Virus record (IMG/VR): IMGVR_UViG_3300037461_000986
Span: 1 to 64,000 of that record
Strand: one strand, 5' to 3'
DNA: 64,000 nucleotides
Source: a virus
Part shown: piece by piece, positions 1 to 64,000 of the stretch
Numbering within the stretch: the first letter of the stretch is position 1
How the letters are laid out: every line of letters starts with the position of its first letter
Notes under the pieces: generated by a model
Seen by the model: only the letters and a program-made list of their open reading frames with translations
What the model was told of the DNA's origin: nothing
Databases searched by the model: none
Position numbers and translations under genes: made by a program

Positions 1-2310
1 AAAAACGACCGGGTCCAAGGCGCTCGCCGGATCGAACGAGTACATCACGATGCGGTTCGCACCGTAGGCCTTGGCGAACAGGTACACGCGCGCGCCATCG
101 CAGGCGAGCACCGGGCTCGTCTCAGCGCCACCATGCGCCCAAAGGTTGTTCGTCGCGCCTTCGAAGATCTCGACCCACCGGTTCGCCTCCAAGGCGCCGC
201 ACCCCTTGTGATAATGCTGCCACACGGTGCCCAGGTGATCGGCGAACCAGGCCGAGGCACCATCGAAGGTGCACCCCTGGACAACCGTCATGCCGAAATA
301 GAACACGGCGGCCGGGGATGCCGGCGCCACGACGGCAGTGACGAGCCCGCCGATGACCGTCGCCTGCGCCGCGCACGCGTTCGCGTCAGTCCCACCGCCG
401 CCGCCGTACATGCAATAGATGTAGGTGTCATCCCCGATATGGCATAGCGCCCCGGACGCAATACCCAAAACCCCACCTCCGCCAAGCGGGACGTTGCCCC
501 GTCCGTGGCTCCACGAGCTGACATCCGCCTGCGATACGATCACCAGGTTCGTGTCGGCGTCGAGCGGGCCGGTCGAAGCCTTCGCCGTGAACGCGAGCGT
601 GTTCGTGCCGACGGCGAGCGAGGTCAGGCGGTGGGCGGCGCCGTCCCAGACCTCGACGGCGTCGAAGTACTCGTCCTTGAAAAGCGTCGGCGTGGCGAGC
701 GGGTTCGTGTAGCAGTCGTACTGGAGCATGCGCGCGCGATGCGTCACGGAGTCCGCGGTCAGCACGTAGATGTACTTGCCGTTGCTCGCCACCGCGAGCG
801 GCATCGCGGTCGGGTAGGTGCCAGCCCATGTCACGACGACATCCAAGTTGCCTATGCCGTTGCTCAACGTGGCGACGTGGTCTACCCGATAGACGGACGC
901 CGCTTCATTTGACACCGCATAGAAGCACGGCTTGCGATTGCTCCAGTACCACCCCGGGCACACGTCGACCCAGGTCCGCGTGCTGACGTCCCGGTAGTTC
1001 GGAGCCGCCCACGGGACGCCCGGCTGCACGCCATAGTTCGAACCCGCATCGCCGTAGTTTTGCCCGATGAGGTCTTTCCACGAGACCGAGGGCGCGGGCG
1101 CGACGAGCCCGCGCAGCGCGCCGTAGTACATCACGTCGGCCCCATCGACCGAGACCTTCGGGTTGACGTTGGTCACGTTCACCGGCAGCGCGTTATTGAG
1201 CGCCGTGAAGATCCCGGCGAGCTGCGTCTGGATCGTGCCAGCGGCCTGCGTGAACCAATCCCACGCGGTCGTGACCGCCGCGACGTTGCCGATGCGCGCC
1301 GCGCCCGGGGTGCCGGTCTGGAGCGCCAGGTCGTCAATGATCTCGTTAATGGCGGCGGCCACGGTCGCGCCCGCGATCCACGAGTAGGGCGTGTACGTGA
1401 TCGAGGTCGCCGCGTGCTGCGGCGCGGCTCCGCCGATGTGCTGGTTCACCGCCGTCGCCGTGGCGCTCAGCGCGCCCGCCACCGACGCGGTCGTCCAGTT
1501 GAGGTACGTGCCCGCGACGTTGGCCGTGCCGATGAGGCCCGAGCCCGTCGAGCGCGACAGGTCGTACACGATGCCGTCCAGCGCCTCAAGCACGGTCGTG
1601 ATGGGCGGGGCCACGCCGGCCACGTCCACGGCCGAGAACCACTTCGAGGTGAAGGCCATCACGCCGCCCGCCGCGCCGAGGATGTCCATCTCCGCCCAGA
1701 GCTCGCCCACCGCATCGTGCGCCGTGCCGTGCGCCTTGTCGCCAAACGAGATCGTCACCGCGCGGAACCAGTCCTCGCGCCGCGTGACGTCGATGTCCCC
1801 GGTCGTGATCGCCGTCTGCCCGAACGCCAGCTCCACCTCGCCCAGCAGGAGCGCCGAGGCCGAAAGCGCGACCTGCGCCGGCCCCACGCCCTCCGACCCT
1901 TGGCGCACGAAGACCTCCGCCGCCTCGGACTGGATGGTGTAGACCTCGTTGCCGTTGCCGTCCGTGCGCGGCTCCGAGAGCACGCGCGTCGGCCGCACGA
2001 AGACCGCGACCCACTTGGTATTGCCCGGTACGGTCACTGCCGTCGGCACGCCGTACTCGTCGTTCGAACAATCGATGGTCCCCGCCACCGCCACGCTGCA
2101 CCGCTCGCCCGCCTTGGCGTAGGCCACGCCGTCCGCGTAGGCGAGCGCCATCGAGGCCGGCCCGGTCTCGGCTAGCGTCAGCCCCTCGGCTACGCCCGCC
2201 TCGTCCCGGTCGAGCACGATGGCGCGGTCCGCGTCCTGCGCCCACGACATCACTTGGTCAAGTTCGGCCTCGGTCACGCGCTGGCGGTAGTAAAAGTTCC
2301 GTAGATGCAC
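1..2310 (-). CDS. tail fibre / receptor-binding-like protein; 3' end lies beyond the window start (at least 770 codons)
   Basis: The minus-strand frame has no stop from 2310 down to 1, so it is absent from the ORF track. GTG at 2310-2308 is preceded by AGGAGA (2317-2322). My translation starts (M/V)HLRNFYYRQRVTEAELDQVMSWAQDADRAIVLD... with GC-rich third positions. It is the last gene after the baseplate block. Function is inferred from position only. Confidence 0.6.
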   Translation of the reverse strand, partial: MHLRNFYYRQRVTEAELDQVMSWAQDADRAIVLDRDEAGVAEGLTLAETGPASMALAYADGVAYAKAGERCSVAVAGTIDCSNDEYGVPTAVTVPGNTKWVAVFVRPTRVLSEPRTDGNGNEVYTIQSEAAEVFVRQGSEGVGPAQVALSASALLLGEVELAFGQTAITTGDIDVTRREDWFRAVTISFGDKAHGTAHDAVGELWAEMDILGAAGGVMAFTSKWFSAVDVAGVAPPITTVLEALDGIVYDLSRSTGSGLIGTANVAGTYLNWTTASVAGALSATATAVNQHIGGAAPQHAATSITYTPYSWIAGATVAAAINEIIDDLALQTGTPGAARIGNVAAVTTAWDWFTQAAGTIQTQLAGIFTALNNALPVNVTNVNPKVSVDGADVMYYGALRGLVAPAPSVSWKDLIGQNYGDAGSNYGVQPGVPWAAPNYRDVSTRTWVDVCPGWYWSNRKPCFYAVSNEAASVYRVDHVATLSNGIGNLDVVVTWAGTYPTAMPLAVASNGKYIYVLTADSVTHRARMLQYDCYTNPLATPTLFKDEYFDAVEVWDGAAHRLTSLAVGTNTLAFTAKASTGPLDADTNLVIVSQADVSSWSHGRGNVPLGGGGVLGIASGALCHIGDDTYIYCMYGGGGGTDANACAAQATVIGGLVTAVVAPASPAAVFYFGMTVVQGCTFDGASAWFADHLGTVWQHYHKGCGALEANRWVEIFEGATNNLWAHGGAETSPVLACDGARVYLFAKAYGANRIVMYSFDPASALDPVVF

Positions 2311-2352
2311 TGCACTTCTCCTGGGTTGCGAGCCCGTCGAGCCCGTTGTTTT

Positions 2353-4476
2353 TTATCCGAGCACCTGCCCAAGCATCGAGTCATAGTCGAGCGTGCCGAA
2401 GCCAAGAATCCATTCGTTCGGCGCGGGCAGCGTCGGCGCGAGCCGCACGTTGGCCAGGTGCGTGTGCGCCGGCTTCATGTACTCTGCCACGCGCCGCGCC
2501 ACGGTGACCTCGTCCGCGGTGAGCGTCGTCGCCGTCTCGAGGTCGAACGTGTAGAGCGTCGCCTGCGTGCTGGGCGCGAGGATGGCCGAGCCCACGCCCG
2601 CGGTCGCGCCGACGAGCCCGAGCACCAGGGCCGCCGCGCCCGCCGTCACCGTGATCTCCGCATCGGTGGATGGCGAAATCGAGTACACCGCGACGCACGG
2701 CCCGTCCGCGCCCAGCCAATCGTCGCCCGGTGCCCAGCCCAGGGGCAGCATCATGTCCCCGCTCACGACGGCGATGCTGGCGGTCATGCCGCGCAGCCCG
2801 GTCGTCACGCGGACCACGCCGCCGTCGTCCACGGCGACCACGTCGGGCACGTCGAGCGTGATGCGCGCCGCGACCTCCGCCGCCGTCGCCGCGCCCGGGG
2901 CCGCCATGTCGGCCGCGTGCATGACCACGGAGCACGGCGCGCCGTTGACGGTGAGCTCAAGGCCGTCGCCCGCGTTGACCGCGTAGGGCTCGGCGGCCAG
3001 CGCCAGCGCCACGGCGGGCACGCCGCGCGTGACCACCTCGGCCTGGCAGCCGCTCAGGCGCGCGGTAATCGCGTCCGCGACCTCTTGCGCCGTGGCGATC
3101 GACGGGTCGGCAAAGTCGGTGGTGAGTAGGGTCATCGCGCTCGGTCCGGCCTCGGTCGTCACTGCGAACGCCAGCGGCACCGCGGACAGGTCGAACGGCT
3201 CGACGGTGTCGCCGGCCACCCACGCGGTCTCCTCCTCGCCGAGCAGGTCCACGCCGAGCGTCCACCCCTCGATGGTGTAGGGCACCACCGTCACGGTCTT
3301 GCCGAGCAGGAAGTAAATCACGTTCTCGATGCCGGGCGCCGTGCCCTTGAGCTTGTAGATGTCGACCAGCACGCGCAGCAGCTTGCGCCGCTGGTTCGCC
3401 GTGAGGTCCAGCTCCGACCAGGTGAACGGGTTGCCCGCGTCCTCCAGCATCGCGTCGATGCTCGCGTCCGAGCAGCGGTCCGGGTCGTACTCATCGACCC
3501 AGTGGTCCACTTGCGCAAACAGGTAGCTGAGCGTCTCGTTCACCACGCGCGCGAAGCGCTCGAGGTCGCGCGTCGCGTCCTCGGCCTTGTTCTTCGCCGG
3601 GACGCAGAGCCGCCAGTAATCGAAGGCGCGGGTCGGCGGGGCGTCGGGCGCGAACCCCACGAAGGCGGCCGCGCGCACGTCCACGAGGTTGCCCGCGTCG
3701 TCGGTCGCCGTGGCGGCCACGTCCACGGTATACGGCCCGTCGATGGTCATGGCCCAGTTCGTCGTCAGGTCCCAGACGGTCGCCGTGGCGTCCACGGCCT
3801 CGACCGCGGTGCAGGTCATGGTGACCGCCGGATAGGGGTCCACATTGTTGCGCGTGAAGGTCCACGCGGCCGGGTCGCTGACGTTGCCCGCGCCCGAGGC
3901 CATGGCGTCGTCGAAGGTCACGCGCACGGTGCGCGGCCCGACTGCGAGCGCAGCGAGCAGGCTCGGGCGCGCCGTATCCTCCGCCGTGAAGGTATAGGTG
4001 ACGCTGTCGGTGATCGGCAGCACCGGGGTGTAGCCCCAAGCAAAATGGCCCCAGTCCGCATGGCCCCAGCCGCCGACGCTGACCGTGATCTCCACGCGCA
4101 CCGTGACGAGCAGGTCGCTGGCGAACACGGCCGGCCCCTGGTCGAGCCGCACGTCCTTCCAACAGTAGAAGTCCGCCCCGTCCGAGGCGTCGGCTGCGGC
4201 CAGCGCGCCCGCCCACGGGGCCACCGGCGTCGTGCCGTCATAGGCCAGCACCTCGCCCGCGCCGAGGTCCACGTACACGCGAAAGTCGATGGCGCTCGGG
4301 TCGGCCGGCGCCCCGTCCAGGTCCACCACGCGCAGGTAGATCGTGCCCGCGCTTGGCGTGCCCACGTCGCCCTCTTGCGGGTCGCGCAGGATCATCACGA
4401 AGCGATCCGAAACCTGGACCGCCTGCGCGGCGTCGAGCGCGAGCGCGGCGAGGAGCTGCTGGACGGTCACTGCCAT
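2353..4476 (-). CDS. baseplate/tail protein with a central P2 gpI-like (Tail_P2_I) domain
   Basis: 707 aa. The central stretch DPDRCSDASIDAMLEDAGNPFTWSELDLTANQRRKLLRVLVDIYKLKGTAPGIENVIYFLLG fits the gpI pattern (DP..C...L..LA.....W......KR.........KGT). The flanks look like Ig-like or beta-rich regions. GGAG precedes the ATG. Confidence 0.6.
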   Translation of the reverse strand: MAVTVQQLLAALALDAAQAVQVSDRFVMILRDPQEGDVGTPSAGTIYLRVVDLDGAPADPSAIDFRVYVDLGAGEVLAYDGTTPVAPWAGALAAADASDGADFYCWKDVRLDQGPAVFASDLLVTVRVEITVSVGGWGHADWGHFAWGYTPVLPITDSVTYTFTAEDTARPSLLAALAVGPRTVRVTFDDAMASGAGNVSDPAAWTFTRNNVDPYPAVTMTCTAVEAVDATATVWDLTTNWAMTIDGPYTVDVAATATDDAGNLVDVRAAAFVGFAPDAPPTRAFDYWRLCVPAKNKAEDATRDLERFARVVNETLSYLFAQVDHWVDEYDPDRCSDASIDAMLEDAGNPFTWSELDLTANQRRKLLRVLVDIYKLKGTAPGIENVIYFLLGKTVTVVPYTIEGWTLGVDLLGEEETAWVAGDTVEPFDLSAVPLAFAVTTEAGPSAMTLLTTDFADPSIATAQEVADAITARLSGCQAEVVTRGVPAVALALAAEPYAVNAGDGLELTVNGAPCSVVMHAADMAAPGAATAAEVAARITLDVPDVVAVDDGGVVRVTTGLRGMTASIAVVSGDMMLPLGWAPGDDWLGADGPCVAVYSISPSTDAEITVTAGAAALVLGLVGATAGVGSAILAPSTQATLYTFDLETATTLTADEVTVARRVAEYMKPAHTHLANVRLAPTLPAPNEWILGFGTLDYDSMLGQVLG

Positions 4477-4477
4477 G

Positions 4478-4927
4478 TCATAACTCCACGATCACGCGGT
4501 CGAGCCCGTAGCCGCTGCGCAGCATGTAGACGTTCGTGCCCACGCGCCGGAACAGCGGCATCTTGGTCACGTCCCAGCCCGGCCCGGTGGCGCCCGAGCT
4601 GATCGAGCCCAGGGTCGCCGTCGCTATCGGCCGCGACAGGCCATTGAGCCAAGCGACGTGCCCGTCGGCGAGCGTGATGCTGCCCGCCGCAATCGTGATG
4701 ACCGCATTGCTGCGCCCGGCGAAAATCTTGATGTCGCTCGACCAGCTGAGCGTGCTGCCCACGAGCGCGAACGTGCCGCCCTCGGCCAGCATGCAGGAGG
4801 CATCCTCGAGCGCCGCGGCGAGGTAGCCGTCCGTCGCGTCGATGGCCGTATTGAAGTTCGTGTGAAACGGATTGTCGTTCTCGGCCGGGAACGGCAGCTC
4901 CAGGATCGGGGTGAGGCGTGTGCCCAT
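4478..4927 (-). CDS. hypothetical tail-fibre-associated protein
   Basis: 149 aa. A strong RBS (GGAGGAGGAG) precedes the ATG at 4927. The gene abuts its neighbours and its third positions are GC-rich. No confident family. Confidence 0.6.
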   Translation of the reverse strand: MGTRLTPILELPFPAENDNPFHTNFNTAIDATDGYLAAALEDASCMLAEGGTFALVGSTLSWSSDIKIFAGRSNAVITIAAGSITLADGHVAWLNGLSRPIATATLGSISSGATGPGWDVTKMPLFRRVGTNVYMLRSGYGLDRVIVEL

Positions 4928-6061
4928 CTAGATCTCCTCCTCCAATGCCAGCCGCACCTCGACGGTATGCACGCCGGACAGGTGGCGGACCGGCGCCATG
5001 AAATCCGTCCAGGCGCGGTCCTCGTTCGCCTCGACCTTGCGGCGGCAGTACACGTCGCCGTCCACGCGGACCTCCATGTACCAGGCCGCCTCGTGCTGCA
5101 CCGCCTCGTCCACGCAAGCGTCGTAATCCGCCAGCACCGCGCCGGCATTGTGCGCCGTGTCGCATAGGCGCACCTGGCTGATACCACCCCAGAGGCTCGG
5201 GGATGCGACGGTGATGGCGCCCGCCGCCGTGGCCGCCGCGGGGCTCACGGTCATGATGCTGGCGCCATCGCAGGCGTAGATGCCATCGACGTAGAGCTTG
5301 CACCGCGCGACCCCGACCAGCGTCGCGTCATAGACCACGGTGAGCAGGTGCCAGCCGGTCGTCGTCGTGATCGGGTAGCCGCCAAAGATCACGGCGCTCG
5401 TCGTGCCGCCGTTGACGTGCGTTATCTGCGGCCACCAGCGGTGCTGCGGCCCCGGCCCGCCCTCGCCGGCCAGGGAGAATGCAAGCCCGGCCCCGGCCTC
5501 GGTGAGGGCGACAATCGAAGGTGAGATGCCATCAGAGTCGGCGTGGTCATCGGCATCGAAACGCAGCCAGGCGTCGAGCGTGTATGCCGTCAGCGCACCG
5601 GGACCGTAGAGCACCGGGTCATTTGTTCCGAGGAGGAAACCACCAAGCACGGTCGGCGGCACGATGCGACAGGCACTCCCGTCAAAGGAATAGATCTCAG
5701 CACCAACGGACAAGGCCGCCTGCGCCAGCAGCGCGGGGCCGGGTTGCACCAGGTTCGAGGCGTTCACGTAGTCTTCCCGCAGGCTCCAGAGCGCCAGCGT
5801 ATCCGCGGCGACCTCGAAGCCGACCGGATAGACAAAGCTCGCGATGGGCACGCCCAGGCTGCGCAGGTTCGCGCCGACGAGGTCGATGCTCGTCAGGTCC
5901 ACGTCCTGTGAGGCCGCCGCGTAGTCGCCCGCCGCCAGCTCCGCCGCCACGGTGCACGCCTCCGCGCCGAGCACGAACACGAACGCGCCGTCGGCCGTGA
6001 TCGTCTGCGGCTCGATGCGGCCGGACGCGCGGCCGCGCAGGCGGTCGAACGCGGTGGCCAT
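4928..6061 (-). CDS. LamG / concanavalin-A-like lectin-domain protein
   Basis: 377 aa. It contains ...GWHLLTVVYDATLVGVARCKLYVDGIYA...GGISQVRLCDTAH, a typical LamG jelly-roll signature (W.h....d......LYvDG ... i..vri). The start shares a TGATG overlap with the upstream stop. Confidence 0.6.
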   Translation of the reverse strand: MATAFDRLRGRASGRIEPQTITADGAFVFVLGAEACTVAAELAAGDYAAASQDVDLTSIDLVGANLRSLGVPIASFVYPVGFEVAADTLALWSLREDYVNASNLVQPGPALLAQAALSVGAEIYSFDGSACRIVPPTVLGGFLLGTNDPVLYGPGALTAYTLDAWLRFDADDHADSDGISPSIVALTEAGAGLAFSLAGEGGPGPQHRWWPQITHVNGGTTSAVIFGGYPITTTTGWHLLTVVYDATLVGVARCKLYVDGIYACDGASIMTVSPAAATAAGAITVASPSLWGGISQVRLCDTAHNAGAVLADYDACVDEAVQHEAAWYMEVRVDGDVYCRRKVEANEDRAWTDFMAPVRHLSGVHTVEVRLALEEEI

Positions 6062-6804
6062 CAGGCGTCCCTCTTGATTTGCAGGCCGCAGAACGCGGCC
6101 CGCCGCGCGAGCCCGTTGTTGAGCGCGTAGCCGAAGCCCGCATAGCCGCCCCAGAGGGGGTCGGTGCCGGTCGTGATCCCGGTGTTGTCGTCGTTGACGC
6201 CATCGGTCGCGATGCCGGTGACCGGCTGCCAGCTGAAGCTCGAGGGGATATCGAGCCCGTGCAGCGTGACGTCGTTGCTGTAGACCTTGAGCAGCACGTC
6301 ACCGTTGTTCTCCACGCGCGCGGCGAGCATGAGGTGATGCCAGAGCTGGTCGGCCATGGCGTACTGCGCGCTCGACTCGGCAAGCTTGATGAACGACGTG
6401 GCGTCCGGGTTGAGGCCGCTCACGAGCGGAGCCTTGGCCAGCATGATGCGGTACGGGTCCGCGTCGCTGAGCCCGACCATGTAGGCGACATCGTTGACCG
6501 ACGGCGGTCCGCCTGCCGCACAGATGAACATGAACGGCGAGAAGCCGGTATTGCTGGGCGACGACACCCGCCGCATCGCGCCGGAGATCGCCCCGCCACC
6601 GATGGGCGTGGCACCGGGATTCGACGGGGAGAATCCGGCGAGGTTGCAGTAATAGCCCACCGCGCCCACGGCCGTCGCGATGCTGTTAAACACGAAGGTG
6701 TTATCGCCGCCGCCGTTCGGGGGCGCGATGAGCGGGCCGACGCCGCGCTTGACCGTGGCGATGCTGAGCGACGAGCCGAGTTCCGTCCAGTCTGCCTGTC
6801 CCAT
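6061..6804 (-). CDS. hypothetical ConA-like beta-sandwich protein
   Basis: The track ORF 6061..7146 has an Arg/Ser/Pro-rich N-terminus that overlaps the upstream gene. The credible start is ATG at 6804 (MGQADWTELGSS...), preceded by GAGGAG. It contains ...WHHLMLAARVENNGDVLLKVYSND.... Confidence 0.6.
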   Translation of the reverse strand: MGQADWTELGSSLSIATVKRGVGPLIAPPNGGGDNTFVFNSIATAVGAVGYYCNLAGFSPSNPGATPIGGGAISGAMRRVSSPSNTGFSPFMFICAAGGPPSVNDVAYMVGLSDADPYRIMLAKAPLVSGLNPDATSFIKLAESSAQYAMADQLWHHLMLAARVENNGDVLLKVYSNDVTLHGLDIPSSFSWQPVTGIATDGVNDDNTGITTGTDPLWGGYAGFGYALNNGLARRAAFCGLQIKRDA

Positions 6805-6808
6805 AGGG

Positions 6809-8161
6809 TTACTCCTCGTAATAGTCCGGCCAGCCGTCCGCGGCCTGGGCAAATAGCTCGATGGTGGTAGTCGACCCGAGCCCGAGCACGAAGACGGCCT
6901 CGACGCGCGACACCGCGAGCAGGTCGGACACCCAGACCGCGTCGACCCCGCGCCAGGGCACCAGGTCGAAGCGCTCCATGCGCAAGGGCGTCGCCCCTGG
7001 GTCGAACGCGTTGAACGTCGCCGGCACGCCGCCGCCCGCGATGAGGTAGTAGTCGTCGCCCGCGAGGTAATCCACGGCGCGCACGTCCACGGTGGCGGCC
7101 GGATTGAAGATCGCAAAGTAGGCCCCGGCGCCGCCGATGGCCGCATAGGGCACGACCACGAAGCCGTCCCGGTCCGTCGGGCCGAAGCCTACGAGGCCGA
7201 GGCGCGCACGCGCGTCGCGCGATTGCCGATGCAGCGGGACGACCAGGGTCGCCCGGTCGATGCCCCGGGATCCATTCCAGCCGAACGCGAGCCCGGTCGC
7301 GCCGTCCGCGCTCCAGGCGCTCCAGGCCAAGGTCGTCGGCACGGGGCCGCAGGCCGTCGCCCATGCCGCCTGCACCGCGGCCGCGAGCGCCGTCGCGCTG
7401 GCGTAGGTGCCCGGTGTCAGCAGGATTTCGAGCAGGCCCTCGACGCCGTGCAGCCAGACCCAGACGGTGCGCTGGTTTGGCGGCAGGGTGAGCGGGAAGG
7501 TGAGCGCCTGGCCGCGCAGCTCGCCGTTGCCCGCGCACGGCACGCTGCCCACCGGGGCCAGCGGGTCGAGGCCCCAGCCGCTTGCAAACGTCTCGACCGC
7601 CTCGGGCCACTGTGGCGTCGAGGGGATGACCTCCCCGCCAAGCAGGGCGGTGTCCGCGGTCCCGCGCCAGCCCACGCCCCACTCGTCCTGGCCGAGCGGG
7701 GGCGGCCGGTCGAGCTGCCAGGGCGGCCCGTCCCACAGGCGGAACAATTCGATGGATGATTCGTAGCTGCTGCTGCCGTTGAAGAACGCGGCGGTGCGCG
7801 GCGGGCTCACCAGGTCGCTGACCCAGTCCTCGACGCCGTCGGCCAGCTCGGCCCAGACGGCAGGATCTGGCGCGGACAGAATCCAGATCGCCTTGGTGTC
7901 CGCCTGGCGCGCGACGAGCCCCGTCTGCCCCGGGCCAAACGGCCCAGCGGCCAGGCGCGCGGCCTCGTCCGCATAGGTCACATGCCACATGAGGTTGAAG
8001 CATGCGGCGAAGTCCTCGATGGTGTCGAGCCACGCGGGGTCGGCCGCGTTGAACGCCGCCCAGTCCTCGCCGGTCGAGACGGTGGTCCACGTCCAGCCCA
8101 GCGCCTCGCCGGGCGTCTCGGTCGCATCGGGCAGCTCGAAGCTCGGGTTGATAAATGCCAT
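6809..8161 (-). CDS. hypothetical baseplate-distal protein (occupies the gpI position after gpJ)
   Basis: 450 aa, starting MAFINPSFELPDATETPGEALGWTW... It follows the gpJ-like gene directly. It is Trp-rich and no family was recognised. Confidence 0.65.
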   Translation of the reverse strand: MAFINPSFELPDATETPGEALGWTWTTVSTGEDWAAFNAADPAWLDTIEDFAACFNLMWHVTYADEAARLAAGPFGPGQTGLVARQADTKAIWILSAPDPAVWAELADGVEDWVSDLVSPPRTAAFFNGSSSYESSIELFRLWDGPPWQLDRPPPLGQDEWGVGWRGTADTALLGGEVIPSTPQWPEAVETFASGWGLDPLAPVGSVPCAGNGELRGQALTFPLTLPPNQRTVWVWLHGVEGLLEILLTPGTYASATALAAAVQAAWATACGPVPTTLAWSAWSADGATGLAFGWNGSRGIDRATLVVPLHRQSRDARARLGLVGFGPTDRDGFVVVPYAAIGGAGAYFAIFNPAATVDVRAVDYLAGDDYYLIAGGGVPATFNAFDPGATPLRMERFDLVPWRGVDAVWVSDLLAVSRVEAVFVLGLGSTTTIELFAQAADGWPDYYEE

Positions 8162-8164
8162 CGT

Positions 8165-9679
8165 TTACAGTGCGTTCCCGGTCCGCCCATCGCGGATCGT
8201 CACCGTGCCGAGCGCCGGGAATTGAAAGTTCGCCAGGTCCACCGAGGTGACGCCGCCGTTCAGCGTCATGCCGGGGTCCACCTTGCGCACGCCGCTCACG
8301 TCGCGGATGGCGTTAAAGACGTCCGACCACGGCACCTGCCCCGCCGGGTTGCCGTCCTCGTCCTTGTACTCGTAGCCAAAGCCCACCGACGGGTTCGGCG
8401 CGCCGGTCACCAGCATCGGCTCGAAGTAGTCCTCGAGCGCCGCGAGGATCGCCGCGCGCACCGTGCTGGCCACCTGGTGCTCGCGCAGCCAGACGGTGAC
8501 GTCGATGTCGATGGTCCGGTAGACCGCCGCAAGGACCTCCAGGCGGAACGTCACGGTGCTCGGATAGGTCACGGTGCACATGGTGAGGACGTCGTCGAGG
8601 AGGCCCTGCGACGGCGTGCCGCCGCCCACCGGGATGATGTAGAGCTCGCCCGCGTTCTCGTCGATGCCGACGTACTCGTTGCGGGTCAGCATGAGCGCGC
8701 GCCCCACGCCCGCCACGCGCCGCGCGTTGATCTCGAAGTCCTCGCGCGCGACCGTCCGCGTGAGCACGCGCAGGCTGGTCGGCGCGTTGACGCGCGCGGC
8801 CGCCACCTCCTCGCGCGGGCCGCCGCCCGTCGCGCGCAGGGGGTTGGTCACCGTGAAGTAGGCGCGATTGCCGGCCACGTCGCGCATCTCGGTCTCGAGC
8901 ACGCTCAGGCCGCCCGGCTCCACGTTGCCCTCGCTGCCGCCGCCGATGTCCCAGACCGCCGTGATGTTGCCCGCTGGAATCTTGCCGTTGCGGCCGTCGC
9001 CAAACTGCACGGTGGCGAGGTCGTTCTGGTCCACGTCCACGCGGTAGTGCTTGTCGGTCGGCCCGGAATCCAGGAACGAATCCACGCGCGTGTAGGCGCC
9101 GTCGATTGAGGTCGACACGGCCTCGCTGTCCCAGAGGAACGGGCCGAAGGGCAGCCGGACGATCTGGTCGGGGCGGCTCGTGGACACGATGACGTAGGGC
9201 GCCTGCGTGAGCTGGTGGCGCCAGGTAAAGGTCTTGATCGTCTCACCGGGCGCGAAGCTCACCGGCGCGTCGAGCTGGCCGCGCACGGGCGTGGTCACCT
9301 CGTTGGTCGCCACCACGACGGGCACGCCGCCCACGGGTGACACGGTGCCGACGAGCGCGCTCGCGTTGGTGAGCGTCATCACGACGTCGCCCATCGCCGC
9401 GGTCGCGAGCGGCAGCTCGTACCCGATGAGCTTGGCCAGCGCGATGGCGTTGCGCCGCAGCTCGACCGTACCCCAGCGCGCCTCCCGCGCCTGCTGGTCC
9501 TGGTAGTAGGTCAGCACGTCGCCCACGAAGGCGAAGGATTCCACGAGCAGATTCCCGAAGTTGGCCGTGGCGTCGTCGGTCCACTCGGGGAACACCGACC
9601 GGATCGCATCGAACAGGCGCGCCCGCAGGGACGCGAAGTCCTTGTTGATGTAGCTGTCACTGATCGGCAAGATCGCCAT
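8165..9679 (-). CDS. baseplate J-like protein (P2 gpJ / Mu gp47 family)
   Basis: The N-terminus ...INKDFASLRARLFDAIRSVFPEWTDDATANFGNLLVESFAFVGDVLTYYQDQQAREA is the classic Baseplate_J opening. Synteny is W then J. Confidence 0.9.
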   Translation of the reverse strand: MAILPISDSYINKDFASLRARLFDAIRSVFPEWTDDATANFGNLLVESFAFVGDVLTYYQDQQAREARWGTVELRRNAIALAKLIGYELPLATAAMGDVVMTLTNASALVGTVSPVGGVPVVVATNEVTTPVRGQLDAPVSFAPGETIKTFTWRHQLTQAPYVIVSTSRPDQIVRLPFGPFLWDSEAVSTSIDGAYTRVDSFLDSGPTDKHYRVDVDQNDLATVQFGDGRNGKIPAGNITAVWDIGGGSEGNVEPGGLSVLETEMRDVAGNRAYFTVTNPLRATGGGPREEVAAARVNAPTSLRVLTRTVAREDFEINARRVAGVGRALMLTRNEYVGIDENAGELYIIPVGGGTPSQGLLDDVLTMCTVTYPSTVTFRLEVLAAVYRTIDIDVTVWLREHQVASTVRAAILAALEDYFEPMLVTGAPNPSVGFGYEYKDEDGNPAGQVPWSDVFNAIRDVSGVRKVDPGMTLNGGVTSVDLANFQFPALGTVTIRDGRTGNAL

Positions 9680-10093
9680 CTAGGCTCCTATGGCGCGGTC
9701 AAAGAAGACCGGGCCTTGCGTGCCGTCGAACGTCGTGAACGCAAACCGCACCGTGAGGCTGCCCTCCATCGTGCCGGGCACCACCTGCACCGCGCTCGTG
9801 CGGACGCGCTTTTCAAACTTGCGCAGCACGCCCGCGGTCATGTGCTCCGCGCGCGCGCGCACGATCTCGGCGTGCATCTGGCGGTGCCGCAGCGCGTCCA
9901 GGCGGCTGCCCAGATCGGTGCGCCAGGGCACCTCGCCCGGCAGGTCGCCGTATGGCCCGGCGATGCCGAGCAGCTCGCCGACATCCGAGGCCAAGAGCCC
10001 GCCGCCACCGCCGTTGGCAAAGTCGCCCTTTTGATCCCGCTGAAACGGGCAGAGCAGGCCGCGACCGAACTGGTTGACGTTGGAGCTAGTCAT
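9680..10093 (-). CDS. baseplate wedge protein gpW / gp25-like
   Basis: 137 aa with GRGLLCPFQRDQKGDF...EVPWRTDLGSRLDALRHRQ, the GPW/gp25 pattern. It sits immediately upstream of gpJ. Confidence 0.85.
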   Translation of the reverse strand: MTSSNVNQFGRGLLCPFQRDQKGDFANGGGGGLLASDVGELLGIAGPYGDLPGEVPWRTDLGSRLDALRHRQMHAEIVRARAEHMTAGVLRKFEKRVRTSAVQVVPGTMEGSLTVRFAFTTFDGTQGPVFFDRAIGA

Positions 10094-10105
10094 GGCGCCT
10101 CCATC

Positions 10106-10882
10106 CTAACATTGCTGTTCTCCCAGGGCCAAGGTCAGGGCGAGGTCGGGGTCGGGGATGGCCAGGGCGATCTCGCTGAGCACGGCCGCCAGCGCGGTCA
10201 GGATCTCGATGACCGCCGCCAGTCCGCCCGCGATGTTGTCGCCGATGGTGGCGCCGAGGCACGGAATCTCCGGCCCGCCGAACATGCCCATCAGTAGGTT
10301 CATGATGAGGACAATCGATCCGATACCTTTGAGCGCCTCGCCCGTGCTCATCGCCGTGTCCTCGAGCGTGCCCTGCGCGCAGACCAGCAGGCCGTTCAAC
10401 GTGCGGTCGTTGAGCGCGGCCGCGCGGTCGATGGCGTCGAGCACGCGCTGCGCCTGATTTTCCAGGAACGACAGGTCGCCCGCGATCTCGCGCAGCAGGA
10501 GCGCCGTGTTGTTCAGTAGCGCGATGATCATCTTGGGCAGCGAGAGCTGCGGGATGAGGTCGAGCAGCTTGTCCACCGCCTGCGCGAGCCCCGGCACACA
10601 CTTGATCAACTCGCTCGGGTTGAGCTGGGTGATGGCGTCGGGGATGGCCTGCACGCACCGGAAGATCGCCAGCACCGTGTCGAGGATGTTGAAGATCGGC
10701 GCGAGCGGCGCCATGGCCGGTCCGATTTGCGAATAGAAATCCATGGCCATGTCGGCCGCGCTGGGAATCTTCCCGATAGAATCCCAGATGTAGTCCAGAC
10801 ACACGCCGCCCGGCAGGCAGATCCGATCGAGCGTCGGGATGGCCGGCATCGGCAGGCAGATGGTCGTCGAGGGAAAGGTCAT
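10106..10882 (-). CDS. hypothetical helical, Cys-flanked, hydrophobic protein in the baseplate module
   Basis: 258 aa. The ends are Cys-rich (ICLPMPAIPTLDRICLPGGVCLDY...; ...EIPCLG...EQQC). The long Ala/Leu/Ile-rich segments look helical, e.g. GGLAAVIEILTALAAVLSEIALAI. It lies between the spike and gpW genes. Confidence 0.65.
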   Translation of the reverse strand: MTFPSTTICLPMPAIPTLDRICLPGGVCLDYIWDSIGKIPSAADMAMDFYSQIGPAMAPLAPIFNILDTVLAIFRCVQAIPDAITQLNPSELIKCVPGLAQAVDKLLDLIPQLSLPKMIIALLNNTALLLREIAGDLSFLENQAQRVLDAIDRAAALNDRTLNGLLVCAQGTLEDTAMSTGEALKGIGSIVLIMNLLMGMFGGPEIPCLGATIGDNIAGGLAAVIEILTALAAVLSEIALAIPDPDLALTLALGEQQC

Positions 10883-10885
10883 GCG

Positions 10886-11458
10886 TCACCCATTGAGCGG
10901 CCTCCGCACGGGCAGGACCTTGCGGCCCTTGACCTGCACGTCGCCGGCGCAGTCCAGGTCGATCAAGCCCAGCGCCGAGAGCTGGATGGCGCTCGTCGCG
11001 AACAGGCGCACGCCGTTGCCCAGCGCGTCGAACAGCAGCTCCACGACCATCTCCTCGGCCGTCCCGACGGTCTTCATGATGCGCACCGCCGCGGTCTGCA
11101 CGTCCGGCCGCTCGTCGATGACCAGCCGGAACGGGCCAACGCCGAACACCGAGATGTCGGGGTCGAGGTGCTCGGGGAAGGCCTCCCCCGCGCCATACGG
11201 CCCCGGCTCCCAGGTCGGCATGTTGGGGTCGCCGTTCACGAACTGGACGAACACGTCGCAGCCCATGGGCGGGACAGACAGCGCGCCCCGGTAGCGGCTG
11301 CCGCCGCCGCGCGGGAGCGCCCAGCTACTCTCCGGCTCGATGAGCCCCGGCACGAGCACCTTGATGCGGCCGAGCCGCTCGGGGTCGTCGCGGTTGACCA
11401 CGGTGCCCGCATACAGGCCCCAGAGGCGGTCGCCCTCAAACTGTCCGGTGTTGTCCAT
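10886..11458 (-). CDS. baseplate central spike protein (P2 gpV / Mu gp45 / gp5-VgrG OB-fold family)
   Basis: GTVVNRDDPERLGRIKVLVPGL..ESSWALP....G.LSVPPMGCDVFVQFVNGDPNMPTW matches the Phage_base_V signature. Confidence 0.85.
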   Translation of the reverse strand: MDNTGQFEGDRLWGLYAGTVVNRDDPERLGRIKVLVPGLIEPESSWALPRGGGSRYRGALSVPPMGCDVFVQFVNGDPNMPTWEPGPYGAGEAFPEHLDPDISVFGVGPFRLVIDERPDVQTAAVRIMKTVGTAEEMVVELLFDALGNGVRLFATSAIQLSALGLIDLDCAGDVQVKGRKVLPVRRPLNG

Positions 11459-11459
11459 G

Positions 11460-12839
11460 CTAGTCCGGCAGCGGGGTCATCGCCCCGTCCCTCGCCAGCG
11501 CCCGCAAGGTGCGGTCGTCCAGCGCGTTGATTTCGTCCTCGGTCATGTCGCGCGTGATGCCGTTGGCCTCGCCCGCGTCGTTCACCCACATCCAGGCCGC
11601 ACGCCCGTCCCCGTTGCCGGTGTAGCGCACATACGGCGCCATGTTCTGCAGGCGCCCGTCGTCGCCCTCGATGAGCGAGTCCTCGAGCCGCAGGATCGGC
11701 GCCGCGCGGCGACGGCGGACCTTCGAGCCCGCGTTGACCATGGACAGCGCGTCGCGGTCGGCGCTGAGCGCGACCTCGTAGCTGCCGGCCTTGATCGAGT
11801 GCGTGGCCTCGGTGATGTAATACAAGCCGTCGTATGGAATCGAATGCCCGACCAATTGGATCAGGCGCTTCGCGCTGACCACCGCGTCGCCCACGATGCT
11901 CATCGTCAGCTTGTAGACGCCCTGCGCATTGTCGCGGTAAATCGCGCGCGCGAACGCGCGGGCCTCCTCCTCGGTCATGTACCCGGCCGGGCGCGCCTCG
12001 TACTTCTGGGTGCGCGATTGGCGCTTGCTCGACGTGCCCTCCAGCGGGTCGGCCGTCTCGATCTCAGCGCCGAGGCTCTGCCAGTCGTAGTCCTTGTTGG
12101 AAATCTCGATTGAAAACGACCGCTTGGTTTGCGGGTCGCGCGCGTGCACGACCACGGCCGCGAACGCTCGGTCGGTGATTTGCGCAATCTGTGGCTCGCC
12201 CAGGATGCTGCCTTGCCCCAGGCCCGACCGGAACACAAAGGTGCGCACGGGCTCCTCGCTGAGCTGGCGCGGTCCCCAGTACAGGCCCTCGGCGTCGATG
12301 TAGAACTCGAAGCCGTTCTTCTTCGCCATCGTCCAGAGCTGGCCCGCGTCCGTGCGGTTCGCCGGCTGCGTGACGGCGTGGCGCACGGTGGTCGGCGTGA
12401 TGCGCGCGGTCGGCCCGCGATAGCCCCACTCCTGGGCCACGCGCCGCACGAACTCCGAGTCGGTGACGTTGGGCATGTTGCGGCCCTTGGTCCGCTGGTT
12501 CAGCACCGAGGCCATGTCCCGCATCCACACGACGTAGGGGTTGTTCTGCTCGCGCTTGACCACCACCATCTGGCGGTAGGGCGCGAGCGCCCCGCGCCAG
12601 CCCCACGACACCGCGAACTTCATGCCCTGCATGAACGCGCCCGCGTCCGTGAGCGCGCGGTCGAAGTTCTCGAAGGACACGCGGCACTCGTCGAGCTTGT
12701 CGGTGTTGTCGGAGAACTGGAACTCGAGCAGGCGCTCGCGCACCCAGCGGTTCACCGAGGCGGCGTCGCTCTCGTCCAGCATGTCGTCCCCGTCATTGAT
12801 GAGCAGGGTCAGGTGGACTTGGGGCACGCCGTCCGGCAT
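11460..12839 (-). CDS. P2 gpD / Mu gp44-like tail (baseplate hub) protein
   Basis: 459 aa, placed between the LysM tail-X and the spike as in P2 and Mu. Segments ...FAVSWGWRG... and ...RTDAGQLWTMAKKNGFEFYIDAEG... resemble the late-control-D family. Confidence 0.7.
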   Translation of the reverse strand: MPDGVPQVHLTLLINDGDDMLDESDAASVNRWVRERLLEFQFSDNTDKLDECRVSFENFDRALTDAGAFMQGMKFAVSWGWRGALAPYRQMVVVKREQNNPYVVWMRDMASVLNQRTKGRNMPNVTDSEFVRRVAQEWGYRGPTARITPTTVRHAVTQPANRTDAGQLWTMAKKNGFEFYIDAEGLYWGPRQLSEEPVRTFVFRSGLGQGSILGEPQIAQITDRAFAAVVVHARDPQTKRSFSIEISNKDYDWQSLGAEIETADPLEGTSSKRQSRTQKYEARPAGYMTEEEARAFARAIYRDNAQGVYKLTMSIVGDAVVSAKRLIQLVGHSIPYDGLYYITEATHSIKAGSYEVALSADRDALSMVNAGSKVRRRRAAPILRLEDSLIEGDDGRLQNMAPYVRYTGNGDGRAAWMWVNDAGEANGITRDMTEDEINALDDRTLRALARDGAMTPLPD

Positions 12840-13183
12840 TAGTGAAACCTCCGCTGGTCCGAGGAAAACACGCGCTCGCGCACGAACCGCTCACTCGGGA
12901 TGACCACCGTGCTGCCCGCTTGCAGGCGGAGCGTCGGATCGACCACGATGTCCGGCGCGGGCTGGTACTCCGCGAGCACCCACCAGAGCCCGGCCGGGCG
13001 CGCGAAGCTGCCCAGGTAGCGGTGCGCCAGGCCCCACCAGGTGTCGCCGTCGATGACCGTGTGATAGCGGTTGTCGGTCTGGTCGCTGTAGCGCACCGGC
13101 TCGCGCTCGTCCAGGGTGACCAGGTCGGTCACGCCGTCGCGATAGCCGATGCAGTACCGGTAGCGGCTCAGTTCATAGATCAT
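12839..13183 (-). CDS. LysM-like tail protein X
   Basis: 114 aa. HTVIDGDTWWGLAHRYLG....WWVLAEYQP....DPTLRLQAGSTVVIP is a LysM / P2 gpX-like pattern. Confidence 0.75.
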   Translation of the reverse strand: MIYELSRYRYCIGYRDGVTDLVTLDEREPVRYSDQTDNRYHTVIDGDTWWGLAHRYLGSFARPAGLWWVLAEYQPAPDIVVDPTLRLQAGSTVVIPSERFVRERVFSSDQRRFH

Positions 13184-13184
13184 G

Positions 13185-13868
13185 TCACGTCCTCTCGCGG
13201 GCGATGAGCAGGCCGCGCCCGAGCACGTCGTCCATCGTGATCTGCTCGAGCGGGGCGCCCTCGAACCGCACCGAGGCGGTCCACTCGATGAGCGCGCCGC
13301 TCGTGTCGCATTGGGTGTACTGCGCGCGCCACTCGGTCAGGCGACAGCGCGCGGACACGATGCCGGGAATCACCAGCAGGCACGCCGGGGGCGCCTCGGC
13401 CTGGCCCTCGCCCAGACGCGGCGGGTACAGCAACGCCTGCAGAAAGCGGCGCGATTGCTCCATGCCGGCGCTGATTTGTCCGAGCTGCGACGCGGTCGCG
13501 CGCCCGAGCTGCTGGCTGGCCCCGGCCGCGGTGTGCACGGCCGCGCCCTGGCTCGCGCGGAAGTAGCCCGCCACGTCCCCGGACGGGCCGACCTCGCGCA
13601 GGACCATGACCCGGTGCTGGTACACGTCGAAGCTCCAGCCGGGGTTGCTCGTGCCCTCGTATGGCATGTACTCGAAGCTCATCCCCAGCGAGCGCGTGCG
13701 CGCGTACTGCGGCGTGACCTCCTCGTTGATGGCGTTCGGGCGAAACATGAACGGCATGATGGCGTTGTCGGCGCCGCCGAGCAGCAGGTTCTCGACGTAG
13801 CCCTTGACGCCCCGCGCCAGGGTCGCGGCCGGGCCGGCGCTCGTCGAGGTCGTTTGCGTATTGGCCAT
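13185..13868 (-). CDS. CIS-tube-like / tube-initiator-like protein
   Basis: 227 aa. MPFMFRPNAINEEVTPQYA...SFEYMPYEGTSNPGWSFDV resembles the F.FNPE... opening of contractile-injection-system tube-like proteins, which are often fused to LysM. Here LysM is the next ORF. It sits right after the tape measure. Confidence 0.5.
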   Translation of the reverse strand: MANTQTTSTSAGPAATLARGVKGYVENLLLGGADNAIMPFMFRPNAINEEVTPQYARTRSLGMSFEYMPYEGTSNPGWSFDVYQHRVMVLREVGPSGDVAGYFRASQGAAVHTAAGASQQLGRATASQLGQISAGMEQSRRFLQALLYPPRLGEGQAEAPPACLLVIPGIVSARCRLTEWRAQYTQCDTSGALIEWTASVRFEGAPLEQITMDDVLGRGLLIARERT

Positions 13869-13875
13869 GCGCCTC

Positions 13876-16395
13876 CTAGAAGCCTACGGGCATCGGGGCC
13901 AGCGACCGGCCCGCCTCGTGGGCCGCGCCAGCCTGTGCGGCCTTCGCCACGGTGACGGTCTCGATCTGTGCGATGAGGTCCTTACCGGCCAGCTGCTTGA
14001 TGGCCATGCGCAATTCCGCCAACTCCTTTATGAGCGCGGCGTCGTGGCGCAGCGCGTCTCGGTCGCCCTTCTGCGTGAGCAGGCGCTTGCGGATCTCCTC
14101 CTCGCCGCCACCCGCCGCGGCCACCGCCTTGTACTCGGCGACCTTCTCGTTGATAGCGCGGTTCTTGTTGTCGATGGCGTAGTATTTCTTGTCGCCCTCC
14201 GAGCCGCCGTACTCGCCCCCGCTCAGCGACGACACCATGTCCTTGATCTGACCGGACTGCGCGTCGCTCGTGCCGGTCACCGTTTCGAACGAGCGCACAG
14301 CCCAGTTTTTCACGGTGGTCGCGGCGCCCGCGAAGTCGAAGCTCAGTACCTTATCGATCACGGAGAACAGGGTCATGAAGCTGTCGATCCACATGCCGAC
14401 CAACTCGCCGATGCGCGTGCCGACGAACTGGAGCAGGTTCCAAAAGCCGCCGATGGCGCGCGCCACGACGGTGACGACCCCAACGATGGCGCGGAAGCCG
14501 GTCACGAGGTTGCCAATGCCGTTCGCGATGTCCTCGCCCGTAATGCCCTTGAAGTAGGCAATGACCGGCGGCAGCAGGTCGAGCAGGGCCGACATCACCT
14601 GGATACCGATCTCGCCCAGCCGCGCCAGCGCGCCGCCAGCCCCGCGCCCCATCTTGCCCATCTCGTCGAGCTGCGCCGCCGGGTCGCCCGCGTCGAACAT
14701 ATTCATGATGGTGCCCAGCTTGGCCACGAACGCGTCGATCTGCGGGCCGAGCCCCGCGACGCCGTTCTCCCACCCCGCGCTGAAGCCTTTCCAAAAGGCG
14801 TCCCACTTGACCAGCATGCCCTCGAACCACTTAACGAACCGCGCGACCCCGCTGTTCTCCGGCGAGCCGATGGCCTTCTTGGTCGCCTCGCTCAGGCTGC
14901 CCGTCTTGATGAGCTCGAGCGCCGCCTTCCAGGCCAGCCCGAACTTTTGGAGCACGCCCTCCATCGGCCCGCCCGCCCGCGCCATGGCCTTGTACGCGGC
15001 ATAAAACGCCACGCCCAGGCCGGCGACGAGGATGGCAAACGGCGCGATGATGAGCGCCGACTTTACAATCTTGATCGCCAGACTCTTCACGGACAGGCCG
15101 AGCTGGTCGAAGATTGTCGACGCTACGATGAGCGCGCCCGTGATCGACAGGAATCCGCCGATTACCGCCGCGCCCGCGACGAACGCCTTCTTGAGCGGCT
15201 CCGGCAGCGCGTTGATGGCGTCCGCGATCTTGTTGAACGCCTCGGCGGCCTTGCTCTTAAACGGGTTCATGAGCGCGACCATGACGTCGCCGATGGCGCC
15301 CTTGATGCGGTCCATCGCGCCCTTAGCCTTGTCGCCCGCAACCACCATCTCCTTGGCCATCTTGTCGCCCATGCCGCCCGCGCCGCCCATCTGTTTGGAT
15401 AGGTACTCGGCTGCGTCCGCGCCGTAGAGCATCTTCCCGGAGAGGTCCTGCACACCGCCCTCGAGCTGCTTGATGATGGTCATCATGCCGCCCGCCGAGC
15501 GCGGACCAAAGATGTCGCGCAGCGCGGTAGCCTTAGCCGCCTGATCCATACCCTCCATCTGCTTCATCAAGCCGATGAGCACCGACGACAGGCCCTTGAA
15601 GTTCTTCTGCTCGTCTACGACCTCGACGTTGAACTTTTTGAGCTTCTTCTGCACGTCCTCGGCGGCGAGCTGCTGGAACGCCATGTTGACCGCCGCCGCC
15701 GCCTTCTCGGTCTGCGGGAAGACGGTGCCGACCATCGAGGTCGCCATGAGCATGTCGTCGAACGAGGCCCCAACGAGCTGCGACGCGGACGCGGTGTTCT
15801 GCATCAGCGTGCTGACCTGCTGGCCGCTAAGGCCGAACTGCCGCATGGCCCACGCCATCTTGTCGACCCGCAGCGTGCTGTCGCCCAGCGTGCCGCCGAA
15901 GATGTCCAGCATAGAGTCCAGCATGGCACCGGATTGCGAGGTATCCATGAGACCGATGCGCGCGAGGCGAAGCGCGTCATTCATCGATCCAATCGACTCC
16001 TGCACGGAGTTCCCGCTCATCGTCAGCGCCTTGAGCGCGCTCGCCGCCTGCTCTCCGGTGAAGCCCAGCGCGGCCACCTGCTCAGACCGGATGACTGCGT
16101 TCATCGCGGCGGCGGTCTGTTCCGTCTCCCCGCGCATGGCGCGCACCTCGCGCACGACCCGCTCGACTCCGAGCGCGGACTCACCCATCGCCCCGAGCGC
16201 GCCCGTGATGCCACTACCCATGCGCCTCATGGCCGCGCCGATGTCCCGGCGCGCGGCGGCCTGGTTCAGCAGGTCCACGCCCGTCTTGCCGGCCTTGAAC
16301 ATGCCGGTCATGGCGCTCGTGATGCCCTTGAGGACGCTCGAGGTCTGGTCGTAGGCGCGCAGGACAAAGCCCGCGCCGAAGTTGTTCATCGCCAT
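13876..16395 (-). CDS. tail tape measure protein
   Basis: 839 aa, Ala/Gly/Met-rich and helical. It has a central hydrophobic stretch (AFVAGAAVIGGFLSITGALIVASTIF...IIAPFAILVAGLGVAFYAAY). Position is chaperone, then TMP, then baseplate. Confidence 0.85.
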   Translation of the reverse strand: MAMNNFGAGFVLRAYDQTSSVLKGITSAMTGMFKAGKTGVDLLNQAAARRDIGAAMRRMGSGITGALGAMGESALGVERVVREVRAMRGETEQTAAAMNAVIRSEQVAALGFTGEQAASALKALTMSGNSVQESIGSMNDALRLARIGLMDTSQSGAMLDSMLDIFGGTLGDSTLRVDKMAWAMRQFGLSGQQVSTLMQNTASASQLVGASFDDMLMATSMVGTVFPQTEKAAAAVNMAFQQLAAEDVQKKLKKFNVEVVDEQKNFKGLSSVLIGLMKQMEGMDQAAKATALRDIFGPRSAGGMMTIIKQLEGGVQDLSGKMLYGADAAEYLSKQMGGAGGMGDKMAKEMVVAGDKAKGAMDRIKGAIGDVMVALMNPFKSKAAEAFNKIADAINALPEPLKKAFVAGAAVIGGFLSITGALIVASTIFDQLGLSVKSLAIKIVKSALIIAPFAILVAGLGVAFYAAYKAMARAGGPMEGVLQKFGLAWKAALELIKTGSLSEATKKAIGSPENSGVARFVKWFEGMLVKWDAFWKGFSAGWENGVAGLGPQIDAFVAKLGTIMNMFDAGDPAAQLDEMGKMGRGAGGALARLGEIGIQVMSALLDLLPPVIAYFKGITGEDIANGIGNLVTGFRAIVGVVTVVARAIGGFWNLLQFVGTRIGELVGMWIDSFMTLFSVIDKVLSFDFAGAATTVKNWAVRSFETVTGTSDAQSGQIKDMVSSLSGGEYGGSEGDKKYYAIDNKNRAINEKVAEYKAVAAAGGGEEEIRKRLLTQKGDRDALRHDAALIKELAELRMAIKQLAGKDLIAQIETVTVAKAAQAGAAHEAGRSLAPMPVGF

Positions 16396-16404
16396 GCGCG
16401 CCCC

Positions 16405-16695
16405 TCAGTCGTTGACGGTGAGCCCGGCCAACCGGGCCACCAGCTTGAAGTCCGTGTGGCGCTGCGCCTCCGCGCGCTCGAGCAAGGCCTGCGCCTCCCA
16501 GGGCGTGAGCGCCAGCGTCTCGGCCCAGCCGATACCGCGCCAGCCGCCGCCAAGGACAGGTTGCCACGCAAGCGCGGTTCGCGCATCGAAGATGTCCTCC
16601 TCGGTTAGGAGCCCAAGGACGTGCTCCCAAGGCGGCGCCGCCGCTTCCGCTGCGCAATCCCAATGCCCGGCGCCAGGAATCCCGCATCGAAAGGG
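16405..16695 (-). CDS. -1 frame extension of the tail assembly chaperone (GT-type fusion product, predicted)
   Basis: The -1 frame is open for 95 codons from the slippery site to TGA at 16405-16407. Third positions are GC-rich (..TEEDIFDARTALAWQPVLGGGWRGIGWAETLALTPWEAQALLERAEAQRHTDFKLVARLAGLTVND*). There is no ATG and no upstream GTG or TTG in that frame. Confidence 0.55.
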   Translation of the reverse strand, partial: PFRCGIPGAGHWDCAAEAAAPPWEHVLGLLTEEDIFDARTALAWQPVLGGGWRGIGWAETLALTPWEAQALLERAEAQRHTDFKLVARLAGLTVND

Positions 16696-17447
16696 AGGGC
16701 GATCATATACTTGCGGCCGCAGTGCTCGCAGGTAATCTCCACATCGGTATCAATCCCGCACTCGTGCTCGTCCATCGCATCGCGGAGCCGCTCGGCGTCG
16801 GCCGCGCGGAGGCCCGCATGCGTCTTGCTCAGGCCGTTGTTACCGTCGAGCCAGTTGATGATCTCAATGGGCTCGATGCCCTCGACCGCGATAATCCGCG
16901 AGCGCAGGCGCGTTGCCATCATGCGCTTTGGGAACTGCCCATCGAGCTTGCGCACGCGCTTGACGGTGGCCCCGGTGGCAAGCACGAAGCCGACATTGCG
17001 TCCATCGACCGTGCAAGACAGCGGCACATCGTTGCGGACGTGCTCAGCGCCCACCGCGTCGAGGTCCCGCCGTATGATGTCCACCTCGAGATCGATGTCG
17101 TAGTCGAACTTAGGGCACTGCCCGCTCGGACATTGCAGATCCAACACGGTGAAGGTCTTGCCGTCGTCATAGCTTATCTTGCGCAGCTCGAGCATGGCCG
17201 CAAACGTGTCCCCGGATAGCAGGTCATCCCACACGACGCTGCCGCCCTCGACCAGGTGCGGATACGGACCGGGGTCCACGACGGCGCCGATGCGCGCGCC
17301 GAGCACGGTCTCCACGACGTTGTCAAAGTTGTCGTTGGCTTTCGCCGCCTGCGCGAGGCGGTTCTCGTCGGCCATGCGCAGGGGCGTGAGCTTCACCACC
17401 AGACCAGAGGGCAATCGAACATCGCAGGCATCGGTCGCGGACATCAT
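16605..17447 (-). CDS. tail assembly chaperone (zero-frame product)
   Basis: 280 aa between the tube and the tape measure. It has Cys pairs (CPSGQC, CEHCG). The zero-frame C-terminal tail after the slippery site is Arg-rich and looks like junk (IAQRKRRRRLGSTSLGS). Confidence 0.55.
   Translation of the reverse strand: MMSATDACDVRLPSGLVVKLTPLRMADENRLAQAAKANDNFDNVVETVLGARIGAVVDPGPYPHLVEGGSVVWDDLLSGDTFAAMLELRKISYDDGKTFTVLDLQCPSGQCPKFDYDIDLEVDIIRRDLDAVGAEHVRNDVPLSCTVDGRNVGFVLATGATVKRVRKLDGQFPKRMMATRLRSRIIAVEGIEPIEIINWLDGNNGLSKTHAGLRAADAERLRDAMDEHECGIDTDVEITCEHCGRKYMIALPFDAGFLAPGIGIAQRKRRRRLGSTSLGS
16689..16695 (-). promoter_or_regulatory. candidate -1 programmed ribosomal frameshift heptamer C_CCT_TTC
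   Basis: The minus-strand sequence CCCTTTC is in X_XXY_YYZ phase with the 280-aa ORF (codons CTC CCT TTC). It lies 28 codons before the zero-frame stop. Confidence 0.5.
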
Positions 17448-17505
17448 GCGGCTGCTTCTCCTTCTGCGGACGCGCGCGGGCGCGTCATGGTTGCGCGTCT
17501 AGCGG

Positions 17506-17961
17506 CTAGGCCGGCACGCGCTCGAAGTGATCGTAGCCGACCACCACGGACTCCACCTGGAAGTCCGCCGAGCTATTGTCCCAGTCCTCGGGGCCGTACT
17601 CCTTGACGAAGGCGTCATACAGAATCCAGCGCTCCAGCTCCGAGCCGTCCCGGTCGAGCTGCACGTACTCGATGGTGCGCAGCACGTCGGGCTCGGTGCC
17701 ACCGGTCTCGGAGGCGGCATCATAGGTCGCCTTAAACCAGTTGTAGAGGTCGAGGTCCGTGGTCAAGCCGCGGACTAGCGTCACATCGTTGAAGGTGACG
17801 GTCGTGGGCGCCTTGTGGGGATGCGCGCGACCGCCCTCGTAGTGCTCGCCTTGGTTGATGGTGGCGCGCGGGGCCGTGCCGCTCTTGAACGCCGCGGAGC
17901 CCACGCCCTCGATGCGAATCAAGAACGCATACTTCTTATGGAACTTGCGGGCCTTCGCCAT
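17506..17961 (-). CDS. tail tube protein (T4 gp19 / Afp1-like family)
   Basis: 151 aa. FLIRIEGVGSAAFKSGT...EHYEGGRAHPHKAPTTVTFNDVTLVRGLTTDLDLYNWF matches the conserved phage tail tube pattern. It is directly downstream of the sheath gene. Confidence 0.85.
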   Translation of the reverse strand: MAKARKFHKKYAFLIRIEGVGSAAFKSGTAPRATINQGEHYEGGRAHPHKAPTTVTFNDVTLVRGLTTDLDLYNWFKATYDAASETGGTEPDVLRTIEYVQLDRDGSELERWILYDAFVKEYGPEDWDNSSADFQVESVVVGYDHFERVPA

Positions 17962-17973
17962 AGAGTCCTCCTA

Positions 17974-20220
17974 TCAGGCGGCGAGCTGCTCTTGCAGGGC
18001 GCGCGTGTCTTGCGTGACGAGCAACACGACGAACTCGGTCGGCTTGTTCGTCGCTAGGCCCACGCGGATCGTCATGATGCCGGCCATCTCATTGACCAGC
18101 GGGTTCAGCTGGTCCGACGTGTCGATAAAGAACGCATCCGAGGGCACTGTCGAGCGGAAGGCGCCCTTCGCCATCTCCCGCTTGAGAAATGACAGGATGA
18201 TGAGGTGCGCGGTGCGGCGCGTGGTGCGATTGTTGAAGCGGTGGCGCAGGATGTCGAGGCCCACGCGCAGCGCGTTCTCGATGAAGATCACGCCCCGGCG
18301 CTCGCCCACGTTCGGGAAGTTGCCGGTGCTCTTGAGCGTGCGCCCACCGTCGATGTACCACGGGGTGCTGTCGCCCTTGCGGATCGGGTTGATGCGGTAC
18401 GGGTACACCAGGTCGCGCACGTTGGCGTCCATGACCGGATGGATGCTGCCGCCGGCCGGGTCGTCCTCGACGCCCAGGATGCCGCGCAGCACGCCGTAGT
18501 TGTCCATGTAGCCGGCCGGGCTCTCGTACACGCCGCCGAGCTTCTGGTCGTTCGCGGCCATGCGGCCGGCGATGGCGCCGCTGGGCGGCACGGTGATGGC
18601 GTTGTCGGTGCCGTAGATGGTCGTGGACGGGTTCGCGATCTTGATGCGCGGCCAGTAGATCGCGCCGTACTCGCTGTATTCTGACAGGCCCGAGCCGGTG
18701 ACGTAGGTCACCATCTGCTGCGCGGTCTGCGCGGCGGCCGGGTCGAGGATGACAAACATGCTGCCGTTGCGGGTGACCTCGGCGTAGTCGCACAGGCCCA
18801 GGTGCACGGCCTGGCTGGTCACGCCGGGGGCGATGAGCAGCGTGCCGTTGGTCACGCGGTCGAAGCAGGACAGGCCGGTCGGCCCGGCGGAGCTGCCGAG
18901 GTAGTCGCTATCGGCCAGGGCCGCGAGGCCGTCGTTGCCGCCCGACAGCGCCGAGCTGGTGCCGTTGACCGGCCGCTTCTGGGTCGGCGTCAGCACGAGC
19001 CCGAGGTCGGTCACCGTGATGAGCTGGCTGCCGAAATCGAGGTGGTTGACGCGCGTCTCGACGTAGTCCACCGAGGTGTCGTCCATGGTGAGGTTCGGGA
19101 AGGTTTCCTGCACCAGGCCGGACTTGAGGACCGCCATGTTGAAGGAAGCCGCCGCGCCGTTGCTGGCGGCAGAGATGCGGATCGTGATGGCGTCCCCGTA
19201 GATGCCAGGGGTCTTGCCGTCGATGGTGAGCGTGGGTTGCGGCGCGGTCGTCGCGCCCTCGTGCAGATCGGTGTCGAAGCCGAAGTCGATGTCGCCCGTG
19301 CCCTCGACCTGCAAGCTCGCGGCGGGGCCGGTGGCCGTTGTCGTGATGGTGATGGTGCTGCCGCCGTTGACGGTGACCGCGGTGCCCGCGAGCGCGGCCT
19401 CGAGCACGGCCTCGACCTCGGCCGGGGTGATCGCCTTGATGTTGGCGACGTTGCCGGTGCCGTTGGTGTCGGCCGTCGGGAATGAAAGTATGGCATTCAA
19501 AGTGCCGCCAGTCGTGATCTGGAGGCTGGCGCCCGAGCCGAACTGGTCGGTCGTGAGCTTGACGTGCCCGGTATCGACCACGGCGTTCACGCCGACGAGC
19601 TTGCCGTTCAAGTCGGCCGCGACCTCGGCGGCGAGCGTGAGCCCGGCGGCGATGACTACGGTCTGCTCGAGCCCGCCATTGACGCCAGCGACCGTCACGC
19701 CCATGGACTCGGTGCCCGCGGTTGCGGCGATCGGCCAGGTCGCGGCTTCGGTGATCGAGGCGGCCGTGGCGGTGAAGGTCGCGACGTCGTGCACGCCGCC
19801 CACCTTGATATGGAACTCGTCATTCGGGTCGGCCACGAATGGCCCCGCGTCGCTCGGCCCTACGGAGGCGGGCGTTGCCGCCGCGCCCGCGTTGCTCAGG
19901 TTGCGGGTCGACACCACGGCCGTGAAGCTCGTGGGGTCGGTGATGTCGGTATAGTGGCAGGTGCGCACGACCCACGCGAACGAGCCGCCGGCCGCGAAGA
20001 ACTGCTGCATGGCGGGCGCCACCTGGCCGCTCGCGGTGTATCCGCCGAACGTGGCGACGTACTCATCGAACGAGGTCACCAGGACGGGATCGCCAATCGG
20101 GCCGCGCTCCGTGATGCCGACGCAGAGCAGCACCGCGCTTGGCAGCGCCGTAATGGCCGGGATGGCCGGCTGCTCTTCGAGGACCACGACCTTTGAGGAT
20201 AACAGTGCAGTGCTCGCCAT
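17974..20220 (-). CDS. contractile tail sheath protein with a large internal insertion
   Basis: 748 aa. Sheath-type N-terminus (PAITALPSAVLLCVGITERGP..VTSFDEYVATFGG) and C-terminal core (GVYESPAGY...INPIRK...GGRTLKS...FVVLLVTQDT). Residues ~105-325 form an extra repeat-containing domain. Confidence 0.9.
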   Translation of the reverse strand: MASTALLSSKVVVLEEQPAIPAITALPSAVLLCVGITERGPIGDPVLVTSFDEYVATFGGYTASGQVAPAMQQFFAAGGSFAWVVRTCHYTDITDPTSFTAVVSTRNLSNAGAAATPASVGPSDAGPFVADPNDEFHIKVGGVHDVATFTATAASITEAATWPIAATAGTESMGVTVAGVNGGLEQTVVIAAGLTLAAEVAADLNGKLVGVNAVVDTGHVKLTTDQFGSGASLQITTGGTLNAILSFPTADTNGTGNVANIKAITPAEVEAVLEAALAGTAVTVNGGSTITITTTATGPAASLQVEGTGDIDFGFDTDLHEGATTAPQPTLTIDGKTPGIYGDAITIRISAASNGAAASFNMAVLKSGLVQETFPNLTMDDTSVDYVETRVNHLDFGSQLITVTDLGLVLTPTQKRPVNGTSSALSGGNDGLAALADSDYLGSSAGPTGLSCFDRVTNGTLLIAPGVTSQAVHLGLCDYAEVTRNGSMFVILDPAAAQTAQQMVTYVTGSGLSEYSEYGAIYWPRIKIANPSTTIYGTDNAITVPPSGAIAGRMAANDQKLGGVYESPAGYMDNYGVLRGILGVEDDPAGGSIHPVMDANVRDLVYPYRINPIRKGDSTPWYIDGGRTLKSTGNFPNVGERRGVIFIENALRVGLDILRHRFNNRTTRRTAHLIILSFLKREMAKGAFRSTVPSDAFFIDTSDQLNPLVNEMAGIMTIRVGLATNKPTEFVVLLVTQDTRALQEQLAA

Positions 20221-20222
20221 GG

Positions 20223-20534
20223 TTACTCCTTGTCCTTGCTCGCGCGGCGGCGTCGCGGCGCCTGCGGATCGTGCGGGGTTTCTGCGTCTGCACTGCTAGC
20301 TTGAGCGGGCGCCTGGCGCACGCGCAGCGTGCCGGCCGCTATCATGGCGGCGATCTCCGACGAGCGCAGCACGCCCAGCGGTAGGCCGCGCTGCCACAGG
20401 CCCGGCATGAGATGGATGGAAGCCCAGCGGCCGTTTCGGCACAGGCAGGTGCCCCCGCCGCAGCAGACCTCCGCATGGGTCAGGTTGATCGTCTTGGGCG
20501 TCGCACCACCATAGCGTAGGTCAACAGTCGGCAT
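20223..20534 (-). CDS. small hypothetical protein (Cys cluster CCGGGTCLC)
   Basis: 103 aa with GC-rich third positions. Its end supplies the GGAG for the sheath start. Confidence 0.55.
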   Translation of the reverse strand: MPTVDLRYGGATPKTINLTHAEVCCGGGTCLCRNGRWASIHLMPGLWQRGLPLGVLRSSEIAAMIAAGTLRVRQAPAQASSADAETPHDPQAPRRRRASKDKE

Positions 20535-20542
20535 CGGACCTC

Positions 20543-21508
20543 CTATTGCTCTTGAACATCGAGGACCGGCGCCCCGTCGTTCGAAGCGATTCGCCAGCCG
20601 CGCTCAATCACGGTAGCAGAGTCATCATCCAGATGCACGCCCCTGACCAGTATGCGCGCGTCGAACATATACAGGTCGTCGGTATTGGGCGCCGCGTCGA
20701 AGCGCGGGAACTCCGTATCGACGATCTCAATTTCATACTCGTTATCGACCGAGAGCGTCACGCCGGGCACGGCCGGGAGCGCGAGCAGCTGGACGTCGCG
20801 CAGCGCGAGCATGAACGCCTCGCCCAGCGCGCCAAGGTGCACGGGCGAACTCGCAAGCCCGCGCACGTCATAGGCCAGGTCCACGGTCACCGGCTCGCGG
20901 CGCCGCAGCCACTGGGTCGCGCCCACCGCCTCGTCGTCCTCGCGGTTGAAGCCGTAGTCCCGATTGCGCTCCAGGATCGGCCCGCTGAGCAGGAGCGCCG
21001 GGGTCGATGCGCGCAGGCGCTCCCAGGTGGCCGGGTCGTCGTCGTAGTCGCGTCCCTGCGTGAGCGCCACGTTCGCAATGACGTGCCGTTTGAGCAATTG
21101 GATTACGGCGATGTTGAGCCGCACGAGCATACTGCGCGCGCTGAGCTCGGGCCGGGTCATCGCGTAGGCGTCCGGCTTGGTCACGTTCTCGAGCGCCACC
21201 TCGTCCTCGTCGTCGTCCAGGTTGGCGACGCGCACGTCCTGCAGCAGGGGCCAGGTGGTCGGCGGGGTGCCGGTCAGGGTCGGGACGACCGCGTAAATCA
21301 GCGTCGCGGAGGCCGCCTGCGCCGAGGGCGATTCGACCCCGTCGAACTTCACCGACACCGAGCGCGGCGCCGGGCCGCCCAGGTACCCGTCCGGGTCGGG
21401 CGCAGCCGGCAGCGCGAAGTTCGTCCCGGTGATGGCCACGACGTTGGTGCCGCGCGTGTACCCAGCGTTGGGTACAATCGTGGTGATGGTCGGAATCTTC
21501 GGGGCCAT
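20543..21508 (-). CDS. IPT/TIG-like Ig domain fused to a possible tail terminator (DUF4255-like) domain
   Basis: 321 aa. The N-terminus ITTIVPNAGYTRGTNVVAITGTNF is an IPT/TIG-type strand pattern. The remainder (..LVRLNIAVIQLLKRHV...PALLLSGPILERNRDY..) weakly resembles sheath-terminator proteins. It is positioned just before the sheath gene. Confidence 0.4.
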   Translation of the reverse strand: MAPKIPTITTIVPNAGYTRGTNVVAITGTNFALPAAPDPDGYLGGPAPRSVSVKFDGVESPSAQAASATLIYAVVPTLTGTPPTTWPLLQDVRVANLDDDEDEVALENVTKPDAYAMTRPELSARSMLVRLNIAVIQLLKRHVIANVALTQGRDYDDDPATWERLRASTPALLLSGPILERNRDYGFNREDDEAVGATQWLRRREPVTVDLAYDVRGLASSPVHLGALGEAFMLALRDVQLLALPAVPGVTLSVDNEYEIEIVDTEFPRFDAAPNTDDLYMFDARILVRGVHLDDDSATVIERGWRIASNDGAPVLDVQEQ

Positions 21509-22257
21509 TACTTGCCTCCGCTCTGGCGCGCCACGCCCTTGAGGTAGGCCGCCACGCCGGCCATGCGGCCGCCGCCAGCGGGCGCCGCGCCTCCCCCGCC
21601 CTGCGGCCCGCCCGAGCGACTGCCGCGCGCGCGCTCCGCCAGCTTGAGCTTATCCTGCATGTAGGTGGTCCAGCGCTCCGTCGCGGGCTTGCCCGGCAGC
21701 GAGCCGCGCAGGTCCCAGCCGCGCCCGGTGAACCACTTCTCATAGGGCGCCCGCAGGAACGACCGCACGGGCAGGCCCGGATGGTTGATCACCGTGGTCG
21801 TCTTCTTGAGCGGGCGCTTGAAGATCTTCTTCTTGAACATGGCGTACCAGAACCGGCGCATCTTGGGCGTCACGTTGATCACGTAGGGCGATGTCCCGAA
21901 CTCGTGGATCTCCGCGATGTTGGCCAACGACCCGCCCGTGCGCGAGCGCGCGGAGCGGTGCACGCCCACGAAGTACCCCGCCTTGCCACTACCGGTCGCG
22001 ATCTGCTGGTACTTGATCGACGCCAGCAGGTCGCCATGGTTGATGAGCGGCTTGGAGCTACGCTTCATCTTGATGGTCGATTTCGCTAGCGGATAGAAGG
22101 ACTTGCTCGTGCGCATGCGCTGGATAATGGCGCGCTGGAGCTCGGTCGTGAGGCGCAGGGTGGCCCAGTCCACGGCCTTGGGCATCTTGTCCTTGAGCGC
22201 GCCGACCTCCTTGAGCATCAGGCGCGACAGCGAGTAGTCGAACTCGAAGGTGATCAT
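21508..22257 (-). CDS. HK97 gp10-like / tail completion (virion morphogenesis) protein
   Basis: 249 aa. ..LINHGDLLASIKYQ..GYFVGVH..LANIAEIHEFGT...PGLPVRSFLRAPYE fits the gp10-family pattern. The C-terminal tail is Gly-rich. Confidence 0.5.
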   Translation of the reverse strand: MITFEFDYSLSRLMLKEVGALKDKMPKAVDWATLRLTTELQRAIIQRMRTSKSFYPLAKSTIKMKRSSKPLINHGDLLASIKYQQIATGSGKAGYFVGVHRSARSRTGGSLANIAEIHEFGTSPYVINVTPKMRRFWYAMFKKKIFKRPLKKTTTVINHPGLPVRSFLRAPYEKWFTGRGWDLRGSLPGKPATERWTTYMQDKLKLAERARGSRSGGPQGGGGAAPAGGGRMAGVAAYLKGVARQSGGK

Positions 22258-22766
22258 GCGCGCCCGCCCGCGGTCTGCGCCGCGTACTTGCAGAACAGGA
22301 TCACGAGGTTGCTGCGCGGCGTGCCGAAGGCCGCAATGGCGGGCTCGCAGCGCTCGACCTTGACCACGAACAGGCCCGGCGGATTGTCGAAGGCCTCCTC
22401 CACCGTGCCGTCGCTCCGCAGCAGCGCGCCCACGCGGTCGCCGTTGGTGATCATCGGCCGGCCGTTCGCGTCCATGAGGCCCGCCGCCTCCAGGTCCGGA
22501 ATGTGCAACACGAACTCCAGGTCGTAGTCGATCTCGTAGCCCGTCCCGCGCGGCGTGGCCGCGCCCCAGGACCGCCGCCCGACCTGGCAGGGCAGGTCTA
22601 CCGGCGCCTGCTCCACGCGGGAGCTAGCGCCCGTCTGGGTGTCGTCATCGACGGGCAGGAGGCAGCGCAGGTCCTCATCGTAGCCGCCGCCCACCACGGC
22701 CGCCGAGGCCGTCGCATCGAGGCGATAGAGCCGCACGACCGCGCGGTTGATGAGGCGGCCGCGCAT
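22254..22766 (-). CDS. head-tail adaptor / head closure protein (by position)
   Basis: 170 aa between the connector-like and gp10-like genes. ATGA-type overlaps at both ends. No sharp motif. Confidence 0.4.
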   Translation of the reverse strand: MRGRLINRAVVRLYRLDATASAAVVGGGYDEDLRCLLPVDDDTQTGASSRVEQAPVDLPCQVGRRSWGAATPRGTGYEIDYDLEFVLHIPDLEAAGLMDANGRPMITNGDRVGALLRSDGTVEEAFDNPPGLFVVKVERCEPAIAAFGTPRSNLVILFCKYAAQTAGGRA

Positions 22767-23791
22767 CAGACGACGCCCACGCCGATGGGCGCCATAAAGC
22801 CCATCAGGATGTTGTCGACTTCGAGGTCGCCCGTGATGCCGTAGGAGTTATCCCCGACGCCCGCGCCGCCCAGCGAGTAGGACTGGTCGCGGGTGGTCTC
22901 GCTCATGAGCCGCGCTTGATTGCGCAGGTCCGTGCCGAGGCCGCTGCCGATGGTGTACGCGAACCGCATGGCCAGGCGCAGCGCAGCGTAGCGGATCAGC
23001 TCGGGCGTCTCCCCGTAGGTGGTCGGGATTTGCGAGCCGGCCACCGTCTCCCCGGGCGGCACGCCGACGCCCAGGTCAGTGTAGCCGAACACCCCGGACA
23101 CGGTGACGATCTGCCGGTCCTCGTACCACCGCCGCGAGCCGTCGTCATAGGCGGAGATGCGCCGCGTCAGCTCGGTGCCGGCGTAGTTCGCCTGCCGCCA
23201 CGCGATGCGCGGATTGGCGCGGTCATCCGGGGCGGTGAGGCCCTGGGTCAGGTGCCGGTTGTAGACGACCAGGTCCGCGAGGTCGATGGTCTCGTCGAAC
23301 AGGGCGATGCCCGTGGGCGCGATGACTGGCACCTCGAACCAGAGGTCCCGCCCGGGGTTGGCGTCGAGCTTGAACGCGCGCGTGCGCGGCTCGAACCACT
23401 GCCGCGTGACCTGGTCGATCATCGCGGTCGCGCGCGCGAGCCCGAGGATGGCGCGCGCATCGGGCACGCTCGTCGGCAGGCCCTCGTTGCGCAGGTCCTC
23501 CAGGCTGGCGTAGCCCGCGAGCCCCGGCGTGATGGGATCGGACAGCCCCGAGTCCTCGGTCGTCAGCGAATTGTAGTAGCTGACCGCGTAGTAGTAGGTC
23601 GTCGCGCCCGCCATGTCGTCGTACAGGTAGCTGGTGACGCCCGCCGCGAGCGCCACGCGGCTGCCCGGCCCGGTGATCTCAGTCCACGGCCCGCTCGATC
23701 CGACCGTCGAGCGCCAGACGCGCTGCGTATCGAACTGCGTCATGACGTTCGCCAACTCCTGCACTTCCCAGCGAATCTTGACGGTCGTCAT
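22766..23791 (-). CDS. FN3-like domain fused to a head-tail connector-like protein
   Basis: 341 aa. The N-terminal ~90 aa have an FN3-like pattern (..GPWTEI...VTSYLYDDMAGATTYYYAVSYYNSLTTEDSGLSDP). The rest (..LEDLRNEGLP...ARAILGLARATAMIDQVTRQWF..) resembles gp6-type connector / DNA-packaging adaptor proteins. Confidence 0.45.
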   Translation of the reverse strand: MTTVKIRWEVQELANVMTQFDTQRVWRSTVGSSGPWTEITGPGSRVALAAGVTSYLYDDMAGATTYYYAVSYYNSLTTEDSGLSDPITPGLAGYASLEDLRNEGLPTSVPDARAILGLARATAMIDQVTRQWFEPRTRAFKLDANPGRDLWFEVPVIAPTGIALFDETIDLADLVVYNRHLTQGLTAPDDRANPRIAWRQANYAGTELTRRISAYDDGSRRWYEDRQIVTVSGVFGYTDLGVGVPPGETVAGSQIPTTYGETPELIRYAALRLAMRFAYTIGSGLGTDLRNQARLMSETTRDQSYSLGGAGVGDNSYGITGDLEVDNILMGFMAPIGVGVV

Positions 23792-23937
23792 GTCGGGACC
23801 ACCTCGCCCTTCACGCGCGCGGGCCGCAGCACTTGCGCGGTCGTGAGCGTCGGCCGCAGCTGCGTCGGCTTTGCCGCGGGCGGCGGCGGCGTCGCGCCGG
23901 CCAGGTTGATGATCGGAAAGCGGTGGCTCGTGATCAT
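23788..23937 (-). CDS. small hypothetical ORF (49 aa), not in the ORF track
   Basis: My translation is MITSHRFPIINLAGATPPPPAAKPTQLRPTLTTAQVLRPARVKGEVVPT*. AGGAGG lies 7 nt upstream of the ATG at 23937. The stop overlaps the next start (ATGA). Third positions are GC-rich. Confidence 0.45.
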   Translation of the reverse strand: MITSHRFPIINLAGATPPPPAAKPTQLRPTLTTAQVLRPARVKGEVVPT

Positions 23938-23953
23938 TGCCGCACCTCCTGGC

Positions 23954-24523
23954 CTATACCTTTGCGAATCCCAAGTTAGTATGCCACGTCAGCCCGGCCC
24001 GCGTCGCCTCACAGGCGAGGTAGTACTCCTGCCCCGCGTCGAGGTCGATGGCCGCCATCGAGAACGTGAACACGCCATCCGCATTGTCGTCGGTGTCCGT
24101 GCCGAGGTCCTGCACCTCGGTGCCGTCCGGTAGGCGCACGCTCGCGGCGATGCTGAGCATGTCGAGCTGCCGCTGTCCGTCCCGCTCGAGCCAGATCGAA
24201 AATGTCACGTCCGTGGCGTCGTCCGCCGCCGCAAAGCCCCACGTCAGCGGGGCCTGGGTCACGACGTAGGTGCCGCCGTAGACGGCCTGCGTCGCATCGA
24301 CCCCAACCTCGGTGACCCACTTGCCGGGCACGTCCGGGGTGAACTCAAACACGTACTCCCCACTCGTGCCAATCTCGGCGATGGTGTAGGCCACGACGCG
24401 CGGCACGCCATCGACCCAGAGCGTCACCGAGAAGGCGGTCTCCCCGGTAATCTTTGTCCAGCCATCCGGCTCGTAGATCGGGAACTGGTCCAGGATCGTC
24501 GTCCCTAAATCCACGGTCTGCAT
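23954..24523 (-). CDS. hypothetical protein, two Ig-like/beta-sandwich halves
   Basis: 189 aa with internally similar halves (..GEYVFEFTPDVPGKWV.. and ..DGVFTFSMAAIDLDAGQEYY..). AAGGAGG RBS. Confidence 0.6.
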   Translation of the reverse strand: MQTVDLGTTILDQFPIYEPDGWTKITGETAFSVTLWVDGVPRVVAYTIAEIGTSGEYVFEFTPDVPGKWVTEVGVDATQAVYGGTYVVTQAPLTWGFAAADDATDVTFSIWLERDGQRQLDMLSIAASVRLPDGTEVQDLGTDTDDNADGVFTFSMAAIDLDAGQEYYLACEATRAGLTWHTNLGFAKV

Positions 24524-24574
24524 GGGGCCTCCTTGGGATCGCTCCCGGTCAATCGCGGCGCGCGGTCAACCCGT

Positions 24575-27500
24575 TTAAATAATCTGCATATCGCACATGG
24601 ACGTCATCACCGCGCTCGCGCCGGGCGTCACGCCGACGTGGATGAAGGCCGGGCTCGCCGCGCTGTTAAAGGTCGCCGTCGCGGTCGGCGCGCCCGCGAT
24701 GCGCCCGAGCCCCGTCGCGCTGGTCAGCGTGTTGACGTAGAACGCATTGCACCGCGCCGTCGCCGCCGCGCCCAGCGTGAGGATGTCGCACACGATGCGC
24801 AGCCGCGCCTGGTCGATGGCCGCCGTGTTGGTGCCGCTCGTCCACGAGGCGATAGCCGTGTCACCCGTCCCGCCCGTCGTGCCGAACTTCACCTGCACGG
24901 CCCAGGTCGCCGTGCCCGCCGCCGTCTTGATGAGCACGATCTCCCAGACGAAGCGCGTGCCGACGAGCAGACTATTCACCGGCAGGCTCAAGAGCGAGCC
25001 AGTCAGCACGTTCGCCGACACCGCAAGGGCCTGCATCGCCGTCGTGAGCGCCGGCATGGCCGAGATCGGCATCGCGTTGTTGTTGTACGCGATCCGCTTG
25101 AAGACGCCGGTGCCGCCATCGTTGATGAAGGGCGCGGTGTTATTGTTGCCGACGTCGTTCTGGATGATCTGGTACCGGTTCGACGCGCCCGCCGCGATGT
25201 TGATGGCGTAGCGCTGCGTGTTCGCCGCCGTGCCCGCAAGGCCGATGCGGTTGCCGACGAGCTCGAAGTCGCTGACCGCCGCCGCAATGGCGATGCCATC
25301 GTAGGTGTTCGAGGCGGAGGCCGAGTTGCCCGCGACGGTCGAGCCGTTCACGCGGATGTTGGTGCCGAATAGGTAGTTAATGCCGTGCCTGCCGTTGTCC
25401 AGGAAGCGGCAGGACGCGAAGCTGACGTCATCGAGCACGCCGTTGCTCGCGCCCTCGAGCGTCACGCCGTGGCCAACGCCCGCCGCGTTCGCGCGCCCGA
25501 ACCAGCAGCCAACGAACTTGATGGACCGAAGCTGCCCCGGCGACGCCTGGTTCGGCGTGTACAGGTAGGCGCCGTTCGTCCCGGCGAGGTCGAACATGCT
25601 GTCACTGATAAAGCCGTACTGCACATTCGCGCCGCTGCTCGGGTACAGGTACAGCCCGTGCGTCACGTTGTTGACCGTGACGTTCTGGATGCTGAACGCG
25701 CCGGCCGCCTTGACCATGATGCCTGCCAGTGGCTTCGCGCCCGCCCCGTTCGTCACCATGATCCACGGCCCGAGATTGACGTCGAGCGCCGTGCTATTGT
25801 CCACGTAGACGCCCACACCGTTCGTCGCCACGCCGTCCTTGAGCTGGACGTTGCTCACCGTGACCTTGCCCGACCCGCCGCGAATGTAGATGCCATAGTA
25901 CCAGCCGAACATATTGACGCGGTCGATGAGCACGTTATGCGCGCCGTTCGTGTCGATGAAGCTGGAGCCCGCGACCTGCGCCGTGATGGTGCCAATCTCG
26001 AGGTCGCGGAACGTGATGAACTCGTTGCCGGCCGTGAGCTGAAACACCGGCAGGTTCGTGCTCGTCGGGTTGATGAGCGCCGCGCCGGCGCCCGGCCCGC
26101 GGAACGTCAGGGCCACATCGTTGACCGTGATGGTGCCCGTGGTCTTGTAGATGCCGCCTGGAAAGAAGATCGTCGCGCCGCGGTCGCCCGCCGCGGCCGC
26201 CGCCGTGAGCGTGTCCCGAATCGCCGTGGTGTCGTCCGCGATACCGTCGCCCACTGCGCCATAGTCCTTGACGTTGAACACCGGGAACACGCCGCCCACC
26301 GCGCCGAAGGACGGGGCCGCCGCCACGCCGCCGCCCTTGAGGACCGTGCCGGCCGCGCCGAGCGCGATCTCGGAAAACACGCCCGAGCCGTTGCTGTGGA
26401 ACAGCTTCCAGTTGCCACGCGCCGCCGCGAGCCGCGAGGTGTCGGTCGGATGGCGGTGGTCGGAGCGCGGCACCAGGCTCGTAGTGCCCACGCTGACCGC
26501 GCCGTCCATGAGGATGTTGGCTGTCGAGGTCTCGTAGTCGGGAATGGCCGCGAGCGCCGCCTTCTCCGCGTCCAGCTCCTCGAGCGCGAGCTGCACGTTG
26601 GCCGACGAGATATCGCCAGCAGGCGTGAACGTCACCGCTGAGGCTGTCGTCGAGGTGATACCGCCCGCCATCGGAAGCGACGAGACGAGCCGGTAGTCAT
26701 CCTCCCCGGCAATCGCCTGCACGACACCATCGGCGCGTACAATAAGGCGATAGAGCGGCTTGAGTTCCCCGGACAGGTTCTTGTTGGCAAGCGAGGGAAA
26801 GGCTGCCGCGCGCGCGAGCACCAACGAGCGATACCCGTTGTCGGCCGCGACGGCGGGGGACACGGTCTCGGCCACGCAGTAGACCGGGGTGTGCAGGTCC
26901 GTCGCGCCATAGACGAAAAAGTTGAAGTAGCGGTTCGCGGCCGAGCTGGCCTGCGTCAGCACGTACCCGGTCAGGTTGACGTAGGTCGGCCGGCCCGCCG
27001 CGCCCGCGCGGAACGGAATCGTGGACGGTGTGGTATCGAACGCGTAGGTGTTGGCGTCCGTCTGATAGAGCGTGCGCAGGGCATGCGGCGCGGGCCACGA
27101 TGCCGAGGCCAGCGCCGAAAAGGCGATGTCCTCATCCCATAGCTCGCCCCCGGACATCGTGAAGGTAGCACCGAGCCCGGTACCCGTGGGCGCGAAGTCA
27201 AACCCCGATCGATAGCGCGTGCCCACGGTGTCGTGCGCCCACGCATGCCACTGCGTATCCCGCAGGTAGCTGTGGCGCTCGTCCGAGACGAGGCCATAGT
27301 TGCTGCCGTTCCATGAGATTCCGGCGATCACGACGTTCGAGGTAGACGTAAAGCCCGGGAAGGTCTTGGTCGCCAGCAGCGTGCCGGTCGCGCGGTTGAA
27401 GTAGACCCAGTAATAGCCCGCCGTACTGCCTCCCACGCCGTCATCCAGCGTGGCCGTCTTATCGGCCGCGACGGTGCAGCTCACGCCCTTGTAGAAGTAG

Positions 27501-30500
27501 CGGATCGGATTGGCGGTCGCGCCCAGCGTGAAGGTCGTGGTCGTGATGTGGGTCGGCAGGCAGTTGAGGCCCGCCGCTGTCGAGCGCGCGTACACGCCGT
27601 GAAACAGTTTGGTGCCGTCGTCGTTGGTGATGGTGCCCGCGCCGATGGCGCCGTTCGCGGCGACCACGGAGTCGAACTCGGTGACGATCAGGTCCCCGGT
27701 GGCGATGTCCGCGAGGTAGTTATTGGCAAAGCCCGTCACGTCGATGACGTTGTGGGTGCTCTTGATGTACGCGCCCCCGGCCAGCGACGCGCAGATGAAC
27801 GCCGTGCCCGTGCCGCTTGCCCCGCCGACGGTCTTGCGGACTCGGATGCGCGTGTCCGCAATGTACTTGTCGATGGCCACGGAGCTGTGCTTCATGGCCG
27901 CCGCCACGCCGCTGTAGACCGCCGCCGTCACGTTCACGTCGATGATGCTGTTTTGCCAGATGACCGTCTCGGTACCGGCGGAGTCGGACTTGAAGGCGAT
28001 GGCGTTGTCGTTGGCGTCCTCAATACTCAAGGTCGCATTGACACCGCGCACGTAGATGATCGTGCCGCCCTCGCTGTGAACGAGCACATTGTCGTTGCCC
28101 GCGCCCGTCGCCGTGCCGGCCTGCACTAGGGTGCACGCACCGGTATTGATCTGAAGCGTGCCCGTGCCGCTCGTGTGAATCAGGCATCCGTAGGCGTCCG
28201 TCGAGAACTGTTCGATCACGCAATCAAAGAGCAGGTGCGTGCCCGCCGTCACCTCGATGCAGTGATCGCCATTAACCGCCGACGTGCGCTGCACGGTCAG
28301 GTTGCGCAGGTCCGCCCGGTTCGCGTTGCTCATCGTCACGACGGTGCCGGACGACGACTTGAGCACCACCGAGCGGGGTGGCCCCACGCCGATGATATCG
28401 ACGTAGTCCTTGAGGCTCAGGTTGACCGCGTACTCGCCCGGGAAGATCTGGAGGCAGTACCGCTTGCTGGCCGTCGCGTCCACGATGGCCGCGAGCGCGG
28501 TCGCCGGGTCGGTGTAGTCGCCGCCCGACTTTGCCACCGTCACATACTGCGCATAGTCCGGAATGCCCGTTTCCACCTTGGTGAAGTGCGCCGCCGACAT
28601 GAAGCCGGCCGCGCCCGCCGAGGCCACCGCGTGGTGCGTGTCCGTGGACTGCGCGCCGTGGTCGTGCACATGGTTGCTCTTGGCGAACGAAGCGGCGTCG
28701 CCCTCGACGTTGGCCGCGCCAATCGCAACCGGCGCGGCGGTCGCCAGGAAGTCTAACCCGCCAGGCAGGTGCCGCGCGGCGTGCGCGCTCACGGTCACGC
28801 CGTCCACGGTGCCCACGTTCGTGATGTTGTGCGTCCCCATCTGGAGGTCGCCGCTCATCGCGCGCGTGCCCGCCGCGAGCAGGTAGTGCGGATGGTCGTC
28901 GGCGGTCAGGCCACCGAGCAGGCCGTGCACGGTCGTGCCCGCGCCACCGCCACCGCCGCCGCCCGTCGCTGGCTGGGGTCGGATGTCGATGAACGACTCG
29001 ATGCCGACGCCCTGCTTTACGATGACCTGGTAGAGCTCAAACTTGCTGGCCTCCAGGAACGTGGGAATGTTCGCCGTGAGCGCGGCCTCGGCCTCCGGCT
29101 GGGTCTCGAACTCGGCCGTGCCGTAGATGAGGCTGAGCCGCCCGTCGCTGGTGAGCACCAGGGTGTCCGCGCGGAACCAGTCAGCCGTCATCGCCGTGAG
29201 CACGCCCGCGAGGTCGTACTCGGTGATGTTGACCTGCGTCACGCTCGGCACCTCGGTCGCGCCGCCCGCGCCGTAGAAGTAGCTCCACGTCGCGTCCGTC
29301 ACGCCGGTATAGTCCACGCGGTCCTTGGCGATGTAGTAGGCGCCCGAGTCGGTCGTGATGTTGCGCACGCCCGTGCCCGTCGCGCACGTTAGCCCCGAGA
29401 TGAGCGCGCGCGGGCGCGTGGCCAGTAGGTAGTCCCGGTCCTGCTCCGCGGGCGCGAGCATGGGGGTGCGCGTCTGGTGCGAGAAGCGAATCCCGACGCC
29501 GTCCGTGATGATGGTGCGCAGCAGGATCGAATCCCCGTAGGCCACCGGGGTGAGCGTCTTCTTGACGAGCCCGGTCGCGCCCTCCACGTAGACGTAGTTC
29601 GTGTTGCTGGCCGTGAGCGCCAGGGGCGTGGTGAGGTCCCACGTTACCCACTTGGCGTCGTGGTCCGGGTGACCCCGGCGGACCCAGCCCTTGCCCGCCG
29701 CGATCGCCACGTCGAGCCCGCCGAGCGCCGTGACCTCGCCGCCCTCGATCACGCCGGTGCTGATGAACTGGTGAAAGAACTCGCCGAGGTCGGCCTGGCG
29801 CCCCGAGGCGAGGTACTGGTAATTGACCTCGCCGATGAACGCCTGCGACTCCGCGTCCCGGCTCTGCACGCTGCCGATGACCTTCGCGCCCGCCACGATG
29901 CTCTGCGTCAGCGTGTCCACGGTCACGTTGATGAACGCGCGGCCGGTGGCCGATTCGATCTTCACGTCCAGCGTGTTGCCCTGGAGGTTCGAGCCGTGCA
30001 CGAGCAGCTCGGAGCCCGCGCCCACCGAGCCGATGTGCAGCGCCGTTTCGCAGCCGGCCAGCTCCACCGCGGACAGGTAGCAGAAGCCGCCGTCGTCCAC
30101 GAAGATCACGTCGGCGGTGTTGTCCTTGGCGGCCACGCGGAACGAGCCCGTGGCGATGAACCCCTGCGCCCCGGCCGTGACCTTCATCACGCGCTGGATC
30201 GGATTGTTTGCGTAGTAGCCCAGCAGGAGCGGCGAGACGTTGGCGAAGAACCCCTGCATGGCGAGGAACGACGGCGTGCCCGTAAACGCGCCGACGCCCG
30301 TCACCGTAAGCCCCGTGCCGATGTTGTTCGCCGGGCCGCCGATGATCATGGCGAGGTTCGTCCCAACCGCCTGGTACCCGTTCGCAATGAGGATGCCGTT
30401 CGAGCAGCTGTGGATCGCGAGGTCCATGAGCGACGAGAAGCCGCCCTCCGTCTCGCACCGCACCAGATATTTATTCGCCCCGCTCACGCCGATGAGGTGC

Positions 30501-33500
30501 GGCCCAAACAGGTGCCCGCCGCCGTCCATCACGATGAGGTCATCGGCCGGATCGATCGCCACGATGAACACGGAATCCATGCGGACCTGCGCACAGACCA
30601 AGTAGAGCCCAGGAACCAGCGTGAACTTGGGCTCAGGGTAGACGCCGGGATACACTTGCACGACCCAGGGATTCGCGGGCGTCACGCCGCTCGCCTTCGC
30701 CTCGGCGCAGGCCGCCGCGATAGAGCCCACGCCCAGAGCGTAGTCGCACTGGCTGCCGACCTGGCCCACCGTGCGGAAGTTCGCGATGCTCGGGATATGC
30801 CAGTGGTTGGTCGCCCGGACGTTCGTCGTCAGCTGCGTGTTGTCCGCCGCGGTCAGGTGCTTGTAGTCGCCCGCGTTCAAGCCGTCGAGCGCGTTGTGCG
30901 TCAGCAGCGAGCCCGTGCGCGGCGTGATGTTGCGCCCCAGCCAGGTGACGTAGTTCAGCCCGCCCGGCTCCTTGCGCACGCGCCCCTTGACCGCGTTCGC
31001 GTAGAGGTCGTTCGTTTGAAAGATGACCGTGCCCAGCGCGGACCACTCCTGCGCCGGCAGCGCCCCCGGGATGAGCGCGTTCATCTCGGTCGCGGCGCCG
31101 TTCCGCGCGTCCTCCAGCGTGGCGTAGGCCGCCTGCCCCTGCACCGCAAAGAACTTGTAGGCCGCGTCGTTCGTCGCAAAGACGTGCGCCAGCACGAAGC
31201 CGCCGTCGGGCACCTCGGTCTGCTGCCACGCGCCCCCGGTCAGCTCGTTCCACGCGAGCCGCCCCGTGCCGGTGGTCAGCACGGCGTAGCCCGCGTTGAG
31301 CGCCCGGCGCCAGACCCCGGTGAGGCCGTCCCGGTAGTAGATGGGCAGGCCCGTCGTCGCCGCGACCGGGGCGGCAAAGTGCGTGAGGTCCTCATCCACC
31401 ACCATCGACGACTCGAGGCCGAACTGCGCGTGCGCGGCCGACGCGCCGGACTCGTCGGCCTGGAACGTCACGAGGTTCCCGCCCAGCGTCAGGTACATCC
31501 CGAACCGCCAGTGCATGGTCTCGTGGGTCATCGAGTCCATGGTGATGCCGTGCCGCTCGTTGGCGAAGTAGATCTGCTGCTTGTTAGTCGCGTCCCAGTA
31601 CACCCACGCGCAGAGCGCATACTCGCGGAACAGCTGGCCGTAGACCACCGTGCTCGGGTTCGTCGCCACCGCGAGCGCGCCGGTCGCGTCGAAGTAAATG
31701 CCGTGAATGCCCTCGGTGTCCGGGATGTCCACGGTCAGCGCGGTCGTCTTCGTGAACGTCTGGCCCTTCACCCAAAAGTGGTAGCTCGAGAACGGCGGCG
31801 AGTTCGGCCGGATCGTAAAGCGGCGGTTGGCGTTGTCGAAGCTAATCACCGAGTACAGGAACTGGTCCGCAAACGGAAAGCCGGTCGGCTCCAGGGTGTC
31901 GGTCTCGCGCAGCCGGCTGTGCGCCTGCATCTCGTCGATGGCGGTCTGGAACCGCGTGGCGAGCAGGCCCGAGACGGCGTTGCTGTACTCCTCGATGTTC
32001 GCGGGCTCATAGGTAGCGTCATAATCGTACTCCACGACCGACGACGCTGTGGCCGCGTTCGCGATGGCGCGCGTGCCGATCTCGGAGAACAGCGCGGTGT
32101 TGCCGTCCGCGAGCCAGAGCTGCGTCGTGCAGGCATCGATGACCCAGTTATTCCACGATTCAAAGATCTGGTAGGTGCCCTGCTGGATCGCCAGGCAGGT
32201 GCCGCAATCCTTGAAGCGCGCGGCGGTGCCACCTCCGTAGATGCCCGTTGACAGCACGCTGCCCTCCTGCACGAAAACGCCGTACAGGCAGTCCCGGAAG
32301 AGCACGTCGTGGATGCTCATGAAACGGCCTGAACCTTCGAGGCCATACCACATGCCCACGATATGCGAACGCGCGATCCCGGTCGTGGCCCCACGATTTG
32401 AATAGATGCCGTTGCCCATATAGATGCCACCGTCATCCGCGAACAGACAGCATCCGGAAATAGCTGTATTACCCGAGCCAACAAATCCGAGGTCTCGGAG
32501 ATCGACGTAGCATCGGTCCAGATACATGGTGGCTTTTTCGGTCGCGTTGAGCAGCGAGACTAAGCCCTCGAACGAAACGTTCTGGCAGGTGACGCGCTCG
32601 CCGAGGTAACGATCCATCAGCCATATCTGCGGCGATGCCTTGTTCTCTCGCTCTATGCGGAAGTTCTGGATCAGGACGTTGGCAATCGAGCTATCCTGCA
32701 CCTCGATGTAGTCGTCGACGTAAGCAATCGGCACGCCCGGAGCGGCCACAGTTGCCGGGCGAATGATGGTCATGTCCACGATGTCGAAGCGCGTGGCGCC
32801 CGACATATCTGGCAGGTCCGTAGACCAGAGCCGCGTCGCGGTGTTGCTCAGGATCGGGTAGTAGCTCGCGTTGCCCGCGACCTTGATGTAGCGCCCCTGA
32901 TATTCGTTCGGCGTCCACGTCGCGCCGCTCACGTCCACGTAGGCGTGATAGTCCCACGCGGTGCTCGTATTCTGGTACGCGGTCGGCGTGAGCGTCGCCA
33001 CGACCGTCGTGGGCGCGCCGATGATCTCGATGGTGCCCGCCCCGGTAAAGCGCTTGATCTGGAGGTGGCCCACGTTGTCCGCCGAGAGCACCGTCCCGCG
33101 CGCGTACACGCGCACGGTCACGAGCGGGAGCACCTCGCCGTAGTGCGTGCGCAAGAACGCGAAGGTCTTCTTCGCCGTGCCCCACGAGAGCCCATCCGCC
33201 GCGTCGCTGCCGACGTCGCCGTCCACGTAGAAGGTCTCGTCCGCCTTGATGGTGAGCGCGGCCAGCTCGTCGATGGCGGTCTGATAGCGCACCGCCGTGA
33301 GCTTCGACGCGTCGTTGCTGTACTCGTCCTGGAGGATCGGCAGGTAGTCCGCGTCGGAGTAGCACAGGCGCAGCTGAACCCGACTCTGAAGGCGCGCGGC
33401 GGAGAAGTCCGCGAACGAGCCCACGTCGTTGTCCGAGAACACGAACTCGTGGTCCACGGCCCAGCCGCGGATCTCAAACTCGGCCTGGCGCACGAGGTCG

Positions 33501-34798
33501 CCCATGCCGACGAACGCCTGCCGCACCGTGTCGAACCGCAACTGCAAGGGCGGCGCGATGGGGGTCGCGAAGACCACCTTCCCGCCCTCGACGAGCACGC
33601 CCACGTCGCAGTCTTGAATATAAATCGAGCGATTGAACACGATGACGCCCGAGCTGATAACGTCCATCGCGAACAGCTGATTGCCGATCCAGGACTCCAT
33701 CAGCGTGAAGCTGCCGCCCTCCATGACATAGACGCCGTACCCGGTCCCGTCGGTCGAATCGAAGGCCGTGTTGCCCGCGAGCACCTCGCACCCATAGACC
33801 AGCATGAGGCCGTAACTCGTATGATTGATGTAGCACTGCGAGAGGTCGCCCAAGGACAGGTTGGTGATGGCCGGCGGCGGGCTCGCGACGTAGGTATTAT
33901 AAACCTTGAACGAATCCTCGTAGCGCGGACCCCAGCCGCCGTCCTCGTCGATCCACATGCCCTGGATGGTCACGGGGAGGTTGCAGTGATGGACGTAGAC
34001 AAAGTTGTCCCAGTCGAAGGCGTACTTCACGCCCGGGTCCGCGTCGAGTTCCCGCAGCAGCTCCGGCGCGCTGTAGATGGTCGCCGCGTAGGCCCCGGCC
34101 TGGTCATCGCCGAAGCCCATCCACAGGGTCGTCGCGTTGTTCTCGCGGATCGGGTAGTACCACGTGTGCCCCAGGTTCACGAAGTGCCGCCGCCACTGGT
34201 TCGGCGTCCACGCCTTGGTCGGATCGGCCACCCACTGTAGCGAGCCGCGCACCTCCGGGTCGTTGCTGTAGGCGGTTGCGGTGAACGTCTCGACGGGCGT
34301 GAGCGCGCCTCGGATCGTGATGGACCCGCCGCCGTAGAACCCGTCCAGGATGAGCAGGCCCTTCGCGCTGCGCGCGCGCACGGGGTTGCGCCAATCGATG
34401 GTCACGGCCGCGTTGAGCTGGCGCGGCAGGCTGTCCGGCTCGTCGGCCATGAGAAAGCCGAAGGTCTTCTTCGCGGTGCCCCAGCTCAGGCCGTCGTTGG
34501 CGTCGTCGCCCGCGGTGCCGTCCACGTACATGGCGAGCGGCTCCTCGACGGCCTCGCTCCCCACGCGCTGCCACGCGCCGTCCGCGAAGACGAACATGCG
34601 CTGCACCGTCGTATCGAACACGAGCAGGCCCTCGGTCGGCGTGGCGATGGCCTCGCGCTGGGCGGTGCTCATGCGCGGCGGCAGGAGGCCCTTGGTCGTG
34701 CTGTTGATCGCCAGCATCGCGTCGGCCGGATGCGCGCCGCGCCCGACTAAGAACTCCCGATAAACGCCCGTCAGATTCCCACGCTTCACGTCGCCCAT
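24575..34798 (-). CDS. giant (3407 aa) multi-module tail fibre / tailspike protein with several right-handed beta-helix (pectate-lyase-fold-like) domains
   Basis: A single uninterrupted 10.2-kb ORF. Motifs seen: two copies of YVDG.(A/V)G(D/S)DA.DGLSWGTAKKTF; GGDYTDPATALAAI..IFPGEY; FNVKDYGAVGDGIADDTTAIRDTL (Pectate_lyase_3-type start); HxH fibre motifs; and a Gly7 hinge. Confidence 0.85.
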   Translation of the reverse strand: MGDVKRGNLTGVYREFLVGRGAHPADAMLAINSTTKGLLPPRMSTAQREAIATPTEGLLVFDTTVQRMFVFADGAWQRVGSEAVEEPLAMYVDGTAGDDANDGLSWGTAKKTFGFLMADEPDSLPRQLNAAVTIDWRNPVRARSAKGLLILDGFYGGGSITIRGALTPVETFTATAYSNDPEVRGSLQWVADPTKAWTPNQWRRHFVNLGHTWYYPIRENNATTLWMGFGDDQAGAYAATIYSAPELLRELDADPGVKYAFDWDNFVYVHHCNLPVTIQGMWIDEDGGWGPRYEDSFKVYNTYVASPPPAITNLSLGDLSQCYINHTSYGLMLVYGCEVLAGNTAFDSTDGTGYGVYVMEGGSFTLMESWIGNQLFAMDVISSGVIVFNRSIYIQDCDVGVLVEGGKVVFATPIAPPLQLRFDTVRQAFVGMGDLVRQAEFEIRGWAVDHEFVFSDNDVGSFADFSAARLQSRVQLRLCYSDADYLPILQDEYSNDASKLTAVRYQTAIDELAALTIKADETFYVDGDVGSDAADGLSWGTAKKTFAFLRTHYGEVLPLVTVRVYARGTVLSADNVGHLQIKRFTGAGTIEIIGAPTTVVATLTPTAYQNTSTAWDYHAYVDVSGATWTPNEYQGRYIKVAGNASYYPILSNTATRLWSTDLPDMSGATRFDIVDMTIIRPATVAAPGVPIAYVDDYIEVQDSSIANVLIQNFRIERENKASPQIWLMDRYLGERVTCQNVSFEGLVSLLNATEKATMYLDRCYVDLRDLGFVGSGNTAISGCCLFADDGGIYMGNGIYSNRGATTGIARSHIVGMWYGLEGSGRFMSIHDVLFRDCLYGVFVQEGSVLSTGIYGGGTAARFKDCGTCLAIQQGTYQIFESWNNWVIDACTTQLWLADGNTALFSEIGTRAIANAATASSVVEYDYDATYEPANIEEYSNAVSGLLATRFQTAIDEMQAHSRLRETDTLEPTGFPFADQFLYSVISFDNANRRFTIRPNSPPFSSYHFWVKGQTFTKTTALTVDIPDTEGIHGIYFDATGALAVATNPSTVVYGQLFREYALCAWVYWDATNKQQIYFANERHGITMDSMTHETMHWRFGMYLTLGGNLVTFQADESGASAAHAQFGLESSMVVDEDLTHFAAPVAATTGLPIYYRDGLTGVWRRALNAGYAVLTTGTGRLAWNELTGGAWQQTEVPDGGFVLAHVFATNDAAYKFFAVQGQAAYATLEDARNGAATEMNALIPGALPAQEWSALGTVIFQTNDLYANAVKGRVRKEPGGLNYVTWLGRNITPRTGSLLTHNALDGLNAGDYKHLTAADNTQLTTNVRATNHWHIPSIANFRTVGQVGSQCDYALGVGSIAAACAEAKASGVTPANPWVVQVYPGVYPEPKFTLVPGLYLVCAQVRMDSVFIVAIDPADDLIVMDGGGHLFGPHLIGVSGANKYLVRCETEGGFSSLMDLAIHSCSNGILIANGYQAVGTNLAMIIGGPANNIGTGLTVTGVGAFTGTPSFLAMQGFFANVSPLLLGYYANNPIQRVMKVTAGAQGFIATGSFRVAAKDNTADVIFVDDGGFCYLSAVELAGCETALHIGSVGAGSELLVHGSNLQGNTLDVKIESATGRAFINVTVDTLTQSIVAGAKVIGSVQSRDAESQAFIGEVNYQYLASGRQADLGEFFHQFISTGVIEGGEVTALGGLDVAIAAGKGWVRRGHPDHDAKWVTWDLTTPLALTASNTNYVYVEGATGLVKKTLTPVAYGDSILLRTIITDGVGIRFSHQTRTPMLAPAEQDRDYLLATRPRALISGLTCATGTGVRNITTDSGAYYIAKDRVDYTGVTDATWSYFYGAGGATEVPSVTQVNITEYDLAGVLTAMTADWFRADTLVLTSDGRLSLIYGTAEFETQPEAEAALTANIPTFLEASKFELYQVIVKQGVGIESFIDIRPQPATGGGGGGGAGTTVHGLLGGLTADDHPHYLLAAGTRAMSGDLQMGTHNITNVGTVDGVTVSAHAARHLPGGLDFLATAAPVAIGAANVEGDAASFAKSNHVHDHGAQSTDTHHAVASAGAAGFMSAAHFTKVETGIPDYAQYVTVAKSGGDYTDPATALAAIVDATASKRYCLQIFPGEYAVNLSLKDYVDIIGVGPPRSVVLKSSSGTVVTMSNANRADLRNLTVQRTSAVNGDHCIEVTAGTHLLFDCVIEQFSTDAYGCLIHTSGTGTLQINTGACTLVQAGTATGAGNDNVLVHSEGGTIIYVRGVNATLSIEDANDNAIAFKSDSAGTETVIWQNSIIDVNVTAAVYSGVAAAMKHSSVAIDKYIADTRIRVRKTVGGASGTGTAFICASLAGGAYIKSTHNVIDVTGFANNYLADIATGDLIVTEFDSVVAANGAIGAGTITNDDGTKLFHGVYARSTAAGLNCLPTHITTTTFTLGATANPIRYFYKGVSCTVAADKTATLDDGVGGSTAGYYWVYFNRATGTLLATKTFPGFTSTSNVVIAGISWNGSNYGLVSDERHSYLRDTQWHAWAHDTVGTRYRSGFDFAPTGTGLGATFTMSGGELWDEDIAFSALASASWPAPHALRTLYQTDANTYAFDTTPSTIPFRAGAAGRPTYVNLTGYVLTQASSAANRYFNFFVYGATDLHTPVYCVAETVSPAVAADNGYRSLVLARAAAFPSLANKNLSGELKPLYRLIVRADGVVQAIAGEDDYRLVSSLPMAGGITSTTASAVTFTPAGDISSANVQLALEELDAEKAALAAIPDYETSTANILMDGAVSVGTTSLVPRSDHRHPTDTSRLAAARGNWKLFHSNGSGVFSEIALGAAGTVLKGGGVAAAPSFGAVGGVFPVFNVKDYGAVGDGIADDTTAIRDTLTAAAAAGDRGATIFFPGGIYKTTGTITVNDVALTFRGPGAGAALINPTSTNLPVFQLTAGNEFITFRDLEIGTITAQVAGSSFIDTNGAHNVLIDRVNMFGWYYGIYIRGGSGKVTVSNVQLKDGVATNGVGVYVDNSTALDVNLGPWIMVTNGAGAKPLAGIMVKAAGAFSIQNVTVNNVTHGLYLYPSSGANVQYGFISDSMFDLAGTNGAYLYTPNQASPGQLRSIKFVGCWFGRANAAGVGHGVTLEGASNGVLDDVSFASCRFLDNGRHGINYLFGTNIRVNGSTVAGNSASASNTYDGIAIAAAVSDFELVGNRIGLAGTAANTQRYAINIAAGASNRYQIIQNDVGNNNTAPFINDGGTGVFKRIAYNNNAMPISAMPALTTAMQALAVSANVLTGSLLSLPVNSLLVGTRFVWEIVLIKTAAGTATWAVQVKFGTTGGTGDTAIASWTSGTNTAAIDQARLRIVCDILTLGAAATARCNAFYVNTLTSATGLGRIAGAPTATATFNSAASPAFIHVGVTPGASAVMTSMCDMQII

Positions 34799-34827
34799 TG
34801 CTTGCTCCTACCCGGCGCCGGTCGCGC

Positions 34828-35640
34828 CTAAAGCTGCACCCACAACACCGTCAGGTTCGCCGCGCCGGTCGCCGCGCCGGGCGCCGCCAGCGTGGCCGTC
34901 ACCTGGGTCGAGAGCGCGTACAGGTGCGAGGCGTCCGCGACCTGCACGGCCACCTCGGTCAGATCGTTTTCGTCGAGCGCCATGAACCGGTCCGGGGCGC
35001 CCGCGTCGCCCACGGTGAGCGTCGGCCCGGCCCCGTCGAACGCCTCGCTCACGTTGAGCTTGACCTCCAGCACGCGCGCGCTCGCGGGCAGCGCGGTGCC
35101 GATGCCGAACGGGCTCCCGGTCGCGTAGGTGAAGTCCACCGACCGCTTTTGCACCACGCCGCCCAGCGTGAGCGTCGCCGGGCCGAGGTCCACCCAGTCC
35201 GCGCCGTCCGCGTCCCACACGTACATATGGTCCGCGAGGAACTCGACGACGCCCCCGGCCAGCGCGTCGGTCACGCGCATGGTCAGGCCCTCGATCTCGG
35301 GGATTTCATCCCACGCCGCGCCGGTATCGTAATACAATCGCCGCACGGTGAAGGCCCCGCCGGTCGTTGTGCAGACGAAGACTCTCCCCACGGTTCCGGC
35401 GGCCGGTGGGGCCGCACCGTCTATCTGCCCCAGCACCACCACGTCCGCGCGCGTCCGCAGGTACTTGAGCGTCACCACGTCGTCCTCGTCGGACGGCGCG
35501 GCGGCCTGGAGGCGCGTGTAGGCCGTGCCCGCCGCGTCGCGCACCTGCACGACCCCGCCCGCGTCGATGAGGCGCGGCCCGCCCTCGCCGAGCTGGAGGT
35601 CGCCGCTGACGCCCGTCAAGGTCCAATGTCGTGAGCCCAT
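34828..35640 (-). CDS. hypothetical fibre-associated protein
   Basis: 270 aa. It contains DDVVTLKYL and GRVFVCTTTGGAFTVRRLYYDTGAAWDEI, which are fibre-type motifs. It is directly upstream of the giant gene. Confidence 0.6.
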   Translation of the reverse strand: MGSRHWTLTGVSGDLQLGEGGPRLIDAGGVVQVRDAAGTAYTRLQAAAPSDEDDVVTLKYLRTRADVVVLGQIDGAAPPAAGTVGRVFVCTTTGGAFTVRRLYYDTGAAWDEIPEIEGLTMRVTDALAGGVVEFLADHMYVWDADGADWVDLGPATLTLGGVVQKRSVDFTYATGSPFGIGTALPASARVLEVKLNVSEAFDGAGPTLTVGDAGAPDRFMALDENDLTEVAVQVADASHLYALSTQVTATLAAPGAATGAANLTVLWVQL

Positions 35641-35649
35641 GCGGCCCTC

Positions 35650-36027
35650 CTATGCGGGCGCGCGGGTCACGCGATAACGGAACCGCGTGGCGTCGCCGAC
35701 CGATGACTTGGCTAACACTAACTGAGCTTGTCCGGCGGCGATAGCGGCCGACCAGGTCAGTCCGGCGATCTCCGGGTCCTGGTAGCTGAAGGCGTGGTCG
35801 TCGATGGCGGCCACGCCGCCGTGGTGCGTGATGGTAATCAGCCCGGTCTGCGCGCGCCCGCTGGCGGGCAGCGTGAGCACGTACTCCACCACGAAGCCCA
35901 CGTAGCTCGCGACCGCGCCGAGGGCGATGGTGTCCGTGGCGTCGTCGAGCCCGTCGAGCGTGGTCCAGGCCAGCGCGACGTAGCGCGCGTCCGCGGCGGC
36001 CGGGGTCAGGACGTTGCGCAGTTCCAT
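35650..36027 (-). CDS. hypothetical protein
   Basis: 125 aa with coherent composition, packed between neighbouring genes. Confidence 0.55.
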   Translation of the reverse strand: MELRNVLTPAAADARYVALAWTTLDGLDDATDTIALGAVASYVGFVVEYVLTLPASGRAQTGLITITHHGGVAAIDDHAFSYQDPEIAGLTWSAAIAAGQAQLVLAKSSVGDATRFRYRVTRAPA

Positions 36028-36030
36028 GGC

Positions 36031-39000
36031 CTACTCCGTGATGCGTACTTTGGTGCTGCCGGCGGTCGCGCGCACGGCGTCGATCCAAACGTACTGCCCG
36101 GCCCCGGGCGTCTCGCCGAACAGCCCGAAGGCGCCCGGCAAAATGTGATTCGTATCGACCGCGGTGGCGACGCCCGCGTGCGCGCCGCTCATGGTCAGGG
36201 TGATGGTGCTGCCGGTCGCGGCCAGCTCAAGCGTGACGACCGCGCTCGCCGTGTAGGTCACGGCCTCGGTGGTCAGCACGGAGACCTGCTGCACGCCCGC
36301 GCCGTCGCGGTAGTAACGCGCGATGACCAGGTTGGCCGTGGCGGCCCCCGTACAATGCAGATAGCCCGCATAGCCGTGCGCCAGGCCTAGGCCCGCGAAC
36401 GCCCACTGGAGGCGCGTGAACAGGCCCACCTTGCCGCCCGACGGGGCCTTGACCTCCGCCAGCACGGCGCAGTCCCGCAGGTAGGGATAGGCGATCCAGC
36501 GCTCCCAGCCGACCTGGTCACAGCGCGCCTGATTCGACGAGATGTTCCAGCCGTTGCCGGTCTGGATGATGACGTCCCAATTGCTGCCGAGGTTGGCGTC
36601 GTCCCCGCGCGTGAACGTGTCGCTGTAACGGAAGGTGCCGCGCGCCGAGACCTGCCCCGATGTCGGGTCGCGGTCGCCGATGAGCAGCGCCCCCTGCGGA
36701 AAGGGCGCCTTGGTGTAGCGCGCCTTCCAGAGGCGGTCCATCTCGAGCGTCTGCGGCTCGGCCCACCAGCCGCCGCCGTGCAGGATGACGCTCGCGGGCG
36801 CGATCCAGGTGGCGGGCGTCATGCGCGAGGCCATGATCTCCCAGCCCTCGGCCCAGCCGTTGCGCACGACCAGCCCGCTGCCGATGCCCGCGTGATTCCA
36901 GATCTCGATCTGGATCGGCGTGTCGAACCGGCTTAGCGCGGTGTCGCGGATGTACCCGCCCCAGTAGCAGGGCACGTCTATGCTGTCCATATCCTCGCCT
37001 TGAACGCGCCACAGCCGCAGCACCGGCTCGGGCGTACTAACCGCAGTGCCGCGCACGTACTCGCGCTGGGCGCTCGAGGAGTTGACCGCCCACAACTCAA
37101 AATGGCTGCCCTCGTCACCGCCGATGGTGGCCAGCTTGACGTCGCTAGTCATCGAGATGAACGGCGCGGCCGGCAGCCAGTCCAGTTGCAGCCGGAACCA
37201 GCGCGGGTCGAGCGCGTCCGCCCAGGTCGCCGTCTCGACCGCGCGGGTCGTGCCCGCGGGGCTCCAGCTCGACGGCCACAGCGTATCGACCTGCACCATC
37301 GGAGCATCGACGAGCATGCCCTGCGCTTGCCGATAACCCCGCACGTATAACCGCAACTCGTCCTCGGTGTAGTCCGGACGCGCCATGGCAAGGTTGACGG
37401 CCGCATGGTCACGCCACCACCACTGCGGTGGGTGCATGTAATAAGTACGCACGCGACGCGTCGTAATAATGCCTGCACCGCTGTCGCCCGGCGCGATGTT
37501 GAGGCGTGCGTACATAGCGGACTGCGTGGCCGGCGCTACAGTATCCGCGCGCACGCTCCAACTCATGTTCGCTTTGTCCCACGCGCCGACATCAATATGG
37601 CTGTTTAGCGTCACATAGCCGTAGTTGTAATCGGCCGGCCGCCCCATCTCGTCATCGGCCACGTAGTGCGCGTAAAAGCCGCGCATATTATTTCTATCGG
37701 TTTCATCCGTCCCATCCGACAGCCGCTCGAGCCCGCCGAACAGCATGTGTACGTATTTGCCCAACGTTGAGTCATAGGTGCGCACGCCGCGCCAGTAGCG
37801 GAACGGACGAATCCACTCCTCGTCCCCGGCGTAGTCTTCGGGGTCGCCGTCATCGGACAAACCCGCCTGGAGCACGTGGTTCTCGACCGCATCGAAACCC
37901 GCGCCGTTCCAATGGATGCTCCAGGTCGAGTGATACACGTCCCCGCTGCCGACGTGCTCGCCGCCATAGAACCAGACCGTATCCACGCCGTCGTAGACCA
38001 CCGCGCAGTGCATAATCGAAGGCGGCTTGCCCGGTTCCGTGTCATCGAACGCGCCGGGGTCCACGTCGTACTCGTCCAGGGATCCATCGCTGGGATCGAA
38101 CACGCGCACGCGCAGGCCCAGCTCGCCGTCATACGTCCCGCCGACGAGTACGATCATGCCGTCCAGGTCGCCGCCCGAGCAGAAGGCGGAGCCCATGCCG
38201 TAGTCGGCATCGCCCAGCAGATCGGAGCCCACTTCGGTCAAGGTCTCGGCCGTGCAGTTCGCCTTGTGCACCTTGGGCGTGTCCGCCGCCGCACCCCGAC
38301 CGCCAAAGATATAGAGGTTGCCATTCGCATGATCGAGGCAAGCACCCGCGTCCTCGAGTGAATCTGTATGAGTCGTAAGAGGAGTTGGCGTCCAAACCCC
38401 AACACTGAGTGTGTACTTCACAAATACCGCACTCGTCGGAACATCTTTATCGCCCAAACCCACGAGATAAATTACGCTCGTCGGAGTCGACTTACCAAGA
38501 CGCCATTGCTTATGTAATGAAAACTGAGTCCAAGATGCACCCTCGAAAAGAAATACAGGGTCGCTCACTAAATCGCACGAATACACACGAAGTTCACTAG
38601 CTCCAGTCTCACCTTCCGCACGCGCCGCCAGCACGACGCTAGTGGTTGCTCCATGTATAAATACGATATCGGCGCCACCCTCTTCATCATACCGATCTGG
38701 CTCCGGCAACTCCATGGTCACGTCGATGCTCGCGCGCACCGGCCGACCCGTACTGAGCATGTGCTTCTCCGCGGACGTGCTCGCCGCGAGGATCGCCCTC
38801 GAGCGGCTCCAATACTGCGGCCGATAACCGTCAGCGGTAATTGTTGACCACTCCTCGAACTCGGAGTTGGGCACCTGGTTGTCGCCCACCTCGTGCTCGA
38901 TGAGCACCGCCGCCTTGCGCTCCGTGAGCCCGCCCTGCGCCACGAGGGCCATGGCGATGATGTGATCGAAGTTGTAGTCGGAGGCGGACTTGTAGGTCTC

Positions 39001-40053
39001 CAAGTCCGACGTGACGACCTGGCCCGACACCTTGTTGTGCTCGCCGACCATCGACACGCAAGGGATGCCGCCGTTCTCGGTCTGGCTCAGCGTCGAGAGG
39101 TACGAATGCCAGTGCGGCCGCCAGCGCGACCGGAAGTAGTTCACCCACAGGTCCGGGTTCGGCCCCTCGTGCACGCGCCGCGCTTGCACCGCGCGCAGCA
39201 GGCGCCAGATCGTCCAGTCCGCCCAGAGCTTCTCATAATCATCTTCACCCAGATTGCGGAAGCACCGGTCACGCGACACGTAGCGCGCGCCGTCACCCGC
39301 CGTGGCGTGCTGGTCGAGCGCCCACGCAATCGGACGCGGGTCGCCGCCGTTGTACCGCCATGCCTCCATCGCCGTTGCCTCGAGGCAGCAGGTGATGGGC
39401 GCGTCGCCCTTGCTCTCGCCCGCCGTCGGAACGAACTCGTCCCAATACCAGGGCCAGACGCGATTGAGGTTGATGCCCGTATCGACGCCGCTCGGATGCG
39501 GGCCGAGCAGGTTGATGTTGCGCTGGCCAAGGTAGTAGCCGTCCGGGTTGCAGCACGGCATGAAGACGATGTTGAACTGGTTCCGCAACGGCGCGAAGTC
39601 GTCGTGCGTCATCAGCAACTCGAACGCCTTGAGCGTGCCGAGTACGCCGTCCGGCTCGTTGCCATGGATCAGCGTATCAACTAGGAAATACTCGGGCGCA
39701 TCGATCATATAGGTGAGCAGCTCGAGCGGGCGGCCGTCCTGCGATAGGCCATCCCCGCAGGCGATACGCTGAAAGCCGCTGACGCCCGCCAGCGCCGCCT
39801 CGAGGGTATCAAGCTCATCAGTATAAACGTGCGTCTGCTCGCCAACGCGGTCGTAGCAACCGATCTCATTGGAATACCGCACGAATCCCTGGGATTCCGA
39901 GAAGCGGTGATAGATGGGAATGTTGCCGACGCTGGCCAGAATGCGGTCTGCCTGCACGCGCGGGGTGTTCGGCCCCACGGGCCTGCCCGAGATGGGGCAC
40001 CACGCATCGGAGGCGCGCGAAAAGGCCATTTGCTCAAACGTGAGCCGCTTCAT
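36031..40053 (-). CDS. M14 zinc-carboxypeptidase domain fused to a Kelch-like propeller and a ConA-like C-terminal domain (1340 aa)
   Basis: The start was re-set to ATG 40053 (MKRLTFEQ...), which overlaps the upstream stop as ATGA. M14 motifs appear in order: LIHGNEPDG (HxxE, 39655-39666), VFMPCCNPDGY, GINLNRVW, ALDQHAT, VGEHN. Four hhhhGG blade motifs follow (LYIFGGRG, MIVLVGGTYDG, VWFYGGEHVG, HMLFGGLERL). Confidence 0.8.
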   Translation of the reverse strand: MKRLTFEQMAFSRASDAWCPISGRPVGPNTPRVQADRILASVGNIPIYHRFSESQGFVRYSNEIGCYDRVGEQTHVYTDELDTLEAALAGVSGFQRIACGDGLSQDGRPLELLTYMIDAPEYFLVDTLIHGNEPDGVLGTLKAFELLMTHDDFAPLRNQFNIVFMPCCNPDGYYLGQRNINLLGPHPSGVDTGINLNRVWPWYWDEFVPTAGESKGDAPITCCLEATAMEAWRYNGGDPRPIAWALDQHATAGDGARYVSRDRCFRNLGEDDYEKLWADWTIWRLLRAVQARRVHEGPNPDLWVNYFRSRWRPHWHSYLSTLSQTENGGIPCVSMVGEHNKVSGQVVTSDLETYKSASDYNFDHIIAMALVAQGGLTERKAAVLIEHEVGDNQVPNSEFEEWSTITADGYRPQYWSRSRAILAASTSAEKHMLSTGRPVRASIDVTMELPEPDRYDEEGGADIVFIHGATTSVVLAARAEGETGASELRVYSCDLVSDPVFLFEGASWTQFSLHKQWRLGKSTPTSVIYLVGLGDKDVPTSAVFVKYTLSVGVWTPTPLTTHTDSLEDAGACLDHANGNLYIFGGRGAAADTPKVHKANCTAETLTEVGSDLLGDADYGMGSAFCSGGDLDGMIVLVGGTYDGELGLRVRVFDPSDGSLDEYDVDPGAFDDTEPGKPPSIMHCAVVYDGVDTVWFYGGEHVGSGDVYHSTWSIHWNGAGFDAVENHVLQAGLSDDGDPEDYAGDEEWIRPFRYWRGVRTYDSTLGKYVHMLFGGLERLSDGTDETDRNNMRGFYAHYVADDEMGRPADYNYGYVTLNSHIDVGAWDKANMSWSVRADTVAPATQSAMYARLNIAPGDSGAGIITTRRVRTYYMHPPQWWWRDHAAVNLAMARPDYTEDELRLYVRGYRQAQGMLVDAPMVQVDTLWPSSWSPAGTTRAVETATWADALDPRWFRLQLDWLPAAPFISMTSDVKLATIGGDEGSHFELWAVNSSSAQREYVRGTAVSTPEPVLRLWRVQGEDMDSIDVPCYWGGYIRDTALSRFDTPIQIEIWNHAGIGSGLVVRNGWAEGWEIMASRMTPATWIAPASVILHGGGWWAEPQTLEMDRLWKARYTKAPFPQGALLIGDRDPTSGQVSARGTFRYSDTFTRGDDANLGSNWDVIIQTGNGWNISSNQARCDQVGWERWIAYPYLRDCAVLAEVKAPSGGKVGLFTRLQWAFAGLGLAHGYAGYLHCTGAATANLVIARYYRDGAGVQQVSVLTTEAVTYTASAVVTLELAATGSTITLTMSGAHAGVATAVDTNHILPGAFGLFGETPGAGQYVWIDAVRATAGSTKVRITE

Positions 40054-41414
40054 AGTGGATTCGCCCCTCGCGCAAGGTCGCGCATGCGCGCGGAAAGCGC
40101 GCGCGCTGTAGCTCGGTTGATGCGGTTGGTGCCGTAGGCGACCCGCGAGATCATGCACTCGGCGGGCGAGCCGTCCGTCGCGCTATTGCCGATGATGAGC
40201 GTGCCGGGCGTGGGCGTCTGCGGATACCACGTCGCCGGATTGAACGCGCCGTCTAGGCGCTCGCCGTTGACCCAGAGCGTGGCCTGCGTATCGGTATTCA
40301 CCTCCTCCCAGGTCGCCACGATGCCCAGCGCCGCGAAGTCGTCCCACGAGGTCGGCCCATCGAGGAACGCGAAGTTCGTCCCGGACGTGTCCCCGAGCGT
40401 GACCACCACGCGGTCGTAGGTGTCGCTCATGGACACGCGCAGGCGCCATGTATCGCAATCGAGGTTGAGCATGCCCAGGAAGCGGTAGTTCGCGTTGCCC
40501 GCGTTGTCCGTGTGCCCGCGATCCGTCGAGCGGTCCGGCAGCACCACGCTCATCGCCAGCCACCCGCTCGGGCGCAGGCAGACCTCGGCCACCGAGGACC
40601 GCACGGCGTACTCCAGGCGCGAGTCGGCGCCGAAGCCCGCGCGCGTGATGCGCTCCGAGCCGGTGTACTGATTGAAGAACCCCGGGAACGCGAACTCCCA
40701 CTTGCCGTTATCGGCCACCACGGCGATCGAGCCGTAGCCGGTGGTCGAGGCGTTGTTCGGCACTAGGATGCTGAGCGCCCACCAACCGTCGTACCCGAGG
40801 CTGCGATAGACCGGGGTCGAGGTGGCGCGCGTGCCGGCCGTCGCGTTCCAGCCGAGCGTCACGATGCCGGCCGGGTCCTCGGTGCCGCTCTCCCCGCGCA
40901 CGAGCACCTGGAACTGCCGCAGGTAGGTCGCACTGCGCGCCTGGGACTTCTCCACGACGCAGTCATTGACCGCGTCCAGCGAGCTGTCGAGGTACACCCG
41001 GCGGCGGCTCGTGGCGATGTCGGGATCGCGTGCGATGCTCGGGAAGTCCGCGCCATCCTCGCTGAGCTGGCTCGCGTCCGTCGGCGCCACCACCGCGTAG
41101 TTGTACTTCGAGGTCCCATAGCCAACGTGATAGTTGGCGTTGGTCATGTAGAACGCACCGACGCTGCCGAGGCAGCGGTCCTTGCCCGCGGCCGTGTCGA
41201 TGCCGTCGGTCATGAACGTCCACTGCTTGTGGCTGTTCATGATGAGCCACTTGGCGGTGCTCGCCCCGCTCGCCGTCTCGTAGACCTCCGCGAGCATGGG
41301 GCCGCCCGCCTTCGCCGGCCCGACCGCCTGCTGCGCGCGGAGCGCGTCCCAGTAGAAGCGCGGGCGCAGCCGCAGGATCGCGCTCGCCCCGGCGCCTACC
41401 AGGCCGCCCATCAT
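40050..41414 (-). CDS. LamG-like lectin-domain protein
   Basis: The start was re-set to ATG 41414 (MMGGLVGAG...), an ATGA overlap with the upstream stop. The C-terminus TLWVNGERLDGAFNP....GTLIIGNSATDGSPAECMISRVAYG is a LamG signature. Confidence 0.65.
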   Translation of the reverse strand: MMGGLVGAGASAILRLRPRFYWDALRAQQAVGPAKAGGPMLAEVYETASGASTAKWLIMNSHKQWTFMTDGIDTAAGKDRCLGSVGAFYMTNANYHVGYGTSKYNYAVVAPTDASQLSEDGADFPSIARDPDIATSRRRVYLDSSLDAVNDCVVEKSQARSATYLRQFQVLVRGESGTEDPAGIVTLGWNATAGTRATSTPVYRSLGYDGWWALSILVPNNASTTGYGSIAVVADNGKWEFAFPGFFNQYTGSERITRAGFGADSRLEYAVRSSVAEVCLRPSGWLAMSVVLPDRSTDRGHTDNAGNANYRFLGMLNLDCDTWRLRVSMSDTYDRVVVTLGDTSGTNFAFLDGPTSWDDFAALGIVATWEEVNTDTQATLWVNGERLDGAFNPATWYPQTPTPGTLIIGNSATDGSPAECMISRVAYGTNRINRATARALSARMRDLARGANPL

Positions 41415-44311
41415 CGCAGCACCCCGAGGCTCATCGGCAGCACGCGCACGTAGAAGGTGGCCTCGTTCGTCGCGTGGTTGTTCCGCACATGCAGGAACGC
41501 GCGCCCGCGATTGGCGGGCGTGCTGTCCTCGTTGCGGAAGGGCACGTTCTCGAACTCGACCACCGAGCAGACCAGCGAGTCGGCCGCCCACGACGAGCCG
41601 TCCACGAGCACCTCATCTAGGTCCATGTTGCCCGCCGAGCGCGCGAGGATGCGCACCAGCTCGTAGCGGTTCGCGTCCTCGAAGACGACCGCCGCCTCGT
41701 CCGTGTCAAACATGTCCTCGTCGTTCACCTCTACGTAGTCCTGCGCCGCGGGCAGGATCGCGGAGAGGTAGCTCTGCCGCGCGACGCCGCTTGCCTGCCA
41801 CATCACGTCGCGCCCGTATCCTTGCGACGTGCGGTAGACCCGCAGCCGGAAGTCGGTCGAGTAGTTGTCCGGGTCGGCGACCACGGCCCAGACCTGCACG
41901 AGTTGCAGGATGCCCGCGTCGCCGGTCGTCAGGATCTCCAGCATCTCGTCGCCGCCCGCGCTCAGCGCCGCGGTGGCGTAGTCCGCCTGCGCCTCGGCAA
42001 TCGAGTCGGCCAGCTCCCACGTCCCCGGCGTGCCGGCCCCGGTGCAGCGATACTTGATGCCCTCGTCGTCGAGCACCTCGTGCCCGGCCGCGTAGGTGCC
42101 GGCCGTCGGCGCGCCGGTCGCGCCCAGCGGCGTGCAGCCCACCGCGTCGAACAGCTTCTTCGCCGCGACTACCTCATCCGTGGTCGTGGTGACCGCGTTG
42201 GCGATGGCGACCCCGGCCGCGCTCAAGGTCGGGTAGACGTCGGCAGTGAGGTCGGGCTTGAGCTTGAGCTTGCCGGTCGCGAACTGGAGCCCGCCGTCGG
42301 AGGGGAGCGCGACGCGCGGCTTGCCGAGGCCGTCGTCCTCGATGCCGTCGCCGTATGGTGATGGAATGGCCGGAGGAGAAGCAGACGGCTGGAAACCGCC
42401 TGCAGTAACCGCAATGTCAAACGTCTGACTCGGGACCACGCCCGTAACGAATGCCGTGCCGTAAAGCGTGCCCGCCGTCTCGAGCTCGAAGCCGAACGGT
42501 TCCGCCGACCGATAGGTATCCGCGTCGCTCAGGTCGACGACCATGGTATAGACCGGCTCGAGCCGAGCGACGTCCTGATACAGGATGACCGTGAGCGTGC
42601 CCGTGCCCGTGGTAGGCGTGACCGCCAACATGTAGCCCACGCCTTCGGTGACATATAGGTTCGCATCGACCGCTGTGAAGTCCGTGTCGTCTACGAGATC
42701 AATAGCGGTCTCTTCAAAGCTAACGAGGTGCACGGCACCACGAGCAGCAAGCTCGTCAAGCGCGTTTTGATAATTCCTCGCCGAAAGTCCCGAGACCGCG
42801 TTGTCATATTCGTTCGGCACTTCGATGTCGAAGTCCAGGTTTGTATAGACAACGTCCAAGCCAGCACGACCTTTGAGCGTCTTGGCGGCAAGCTCTGCAA
42901 ACGTTCCTTCGTCGTCAGTTCCGAAAAGGATCTCCGTACCGACATCCCAGCCCAAGAGGCTGACCGTGTCCAATAGTACAATCGCACCCTGGCCATGGAT
43001 GCCCGTGGTGCACGTATCAAACCGCGTCTGCGGAGCTACGCCGCCCGGATGAACCAATTCGAGAATGCTGTCATAAAAGTCTATGCCGACATCGCAGTCG
43101 GCGAAGTAGACCCCCTCTTGAGAGAGAATCGTACCGCCGTGCGTCATATATACGCCAAAAAGCTGTCGACTAAAGGTGGTGCGGTAAAGCGTTGCGTAGG
43201 CGTGATCGTATGAATTATACCCCCATCCTGTGTCATCCAGAGAATGAAAGGCACAATTCCAAAAACTAGAAGAGCTGTACCCGTCTAGGACGTAACCATA
43301 GTTTGATAAGTTGTAATAGCAACCGTAGTGATTAATACCAACGATATTGGAGCTGATCAACGAAGTGGCTGATATGCGGGTCAGGTCCACTTTATAACAA
43401 TTAAGAAAGTTCGCACTGTCAGTCCACGAAGCCGCCTCGTCCAGCCAAAGGTTCTCGATGCTCACTGGCACGCCGCACTGCCTTGCACCAAAATAAATCG
43501 AAGGCCATTCGCCGAAATCATACTTGACACCAGGGTCGGACTCGAGCTCTTCCAGCAGCTCTGGTGCTGCATAGATTGTTCCGACAGGAGTTCCCGCTAG
43601 TCCCGTATGCAGCGCCATGTAAAGCGTAGTCTCGTCATTCGAGTACACCGGATATTGCGCAGAGCCAGGAGCTAAACCAACGAAGTGCCGCCGCCATTGT
43701 TCAGGCGTCCATGCCTTTGCCGGGTCTTGAATCCAGATGCGAGAACCGCGCGTTGCAATATCATTTTGATAAGCTGTCGCAGTGAATGTTTCAACCGCAG
43801 TGAGGACGCCAACGAGGGAAATGCGTCCAGTGCCGTAGAACGCCTTCAAATAGAGATGCCCGTCGGCGTTGCGCGCGCGAATGTCATTACGAAAGTTGAT
43901 GGTCAACACCGCGTTGATTTCGCGCGGCAGGGCATCGGTCGCTCCGGGGATCAAAAAGCCAAACGTCTTCTTCGCCGTGCCCCAGGTGAGGCCATCGTTG
44001 CCGTCGTCGCCAGCCGTGCCGTCGACATAGTAGGTTGTGTCGACGTCAATGGCCGAGCCACCCATCGTCTGCTCGACCCAATCGCCGTTGGTGATGCCGC
44101 CAGAGAGCGTATAGACCTTGTTCTCGGACAGTACCTTGACCCACATGCCCTCCTTGCGGCGGTCATCAGTGATGGCATCGCGCTCGAGGGAATCCGCCAC
44201 CGCGCGGAATCCGCCTCGCCCGTAGGTGTCATCGTGGGTCGGGTATGGATCGGACGTGAGGGACGGGGCGATGAAGCCGCCGACGCGAACGCTGCCGGGT
44301 ATTGTTGGCAT
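41411..44311 (-). CDS. tail fibre / tailspike with a beta-helix module paralogous to modules of the giant protein
   Basis: 966 aa. Residues 94-523 (YYVDGTAGDDGNDGLTWGTAKKTFGFL...EYDNAVSGLSARNYQNALDELAA) are collinear with aa 90-515 and 523-958 of the 3407-aa protein. Confidence 0.75.
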   Translation of the reverse strand: MPTIPGSVRVGGFIAPSLTSDPYPTHDDTYGRGGFRAVADSLERDAITDDRRKEGMWVKVLSENKVYTLSGGITNGDWVEQTMGGSAIDVDTTYYVDGTAGDDGNDGLTWGTAKKTFGFLIPGATDALPREINAVLTINFRNDIRARNADGHLYLKAFYGTGRISLVGVLTAVETFTATAYQNDIATRGSRIWIQDPAKAWTPEQWRRHFVGLAPGSAQYPVYSNDETTLYMALHTGLAGTPVGTIYAAPELLEELESDPGVKYDFGEWPSIYFGARQCGVPVSIENLWLDEAASWTDSANFLNCYKVDLTRISATSLISSNIVGINHYGCYYNLSNYGYVLDGYSSSSFWNCAFHSLDDTGWGYNSYDHAYATLYRTTFSRQLFGVYMTHGGTILSQEGVYFADCDVGIDFYDSILELVHPGGVAPQTRFDTCTTGIHGQGAIVLLDTVSLLGWDVGTEILFGTDDEGTFAELAAKTLKGRAGLDVVYTNLDFDIEVPNEYDNAVSGLSARNYQNALDELAARGAVHLVSFEETAIDLVDDTDFTAVDANLYVTEGVGYMLAVTPTTGTGTLTVILYQDVARLEPVYTMVVDLSDADTYRSAEPFGFELETAGTLYGTAFVTGVVPSQTFDIAVTAGGFQPSASPPAIPSPYGDGIEDDGLGKPRVALPSDGGLQFATGKLKLKPDLTADVYPTLSAAGVAIANAVTTTTDEVVAAKKLFDAVGCTPLGATGAPTAGTYAAGHEVLDDEGIKYRCTGAGTPGTWELADSIAEAQADYATAALSAGGDEMLEILTTGDAGILQLVQVWAVVADPDNYSTDFRLRVYRTSQGYGRDVMWQASGVARQSYLSAILPAAQDYVEVNDEDMFDTDEAAVVFEDANRYELVRILARSAGNMDLDEVLVDGSSWAADSLVCSVVEFENVPFRNEDSTPANRGRAFLHVRNNHATNEATFYVRVLPMSLGVLR

Positions 44312-44312
44312 G

Positions 44313-45251
44313 TCAGCTCACCACGATGTTGATGGCGCCACCAATTAGGTTGGTGGTCCGATGCACGTTGTAGTTCGTCGTCACGCCGTTGGCGTTGGTT
44401 ACGGATACCGTGGCGACGGCCTCCATGGGCACGTCGAGATTCGTGGACTGGTCCTTGAACGAGGTCGCGGTGCCGAGCGCGGCCGCATAGGCGAGATACT
44501 TGTACTTGAGCTCGTCCTCGACAAACGCATAGGTGCCCGCGAAGCCCGCCGCGAGCGCGTTGGCACGCAGGCCCTCGACGCCCGCCTCGTTGAGCGACGC
44601 GGAGGCCGACTCGCCGTAGTACGTGCGCCACTGCCAGACGTAGGTCGCGTCCCGCGTAAAGGTGTTGCTGCGCGTGTCATCCGCGCGCACGCGGAACACG
44701 TGCGAGGTCGCGGTCGTCTTGGTGATCGCCGCGAGCGTCACGGCCTGGCTGCCGTCGTCCGCGATGTTGGACGCCAGCGTTCCGCTGCCGGTCACGTCGA
44801 GGATGTCGACGGTGTTCGGCGCCACGTTGCTGGGGTTGGTGGTCGTCCAGGAGAAGGTCGGATCGACGAGCAGCGACGCGCCGACCTCGACCGGCGAGCT
44901 TTGTCCGGCCATCGCGAACGCGCTGAATGCCGGGTACTGGTACGGGTACAGCAGGCCGTCCAGGACGTCGTCGAGCGCCATTCCGGCGAACGTCGAGCCC
45001 GCCTCCCAGCCGCCCACGTCCTCGGGCATCGGGGTCGCGTTGGTATAGTCCGGGATCGCCGCCATCGGCTCCCAGGTCACGGGCGCGTGGTTCGCGAGCA
45101 CCCAACAGCTTTGGTTGTCGAGCTGGCGCGCGCCCTTGCCGACGTCGGCGGCGGTCAGGCCCACCGCGCCCAGGCGCGCCGCGGCGTCCGCGTACTCGAA
45201 CGAAAAGGGGCCGTGGCGTTGCGCCAGCGGGATTGCCTTGTGTTGCGTCAT
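44313..45251 (-). CDS. hypothetical fibre-associated protein
   Basis: 312 aa. N-terminal motif GKGARQLDNQSCWVLANHAPVTW. The remainder is beta-rich and Thr/Ser-rich. Confidence 0.6.
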   Translation of the reverse strand: MTQHKAIPLAQRHGPFSFEYADAAARLGAVGLTAADVGKGARQLDNQSCWVLANHAPVTWEPMAAIPDYTNATPMPEDVGGWEAGSTFAGMALDDVLDGLLYPYQYPAFSAFAMAGQSSPVEVGASLLVDPTFSWTTTNPSNVAPNTVDILDVTGSGTLASNIADDGSQAVTLAAITKTTATSHVFRVRADDTRSNTFTRDATYVWQWRTYYGESASASLNEAGVEGLRANALAAGFAGTYAFVEDELKYKYLAYAAALGTATSFKDQSTNLDVPMEAVATVSVTNANGVTTNYNVHRTTNLIGGAINIVVS

Positions 45252-45262
45252 CGCGCGCCTCC

Positions 45263-45526
45263 TTAGCGGCCGCGGTTACAGAGCTGCTTGAGCACGCGCA
45301 CCGCGTTGTCGAACCGCTGGCTCTCGGAGTTCGCATAGGCGAACAGCAGGTCATCCCAGCGGCCGGCGTCATCGCGAAACGCGAACTCGTACTCCACGTT
45401 ACCCAGCCCTTGCCCGCGCGACTTGTGCGCGCGAACGATCTCGAGATTGTTCATGTAGGCGAACGCGGCGAACGACAAGTTCGAGGTTTCTCGAACCGGC
45501 GCCCCGCGCGATAGGTCTGCACTCAT
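45263..45526 (-). CDS. small hypothetical protein (possibly DUF5659-like)
   Basis: 87 aa. ..SFAAFAYMNNLEIVRAH.....VEYEFAFRDD...DLLFAYANSESQRFDNAVRVLKQL resembles my recollection of that family. This is not verified. Confidence 0.45.
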   Translation of the reverse strand: MSADLSRGAPVRETSNLSFAAFAYMNNLEIVRAHKSRGQGLGNVEYEFAFRDDAGRWDDLLFAYANSESQRFDNAVRVLKQLCNRGR

Positions 45527-45567
45527 GGCTGCTCCTGCGTTCGAGGCCTGCGGCCCGGCTGATACGG

Positions 45568-46113
45568 CTAGGCGGACTTGGGCGCGCGCGCACGGCGCCC
45601 TCCAGAGCGCGTGGGCTTGACCGGCCCCGGCTCGTCCTCGTCGGCGCTAGCGCGCGCGGGGGGCGGCACCGTCGGGCGGCGCGCGGCCACCTGCACGGCG
45701 AGCGCGTCCGCGTCGTCGTCCTCGCCGATCTGGGTCGGCGTGAGTACGGTCTCGAGCGCGGTCTTCGGGACCGGCAGCCGCTCCTCGGCCGTCACGGCGT
45801 CTGGCGCGGGCTGGTCCACGATGGCCGCGCGGACGGCGGACCCGCCCACGCGCGCGCGCGCCTCCATCTCGGTTTGCAGCCGGTCGCGGAGCGCCTGCTC
45901 GTTAGGCGCGGTGAGGATCTCAAACTGCGGGATCTCCCGCAGCTCGGCCAGCTCGCGCGGGTCGCTGACCATGCGCAGCGGCGAGGGGCTGGCCTCAGTG
46001 CCGGCCGTGTACTTGCTGCCCGAGGCGCTGGTATAGGACCGCATCAGGAAGCCGCGCACGCGGTTCGGCTCGCGAAGGCGCACGGCGTAGAGGGGCGTGA
46101 GGGCGTCGGTCAT
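45568..46113 (-). CDS. hypothetical protein with a disordered basic/acidic C-terminus
   Basis: 181 aa. GAAGGAG RBS. It follows a terminator-like structure. Confidence 0.6.
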   Translation of the reverse strand: MTDALTPLYAVRLREPNRVRGFLMRSYTSASGSKYTAGTEASPSPLRMVSDPRELAELREIPQFEILTAPNEQALRDRLQTEMEARARVGGSAVRAAIVDQPAPDAVTAEERLPVPKTALETVLTPTQIGEDDDADALAVQVAARRPTVPPPARASADEDEPGPVKPTRSGGRRARAPKSA

Positions 46114-46153
46114 GGGGCTCCTTCATCTGCATCTGCGCGATGCGCGTCATCTC

Positions 46154-46214
46154 AAAAAAGCGGCGGGCGCACCAGAGTCCTGTGGGGGGGCAGGACGGGG
46201 ATGGCGCACCCGCC
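46154..46214 (-). terminator. intrinsic terminator candidate (nested hairpin plus U-tract) after the capsid sub-operon
   Basis: The minus-strand sequence reads GGCGGGUGCGCC-AUCCCC-GUCCUG-CCCCCCCA-CAGGAC-UCU-GGUGCGCCCGCC-GCUUUUUUG. The outer stem is 12 bp (2 G.U pairs), the inner stem is a perfect 6 bp, and a T6 tract follows. It begins 7 nt after the stop at 46221. Confidence 0.6.
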
Positions 46215-46220
46215 ACAAGC

Positions 46221-46583
46221 TCACTTGATCTTGAACGTCACATAGAACGTGGTGGCCTTGAGGTCCACGCCGTTGGCGATCTCGTCCACCGTGGCGTGGC
46301 CGCCGTCGCGGACCTTGAGTCCGGCCGCCACCCACTCGGGCTTGTACGCGCCGCAGTCCGAGGCCTCGATGCCGTAGATGGTGACGTCGCGCGTGCCGCG
46401 CACGTTGGCGTCGCCCTTGGCGAGTTCGGCCGTCTTGATGGCCAGCTCGAGCGCGGCCTTGACGTTGGCGACCAGCGTGCCGCCGGTCGGGTAGGCGCTG
46501 TCGCCTGCGAACGAGCACTTGATTTCGGCGAGGCCGCCGCCGTGCTCGACGGTATCCAGGATCGTGATGGTTCCAATGGCCAT
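46221..46583 (-). CDS. hypothetical protein (candidate head decoration/accessory protein, by position)
   Basis: 120 aa, the last ORF before the terminator and two genes downstream of the major capsid protein. Confidence 0.55.
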   Translation of the reverse strand: MAIGTITILDTVEHGGGLAEIKCSFAGDSAYPTGGTLVANVKAALELAIKTAELAKGDANVRGTRDVTIYGIEASDCGAYKPEWVAAGLKVRDGGHATVDEIANGVDLKATTFYVTFKIK

Positions 46584-46617
46584 GATGCTTCTCCATGCGG
46601 GGGTTGCCCGCCGTTAG

Positions 46618-47760
46618 TTAGATCTGTCGTCCGACCACGGTCACGTCGATCTCGAGCGTGCCCGCGCCGGTCTCGGCGGTCTCCACGTTGACGTACAGCG
46701 TCGCGTTGCCCGCGACCGGCACCGCGTGTGCTGCGATCGGGACCATGCGGGCCGTGCCCACGGCGCCGATGCCGGTCAGCACCGCACCCGAGACGAGCTG
46801 CGCGCCGTCCGCGGCGGTGCCCACGTTGATCACGCCGTCCGCGTTGAGCGCGCCCACGTTGAGCGAGCTCTTGATGAGCAGGTGCGTCGCGAGGAACCGC
46901 TTGCCGGCCGCGCCATTCAGCGCCGCGCTGTGCTCGTGCTCGTCGGTCTTCATGTCGAGGCCGGTGACCTGCATGTAGACGTGGTCGTCCACGATGGCGC
47001 CAATCGACACGTCGTGCGCGGCCAGCATGGTGGCCATCGCGCCCGTCATGAAGCCGTCGCTCACGCCCGCGACCGCGTCGGCGTGCAGCGTGCCGCCGAG
47101 TTGATCGCCGTGCGCGTGTACGTGGTCGTCGTTCGAGGGCCGGCCGCTCGTGCCGGCTGCTGCCACGCCAACCGCGGCGGGCGTCGCTACCGACGGGGCC
47201 TTCTGGATGATGTACCACGCGTTCGTCCGCCAAACGATGATGTCCCCGGTCAGGAAGACCTGCGCGGTGTTCGTCTTGGTCGGGTCGTTGTCCGTGCAGC
47301 CGGTGGTCACGCGATAGACGTGGCCGTCCTTGACGCCGGTGGTCGCGGTCGCGGCCGGGGGCGGGAAGGCGGCGGCGTTGGCGATGCTGCCCTTGAACTG
47401 CCAGGCGTTGGTCAGCGCGTCGCCGACCACGGTCCAGTTCGTGCCGTTCCACGCGATCTCCTGGCCCGCGAGGAACACCTGTCCGGTGTTGGTCTTCGTG
47501 CCGTCGTTGTCGGTGACGTCGGCGGTCACGGTGTAGAGCCAGCCGGTCTGCACGAGCAGCGCGGTCGGGAAGCCGGCGGCCGCCGCGATGTTGCCCTTGT
47601 AAAGGAACGGACTCGTCACGGTGCCGGTGATGGTGTTGAGATCGGTGACGACCTCGTTGAGGATGTCTTCCAGCGAGCGCACGTCATTGCCGGTGGTCGG
47701 GTCTACGCTGAGCCCCCGGCCGCCTTGGAAGTGCCCGCTTGGTACTGCGGTAACGGTCAT
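46618..47760 (-). CDS. fibre-like protein with a tandem internal repeat and an HxHxH motif
   Basis: 380 aa. Repeats are aa 52-113 (FLYKGNIAAAAGFP...TDNDGTKTNTGQVFLAGQEIAWNGTNWTVVG) and aa 120-186 (WQFKGSIANAAAFP...TDNDPTKTNTAQVFLTGDIIVWRTNAWYIIQ). SNDDHVHAHG is at aa 209-218. Confidence 0.6.
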   Translation of the reverse strand: MTVTAVPSGHFQGGRGLSVDPTTGNDVRSLEDILNEVVTDLNTITGTVTSPFLYKGNIAAAAGFPTALLVQTGWLYTVTADVTDNDGTKTNTGQVFLAGQEIAWNGTNWTVVGDALTNAWQFKGSIANAAAFPPPAATATTGVKDGHVYRVTTGCTDNDPTKTNTAQVFLTGDIIVWRTNAWYIIQKAPSVATPAAVGVAAAGTSGRPSNDDHVHAHGDQLGGTLHADAVAGVSDGFMTGAMATMLAAHDVSIGAIVDDHVYMQVTGLDMKTDEHEHSAALNGAAGKRFLATHLLIKSSLNVGALNADGVINVGTAADGAQLVSGAVLTGIGAVGTARMVPIAAHAVPVAGNATLYVNVETAETGAGTLEIDVTVVGRQI

Positions 47761-47778
47761 GAGTGCCTCCTCGCCCTA

Positions 47779-48714
47779 TCAGGCGGTGCGAACGTGGGTG
47801 ACCTTCACGACGGCGTCTTCTTCCTGCCAGTTGCAGCCGACGCGCAACGTTGCGACCGCGATCCACTCGCCGGTCTGGACGTCGTAGTCGGTGTTGATTT
47901 TGATCTTGCGCCACACGCCCCAGATGAAGTTCTTCGGGTGCGTGTAGATGATGTTCGTGCAGCTGCCGCCGTTCAGGTTGTCCGGGAACACGGGGATGGG
48001 CATGATCGGGCGGCCGCCGTAGCGCAGGGCGTCCATGGATTCCAGGAACCGGTCGCCGAGCACTGTGGCGCGATCCGCCAGGTAATCCCGGTAATCGATC
48101 TCGGCGTCCTCGGAGGTCCAGAACTCCTGCTTGTTGCGCAGGCGGTTGTACTGCGACGGCATGGCCTTCACGGCGGACTTCAGCACGCCCTTGTGGATCG
48201 GCACGGTGCCGCCGTTGACGGTGTGCGAGCTGGTCAGGGCCAGCATGCCGTTGAACTGCGCGAGGAACGCGTCGGCCGACCCGGTGCTGCCGTTGACGGC
48301 CAGCTCGTCGGAGTCGAGCGCGATGTGCTCGGAGAACATGCTCATGATGGTGTTCTTGAACGAGCCGCCCTCGATGTTGTCCTCGAGGTACTCGTCGGTC
48401 AGCCGGATCTCGGCCTTCATGAGCTTGGTCTCGATGGTGACCTGCTCGGTCGTCGGCTCGACGCGCTCGGTCAGCGTGAGGGCGCGGCCGCTCTGGGCGG
48501 GGCGCAGCACGCGGCCGCTGATGCCGACCTTGGGCAGCACGGTCGTGTGCGACATCATCGGCTTGACCGTGACGCTCTTCAGCACGACCGACTCCTTGAT
48601 GTAGTCGGTAATGAATGAGGAGGCGACCTCGTCGGGGAGGTAGCCGCCGTTCGATACGAGGTCGGCGACCTCGGCATCGGCCTTTTGGATGATGTTCAGA
48701 TTGGACTCGGCCAT
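47779..48714 (-). CDS. major capsid protein, HK97 fold
   Basis: 311 aa. ..LMKAEIRLTDEYLEDNIEGGSFKNTIMSMFSEHIALDSDELAVNGSTGS..FLAQFNGMLAL.. fits the HK97-family capsid pattern. It follows the protease and scaffold genes. Confidence 0.85.
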   Translation of the reverse strand: MAESNLNIIQKADAEVADLVSNGGYLPDEVASSFITDYIKESVVLKSVTVKPMMSHTTVLPKVGISGRVLRPAQSGRALTLTERVEPTTEQVTIETKLMKAEIRLTDEYLEDNIEGGSFKNTIMSMFSEHIALDSDELAVNGSTGSADAFLAQFNGMLALTSSHTVNGGTVPIHKGVLKSAVKAMPSQYNRLRNKQEFWTSEDAEIDYRDYLADRATVLGDRFLESMDALRYGGRPIMPIPVFPDNLNGGSCTNIIYTHPKNFIWGVWRKIKINTDYDVQTGEWIAVATLRVGCNWQEEDAVVKVTHVRTA

Positions 48715-48730
48715 GGTGTGTCTCCTGCTC

Positions 48731-49501
48731 CTAGCGGAGCGTGTTCATGTCGGGCGCCCACAGTTTGCGCGGCGCGGCCTTCTTTGGGTCGGGAACGGCC
48801 TTGGCGATCTCCCCGGACGGCATCGCGTGCGATGCGCCGACGGTCGCCTTGAGCGCGCGCGCGCGGGCCTCGGCGGCGACCTGCGCCTGCCGGGCCTTCT
48901 CCAGCTCCGCGCGGACCGCGGAGAGTTCATGCTCGCGCTCGACCAGGGCCTTGGCGATCGCATCGCTCGGGTCGGCCTTGGTCGTCTCCACGCGCGCGGG
49001 CGGAGCGAGAGGCGGGTCGGACAGCGCGGCGGGAGGCGGCGCGACAGCGGCGGCATGCTTCTCGAAGGCGACCTCGGCCATAGCCAGGGCGATGGCCTCG
49101 CTGGCCGCGACCAGCTTCGCCAGGAAGTCCACAGCGGGGACGACCGGCAGGGAGGGCTCGGAAGGGGATGCGCTCAGCTTGCCCATGGGTTCCTCTCGGG
49201 GGGACGTGGCAGCGGGCGCCGCGTCCGAGTCATTCGAAGCGCCGGGGGGGGCGCTCCGGGATGCACTGTCTTCGGTCTTGCTGGCGGGCGCCATCGCCGC
49301 GCCGCACGCCGGGCAGGTCACGTCGTCGGGATCGACGGCCGCGCCGCACTCGGGACAGGTCAGGGCCTTGATGATCATGAACGCCTTCTGTCGGTTCGCG
49401 CCGGCCGTGACCAGCGACACGAAGCTGACGTCCATATTCTCCAGCCGGGTCACGGGCTTGGTCTGCTCCTCGCCCTTGTCCAGCGCTGCGGTGTCATCCA
49501 T
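48731..49501 (-). CDS. scaffold-like protein with a zinc ribbon and a coiled-coil C-terminus
   Basis: The start was re-set to ATG 49501 (MDDTAALDKG...). It contains VSFVSLVTAGANRQKAFMIIK, then CPECG..x12..CPACG, then an Ala/Glu-rich helical tail (..EHELSAVRAELEKARQAQVAAEARARALK..). It lies immediately upstream of the capsid gene. Confidence 0.5.
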   Translation of the reverse strand: MDDTAALDKGEEQTKPVTRLENMDVSFVSLVTAGANRQKAFMIIKALTCPECGAAVDPDDVTCPACGAAMAPASKTEDSASRSAPPGASNDSDAAPAATSPREEPMGKLSASPSEPSLPVVPAVDFLAKLVAASEAIALAMAEVAFEKHAAAVAPPPAALSDPPLAPPARVETTKADPSDAIAKALVEREHELSAVRAELEKARQAQVAAEARARALKATVGASHAMPSGEIAKAVPDPKKAAPRKLWAPDMNTLR

Positions 49502-50213
49502 TGCGTGGCGCCTCCACCTCGACGCGGCGGGCCGACCCGCCAATCGAGAACGCTCCCAGTTTGCCATCCTTCGCCGCCGCCCACAATTCATCGTCGAGTA
49601 CGCGCAGCCCTAAAAGCCACGAGCCCTTGAGCACCTTGGCCTCACCGATGGTCATGTCGACCGGCGCGAGGTAGTTCTCCACGACCTTCACGCGCTCGAC
49701 GCCGAGCGCCTTCCAGTTGTGTTGCAGGTCCACCGCGCCGCCCTTCTCCATCCAGCCGTGCGCCGCGCGCCGGATCTCCGCCGCGCTGTAGATGTCGCCC
49801 TGCGTGTCGGGATGGAACGGGGCGTCCTCGCCGTCGTTCGGCTCGAGCACCATGGACAGCACGAAGCGCTCCTCGGCCTCCTCGTTGGCGGCCTTGCGCA
49901 CGTCGGTCGCGAGCACGCGGAGCTGGGCGGCCACGCGCCGGGTCAGCGTGCCGACCTGCTCACCGAGATGCTCGACGACGGGCTCGCGTGGACACTCCTT
50001 GTAGATGAACACTTCCGGCCTGTCGCTGCGCAGCTCCGCCACGGTGATGAAGCCTTCGATGCGTAGGCGCGCGCCGTGCGCCGGCCGGTGCCCCTTGGTG
50101 AGCGGGCCGAGGCGCGTTGCGAGCGCGGCGATGCCGTCGACGATCTGGTCGTCGGACCCGGGGATGAACATCGTCTCCCCGTCGCGACAGATCGGCAGGC
50201 CGATCATATTCAT
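49494..50213 (-). CDS. prohead protease, XkdF-like (Peptidase_S78_2-type)
   Basis: The start was re-set to ATG 50213 (MNMIGL...). ..FVLSMVLEPNDGEDAPFHPDTQGDIYSAAEIRRAAHGWM...DLQHN...VVENYLAP....VLKGSWLLGLRVLDDELWAAAKDGKLGAFSIGGSA fits the XkdF-family signature as I recall it. Confidence 0.7.
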   Translation of the reverse strand: MNMIGLPICRDGETMFIPGSDDQIVDGIAALATRLGPLTKGHRPAHGARLRIEGFITVAELRSDRPEVFIYKECPREPVVEHLGEQVGTLTRRVAAQLRVLATDVRKAANEEAEERFVLSMVLEPNDGEDAPFHPDTQGDIYSAAEIRRAAHGWMEKGGAVDLQHNWKALGVERVKVVENYLAPVDMTIGEAKVLKGSWLLGLRVLDDELWAAAKDGKLGAFSIGGSARRVEVEAPRNG

Positions 50214-51277
50214 CAGGTCGGCCGCGAGCTGCACGCGCGCTTGAAGGCGCGGAAGCGCTCGCCCACGGGCTCGTCCGGGGACAGGTCGCCGGCCCACGCG
50301 AACTTGGCGACGTCGTCGTCTGTCGCGACGGTATCCGTGGCCTCGGGCTCGGTGGCCGCATCGGCGGCCTTCGCCGTCGGCTTCTTCTTGCCGCCCGCGC
50401 CGCAGCCCTTCATGTCTTCGGATTCCTCATCCTCGTCCAGGTCCGTCTCGGGCGCGCCGTTCGGCGCCTCCTCCTCGGCGGCCGGCGGGAACGGGGCCTT
50501 CTTCGGCTTCTCGGCGCGCGTGGCCTTGGCCTTCTCGAGCGCCTGCGCGGCCTCGACCAGGTCGGCGGCCTTCTGCGCGATGGTCGCGGCGCAGGTGACC
50601 AGGTGCGCGAGGTCGTAGGTGCCATCGAGCAGCTTGCGCAGCTCGTCGGAGTCGTCGGCCTCGTCGGCGGCCTTGGCGGTCAGGGCGCCGATGGCGGCCA
50701 TGAGCGCGTCCACAGACGACAGCGTGAGGGCGGAGTCGATGGCGTCCTTGGACAGGGCGTCCTTGGCCTGCTCGACGGGCGGCGCCTCGGGCGCGACCTC
50801 GACGGTGGCGGCGGGCGCGGGCTCGGGCGCCGGGGCCGCGTGCTCGCGCGCGACGGGGTTGCCCACGCCGGTGCGGAAGCGCTGGTCGAATTTCTTTTCC
50901 ATCTCGTCGAGGCGGCGCAGCACGACGTCCATGGGGTCGAGCTTCTCGACCACCGGCACGCGCACGGCGTAGATCGTCGCGCCCCGCTCGGCCTGCTTGC
51001 GCACGCCCGCGACGTTCTCACGCAGCAGGGCGAGGCGGTCGAGGTCGGGGGCCTTGGCGAGCGCGGCCTGCTCCTCGGCGAGGAACTTCTCGAAGTCCGC
51101 GGCGGCCATGGTGGCCAGCTCGGCCGTGACCGCGTTGGCGTCTCCGGTCTTGCTCGTCGCAGAGACAAGCTTCTCGGTGATGACGGCCAGCTCCGCACGT
51201 TCGGTAGCCGTCGCGGTCCCGTCGAAGACCTTGCCACTCAGCTCGATTTGCTTTCGCACTGCGTCCATCATTGTCAT
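50213..51277 (-). CDS. acidic coiled-coil scaffold-like protein
   Basis: The start was re-set to ATG 51277, preceded by GGAGGAG (MTMMDAVRKQ...). Ala/Glu/Lys-rich helical protein with an acidic tract (ETDLDEDEESED). Confidence 0.5.
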   Translation of the reverse strand: MTMMDAVRKQIELSGKVFDGTATATERAELAVITEKLVSATSKTGDANAVTAELATMAAADFEKFLAEEQAALAKAPDLDRLALLRENVAGVRKQAERGATIYAVRVPVVEKLDPMDVVLRRLDEMEKKFDQRFRTGVGNPVAREHAAPAPEPAPAATVEVAPEAPPVEQAKDALSKDAIDSALTLSSVDALMAAIGALTAKAADEADDSDELRKLLDGTYDLAHLVTCAATIAQKAADLVEAAQALEKAKATRAEKPKKAPFPPAAEEEAPNGAPETDLDEDEESEDMKGCGAGGKKKPTAKAADAATEPEATDTVATDDDVAKFAWAGDLSPDEPVGERFRAFKRACSSRPT

Positions 51278-51633
51278 GCTTCTCCTCCGGGTAACCATAC
51301 GCGGTTTTTGGGGGGCGGCTGATACGCGTCGCCGTCAAGCTCGCACCGCAGTGCGCGCGAGAGATCGTCTATGCTGCGCTCGACCGAGTGGCCCAGGCCG
51401 CGCAGCGCGCGAAACCACTTCGCGAGGATGGCCGCGCGGCGGCGACGCTCGGCGGCCGTGTTGATGCGCGCCGCGAAGTCCGTGCCGTCCCGCTGCGCAT
51501 CGAACGCGAACGAGGCCTCGAGGATGCGCTCGAAGCGCGCCATCGTTGCGCGCAGGCGCGCGGGATCGCGCTCCAGTTCCTTGAACGGGTGCTGCCTATC
51601 CGAGGCGTGAAACGGATCGATGATGGCCGGCAT
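51274..51633 (-). CDS. hypothetical protein
   Basis: The start was re-set to ATG 51633 (MPAIIDPFH...), preceded by GAGGAG. ATGA overlap with the next gene. Confidence 0.55.
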   Translation of the reverse strand: MPAIIDPFHASDRQHPFKELERDPARLRATMARFERILEASFAFDAQRDGTDFAARINTAAERRRRAAILAKWFRALRGLGHSVERSIDDLSRALRCELDGDAYQPPPKNRVWLPGGEA

Positions 51634-51701
51634 AGGGCTCCTCTCGCGTACACGGTACAGCGCGACAGCGGGCGCGGTCAAACCGCTGCCGTGTTGTCAC
51701 C

Positions 51702-52073
51702 CTATTCGGTCAACCATTCGACAGGCTCCTCGGGCGGCGGGGCCTCGTCGTAGACGTCTTCCTCGCCCTGGTCCGCGTCCGGTCCCTCAAGGCGTGCCCA
51801 GTCCACTGCAAACCCTACTGTCGGCAACGCCAGGCGCAGCGCGCAGGCCGCGCCCCAGAAGCCCTCCCACCCAAACACGGGGCCAAGCGGCGCACGAAAT
51901 GACACGCGCGCAAGGTCGCTGTGCGCGCGGACGGCCGCCGCAATGCGCGCCTCGAGGTCCGGATTGTGCGGGGTCGAGACAATCTTCCAGGTCCCTGCTG
52001 TATCGACGCGCACCTCAGCAACGACCTTGCCCGCGCCTTCGCTCGCACCCTCGGTGATGGGAATCGAATACAT
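51702..52073 (-). CDS. hypothetical protein
   Basis: 123 aa with an acidic C-terminus. Confidence 0.55.
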   Translation of the reverse strand: MYSIPITEGASEGAGKVVAEVRVDTAGTWKIVSTPHNPDLEARIAAAVRAHSDLARVSFRAPLGPVFGWEGFWGAACALRLALPTVGFAVDWARLEGPDADQGEEDVYDEAPPPEEPVEWLTE

Positions 52074-52082
52074 TTTGTCCCC

Positions 52083-55000
52083 TTAGTGTGGCACATAATG
52101 GCCGCGCAGCGCGGAAATCATAAAGGCAACCTGGTCGGCGGCCACCTCCCAGTTCTTCCCGATCTCAGCGGCGCTGCTAAGCCGCTCGACTGCTGTCGAC
52201 AGGAACTCGGTATTAGTTCGCGTATCGTACTCGTCGATGGACGCAGGCGTTTGATAGTCCTTGGCCTTCAGCGGCTTGCCCAGATTCTTGATCAATGCCT
52301 TTGCTTCTTCGCCATACACTTTCGCATCGTACCGATCCATGAACGCACCCGGTAACGCGTATTCGTCCTCGGTGCCTCCCTTGCCGTAAAGGGAAATGTC
52401 GCCCTTGAGCAGGTTATCGACATCACGCGCAAGACGGTTGCGCACAATGCGGGCGGCCACGCCGTTCTTTCCAACGCGATCGACGAGGTGCGCGCCCTCG
52501 TGCTTCAACACACGGCGGCCCGCGACCGCCGCTCGCCCGCTTTGCCCTGATAGCGTCCGCTCGTAGTTATCTGGCATGGAGATAAAGGCGCCCTCGCCGT
52601 CCTCTCCGAATAATACCAGCCGGCGCTTCATGAATCCTCGCCGCCATTGGAGGGATCGATAGAACCGCGGCGCGCCCATTGCGGCAACCGCCTGAACTAC
52701 AGGATCGGAACAATGCTGCAGGGCGAAGTCGAGCGCCTTGCGGGCCGTCTCCCCGCGCTGCATCTCGAGTGACCCCTTGATCTTGTCAGACACCGTGGCA
52801 CGGTCGGCGGCCGTCTGGGCCGCTACCTGTGCCGGCGTCATCTTGGCCGTGCGGTCGACCAGCACGTCGCTAGGCTTGGCCTTGGCCGCGCCCTCCTTCA
52901 CGATCTTCGTAATGATCTGGCCCTTTTCCGCCGTCTTCAGCGCGCGGCCGAGCCGCTCCTCTTCTTTGCGGATGCGCCCCTGGACTTCATCGCGAACGAT
53001 TGCCAACCGCTTGTCGACCTGCTCATGCACGGGCACGCCAGGGATCAAATTCCGTTGGTTCCAATCGATGCGCGCCTTGGGATACGCCTGGCGCACGTCG
53101 GTGAAGAGTTCGACGCCAAGCTTCGCGAGCTTCTCTGCATTGCCCGTCTGGATCCACGCATCGGCAACGCGCGTGAATACATCCGTCGGCACCTTGCCAA
53201 GCACGGCGCCGTCGATGCGCAGGAACACCGCATTGCCCTCGTGGTCATTGACCACCCAGTCGCGCTTGCCAGCCAAGTTCGAGGCGACCTCGGCTTCGAG
53301 GGCCGAGACGAGAAACCGCCGGCTCGCTGGAAATCGTGGGTTTACGAGCTGCGTTGCGGTGACGTTGACGACATGGTCCGACGGCTGGGGCCGGATGACG
53401 CGCAGCGAGGTTTGGAACGTGACCGCCTTGTCGCTCAACGCGGCCCACTCGGACCGCTTCACCGGCACGCCGTTGGCATCAACGGTGGCACTCGACCAGA
53501 CGGCGTGCTCTTGTTTCCACTGCGCCTTGGTAATGATGGCCCCGTCGGGCCGCGCAGCATAGAGTTGCGCCCCGATGGGTGCGTCCTTAAGCGCGCCGGT
53601 CAAACGCGGTCCGGCCGGTTCCTCCAAGGGCGACGGCCCAGCATTCGGCTTTGTCCCAGTCTGCGGCTGCGCGCCGGTCGTGCGCGGCTTGGCCAAGGGA
53701 CTACGCGCGGGCAGACCACTCGTTCCCATGGTCACGCGCGCGGTTGCCGGGTTGCTCACCGCGTCCACGGTTTTACCAATCCGCACAGCGCCCGCGAGCT
53801 CGGCGATGCGCAGCAACTCCTCAGCCGCTACCTGGGCCTCGGCGGGCGTCGTGGCTAGGCGCACAGCCATGGCGGCATCGGCCATCGCCTTGGTCATGCG
53901 CCCAGTGAAGCGCGCCCAGATCGTCTCGCCCTTGGTGTCCACCATCTGCACGAGACGCGACCGACCTGCCGAGGCGGGATTTGCCACGAGCGCACCAAGT
54001 GCCGCGCGACTACTCGATTGCGCGGTGAGGTGCATGACCGCATGACCAGGAGTTGCAAACAGGCCCGGGTTCGTCGCGAGTTCGTCTATTTGCGCGCGCG
54101 CCCAGGGGGCAGCCTCATCGAAGCCGCGCGTCATGGGATCAGAGCCCATAGTGCGCACGCCATACACCTCGGCCGAGGCACCTATAGCGCGCCGCGTTCC
54201 AGCATCAGGCGCCTTCCACCTGGGCAGGCCGTAGTCGTCGACCGGAGTGAGGGTGCCGGTGACTACGGGCTTACTCGGCGTCGGCATCTTGAACTGCTCC
54301 AACGCGCCGAAGGAAGTCCAATCGCCATTCTCGGATGGAGCCGGGCCGACCGCGCGCATCGCACTGCCTTTCGGCACTTGCGCGACATCCATGCGCGGCA
54401 CCAACGTCGTGCGGCAGTTGTGGTGGTAGGGCGGCGCGCCGACATTGGCACCATTGAAGCCTGCCCCGGCGACGAATTGTTGCGCGCGACCGCGGTCGTC
54501 CACATTGCCCGAGCCCTCGCGCTCGAAGCGCCCGAGTAGGGTCTTGCCCGCGTGGATCTCCATGGCGCCTTGATCGTTGCGCGTCTGTCGTAGGAAGGGC
54601 GCGACCTTGCCGATGTCCTCCGGGGTCGTCACCGCCGCCGCACGATTCGCAAGATCTAACGCGCCGGCAATGGGAATCACTTGCCCGTCCATCAGGCGGC
54701 AGTTGTGCACCACCACCGTCTCGGCCACGTAGGTCGGGTCATCCTGCACCTCGAGGTTGTAGACGTCGTACATGCCATCGGCGAACACGTCGACCTCGGT
54801 GACCAGCACGTTCGCGCAGCGCTCGGCGTAGGCGCTGGCAGGCAGCTCGGCCCACGGGTCTGCCTGCTCGCCGCGCCGCCGCAGGTACTCGGTATAGAAC
54901 CACGCGACCTCGCGCGGGGGGCGCGTCGAGCGATGGCGCGTCGAGACGACGTCGCCACTGCACAGGGCGCCCGCCGGCTGCCACCCATGCCGCGTGAGGA

Positions 55001-56201
55001 ACGGGTGCTCCTCGGTGACGTAGAGCTGCCGCCCGGATGAGGTGCGCACGCGCACGATCGAGTGGACCAGCCGCTTGCTGCGCTTGAGGACGGTCCCGAG
55101 AAAGCCGAAGCCCGTGACCACCTTGTCGCCCGGATGGATGAGTTCGATGGCGCGCTCGCCCGCCTCGGTCAGGATCTTGGTATTCCCTAAAAAGCAGATG
55201 TCGGTGGTGCGTTCGTCGAGCATCGCCACGACCTCCGCGTACTCGATGCCGCCCTCGGCGTAGGTACTCAGCTCGGCGTGGCTGCGCGCGCGCGCCAGGC
55301 CGTTCGCGGCCACGGTGTGCGCGTAGCCCTTGCCCATGCCCTGCCACAGATCCGGGAGTTGTTTACGGAGATCGTCGGCGACCTCGGCCCGTCCGAGTCC
55401 CTGCGCGAAGCCGGCCGCGACGATCTTGCGCGCGCGCAGGGTGAGCGCGTCGTTGCGCTGGCCGTCCATGCCGCGCACGAACCAGCTCTGCTGCGCCACG
55501 AGGCGTTCGACAGCGGCGACCTGCGGCGCGCTGATGTCGATCTCGACCGCGCCCAGAAAGCGGTCCTTGACGCTGCCGCGCGTGCCCTGCGCCATACCCT
55601 TAAAGTGCGGATCGGCTGCGTCCATCCACGCCCGGTCCAGGCCCCGCTGCTCGGTGCGCAGAGCGGCGGCCGCGCGCTTGAGCTCGTCCGCGGAGTTCTC
55701 TTGTGTAACGTCTTGGAGGCGGTCCACGAACCGGTCTACGGCGGGCAGGCCGGCCGCGGCATCGGCGGCCGCGAGGTCGGCGGCCGCGCGCCGGGTCAGG
55801 CCCTTGAAGTCGTCCGGCCGAAACGGGTCGAGCTTTGCTTTGAGGATCACGCCGGTCGGCGCAAGGATCTCCGGGCTCGGCGTCGTCGAGAAGCGATCGG
55901 TGGCGGCCCACAGGATGCGGCCGTCCGCGCGCACGCGCGCCCCCTGGTAGAGCGTGACCGCCTTCGCCCCCTGCGCGCCCAAGTCCGCGACGCATGCCAG
56001 GGCATCCCGATGGCCCGAGACCGGCAGGCGCCAGCGCTGCGCGCGCTCGAGCCGCACGGCCCACAGCGGAAGCGTCCCCTTGGCAATCGCCGCGCTCCCT
56101 ACCCCTCCGTACGCCGCCGCCGCCGCCGCGTCGCGCCCGAGATCGACTAGCGGCCAGAGCAGGGCGTAATCGCCCGCCGGATGTCGGAAGAGGGGGGTCA
56201 C
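52083..56201 (-). CDS. MuF / SPP1 gp7-type head morphogenesis protein, polyvalent form (1372 aa) with an intein and a C-terminal HExxH module
   Basis: The start was set to GTG 56201, which overlaps the upstream TGA as GTGA. The MuF core is ..ARSHAELSTYAEGGIEYAEVVAMLDERTTDI[intein]CRLMDGQV...APPYHHNCRTTLVP. A ~720-aa extension follows, ending with ..RRVLKHEGAHLVD.. (HEGAH at 52488-52502). Confidence 0.8.
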   Translation of the reverse strand: MTPLFRHPAGDYALLWPLVDLGRDAAAAAAYGGVGSAAIAKGTLPLWAVRLERAQRWRLPVSGHRDALACVADLGAQGAKAVTLYQGARVRADGRILWAATDRFSTTPSPEILAPTGVILKAKLDPFRPDDFKGLTRRAAADLAAADAAAGLPAVDRFVDRLQDVTQENSADELKRAAAALRTEQRGLDRAWMDAADPHFKGMAQGTRGSVKDRFLGAVEIDISAPQVAAVERLVAQQSWFVRGMDGQRNDALTLRARKIVAAGFAQGLGRAEVADDLRKQLPDLWQGMGKGYAHTVAANGLARARSHAELSTYAEGGIEYAEVVAMLDERTTDICFLGNTKILTEAGERAIELIHPGDKVVTGFGFLGTVLKRSKRLVHSIVRVRTSSGRQLYVTEEHPFLTRHGWQPAGALCSGDVVSTRHRSTRPPREVAWFYTEYLRRRGEQADPWAELPASAYAERCANVLVTEVDVFADGMYDVYNLEVQDDPTYVAETVVVHNCRLMDGQVIPIAGALDLANRAAAVTTPEDIGKVAPFLRQTRNDQGAMEIHAGKTLLGRFEREGSGNVDDRGRAQQFVAGAGFNGANVGAPPYHHNCRTTLVPRMDVAQVPKGSAMRAVGPAPSENGDWTSFGALEQFKMPTPSKPVVTGTLTPVDDYGLPRWKAPDAGTRRAIGASAEVYGVRTMGSDPMTRGFDEAAPWARAQIDELATNPGLFATPGHAVMHLTAQSSSRAALGALVANPASAGRSRLVQMVDTKGETIWARFTGRMTKAMADAAMAVRLATTPAEAQVAAEELLRIAELAGAVRIGKTVDAVSNPATARVTMGTSGLPARSPLAKPRTTGAQPQTGTKPNAGPSPLEEPAGPRLTGALKDAPIGAQLYAARPDGAIITKAQWKQEHAVWSSATVDANGVPVKRSEWAALSDKAVTFQTSLRVIRPQPSDHVVNVTATQLVNPRFPASRRFLVSALEAEVASNLAGKRDWVVNDHEGNAVFLRIDGAVLGKVPTDVFTRVADAWIQTGNAEKLAKLGVELFTDVRQAYPKARIDWNQRNLIPGVPVHEQVDKRLAIVRDEVQGRIRKEEERLGRALKTAEKGQIITKIVKEGAAKAKPSDVLVDRTAKMTPAQVAAQTAADRATVSDKIKGSLEMQRGETARKALDFALQHCSDPVVQAVAAMGAPRFYRSLQWRRGFMKRRLVLFGEDGEGAFISMPDNYERTLSGQSGRAAVAGRRVLKHEGAHLVDRVGKNGVAARIVRNRLARDVDNLLKGDISLYGKGGTEDEYALPGAFMDRYDAKVYGEEAKALIKNLGKPLKAKDYQTPASIDEYDTRTNTEFLSTAVERLSSAAEIGKNWEVAADQVAFMISALRGHYVPH
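54702..55196 (-). other. mini-intein (165 aa, Hint domain, no endonuclease) inside the MuF domain
   Basis: It begins CFLGNTKILTEAG (block A). It has VTEEHPF (block B, TxxH). It ends DVYNLEVQDDPTYVAETVVVHN, followed by a +1 Cys. Removing it restores the contiguous sequence DERTTDI-CRLMDGQV. Confidence 0.8.
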
Positions 56202-56491
56202 TTGTCCCCCACTAGGCGCGGCACGCCGGTATGAATAATGAACCACCGTCCGCAGCGCCGGCAGGTCCCAGCCCCGCAATGGATCGGCGTGAGCAGGTTC
56301 GGCGCGTCGGCATACCCGGTCGCCACCTGGGCCGTGAACTGGAGCGCGGCGCACGCCGGACAGCGCAGGATGGCCACGGGGCCGCGCTGTACGATGTCGC
56401 CGGACTCTAACGCGCCCGCCGCATAGGCCGCGCCCAGCGACGTGACGTCCGCCCGCAGGCGATAGCGGGCAATGCGCAGGGCGTCAGGCAT
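56198..56491 (-). CDS. small zinc-ribbon protein (Com-like arrangement)
   Basis: 97 aa with CPAC...x24...CGAGTCRRCG. Confidence 0.55.
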   Translation of the reverse strand: MPDALRIARYRLRADVTSLGAAYAAGALESGDIVQRGPVAILRCPACAALQFTAQVATGYADAPNLLTPIHCGAGTCRRCGRWFIIHTGVPRLVGDK

Positions 56492-57185
56492 GGGTGGCCT
56501 CGAGGCCCGGGTCGGTGCCCGGGTAGCCCCAGGCCTGCGCCACCTGCTGCACGTCGCGGCGCCAGCCGCTCAGCCGCGCGCGCGGGTCCCACATGGCCCG
56601 CAGCACCATCGCGCGGTACACGCGGCAGAGCGCGCGCTTGAACGGCCAGGGGGTCATCCAGTAGCCCGGATGCGCGAGCGCCGCGGTCGCCTGGTCGATG
56701 CCCGCCGCGCGCGTCATGCCGAAGCACCGCATGGCCGTGACCTGCACCGCGTAGGCCTCGGCCTCGAAGGTCGCGCGGCTGGGCGCGGGCCAGGGCCACG
56801 CGAGCAGGCCGAGCACGCCGAACGGCACCCAGGCTGGCAGCAGGCCCCGCGCGGTCGCCACGAGCGCCGCGATGTACGCGACGAGCAGCAGGAGCTGCTG
56901 CAGGAAGTAGAGCGGATAGAACCGCAGGGGATGGACCAAAGCATGCGTGCCCTCGTGCGCGACCATCGCCACGACCCACGGCGCGTCGAGCAGGCGGCCC
57001 GGGTCTCCGACGTACCAATGCCGGCCCCAGCTCACGACGCGGTTCCCGATGAGCGGCCGCAGCGCACGCCAGAGCCACGGCGCCAGGGCCGCCTCGAAGG
57101 ACGTTACAATGGGCCGCCAGCCGAGCCGCGCGCGCAACGCGTCCAGCAGCTCCTCGCCGGCCTGGTGCATGGGCTCAACCCGCAT
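56484..57185 (-). CDS. HExxH-motif protein with hydrophobic (membrane-like) segments
   Basis: 233 aa. VVAMVAHEGTHALVH is followed by FYPLYFLQQLLLLVAYIAALVATARGLLPAWVPFGVLGLLAWPW. Confidence 0.55.
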   Translation of the reverse strand: MRVEPMHQAGEELLDALRARLGWRPIVTSFEAALAPWLWRALRPLIGNRVVSWGRHWYVGDPGRLLDAPWVVAMVAHEGTHALVHPLRFYPLYFLQQLLLLVAYIAALVATARGLLPAWVPFGVLGLLAWPWPAPSRATFEAEAYAVQVTAMRCFGMTRAAGIDQATAALAHPGYWMTPWPFKRALCRVYRAMVLRAMWDPRARLSGWRRDVQQVAQAWGYPGTDPGLEATHA

Positions 57186-57210
57186 CGGTGCCTTTCTCTA
57201 CCGTGCGGCG

Positions 57211-57570
57211 CTATTTGAAAACGCCGAGTCCGGCGGCCACCGCCGCGATGAACAGGTGATCCTTGGCCTTCTGCGCCTCCGGCAGGTCTGCATATGGAAC
57301 CATGCACGGATGCTCTTTGAGGTCTGGATCCTTGACCGGGCCGTACTTCCACCCGTCGGCTACCTTCTGCTCGAGCCAGGATACGTGTGAGTCCTCTGGC
57401 TTCATCTCGGGATTAGCCTCGATGTTTTTAACTCCCATAATCGCGCTGTACTGCTGCCACTCGGGCGCGTCCTCCCACGCGGGCTGCGACATATCGCCCA
57501 GCAACGCGCAGTACAAGCGATTGACCTCATGCGCAAAGCGCGCGACCTCGATGGCATACTCTTTCGTCAT
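57211..57570 (-). CDS. RyR-domain protein
   Basis: The start was re-set to ATG 57570 (MTKEYAIEVARFAHEVN...), preceded by AGGGAG. HVSWLEQKVADGWKYGPVKDPDLKEHPCMVPYADLPEAQKAKD matches the RyR-domain signature (H..W....GW.YG...D...K.HP..VPY..L.E..K..D). Confidence 0.7.
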   Translation of the reverse strand: MTKEYAIEVARFAHEVNRLYCALLGDMSQPAWEDAPEWQQYSAIMGVKNIEANPEMKPEDSHVSWLEQKVADGWKYGPVKDPDLKEHPCMVPYADLPEAQKAKDHLFIAAVAAGLGVFK

Positions 57571-57580
57571 GGTGCTCCCT

Positions 57581-58060
57581 TTATGATGGCGGTGTGACAA
57601 AGTACGGCTCGACCCACTCGCTGAAGCTGGCCACACTCTCGGAGGCGCAGAGCGGCCGGACGCAGGCGGCGCGCCCGCTCGCCCGCAGCCCGCGGTCCGG
57701 GCCGACCACGATCTGCGTGACCAGCTCATCGTAAAGCGGGAACGTAACCGGGTGCACCAGCGTGCCGCCGACGGTCGGGCCGAGCGCGTACACGCCGAGC
57801 GCGCGCGCAATCTGCCGCAGCGCGTCGGTCGCCACGAGCGCGTCCGTGCGCTCGTTCCACGCGGCGCTGAACGTGATGATGCGCGGACCACCTTCGTATG
57901 TGATCGTCTGCGTCCACCGCGCCACGTTGATGAAGTCGCCACCACCGCCGTCCGGCCGCGGGACGATCGGTTGCGCGTAGGCCTCCATGCCCAGCGCCAC
58001 CGTGAACGTGTCGCCGTTGCAGTTGCTCACCAGGAAGCTGCCGAGGACGGGCGGGATCAT
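57581..58060 (-). CDS. hypothetical protein
   Basis: 159 aa. ATGA overlap with the upstream ORF. Confidence 0.55.
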   Translation of the reverse strand: MIPPVLGSFLVSNCNGDTFTVALGMEAYAQPIVPRPDGGGGDFINVARWTQTITYEGGPRIITFSAAWNERTDALVATDALRQIARALGVYALGPTVGGTLVHPVTFPLYDELVTQIVVGPDRGLRASGRAACVRPLCASESVASFSEWVEPYFVTPPS

Positions 58061-58341
58061 GACGCCCTCGACGGGTCGTCAGTGCGCAGCACCGGCCGGT
58101 AGCCGTTGCAGTCGAGGCGCGGCATGCAGCGCTCCGGGATGATGTCGCCCTCGCGCCGCGCGAGGTAGGCCGCGGCGGGCGAGATGCAGTAGTAGCCCGC
58201 GCCGTCGGTCTTGGTGATGATGACGTCCGCCCACGGATTCGTGATCGGATCGTGCTCGGGGCCGAGCCGCCAGCGCGAGCCCACCTCCAGCGTTCGATAC
58301 GGCCCCATGCTTTTTGTTTCGAAGCACAGCGGTAGCGTCAT
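58057..58341 (-). CDS. hypothetical protein
   Basis: This is the credible C-terminal part of track ORF 58057..58878. ATG 58341 (MTLPLCFETKSMGPYRT...) overlaps the portal stop as ATGA. The upstream part of that track ORF is antisense-like junk lying inside the portal gene. Confidence 0.5.
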   Translation of the reverse strand: MTLPLCFETKSMGPYRTLEVGSRWRLGPEHDPITNPWADVIITKTDGAGYYCISPAAAYLARREGDIIPERCMPRLDCNGYRPVLRTDDPSRAS

Positions 58342-60212
58342 GGTTCCTCGCCCTCCATCGCGCGGGTATCGCGCAGCGTGACGCGGAGCGCGTCCGCGTG
58401 CCCGGCCTCGACCAGCTCCTCGGTCAGGATGCGCGCGATGCGCTCCTCGAGCTTGGTGAGCTTCTGCTCCATGGCGAACTGGGTCTCGTACTGCGGCACG
58501 CCCGCGCCCGGCTGGTACCCGGCGAGCGTGAGCGGGAGCGGCTGGTTCGCCCACTCGGGCGGCACGTGGTCCACCGGCAGGTTGAGCACGTCGGCGGCGA
58601 GCCGCTGGATCTGCGCCGGGGTCAGGCCGCCGTGCGGCGCGACCTGCGCGACGAACGTGCCGACCTGCTCCGCACTGCGCGTGGGCGGCGTGTTGGATTG
58701 GAAGCGCAGGAACCGGATGCCCAGCTCGGGCAGGATGACCCGGTTCATGACATTGTCGAACGCCTCGCGGAGCGGCTGATAGACCTGCTGCTCGGTGAAG
58801 TTGAGCACGGCCTCGGCCGTCGCGCGGTTGAGGTTGTCGGGCGTGTAGCCGCGCATGAGCGGCGACTGCCGGAAGCACGCACCAATGATGTTGGCCGCCC
58901 GGGTGTCGTACTCAAGGAACATGGCGTCTTGGGTCTGCGCGTCGCGGAAGCTCTGGAAGGTGATGGTCGGCAGCATTGAGCGCTCGCCGGTCACACCGCG
59001 CGAGGCCAACGCCTCGACCACGAGGAATCGTGAGGTGTTCTTGCTGCCCTGCATCTCGGTGCGCAGCCGGTGCTCGAGCCGGGCCTTGACGTCCTGCTTG
59101 ATGGACCCGCCGGACACGAACAGCATGCCGCCGACGAACATCTTGTTCCGCAGGTGGTAGTAGTTCGTCTCGTTGGCCTCGCGCGTGCCGAGCACGTTGA
59201 GGATGGCCGGCGCCCAGCGCGGCGGCGAGCACGGAGACTTGGCGTAGTGCGGCGCGAAGAACAGCAGCTCGTTGGCCGGTAGCGCGGTCGGCCCCTCCTC
59301 CGCCTTGAGCGCGCGCGGCGTCGGAAAGAACTTGCCGGACTGGAGGCTGACGGTGCGCGGGTCGCCCGGGCTCTTAAAGAAGACGACGCGCCCGTCCACG
59401 TTCTGCACGTAGCGCCGCAGCCGGCGCCAGGTCTTCATCTCCCGCCCTTGCGATAGCACAGTGATGTTGTCGTCCTCGATGACCTCGACCGCCTCGTCGA
59501 AGTTCGCCACCGGGCGCACGGTGTAGCCCTGGACGTAGGCCAGGCGCCGCAGCCGCTCGTCCGAGTCGCGAATCATCTCCATGCAGCCCCAGCCGCTGGA
59601 CTCCACATCGATGCGTACCGCTTTGCGCAATTCGACGAACGAGCGGTCCGAGCAGCAGTTCGCAAACCACGAGTCGAAGCGGAAGTGCTCGCGCCGCAGC
59701 CGGCGGCCGATCATGTCGACCACCTCGTTGATGTCCTCGTCGGTGGCGTCGGGGGGCTCGGGCGTATCCTGGCCGACCGGGGTCGTCAGGTCGAGGTCGA
59801 ACCAGCGCTCGTACTCGAGCGCCTCCCGGATGGCCTCCCGGGCCTCGTCGCTCTCCAGGTCGGTCATCCAGTTAGCGATCGGCACGCCGGTATAGCCGAA
59901 GCCGTCGATGTTCTGGGCATAGCCGTCGATGTTCGGGCCGAGGTGCGGGCACAGCTCCACGAAGTTCAACATCGCGGCCGGGTCCCACGGCGTATCGCAG
60001 GCGCCCTGGGCATCCCAGGCCGCGGCGCTGTCGGCCATGGTCTGGAGCGCGGTCGCCTCGTTGATGGTGGCGTCCACGGCAACCGCGGCCTTGGCCAGCA
60101 GCTCGCGCGTGCGCACGGGCTCCGCGGTGTCCAGGCCGAACACGCTCACGCCCGCCTCGCCCGCGCCGCCGCGCTTCCCGCGCTTGTGCTTGGTGATGGT
60201 GTCGTCGGTCAT
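58338..60212 (-). CDS. portal protein
   Basis: 624 aa, of typical size and position. ..FFAPHYAKSPCSPPRWAPAILNVLGTREANETNYYHLRNKMFVGGMLFVSGG.. resembles the conserved core of P2 Q/PBSX-type portals. Confidence 0.8.
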   Translation of the reverse strand: MTDDTITKHKRGKRGGAGEAGVSVFGLDTAEPVRTRELLAKAAVAVDATINEATALQTMADSAAAWDAQGACDTPWDPAAMLNFVELCPHLGPNIDGYAQNIDGFGYTGVPIANWMTDLESDEAREAIREALEYERWFDLDLTTPVGQDTPEPPDATDEDINEVVDMIGRRLRREHFRFDSWFANCCSDRSFVELRKAVRIDVESSGWGCMEMIRDSDERLRRLAYVQGYTVRPVANFDEAVEVIEDDNITVLSQGREMKTWRRLRRYVQNVDGRVVFFKSPGDPRTVSLQSGKFFPTPRALKAEEGPTALPANELLFFAPHYAKSPCSPPRWAPAILNVLGTREANETNYYHLRNKMFVGGMLFVSGGSIKQDVKARLEHRLRTEMQGSKNTSRFLVVEALASRGVTGERSMLPTITFQSFRDAQTQDAMFLEYDTRAANIIGACFRQSPLMRGYTPDNLNRATAEAVLNFTEQQVYQPLREAFDNVMNRVILPELGIRFLRFQSNTPPTRSAEQVGTFVAQVAPHGGLTPAQIQRLAADVLNLPVDHVPPEWANQPLPLTLAGYQPGAGVPQYETQFAMEQKLTKLEERIARILTEELVEAGHADALRVTLRDTRAMEGEEP

Positions 60213-60541
60213 CGGCGGTCCTTGCCGGCGACCCGCACGATGGTGTCGTCCCCGTAGTCCCCGGCCGCGGTCACCCGCACGCGCACAAAGTTGTAGTGCG
60301 CGTCGATGGCGCCCTGGCCCGTCACGAGGGGACTGACTAGCGCCTCCCAGCGGTTACCATCGACGCTGACCTCGAGGTCCGCCGTGAACCCCGCCAGCGC
60401 GTCGAGGAATACGTCGTAGCCCTTATCCGTAGCGCCACTGAACCAGGTATCTACACCGTCAGCGACGAGCGCCTGGCGCACGGCCGGGGGCACAGGCACG
60501 TCGCATGGAATATCGAGGATCGCAAAGAACGGGTGGCTCAT
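60209..60541 (-). CDS. hypothetical small protein, paralog of 60770..61069
   Basis: The start was re-set to ATG 60541 (MSHPFFAILDIP...), preceded by AAGGAGAAG. It shares GAI..HYNFVRV.V..AG.....T..VAGKD with the other copy. Confidence 0.6.
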   Translation of the reverse strand: MSHPFFAILDIPCDVPVPPAVRQALVADGVDTWFSGATDKGYDVFLDALAGFTADLEVSVDGNRWEALVSPLVTGQGAIDAHYNFVRVRVTAAGDYGDDTIVRVAGKDRR

Positions 60542-60768
60542 GATCGCTTCTCCTTTACGGGCACGATGACGTCGTCGAGATAGCACTGGAAGTGGCAGCC
60601 GCGCGTCGGGCAGCGCGCGAGGATAACCCACGCGCGGCGCGGCGCCTTGGCCTGCACCGTCGTGAGCTGGAGGCGCCGATTGCAGGCCGGGCAGACCTTG
60701 AGGTCCACGAGGGTCTGGCCCGCGTAGGCCTCGGTCCACTGCGCGCCGGTCTTGCGCTCCGCGGGCAT
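60538..60768 (-). CDS. small zinc-ribbon protein
   Basis: 76 aa with CPAC...x21...CPTRGC. Confidence 0.55.
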   Translation of the reverse strand: MPAERKTGAQWTEAYAGQTLVDLKVCPACNRRLQLTTVQAKAPRRAWVILARCPTRGCHFQCYLDDVIVPVKEKRS

Positions 60769-60769
60769 G

Positions 60770-61069
60770 TCAATCCTTGCCGGCCACCGTCAGCGCCGTG
60801 GTCGCGCCGAGCGCCCCCGCGACGGACACGTTGACCCGCACGAAGTTGTAGTGCACGGGGATGGCGCCCGAGCCGGACGCGTTGAGGTTGGCAATCGCCG
60901 TCCAGTTGTCGTTGCCGGTCACGCTGCCCTGCAACGCGGCCGTGAACGCAGCGCCCGCATCGCGCGTGTAGCCGTAGCCCTTCTCGAACAGGCCGCACAG
61001 GTTGATGAGGTCGCTGGTGCCCCCGGCGACGGCGGGGATCGTGATGGACGCAAACATGGGCACGCTCAT
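60770..61069 (-). CDS. hypothetical small protein, paralog of 60209..60541
   Basis: 99 aa: MSVPMFASITIP...GAIPVHYNFVRVNVSVAG...TALTVAGKD. Confidence 0.6.
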   Translation of the reverse strand: MSVPMFASITIPAVAGGTSDLINLCGLFEKGYGYTRDAGAAFTAALQGSVTGNDNWTAIANLNASGSGAIPVHYNFVRVNVSVAGALGATTALTVAGKD

Positions 61070-61524
61070 GGGGCCTCCTCGGGGACGGGCGGCGCGGCCG
61101 CGTCGGCTAGGGCGGACAGGCGGTGCATGAGCACGCGCCGCGCATGGGTGAGGGCGAACGTGCGCGCGGCCCCGGTCGCATCGGCCGGCAGGGCGCGCAT
61201 GAGATCGTCGATGGCACTAATGGTCTTCGGCAGCAGGGCGGGCGGCAGGCGCAGCGCGGCCTTGACGATCTCGTCGGCCTTGGCCTGCGCGAGCTGGTCC
61301 GCGGTGAGCACGCTCGAGTCGGGGCGCACGCCGCCCTCCCGGACGACGCACCGGCAGACGACCGGGATGCGCTGGTCGTCCTTGAGCAGGTGCCCCGTGA
61401 TGCCCACGCCGTGGCAGCGCTTGCAGCTGGGCTTGGCCTTGGTGAGGTCCACGTCCTCGGCGTAGCGCATGAGCCCCTGGTCGTATGCGAAAAGCGCCTG
61501 GTGCTTTTGCGGGGTCGCGGTCAT
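61066..61524 (-). CDS. hypothetical protein with a DnaJ-type CxxCxGxG zinc motif
   Basis: The start was re-set to ATG 61524 (MTATPQKHQ...), preceded by GGAGGA. It contains CKRCHGVG...CRC. Confidence 0.5.
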   Translation of the reverse strand: MTATPQKHQALFAYDQGLMRYAEDVDLTKAKPSCKRCHGVGITGHLLKDDQRIPVVCRCVVREGGVRPDSSVLTADQLAQAKADEIVKAALRLPPALLPKTISAIDDLMRALPADATGAARTFALTHARRVLMHRLSALADAAAPPVPEEAP

Positions 61525-61931
61525 AGCGTATCCTCCAGCGGCCCGCCGTCCGCCGTGAGCAATCCGGCCTCGATGGCGCGCGTCCGCCAGCGCGCATAGT
61601 AGCATGGCAGGCACGTCGCGTCTGCCGCCATGTTGCGCGTGCGATGGTGCGCACATGCCTCGCGCGTGGCGCCCACGCGTGGCCCGCGCGCGCCCGTAGA
61701 CAAGGGGGTCATGTGCCGCAGGTCGTAGGCCGTCACGCCGACCACCACCCGGGGGAAGTACGGGTCGACCACCACGAACGCGGCCGACAGGTTCGGGTGC
61801 GCGGACAGGTCCGGGTCCGCGATGGCGTCGAGCTCGGTGCCACCCGGCAGCTCGACCGTCGCGCCGAGCGCGAGGTACCACTTGTCGAGGATGACCGCGG
61901 TCACGGGCGCTATGGTTACTTGGTTCATCAT
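61521..61931 (-). CDS. hypothetical protein
   Basis: The start was re-set to ATG 61931 (MMNQVTIAPV...), preceded by GGAGGT. It lies directly after the terminase stop. Confidence 0.5.
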   Translation of the reverse strand: MMNQVTIAPVTAVILDKWYLALGATVELPGGTELDAIADPDLSAHPNLSAAFVVVDPYFPRVVVGVTAYDLRHMTPLSTGARGPRVGATREACAHHRTRNMAADATCLPCYYARWRTRAIEAGLLTADGGPLEDTL

Positions 61932-61944
61932 GTGCGCACCTCCG

Positions 61945-63549
61945 CTATAGCAGATAGCCGCCGCTCTCCGCGCCCACATTGAGACGGATCTCATCTTCAC
62001 CGCCGGTCGCCCAGGCGTCAAGGAAGTACCGCCTTGCGGCGTCGAGCGCCTGGCTGAAGGTATCCACTAGGTCGTCGTGCTTGCCGAACGGGAAGTCCAG
62101 CAACTCGCTCACGAGGTCGCCGCGGCCGGGCATCCAGGCCGGGTCGTCACTGTTGAGCGTTCTCGAAAAGATGACCTCGCCGCGCTCCATGAGGGGCGTC
62201 ACCGCGATGAGGCGCTGCGCCTTGCTTACGCGCGGCTTCGTCACCTCGATGATGCCGGCCAGGGCGGGCTCAATATTGAGCACCCACTCGTCCAGTGAGG
62301 CCTGCCCTACCTTCTCGATGAGCACGCGCAGCGGGTTGTACTTCCGGTGTTCCTTGATGACCTGCTGGGCCATGACGTTTAGCGTCAGGCGCGCGGCCCA
62401 GCTATCGATGACGTACACGCGGCGGGCATCGGCATCTACCGCGATCGTGCAGCTCGCAGAGTAATCCTGGTCGGCGTTGCCCGTCGGCGAGCCCGCCGTG
62501 TCGTAGCTCGTAAAGAACACGAGGTGGCCGCCGGCCAGGCGGTCGGCAAAGATCGGGTCGCGCGCGAGGTCGGAGAACTTGATCCAGCGATCGCGCACGA
62601 TCGCCGAGTCCTCATCGACGGGGTTATTACGGAAGCCCCGGTTGAACTCGATGGACTGGATCTCCTGATAGCGCGCGCGCAGGTTCGCCTCGCTCCACTT
62701 CTCCGGCCACATGGCGCCGAAGGCGTGGTCGATGGCGTAGAAGTAGGTCGCAAACGCAGGGTTGACCATGAGCTGGTGCGAGAGGTCGTCCTTGTGCCAG
62801 AGCGTACAGATGTACCAGATGCGCGAGTCGGGCTCGAGCAAGTTCGTCCAGTCGCTCTTCCATGCCTGCTTGATCTGCTCGCGCAGCGCCGGGAAGGACA
62901 GGGCGTTGCGGCGGTCCACGGCGTCGTCCGCGATGAGCAGGTCCGCACGGCCGCCCGTAGCCGTCGAGGTAATACCGAGCGCCTCGATGCTGGCATCCCT
63001 ATGGAACGCGCTACGCTCGACGATGATCTTGTGCTTCGACCACTCGCCCCGCTCCGCCTGCACGAGGCGCGGAAAGACCTCGCGGATGCGCGGGTTGTAC
63101 TCCAAGTGCTGCACCACCTCGAAGAGCCGCTCCTTCGCGCGGCCATCGCTCGCGCACGCTATCTTGATGCGCAGGTTCGGGTCGCGCCCGAGCTCCCAGA
63201 GCGCGCGCCCAATAATCTGCGACGTCTTGCCGTGGTCGCGCGGCGCGATAATGAGCACGCGGCCGCCCGTATCCATGGCCGTGCTCCACTCATCGTGGAA
63301 CCACTGCTGGGCGAACGGCCGCCCCGTATGCGAGTCCATGAAGCAATACTGCATGAAGGTCGGGAAGTGCTCGCGCGCGCGCCGCCGATGTACCTCTTGC
63401 AGGGCACTGAGCCGCAGGCGTAACTCTTCCGCGCTGGCCTCGGGCGTGCGCATGTTCGCCGGCCCGATCATCTCGTCGAGATAAACGAGGTGCTCCTGCG
63501 GCGGTCGGTAGCGCGCATCAAGATGCCCGATCTGATCGAATGCGTTCAT
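61945..63549 (-). CDS. terL: terminase large subunit
   Basis: 534 aa. Walker A-like IIAPRDHGKTS and Walker B-like DLLIADD. The nuclease half has FFTSYDTAGS and the C-terminal GKHDDLVDTFSQAL typical of terminase large subunits. Confidence 0.9.
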   Translation of the reverse strand: MNAFDQIGHLDARYRPPQEHLVYLDEMIGPANMRTPEASAEELRLRLSALQEVHRRRAREHFPTFMQYCFMDSHTGRPFAQQWFHDEWSTAMDTGGRVLIIAPRDHGKTSQIIGRALWELGRDPNLRIKIACASDGRAKERLFEVVQHLEYNPRIREVFPRLVQAERGEWSKHKIIVERSAFHRDASIEALGITSTATGGRADLLIADDAVDRRNALSFPALREQIKQAWKSDWTNLLEPDSRIWYICTLWHKDDLSHQLMVNPAFATYFYAIDHAFGAMWPEKWSEANLRARYQEIQSIEFNRGFRNNPVDEDSAIVRDRWIKFSDLARDPIFADRLAGGHLVFFTSYDTAGSPTGNADQDYSASCTIAVDADARRVYVIDSWAARLTLNVMAQQVIKEHRKYNPLRVLIEKVGQASLDEWVLNIEPALAGIIEVTKPRVSKAQRLIAVTPLMERGEVIFSRTLNSDDPAWMPGRGDLVSELLDFPFGKHDDLVDTFSQALDAARRYFLDAWATGGEDEIRLNVGAESGGYLL

Positions 63550-63612
63550 CCAGTCCTATGCGTATAAAAAGGGCGGTTTGAAAGTCTCAGCCCGGCGATC
63601 GGGGAGACAAAA

Positions 63613-63649
63613 GTGAATAGCCCGTGAATATTGCATGCGCTTGTGAATA
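63613..63649. repeat. three direct copies of GTGAATA around a GCATGC palindrome
   Basis: GTGAATA occurs at 63613, 63624 and 63643. GCATGC is at 63634-63639. The region is noncoding and lies 65-100 bp upstream of the terL start. Confidence 0.5.
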
Positions 63650-63660
63650 GATTGGCCTCA

Positions 63661-63880
63661 CTAATCCTCATGCTGTCTCACTACTTTCACCTTTGCTCAC
63701 TCTTGTTCAAGTTCGTCCCTAATTGCTCAGGTTTGCTCAAGTTCGTCCCTATTTGCTCAGGTTCGTCCCTGTTCGTCCCTGTTTGCTCAAGATTGCTCAA
63801 GATTGCTCAAGATTGCTCACTCTTGCTTACCCTCGTCCCTAGTTGCTCACCCTCGTCCAGTGTCGCTCACCTTCGTCCAC
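63661..63880. repeat. array of 22 perfectly phased 10-bp units (two interleaved motif classes), noncoding
   Basis: Units start at every xxxx1 coordinate. TTGCTCA-type units: 9 exact (63691, 63721, 63731, 63751, 63781, 63791, 63801, 63811, 63841) and 3 variants (63701, 63821, 63861). TCGTCC-type units: GTTCGTCCCT x4 (63711, 63741, 63761, 63771) and 3 variants (63831, 63851, 63871). Three degenerate units sit at the left end. Confidence 0.9.
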
Positions 63881-63885
63881 TAACC

Positions 63886-64000
63886 TCAGTCGTCCTGCGC
63901 GCGCCGCGCCGCCCCGGCACTTGTATCGCGCGTGCGCGCATGCGGCGGGGTAGTGCCCGTCCGCGCGAACTCCATCAGCTCCTCGTTACTCCAGCCCCGG
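63886..64000 (-). CDS. C-terminal 37 codons of an upstream ORF (function unknown; 5' end beyond the window)
   Basis: My translation is ..RGWSNEELMEFARTGTTPPHARTRDTSAGAARRAQDD*, with mostly GC-rich third positions and a TGA at 63886-63888. It is too short to assign a function. Confidence 0.35.
   Translation of the reverse strand, partial: RGWSNEELMEFARTGTTPPHARTRDTSAGAARRAQDD

Follow-up and report, generated by a model that had tools for sequence, protein, structure and literature searches.

Inteins of MuF proteins

MuF is a head-morphogenesis domain of the SPP1 gp7/Mu gpF type. Inteins in MuF or minor-capsid proteins have been annotated in Escherichia phage Snoke (GenBank MK931441), mentioned for Jerseyvirus (PMC8425127) and reported in Gordonia phages, in the last case with an antisense LAGLIDADG endonuclease (bioRxiv 10.1101/2025.01.02.630785). 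The MuF inteins that we inspected in Jerseyvirus/Kagunavirus (Snoke, Salmonella phage sidste) and Gordonia (Barsten) are large, reside in the domain Phage_Mu_F/IPR006528, encoded just downstream of the portal gene, and are inserted directly before an invariant Cys in the second of the two conserved MuF motifs (PPxHxN^C...HN^CR; ^ marks the insertion point).

The intein described here was found in a 64,000-nucleotide stretch of viral DNA (positions 1 to 64,000 of IMG/VR record IMGVR_UViG_3300037461_000986; hereafter the window). It shares with the above elements the host domain, the location of the gene downstream of the portal and the position directly before an invariant Cys. In contrast to them, it comprises only 165 aa and occurs at DERTTDI^C, approximately 90 extein residues upstream of the second motif, which is intact in the window (PPYHHNCR). 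Its similarity to these inteins is weak (33-38% over ~80 aa, E 1e-3 to 3e-5). The sequence-only reading had considered MuF an unusual intein host, a view that the annotated examples overturn: MuF is already known as a host, and it is the DERTTxx^C point that we did not find described.

We consider it very probable that the element is a canonical endonuclease-free class-1 mini-intein, located in frame in the MuF head-morphogenesis domain, spliced out post-translationally and inherited vertically.

The host gene

The features of the locus are listed in Table 1. The minus strand of the intein segment encodes 165 residues (CFLGNTKILT...VTEEHPF...VVVHN) followed by Cys, and the plus-strand translation of the same segment contains stops. 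The insertion is part of an uninterrupted ORF of 1423 codons (52083-56354, minus strand), where it is flanked by ...MLDERTTDI on the N-terminal side and by CRLMDGQV on the C-terminal side.

Table 1. Features of the intein-containing locus (window coordinates)
Feature	Position	Strand	Remarks
Terminase large subunit gene	61945..63549	-	phrog_38, 2.1e-80
Portal gene, upstream of MuF gene	58338..60212	-	phrog_12 portal protein, 5.8e-14
MuF-fusion gene (intein host protein)	52083..56201	-	Probable start GTG at 56201, 1372 aa; longest ORF reaches 56354
N-extein part of Phage_Mu_F domain	55197..55421	-	Ends DERTTDI (55197-55217); Phage_Mu_F and TIGR01641 at ORF aa 312-388/394
Predicted class-1 mini-intein, 165 aa	54702..55196	-	ORF aa 387-551; aa 336-500 from probable start
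Cys1 codon (block A nucleophile)	55194..55196	-	C1-F2 invariant in 16 mini-inteins of DERTTxxC motif
Block B, T-E-E-H (TxxH)	55005..55016	-	T61 and H64 invariant in 16-mini-intein alignment
Block F, DVYNLEVQDD	54738..54767	-	D153 and Y156 nearly invariant
Block G, VVVHN (penultimate His, terminal Asn)	54702..54716	-	N165 invariant, H164 nearly; TIGR01443 above cut-off
C-extein start, CRLMDG	54684..54701	-	+1 Cys codon 54699-54701; C117 and R118 invariant in 30 intein-less homologues
Second MuF motif, PPYHHNCR, no intein	54411..54434	-	P, P, H, C, R invariant in homologues
HEGAH (HExxH) motif, C-terminal extension of MuF-fusion protein	52488..52502	-	Motif

The gene probably starts at the GTG given in the table. 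This codon overlaps the stop of the upstream ORF (GTGA) and is preceded by GGGGGA, and codon 52 of the ORF is the first position aligned to the 81%-identical homologue P0003, whose gene shows an equal 4-nt overlap. The gene order (terminase, portal, two small ORFs, MuF, capsid-like protein) places the MuF gene downstream of the portal, within a head module. The host protein also matches phrog_115, 241 and others, annotated as minor head or head morphogenesis proteins.

The MuF domain is followed by an extension of roughly 800 aa, which contains the HExxH motif. Of the 51 homologues that reach 900 aa or more, 26 have a motif of the rHExxHxxDxxG type; no Pfam or NCBIfam family matched the motif in the window protein.

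Features and predicted fold of the intein

The residues on which the sequence-only reading had based its assignment to class 1 were all confirmed on the minus strand: (i) Cys1, (ii) T61-E-E-H64 as the TxxH of block B, and (iii) a terminal HN followed by Cys+1. Profile searches agreed with this assignment. The isolated segment scored above the cut-offs of TIGR01445 (intein_Nterm, 34.4 versus 24.5 bits) and TIGR01443 (intein_Cterm, 23.9 versus 15.6 bits), and Pfam Hint_2 was likewise matched (39.8 versus 28.4 bits), with profile E-values between 1e-8 and 1e-10. The Pfam Intein_splicing score of the isolated segment (34.7 bits) is just below the cut-off (35.8), which larger inteins of the same site pass, and PT-HINT is also below its threshold (25.2 versus 27.7 bits).

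The AlphaFold2 model of the intein (pLDDT 92.4, pTM 0.86) and its PDB matches point to the HINT fold. Foldseek ranked structures of the Mtu RecA mini-intein first (probability 1.00, TM 0.81), and the best PDB fold neighbours comprised the mini-inteins of Mtu RecA, gp41-1 and DnaB, with a probability of 1.00 and a target TM of up to 0.87. There were 67 PDB fold matches at E <= 1e-3, and all of the 50 listed were HINT-fold domains (inteins, BIL, hedgehog).

The Mtu RecA mini-intein (PI-MtuI; PDB 2IMZ, 5I0A) is both the best fold match and the best sequence-profile match; a profile of same-site intein homologues matches PI-MtuI end to end (8e-20). The two elements share the class-1 HINT organization, with Cys1, TxxH, terminal HN and Cys+1. 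They differ in host protein, show only ~23% identity, and the endonuclease of the RecA mini-intein was deleted in the laboratory, whereas the window intein is naturally endonuclease-free.

Class-3 inteins are devoid of the position-1 nucleophile and carry a Trp-Cys-Thr triad (blocks B, F and G). Assignment to this class was ruled out by Cys1, by the HN end of block G with Cys+1, and by the lack of a conserved Cys in block F. Judged from its residues, profile matches and modelled fold, the segment is a genuine class-1 mini-intein with a predicted HINT fold.

Absence of a homing endonuclease

The claim that the element contains neither a LAGLIDADG nor an HNH segment was borne out, since Pfam and NCBIfam revealed no nuclease domain of these or other types in the intein frame. 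The profile of the family endonuclease detected nothing in the six frames of the intein, nor did it match elsewhere in the window. In the AlphaFold2 model merely two short helices separate the splicing halves, with no homing endonuclease domain between them, as in a mini-intein. Long antisense and alternative-frame ORFs do overlap the intein, but these are expected at 68% GC; they show no similarity to the family endonuclease, and no endonuclease remnant was found on either strand of the intein.

The full-size relatives are different: all eight that we examined carry a +1-frame gene encoding zinc-finger repeats and an EDxHD/Vsr-like endonuclease. Antisense LAGLIDADG, antisense VSR-like and frame-3 endonuclease VII-like nucleases have been described in inteins (bioRxiv 10.1101/2025.01.02.630785). 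As in those inteins, the nuclease of the full-size relatives is encoded in a frame other than that of the intein; unlike in those cases, their gene is on the same strand, in the +1 frame, and of the zinc-finger and EDxHD/Vsr-like type. Compared with those inteins the window copy is only an endonuclease-free derivative, and the more interesting lead is the frame-shifted endonuclease gene of the full-size relatives, outside the window.

The insertion site and conceptual excision

Both MuF motifs (DxRTxxxC and PPxHxxC) are present in the host protein and invariant in the family. The insertion lies inside the first of them, D-E-R-T-T-x-x-C-R-x-x-D-G, as the sequence-only reading had proposed; D, T and the following C of this motif are invariant in 30 homologues. 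Conceptual splicing gives DERTTDI-CRLMDG and raises the Phage_Mu_F (PF04233) score from 21.2 to 32.1 bits, across the cut-off of 29.6. The TIGR01641 score of the MuF domain (30.9 bits) is below the cut-off (39.65).

An exhaustive representative search yielded 4460 homologues, and word-index searches with the spliced and unspliced MuF segments gave one protein each. The junction was aligned with a gap of 0 (DERTTxx^CRxxDG) in 97 of the 150 best homologues, all 97 of them intein-less. The insertion is therefore in frame at a conserved host site across which intein-less homologues align seamlessly, and the attempt to refute the intein by such an alignment failed.

The spliced MuF model (pLDDT 83.7) had no significant Foldseek match, and a sequence search of the PDB with the MuF domain found nothing; to our knowledge, this domain has as yet no solved structure or known chemistry. 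That unspliced MuF would be non-functional is deduced from residue invariance.

Selection on the intein and alternative interpretations

The homologue P0003 (81% identical overall) contains a 164-aa intein at the same point. For the pair formed by the window and this relative (L006/P0003), the one close relative with DNA, dN/dS was 0.19 for each of the two splicing halves, as against 0.57 for the linker and 0.09-0.15 for the flanking MuF sequence, which indicates, on the basis of this single pair, that the splicing parts are under purifying selection.

These values bear on an improbable but not negligible alternative, namely that the element is a decayed, splicing-dead HINT relic, with either an insertion that persists in the mature product or a host gene that has become a pseudogene. 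Loss of the endonuclease, rapid evolution of the linker and the marginal Intein_splicing score would be in line with such decay. However, every catalytic position is intact and invariant in the family, the dN/dS of the splicing blocks is near that of the exteins, and more than 1370 codons of the host gene can be read without interruption. Moreover, the insertion splits an invariant motif, where a permanent 165-aa segment is unlikely to be tolerated.

Pretoxin-HINT and BIL domains cleave rather than splice; they do not interrupt conserved motifs of the host protein and are typically followed by a variable C-terminal toxin. We regard it as very improbable, more so than decay, that a domain of this kind frees the HExxH-bearing C-terminal part to serve as an effector delivered by the virion, in the manner of MuF polymorphic toxins. 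The sub-threshold PT-HINT match, the BIL structures among the fold neighbours and the long extension with its conserved HExxH could be read in this way. The insertion, however, is inside the MuF domain and not between MuF and the extension, and it also occurs in stand-alone MuF proteins of ~500 aa without the extension (e.g. P0029, P0054, P0069). In addition, the full intein set (C1, TxxH, HN, Cys+1) is present, intein-specific NCBIfam models are above cut-off, excision restores the MuF profile, and the 97 intein-less homologues match without a gap.

Chance resemblance or an annotation artefact, conceivable because long ORFs occur in every frame at 68% GC, is already refuted by the profile E-values, the confident fold model and the conservation of the insertion reading frame among homologues whose genomes range from 42 to 68% GC.

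Occurrence of the site in other phages and metagenomes

The site recurs often in metagenomic sequences. An intein at the identical point was identified in at least 19 other 50%-identity protein clusters (intein sizes 127-381 aa), among them short MuF proteins that stand alone, and in seven IMG/VR viral contigs. In at least 16 further clusters the intein is located three residues upstream. The metagenomic MuF inteins (P0002-P0008, P0014 and others; IMG/VR L007-L011, L013) share with the window copy the insertion point, the CF... start and the ...VHN^CR end; many are 350-380 aa long with a nested endonuclease gene, which the window copy lacks. In L005, a TGA replaces the invariant Cys; selenocysteine was considered and rejected: there was no downstream hairpin (z = 0.43).

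Among the phage records searched we saw no cultured-phage example of the DERTTxx^C site. The stand-alone MuF proteins P0086 and P0054, which bear inteins at this motif, had no tblastn match in 50,697 phage records, and all matches of the window segment were either MuF inteins of the second motif or unrelated inteins of portal, terminase and helicase. A GTDB genome scan with a single protein gave only intein-only matches. Our literature search ('intein' and 'MuF') returned irrelevant papers and no published description of this site, and neither MuF nor minor capsid proteins are named in Kelley et al. 2016 (PMC5050341).

Proposed splicing and history of the element

Splicing would follow the standard class-1 pathway: (i) Cys1 would attack the Ile(-1) peptide bond in an N-S acyl shift, (ii) the extein Cys+1 would take over the N-extein through trans-thioesterification, (iii) Asn165 would cyclise with the help of His164, releasing the intein, and (iv) an S-N shift would generate the native ...DERTTDI-CRLMDG... 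Splicing probably occurs, and MuF probably needs it. The reaction would restore the invariant D-E-R-T-T-x-x-C-R, and we propose that MuF could therefore act in head assembly. Splicing would be kept by selection, because unspliced MuF would be broken at an invariant residue.

The window intein lacks the endonuclease of its full-size same-site relatives and is therefore most likely immobile and vertically inherited. A broader interpretation, which we put forward tentatively and rate at somewhat below even chances, is that the MuF motif D-E-R-T-T-x-x-C forms an uncatalogued hot spot of one intein lineage, with two insertion points 9 nt apart, full-size members spreading by the +1-frame homing endonuclease, and the window element being an endonuclease-free vertical end state. 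The two points lie before Thr/Ser and before Cys. As a speculative extension, the Cys1/Cys+1 pair at an invariant, possibly metal-binding or catalytic, cysteine might turn splicing into a timer of MuF maturation that responds to redox state or zinc.

Significance

Phage inteins are usually biased to ATPase and DNA-enzyme motifs. MuF, a structural phage protein that does not bind nucleotides, goes against this bias. The position found here is the third documented MuF insertion point, besides HxN^C and, close by, DExT^[S/T]. All three lie just before nucleophilic residues that are invariant in the two signature motifs of MuF, and thus mark these residues as functionally critical. Unspliced MuF genes fall under the Pfam cut-off, and inteins can therefore hide the MuF domain from gene callers. 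A natural 165-aa mini-intein with Cys1 and Cys+1 may also be of use as a protein-engineering tool.

The intein and its host gene

The element, for which the sequence-only reading had named no strand, lies on the minus strand. Translation of the plus strand across 54702-55196 is interrupted by stops, and the minus strand yields 165 residues, running from CFLGNTKILT to VVVHN in frame within one long ORF (see the table), as a sequence-only reading of this DNA had described. On its N side the intein is flanked by ...AEVVAMLDERTTDI and on its C side by CRLMDGQVIP.... The true start of the MuF gene is probably GTG 56201, since the closest homologue aligns from ORF codon 52 onwards, this GTG and the preceding ORF's stop codon overlap as GTGA, with GGGGGA ahead of the GTG, and the gene of the homologue shows the same 4-nt overlap. 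Counted from this codon, the protein has 1372 aa and the intein occupies residues 336-500.

Coordinates of features in the window and of related large inteins on other contigs
Feature	Position	Strand	Remark
Host ORF	52083-56354	-	single ORF, 1423 codons, intein in frame inside
Intein	54702-55196	-	165 aa
C-terminal extension of MuF protein	52083-54250	-	~800 aa, no family match
HEGAH motif in C-terminal extension	52488-52502	-	
Terminase large subunit	61945-63549	-	
Portal protein	58338-60212	-	
Virion structural protein	47779-48714	-	downstream of MuF gene
244-aa ORF	57211-57945	-	RyR domain; between portal and MuF genes
1375-aa ORF	36031-40158	-	zinc carboxypeptidase (Peptidase_M14) domain
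3407-aa ORF	24575-34798	-	pectate-lyase-like (Pect-lyase_RHGA_epim) domain near residues 2841-3051
Large intein with +1-frame ORF	L005, 124-1188		window-type
Large intein with +1-frame ORF	L007, 910-1962		window-type
Large intein with +1-frame ORF	L009, 3205-4260		window-type
Large intein with +1-frame ORF	L010, 2462-3514		window-type
Large intein with +1-frame ORF	L011, 3208-4320		window-type
Large intein with +1-frame ORF	L013, 2014-3147		window-type
Large inteins with +1-frame ORF	L054 and L055		upstream-type; inteins of P0070 and P0059

Splicing domain

The isolated segment was recognized by the profiles TIGR01445 (intein N-terminal; 34.4 bits, cut-off 24.5), TIGR01443 (intein C-terminal; 23.9 bits, cut-off 15.6) and Pfam Hint_2 (39.8 bits, cut-off 28.4); Pfam Intein_splicing scored 34.7 bits, slightly below its cut-off of 35.8. 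Scans of the segment with Pfam and NCBIfam profiles reported no nuclease family. An alignment of 16 mini-inteins from the first MuF motif (DERTTxxC) revealed that C1, F2, T61, H64, W72 and N165 are invariant and that D153 and H164 are nearly so, which bears out the Cys1, TxxH and terminal HN followed by Cys noted previously. In class-1 inteins, positions of the type of C1, T61/H64, D153 and H164/N165 are the residues of blocks A, B, F and G, respectively. The profile built from these 16 sequences matches the splicing domain of the Mtu RecA intein end to end (8e-20).

The AlphaFold2 model of the intein (pLDDT 92.4, pTM 0.86) agrees with this picture. All 50 PDB neighbours listed for it are HINT-fold domains, among them the Mtu RecA mini-intein (TM 0.81), a BIL domain, gp41-1, DnaB inteins and hedgehog. 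Only two short helices (residues 94-109 and 120-124) lie between the splicing halves, which confirms the earlier assignment as an endonuclease-free mini-intein. Sequence and modelled fold mark the element as a canonical class-1 mini-intein, whose mechanism would be that of standard protein splicing.

Reconstitution of the host domain

Conceptual excision rebuilds the MuF signature, as had been proposed: the Phage_Mu_F (Pfam) score rises from 21.2 bits in the unspliced protein, under the cut-off of 29.6, to 32.1 bits in the spliced one, for which PHROG matches were also obtained, to families with minor head or head-morphogenesis annotations. In an exhaustive HMMER search with ORF residues 287-685 as query, 4460 homologues were recovered from 1.84 billion representatives, and the N-extein, intein and C-extein were aligned separately to the best 150 of these. 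In 97 of the 150 the extein parts are contiguous (DERTTxx^CRxxDG, gap 0; ^, insertion point), and the alignment across the junction, whose failure the sequence-only reading had named as a ground for refutation, is therefore seamless. The D, T, C, R and G of the first motif are invariant in 30 intein-less sequences, as are the P, P, H, C and R of the second motif, PPxHxxCR. Given the invariant Cys and the gapless junction, the intein directly precedes this Cys, its +1 nucleophile.

The spliced MuF domain (54255-55421 on the minus strand, intein removed) was modelled confidently by AlphaFold2, with a pLDDT of 83.7 and a pTM of 0.81. No PDB neighbour was found for it, either by sequence or by fold, and the MuF fold therefore appears to be structurally uncharacterised.

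Phage context

Judged by gene content, the terminase, portal, MuF and virion structural genes make up the head module of a phage, with the MuF gene in its usual place after the portal gene. A 244-aa ORF between the latter two carries a RyR domain. The only nucleotide match of the window (GC content ~68%) in 50,697 phage records (INPHARED) extends over 39 nt, the terminase shares 24-27% identity with DSS3P8-type roseophages, and no close relative was found among GTDB species representatives; by these comparisons the phage belongs to an unsampled high-GC lineage. Two further large ORFs contain recognizable domains, a zinc carboxypeptidase domain in one and a pectate-lyase-like domain in the other, the giant 3407-aa ORF, which presumably encodes a tail fibre or spike with depolymerase activity.

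The MuF protein itself continues into a long C-terminal extension. An HExxH motif (consensus rHExxHxxDxxG) is present in 26 of 51 long homologues, and the extension may be a virion-packaged metallopeptidase-like effector.

Selection on the intein and alternative interpretations

The closest relative of the window's protein is P0003, a metagenomic homologue encoded on Logan contig L006 (81% identity over the query segment), which carries a 164-aa intein at the same insertion point. In this single pair of genes, dN/dS (Nei-Gojobori) was 0.19 in both the N-terminal and the C-terminal splicing halves, 0.57 in the intein linker, 0.09-0.15 in the MuF flanks and 0.21-0.34 in the C-terminal extension. 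Purifying selection on the splicing parts is therefore comparable to that on the host domain, and it is relaxed in the linker; this is the pattern that an active, endonuclease-free intein should show, as far as one pair can indicate. That the element is instead a splicing-dead relic is disfavoured by this purifying selection and by the intact catalytic set.

The long extension with its conserved HExxH, together with a sub-threshold PT-HINT match, could point to a pretoxin-HINT or BIL cleavage module. We reject this interpretation, because the intein domain is located inside the MuF domain and not after it, and because the same insertion is found in short stand-alone MuF proteins. A chance resemblance is ruled out by the profile matches and the modelled fold.

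Insertion points in MuF proteins

The sequence-only reading, right in all structural respects, had considered MuF an unusual intein host; this did not hold, as inteins are already annotated in MuF proteins of several phage groups. The window segment matched (tblastn) head-morphogenesis, minor-capsid or MuF genes of Jerseyvirus and Kagunavirus phages, Pantoea phage AH01 and Gordonia phages Barsten and SchottB. In Escherichia phage Snoke the product is annotated as an "intein-containing capsid morphogenesis protein" with mat_peptide features, and such a protein is mentioned for Salmonella UPWr_S phages (PMC8425127). A preprint on actinophage inteins names the minor capsid protein (IPR006528) among new actinophage intein hosts and reports antisense LAGLIDADG endonucleases for it (bioRxiv 10.1101/2025.01.02.630785).

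Inspection of four of these proteins revealed that the intein is located in the second motif in sidste, Snoke and AH01 (PPAHPN^C...HN^CRST) and in Barsten (HEVIN^C...VHN^CRC), the first motif being intact in all four. The window shows the reverse arrangement, with an intact second motif (PPYHHNCR) and the intein in the first. No description of the DERTTxx^C point was found in the literature or records of the searchable library; the host family is known for inteins, but this insertion point appears to be undescribed.

Metagenomic phages often carry an intein at this point. The best 150 representatives include at least 19 clusters (50% identity) with an intein of 127 to 381 aa at exactly this position (DERTTxx^CF...HN^CRxxDG), and the type occurs on seven IMG/VR viral contigs. 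At least 16 more clusters among the same 150 carry inteins of 173 to 412 aa three residues earlier (DExT^CF...VVHN^[S/T/C]xxCR), where the Thr/Ser of the motif is the +1 residue. These upstream-type inteins, which resemble that of the window, were found in the metagenomic homologues P0055, P0059, P0070, P0076, P0079-P0089, P0106, P0111 and P0127. In P0097 the second motif is the sole intein site, and P0080 combines an upstream-type intein with another in the second motif. There are therefore three MuF insertion points, and the residue that follows each is a conserved nucleophile within a signature motif.

In the homologue P0002 (contig L005, 44% GC) the gene call stops at a TGA (L005 1483-1485) at the position of the invariant Cys of the second motif (PPYHHL*RT versus PPYHHNCRT), and homology continues in frame beyond it. 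Selenocysteine is not supported, because no hairpin was detected downstream of the TGA (z = 0.43); the TGA may reflect a sequencing error, a pseudogene or recoding.

An out-of-frame endonuclease in full-size relatives

The central in-frame part of the large relatives is rich in R, G and S and has no domain match. In all eight large first-motif inteins with available DNA sequence (six window-type and two upstream-type; GC content 42-65%), a conserved 255-313 aa ORF lies on the same strand in the +1 frame. Six of these ORFs were aligned (33-46% identity), and CxxC...CSxxC zinc-ribbon repeats and an E...D...EVDGxYWH...K nuclease motif are invariant among them. The profile of these six matches PDB 3R3P, the "mobile intron protein" of phage 0305phi8-36 (6e-9), cited in the actinophage preprint as a possible EDxHD homing endonuclease (bioRxiv 10.1101/2025.01.02.630785). 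Pfam MTES_1575, DUF559 and Vsr each match five or six of the six ORFs, MTES_1575 all six. The predicted homing endonuclease of the lineage, a zinc ribbon combined with an EDxHD/Vsr-like nuclease, is therefore nested out of frame, and the presence of this nuclease type at both insertion points argues for a single lineage of window-type and upstream-type inteins. This out-of-frame type is absent from the list in the accessible part of the preprint (bioRxiv 10.1101/2025.01.02.630785).

A profile search covering all frames detected this nuclease neither in the window's intein nor elsewhere in the 64-kb window. In the simplest reading, the window's intein would be an endonuclease-free, immobile end state of the lineage. 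The by-products of most interest in this analysis, the pair of adjacent insertion points and the endonuclease encoded in the +1 frame of the full-size relatives, both lie outside the window.

Follow-up and report, generated by a model that had tools for sequence, protein, structure and literature searches.

A lineage-specific array of phased ten-base-pair units between a probable small-terminase gene and terL in an uncultured phage

Between a probable small-terminase gene and the large-terminase gene (terL) of an uncultured phage lies an array of 19 head-to-tail 10-bp units, each made of a 7-bp core and a 3-bp spacer, in which cores of two classes alternate irregularly and both the cores and their spacing are under selection. 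None of the examined related phages that share the surrounding genes has the array. Our tentative reading is that it forms a lineage-specific track of about 19–23 direct 7-bp putative protein sites for an oligomer that would wrap the DNA, with the small terminase (TerS) as the likeliest ligand and an accessory packaging site as the likeliest role. Here, 'the window' denotes the whole stretch of viral DNA analysed, 64,000 nucleotides in length, and all coordinates refer to it unless another contig is named.

Structure of the array

The core array occupies 63690..63879 on the minus strand. Read on the gene strand, its units follow the order B' A' B' A B A' A A A A B B A B A A B A' A, where A stands for TGAGCAA, B for GGGACGA and a prime for a one-base variant or hybrid. 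Class A accounts for 12 of the 19 units, including three one-base variants (TGAGCGA, TAAGCAA and TGAACAA), and class B for the other seven, including two TGGACGA hybrids. The two cores differ at four of their seven positions: positions 1, 3, 4 and 6 each take one of two alternative bases, which co-vary and define the classes, while C5 and A7 are invariant and G2 is kept in 18 of the 19 units. Spacer positions 8–10 carry almost no information (about 0–0.2 bits), and an A base precedes all five GGGACGA cores. A degenerate tail of four TGAR-type units (TGAAAG, GTGAGAC, ATGAGGA and GTGAGGC; 63650..63689, minus strand) keeps the 10-bp period, with its last three units slipped by 1 bp relative to the core array. 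An earlier note on this DNA had described a tandem decamer array with two motif classes at 63661–63880, and the sequence is as described; of the 22 units that it read without a phase slip, 19 stand in strict register, whereas the leftmost three are degenerate and displaced by 1 bp, and one further degenerate unit can be added.

At lags of 10, 20 and 30 the array matches itself at 0.58–0.63, against a maximum of 0.43 in 2000 shuffles; Tandem Repeats Finder reports the same three periods, and chance alone predicts 0.00 occurrences of a three-unit TTGCTCA pattern in the window. Two assemblies read continuously through the array. It is AT-richer than its surroundings, as had been noted (GC 0.505 vs 0.66 for the locus), and its gene strand is 69% purine. 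The same note had called the stretch noncoding with no open reading frame in any frame: we find no coding support, but a 158-aa ORF with a TTG start, which spans the array in antisense only, and two ORFs of 37–39 aa do cross it. The array was rejected as coding sequence, class A units placing TGA in all three gene-strand frames.

Two of the checks proposed with the original description gave the following. In a wedge-model calculation with approximate parameters, the most curved 42–63-bp windows of the genome fall inside the array; high predicted curvature is a consequence of the periodicity, and thus not independent evidence. In a search of the rest of the 73 kb examined and of the relative loci, neither motif clustered again and no further periodic array came up.

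Selection on cores and spacing

The units depart from their class consensus at 5 of 133 core positions and 33 of 57 spacer positions (Fisher p = 1.8e-16), a contrast that persists once duplicate units are removed (p = 1.3e-13), and no indel is found across the 19 units although the spacers have fully diverged. As tandem duplication copies core and spacer equally, intact cores and the lack of indels point to selection on the cores and on their spacing. A conserved 7-bp core, a free 3-bp spacer, strict phase and an absence of indels together bear out the binding-site signature that had been read into the repeats. Slippage also operates, and recently, as shown by three identical consecutive units (TGAGCAATCT x3), alongside which sub-periods of 20 and 30 bp are present. 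The idea that the array was seeded from the 3' end of the upstream gene (...CAGGACGACTGAGG) was not retained, since words of the GGGACG type abound in a genome this rich in GC.

Genomic setting

The array sits in a noncoding insertion of 336 bp (63550..63885, minus strand; GC 0.49) between the stop of the terS-like gene and the start of terL, the longest noncoding gap in the 73 kb examined. Its placement between an upstream stop and terL was correctly given beforehand: the stop is at 63886–63888, and terL, which encodes a 534-aa large terminase subunit (phrog_38, E 2e-80; Terminase_6C), runs at 61945..63549 on the minus strand. An AGGA ribosome-binding site lies within the gap at 63554–63557. 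Between the array and terL there are also three (C/A)TATTCAC boxes (63613..63650, minus strand) with start-to-start spacings of 19 and 11 bp, which could be a second set of binding sites or a promoter element; two of the three genome-wide copies of the 8-mer CTATTCAC fall here, with one copy elsewhere in the 73 kb. No sigma-70-type promoter or intrinsic terminator was detected in the gap, and no motif is common to the array and other AT-rich intergenic gaps. A mobile element was rejected, there being no convincing terminal inverted repeats or target duplication around the array.

The wider context comes from Logan contig SRR12684589_65950 (hereafter L001), which encodes a TerL of exactly this sequence, matches the window without a difference over 12 kb and continues 9 kb past the window end. 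The 73 kb examined thus comprise window positions 1–64000 and L001 positions 1–9073, out of a genome of about 102 kb. An identical copy of the 215-aa protein encoded upstream of the array is recorded on a 102,469-bp JGI contig, from which it follows that the source genome is larger than the window. All genes called over the 73 kb lie on one strand (minus in the window). On the 5' side of the 215-aa gene are genes for a TET-associated glycosyltransferase, a ParB_N-domain protein, a NikA-like ribbon-helix-helix (RHH) protein and a RuvC-like resolvase. Downstream of terL runs a single co-directional structural block, from the portal gene through the baseplate J genes, which contains genes for the portal, a Mu-F-like head protein with an intein, a 3407-aa protein, a tape-measure-like protein and baseplate J. 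TerL falls in a broad group that includes T7-like terminases, and its nearest cultured relatives are only 24–27% identical; identities this low place the phage in a deeply uncultured lineage.

Several features of these flanks deserve record in their own right. The slot between the ParB_N and terS-like genes holds the TET-associated glycosyltransferase here (PF20691, E 1.7e-43; L001 7633–8544), and radical-SAM and QueC genes (L059 1431–4413) or radical-SAM/SPASM genes (L060 749–3620) in two relatives, which suggests a swappable DNA-hypermodification cassette beside the packaging genes. Within the structural block, the 1423-aa Mu-F-like head protein (52083–56354, minus strand) carries Hint_2 and Intein_splicing domains. 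The 3407-aa ORF (24575–34798, minus strand), whose sole match is a pectate-lyase-like domain near its C-terminus, and a 1375-aa ORF (36031–40158, minus strand) with Peptidase_M14 and Kelch-like matches are giant virion or tail proteins. An island of low GC at 43001–44000 (0.526 vs about 0.68) lies inside a 966-aa ORF (41411–44311, minus strand) that has no family match and a low GC3; it could be either a segment acquired recently or a gene called in error.

A probable small terminase upstream

The gene immediately 5' of the array, whose 3' end occupies 63886..64000 on the minus strand and whose full length is found at L001 8541–9188, encodes the 215-aa protein. An AlphaFold model built from 60 homologues (mean pLDDT 86) predicts a disordered basic N-terminus, a three-helix helix-turn-helix (HTH) with a short hairpin at residues 48–83, a long antiparallel helical hairpin (94–137 and 145–162) and C-terminal helices, and the C-terminal end bears the conserved motif W..EEL.EFA..G. 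The protein itself has no Pfam or PHROG match; its homologues match HTH_17, MerR, HTH_23 and HTH_38, five of them match DUF1804, and one weakly matches the terS family phrog_4102 (E = 0.015). PDB sequence profiles gave no significant match, and a Foldseek search of the model against PDB returned only E >= 0.65, with TerS chains at E of about 2–4.

Homologues of the gene overlap or abut terL in five related loci (L058, L060, L087, L089 and L117), usually after a ParB_N gene, and the gene has the layout expected of terS: it lies directly before terL, and its predicted product has a DNA-binding domain at the N-terminus, a helical, putatively oligomerising core and a tail at the C-terminus. On synteny and architecture, and with no significant homology match, it is a probable small terminase. 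The array, for which the earlier note had suggested a pac or small-terminase recognition region, is directly 3' of this probable terS and directly 5' of terL.

Distribution among relatives and in databases

Homologues of the 215-aa protein, 36–73% identical, were found at about ten loci (L058–L061, L087/L088/L090, L089, L091, L117, L118 and L119, where L087, L088 and L090 are three copies of one locus). At most of these loci the gene overlaps or abuts terL; the junction is an overlap in L058 and L060, a gap of about 5–36 bp in L087, L117 and L089, and a gap of 98 bp in L059. Seventeen further IMG/VR loci, picked by a TerL 54–65% identical to the present one, have coding sequence right up to terL. 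Neither the array nor any chain of at least three units occurs in the roughly ten terS-homologue loci, their fetched flanks included, or in the 17 TerL-picked loci. Absence from otherwise collinear relatives is largely what the earlier note had said would speak against its proposal, and the array is missing from every collinear relative examined.

A metagenome scan with the TerS profile recovered four loci, none with the array, and blastn of 61900–64000 against 50,697 phage records matched only a short terL segment. When IMG/VR and 185,579 GTDB species genomes were scanned for exact or degenerate patterns, only short homogeneous decamer repeats of 3–8 units came up, none of them mixing the A and B classes. 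Absence from relatives and scans alike indicates a lineage-specific gain. A search with 11-bp spacing turned up a separate entity, the dimer TTGGGGACGAATTGGGGACGAA, in at least a dozen unrelated contigs of IMG/VR with GC of 0.38–0.57 (L026–L057; for example L036 190–208, L043 8–26 and L047 13750–13768), often within about 800 bp of the contig or locus end; it is a conserved element unrelated to the decamer array.

The predicted recognition helix of the 215-aa protein (T77, A78, R80, Y81 and E83) is conserved in the relatives that lack the array; in one homologue (P0002) it is nearly identical, yet no array is present within its contig. With the helix kept where the array is missing, the array cannot be the conserved pac site of the TerS family. 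The terS–terL junction is, moreover, an insertion hot spot, judging from the small genes inserted there in two terS-homologue loci and the inteins in terL at several loci. The TerL inteins of L059 (5684–8470) and L117 (886–3738) carry LAGLIDADG domains, the TerL of the present phage has none, and the terL of L087 appears to be interrupted after the Walker A motif (around 3900).

A proposed mechanism

Units in a single orientation at a period of 10.0 bp would suit a protein assembly with rotational or screw symmetry, such as a ring or filament, rather than a dimeric regulator. The claim that all sites share one face of the helix holds only locally; as the period falls short of the helical repeat of about 10.5 bp per turn, successive sites drift by about 17 degrees per unit, from which we infer a left-handed superhelical wrap as a closer fit than sites on a flat face. 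Rings of TerS have adjacent HTH motifs about one turn of B-DNA apart and a circumference of about 300 A, with a proposed wrap of about 100 bp (PMC4737164). The neighbouring gene encodes a probable protein of this kind, making TerS the most economical ligand and packaging initiation the most economical function.

Under the reading that we prefer, the array would have been inserted between the probable small-terminase gene and terL, and an oligomer with identically oriented DNA-binding domains, either a ring or a helical filament, would bind it cooperatively and wrap its DNA in a shallow left-handed superhelix. The likeliest ligand would be a ring of the TerS-like HTH protein encoded next door; with each subunit taking up about 10 bp, some 20 sites could seat two rings or two turns, and the wrapped array might then mark the DNA for packaging initiation beside terL. 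The more specific version, in which the array evolved as a sequence-specific wrapping substrate for the small-terminase ring, with one 7-bp core read per HTH and per turn and about 20 sites seating two rings, is somewhat doubtful. A point against a TerS ligand in either form is that a single HTH would need to recognise both core classes despite their differences at four of seven positions. The identity of the ligand, the wrapping and the packaging role are all things that we infer from this arrangement.

Such an array would be an acquired accessory element for recognition or affinity rather than the ancestral pac of the family. That it is accessory and recently acquired is suggested by its absence in relatives with a conserved recognition helix, and by the general behaviour of pac-type TerS proteins, which bind DNA weakly and non-specifically, the wrapping model itself being without direct support (PMC9611059). 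The same points leave considerable scope for a different ligand or a regulatory platform.

Alternative explanations

The strongest competitor, serious although rather unlikely, is a regulatory platform: a DNA-binding protein of phage or host would coat the array and control how transcription enters terL and the structural operon that follows it in the same direction over more than 60 kb. The coated array could be a roadblock or silencer, or could serve to activate a promoter within the 125 bp that separate it from terL. The insertion breaks the translational coupling of terS and terL found in relatives, it is the largest noncoding gap of 73 kb in which all genes are co-directional, it is AT-richer than the genome, and the array is closely followed by another set of repeats (CTATTCAC x3); regulatory modules are also typically lineage-specific, in keeping with the absence from relatives. 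Against this, the gap yielded neither a sigma-70-like promoter nor an intrinsic terminator, the array shares no motif with the other AT-rich intergenic gaps, about 20 tandem sites far exceed what known phage activators or repressors use, and no gene for a candidate regulator goes specifically with the array. The late-operon activator array offered as one possibility in the earlier note fares no better, no promoter-like or terminator-like site having been found.

Less probable again is a selfish or neutral decanucleotide minisatellite, or the remnant of a mobile insertion, expanded by slippage at an insertion-tolerant junction and devoid of sequence-specific function. Recent slippage is evident in the three consecutive TGAGCAATCT units and in the 20-bp and 30-bp sub-periods, the terS–terL region accumulates inteins and extra small genes in relatives, none of which has the array, and phage and bacterial contigs often contain short homogeneous decamer repeats. 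However, variation is confined mostly to the 3-bp spacer while the cores remain intact (p about 1e-16), 19 units have escaped indels though their spacers are fully diverged, and the two classes are irregularly interspersed, whereas all other arrays found are homogeneous and 3–8 units long. Divergence spread evenly over the unit, as in a neutral minisatellite or VNTR, is not what the deviations in cores and spacers given above show.

A role as partition centromere (of ParR/parC or ParG/omega type) or as iteron origin seems improbable to us; the protein bound would then be of the ribbon-helix-helix, ParB-like or Rep kind, with its gene at another place in the genome of about 102 kb. Tandem direct repeats at one helical turn are a hallmark of type II centromeres, such as R1 parC with its 11-bp units and pSK41 with its 10-bp half-repeats, and the array has tandem direct repeats at about that interval; furthermore, the NikA-like RHH gene (L001 6551–6772) and the ParB_N gene (6853–7596) stand 1.6–2.6 kb upstream. 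The ParB_N gene is, however, also conserved in array-less relatives, the 73 kb examined of the roughly 102-kb genome contain no Walker A motif of the ParA type, about 40 proteins scanned gave no match to ParM, TubZ or Rep families, and the array neither adjoins nor autoregulates any par-like operon. For an origin, the flanks are the wrong ones, being terS-like and terL genes with no rep neighbour, and inspection of the 336 bp by eye revealed no AT-rich unwinding element, DUE-like A/T run or DnaA box.

An RNA-level element in the terS–terL message, in which purine-rich GGGACGA/UGAGCAA repeats act as a sponge for a protein or as a translational leader without structure, would accord with the position of the array on the sense strand between two co-directional genes, its purine content and its TGA triplets in all three frames, but was rejected as highly implausible given that there is no Rfam match, that folding energy is no better than in shuffles on either strand (z = -0.6 sense, +2.3 antisense) and that single-stranded RNA offers no evident reason for a strict 10-nt register.

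Significance

According to a 2022 review, neither the wrapping nor the threading model explains the sequence specificity of small terminases (PMC9611059). A long phased track of conserved direct sites beside a TerS-like gene could settle whether HTHs displayed on a ring read DNA one turn at a time. Should the array prove to be a TerS-ring substrate, it would offer the first naturally occurring DNA for a direct test of the disputed 'nucleosome model' of TerS–DNA recognition, and it would imply that a phage can acquire a strong pac signal de novo through decamer expansion. Were the ligand some other protein, the array would still represent an unusually clean, selected track of sites for a superhelical nucleoprotein complex. 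As a probable recent gain, it could in either case be compared with sister phages that lack it.

Comparison with known systems

The closest known arrangement is the pac region of SPP1 and SF6 (pacL/pacR, with boxes a, b and c, bound by the G1P ring), where direct repeats likewise lie beside the terminase genes. The TerS of these phages carries N-terminal HTHs on a ring at about one turn from each other, with about 100 bp per ring and two rings proposed per pac (PMC4737164). The SPP1 repeats differ in being few, poorly conserved pairs that overlap the terS promoter and 5' end, and that the isolated DNA-binding domain binds non-specifically, whereas the present array comprises about 20 well-conserved cores in perfect register on the 3' side of terS; homology between the 215-aa protein and G1P is not demonstrable.

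The R-sites of lambda cosB, bound by the winged-HTH TerS gpNu1 together with IHF, offer a second parallel in having multiple TerS sites (putative ones, in the present phage) beside the terminase genes. The gpNu1 DNA-binding domain is of the HTH_17/MerR-type general fold class, the same broad class to which the HTH_17 and MerR-type matches of the 215-aa homologues point. In lambda, cosB consists of three non-tandem 16-bp sites and an IHF bend, upstream of Nu1 and next to cosN.

In direct-repeat geometry the array resembles type II plasmid centromeres, namely R1 parC with its ParR protein and pSK41 parC, in which tandem repeats with a period of about 10–11 bp wrap a protein superhelix. These centromere arrays contain or flank the par promoter and adjoin parM and parR, whereas no such genes are linked to the present array.

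T7 has short direct-repeat arrays (SRL/SRR) that flank its terminal repeats, next to the packaging and concatemer junction. The likeness lies in short direct-repeat arrays tied to packaging, and in the present TerL falling, at 24–27% identity, in the broad group that includes T7; the T7 arrays have other units and spacing, and stand at the genome ends rather than between terS and terL. The baseplate and tape-measure-like genes indicate that the present phage, unlike T7, is not a podovirus.

Among uncultured viruses, three high-GC contigs have arrays of the same period with near-identical cores beside packaging genes: five copies of TGGACGAACT with other repeat families between terL and a gpW-like/portal pair (L070, 2250–2620), seven copies of GGGACGAGCC 230 bp after terL and near the contig end (L071, 4455–4525), and four copies of CCTGAGCAA upstream of a portal gene (L020, 14323–14360). 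Unlike the present array, each has a single unit type in 4–7 copies, and the terminases belong to unrelated families. These cases hint that decamer arrays beside packaging genes are a recurrent theme, although their position is likely to reflect ascertainment bias, short viral contigs being enriched for packaging genes.

None of these nearest known systems joins about 20 cores of two classes, a perfect 10-bp register and a position between terS and terL. By its overall design, we rate the array as belonging to the phased iteron tracks that serve oligomeric DNA-binding proteins.
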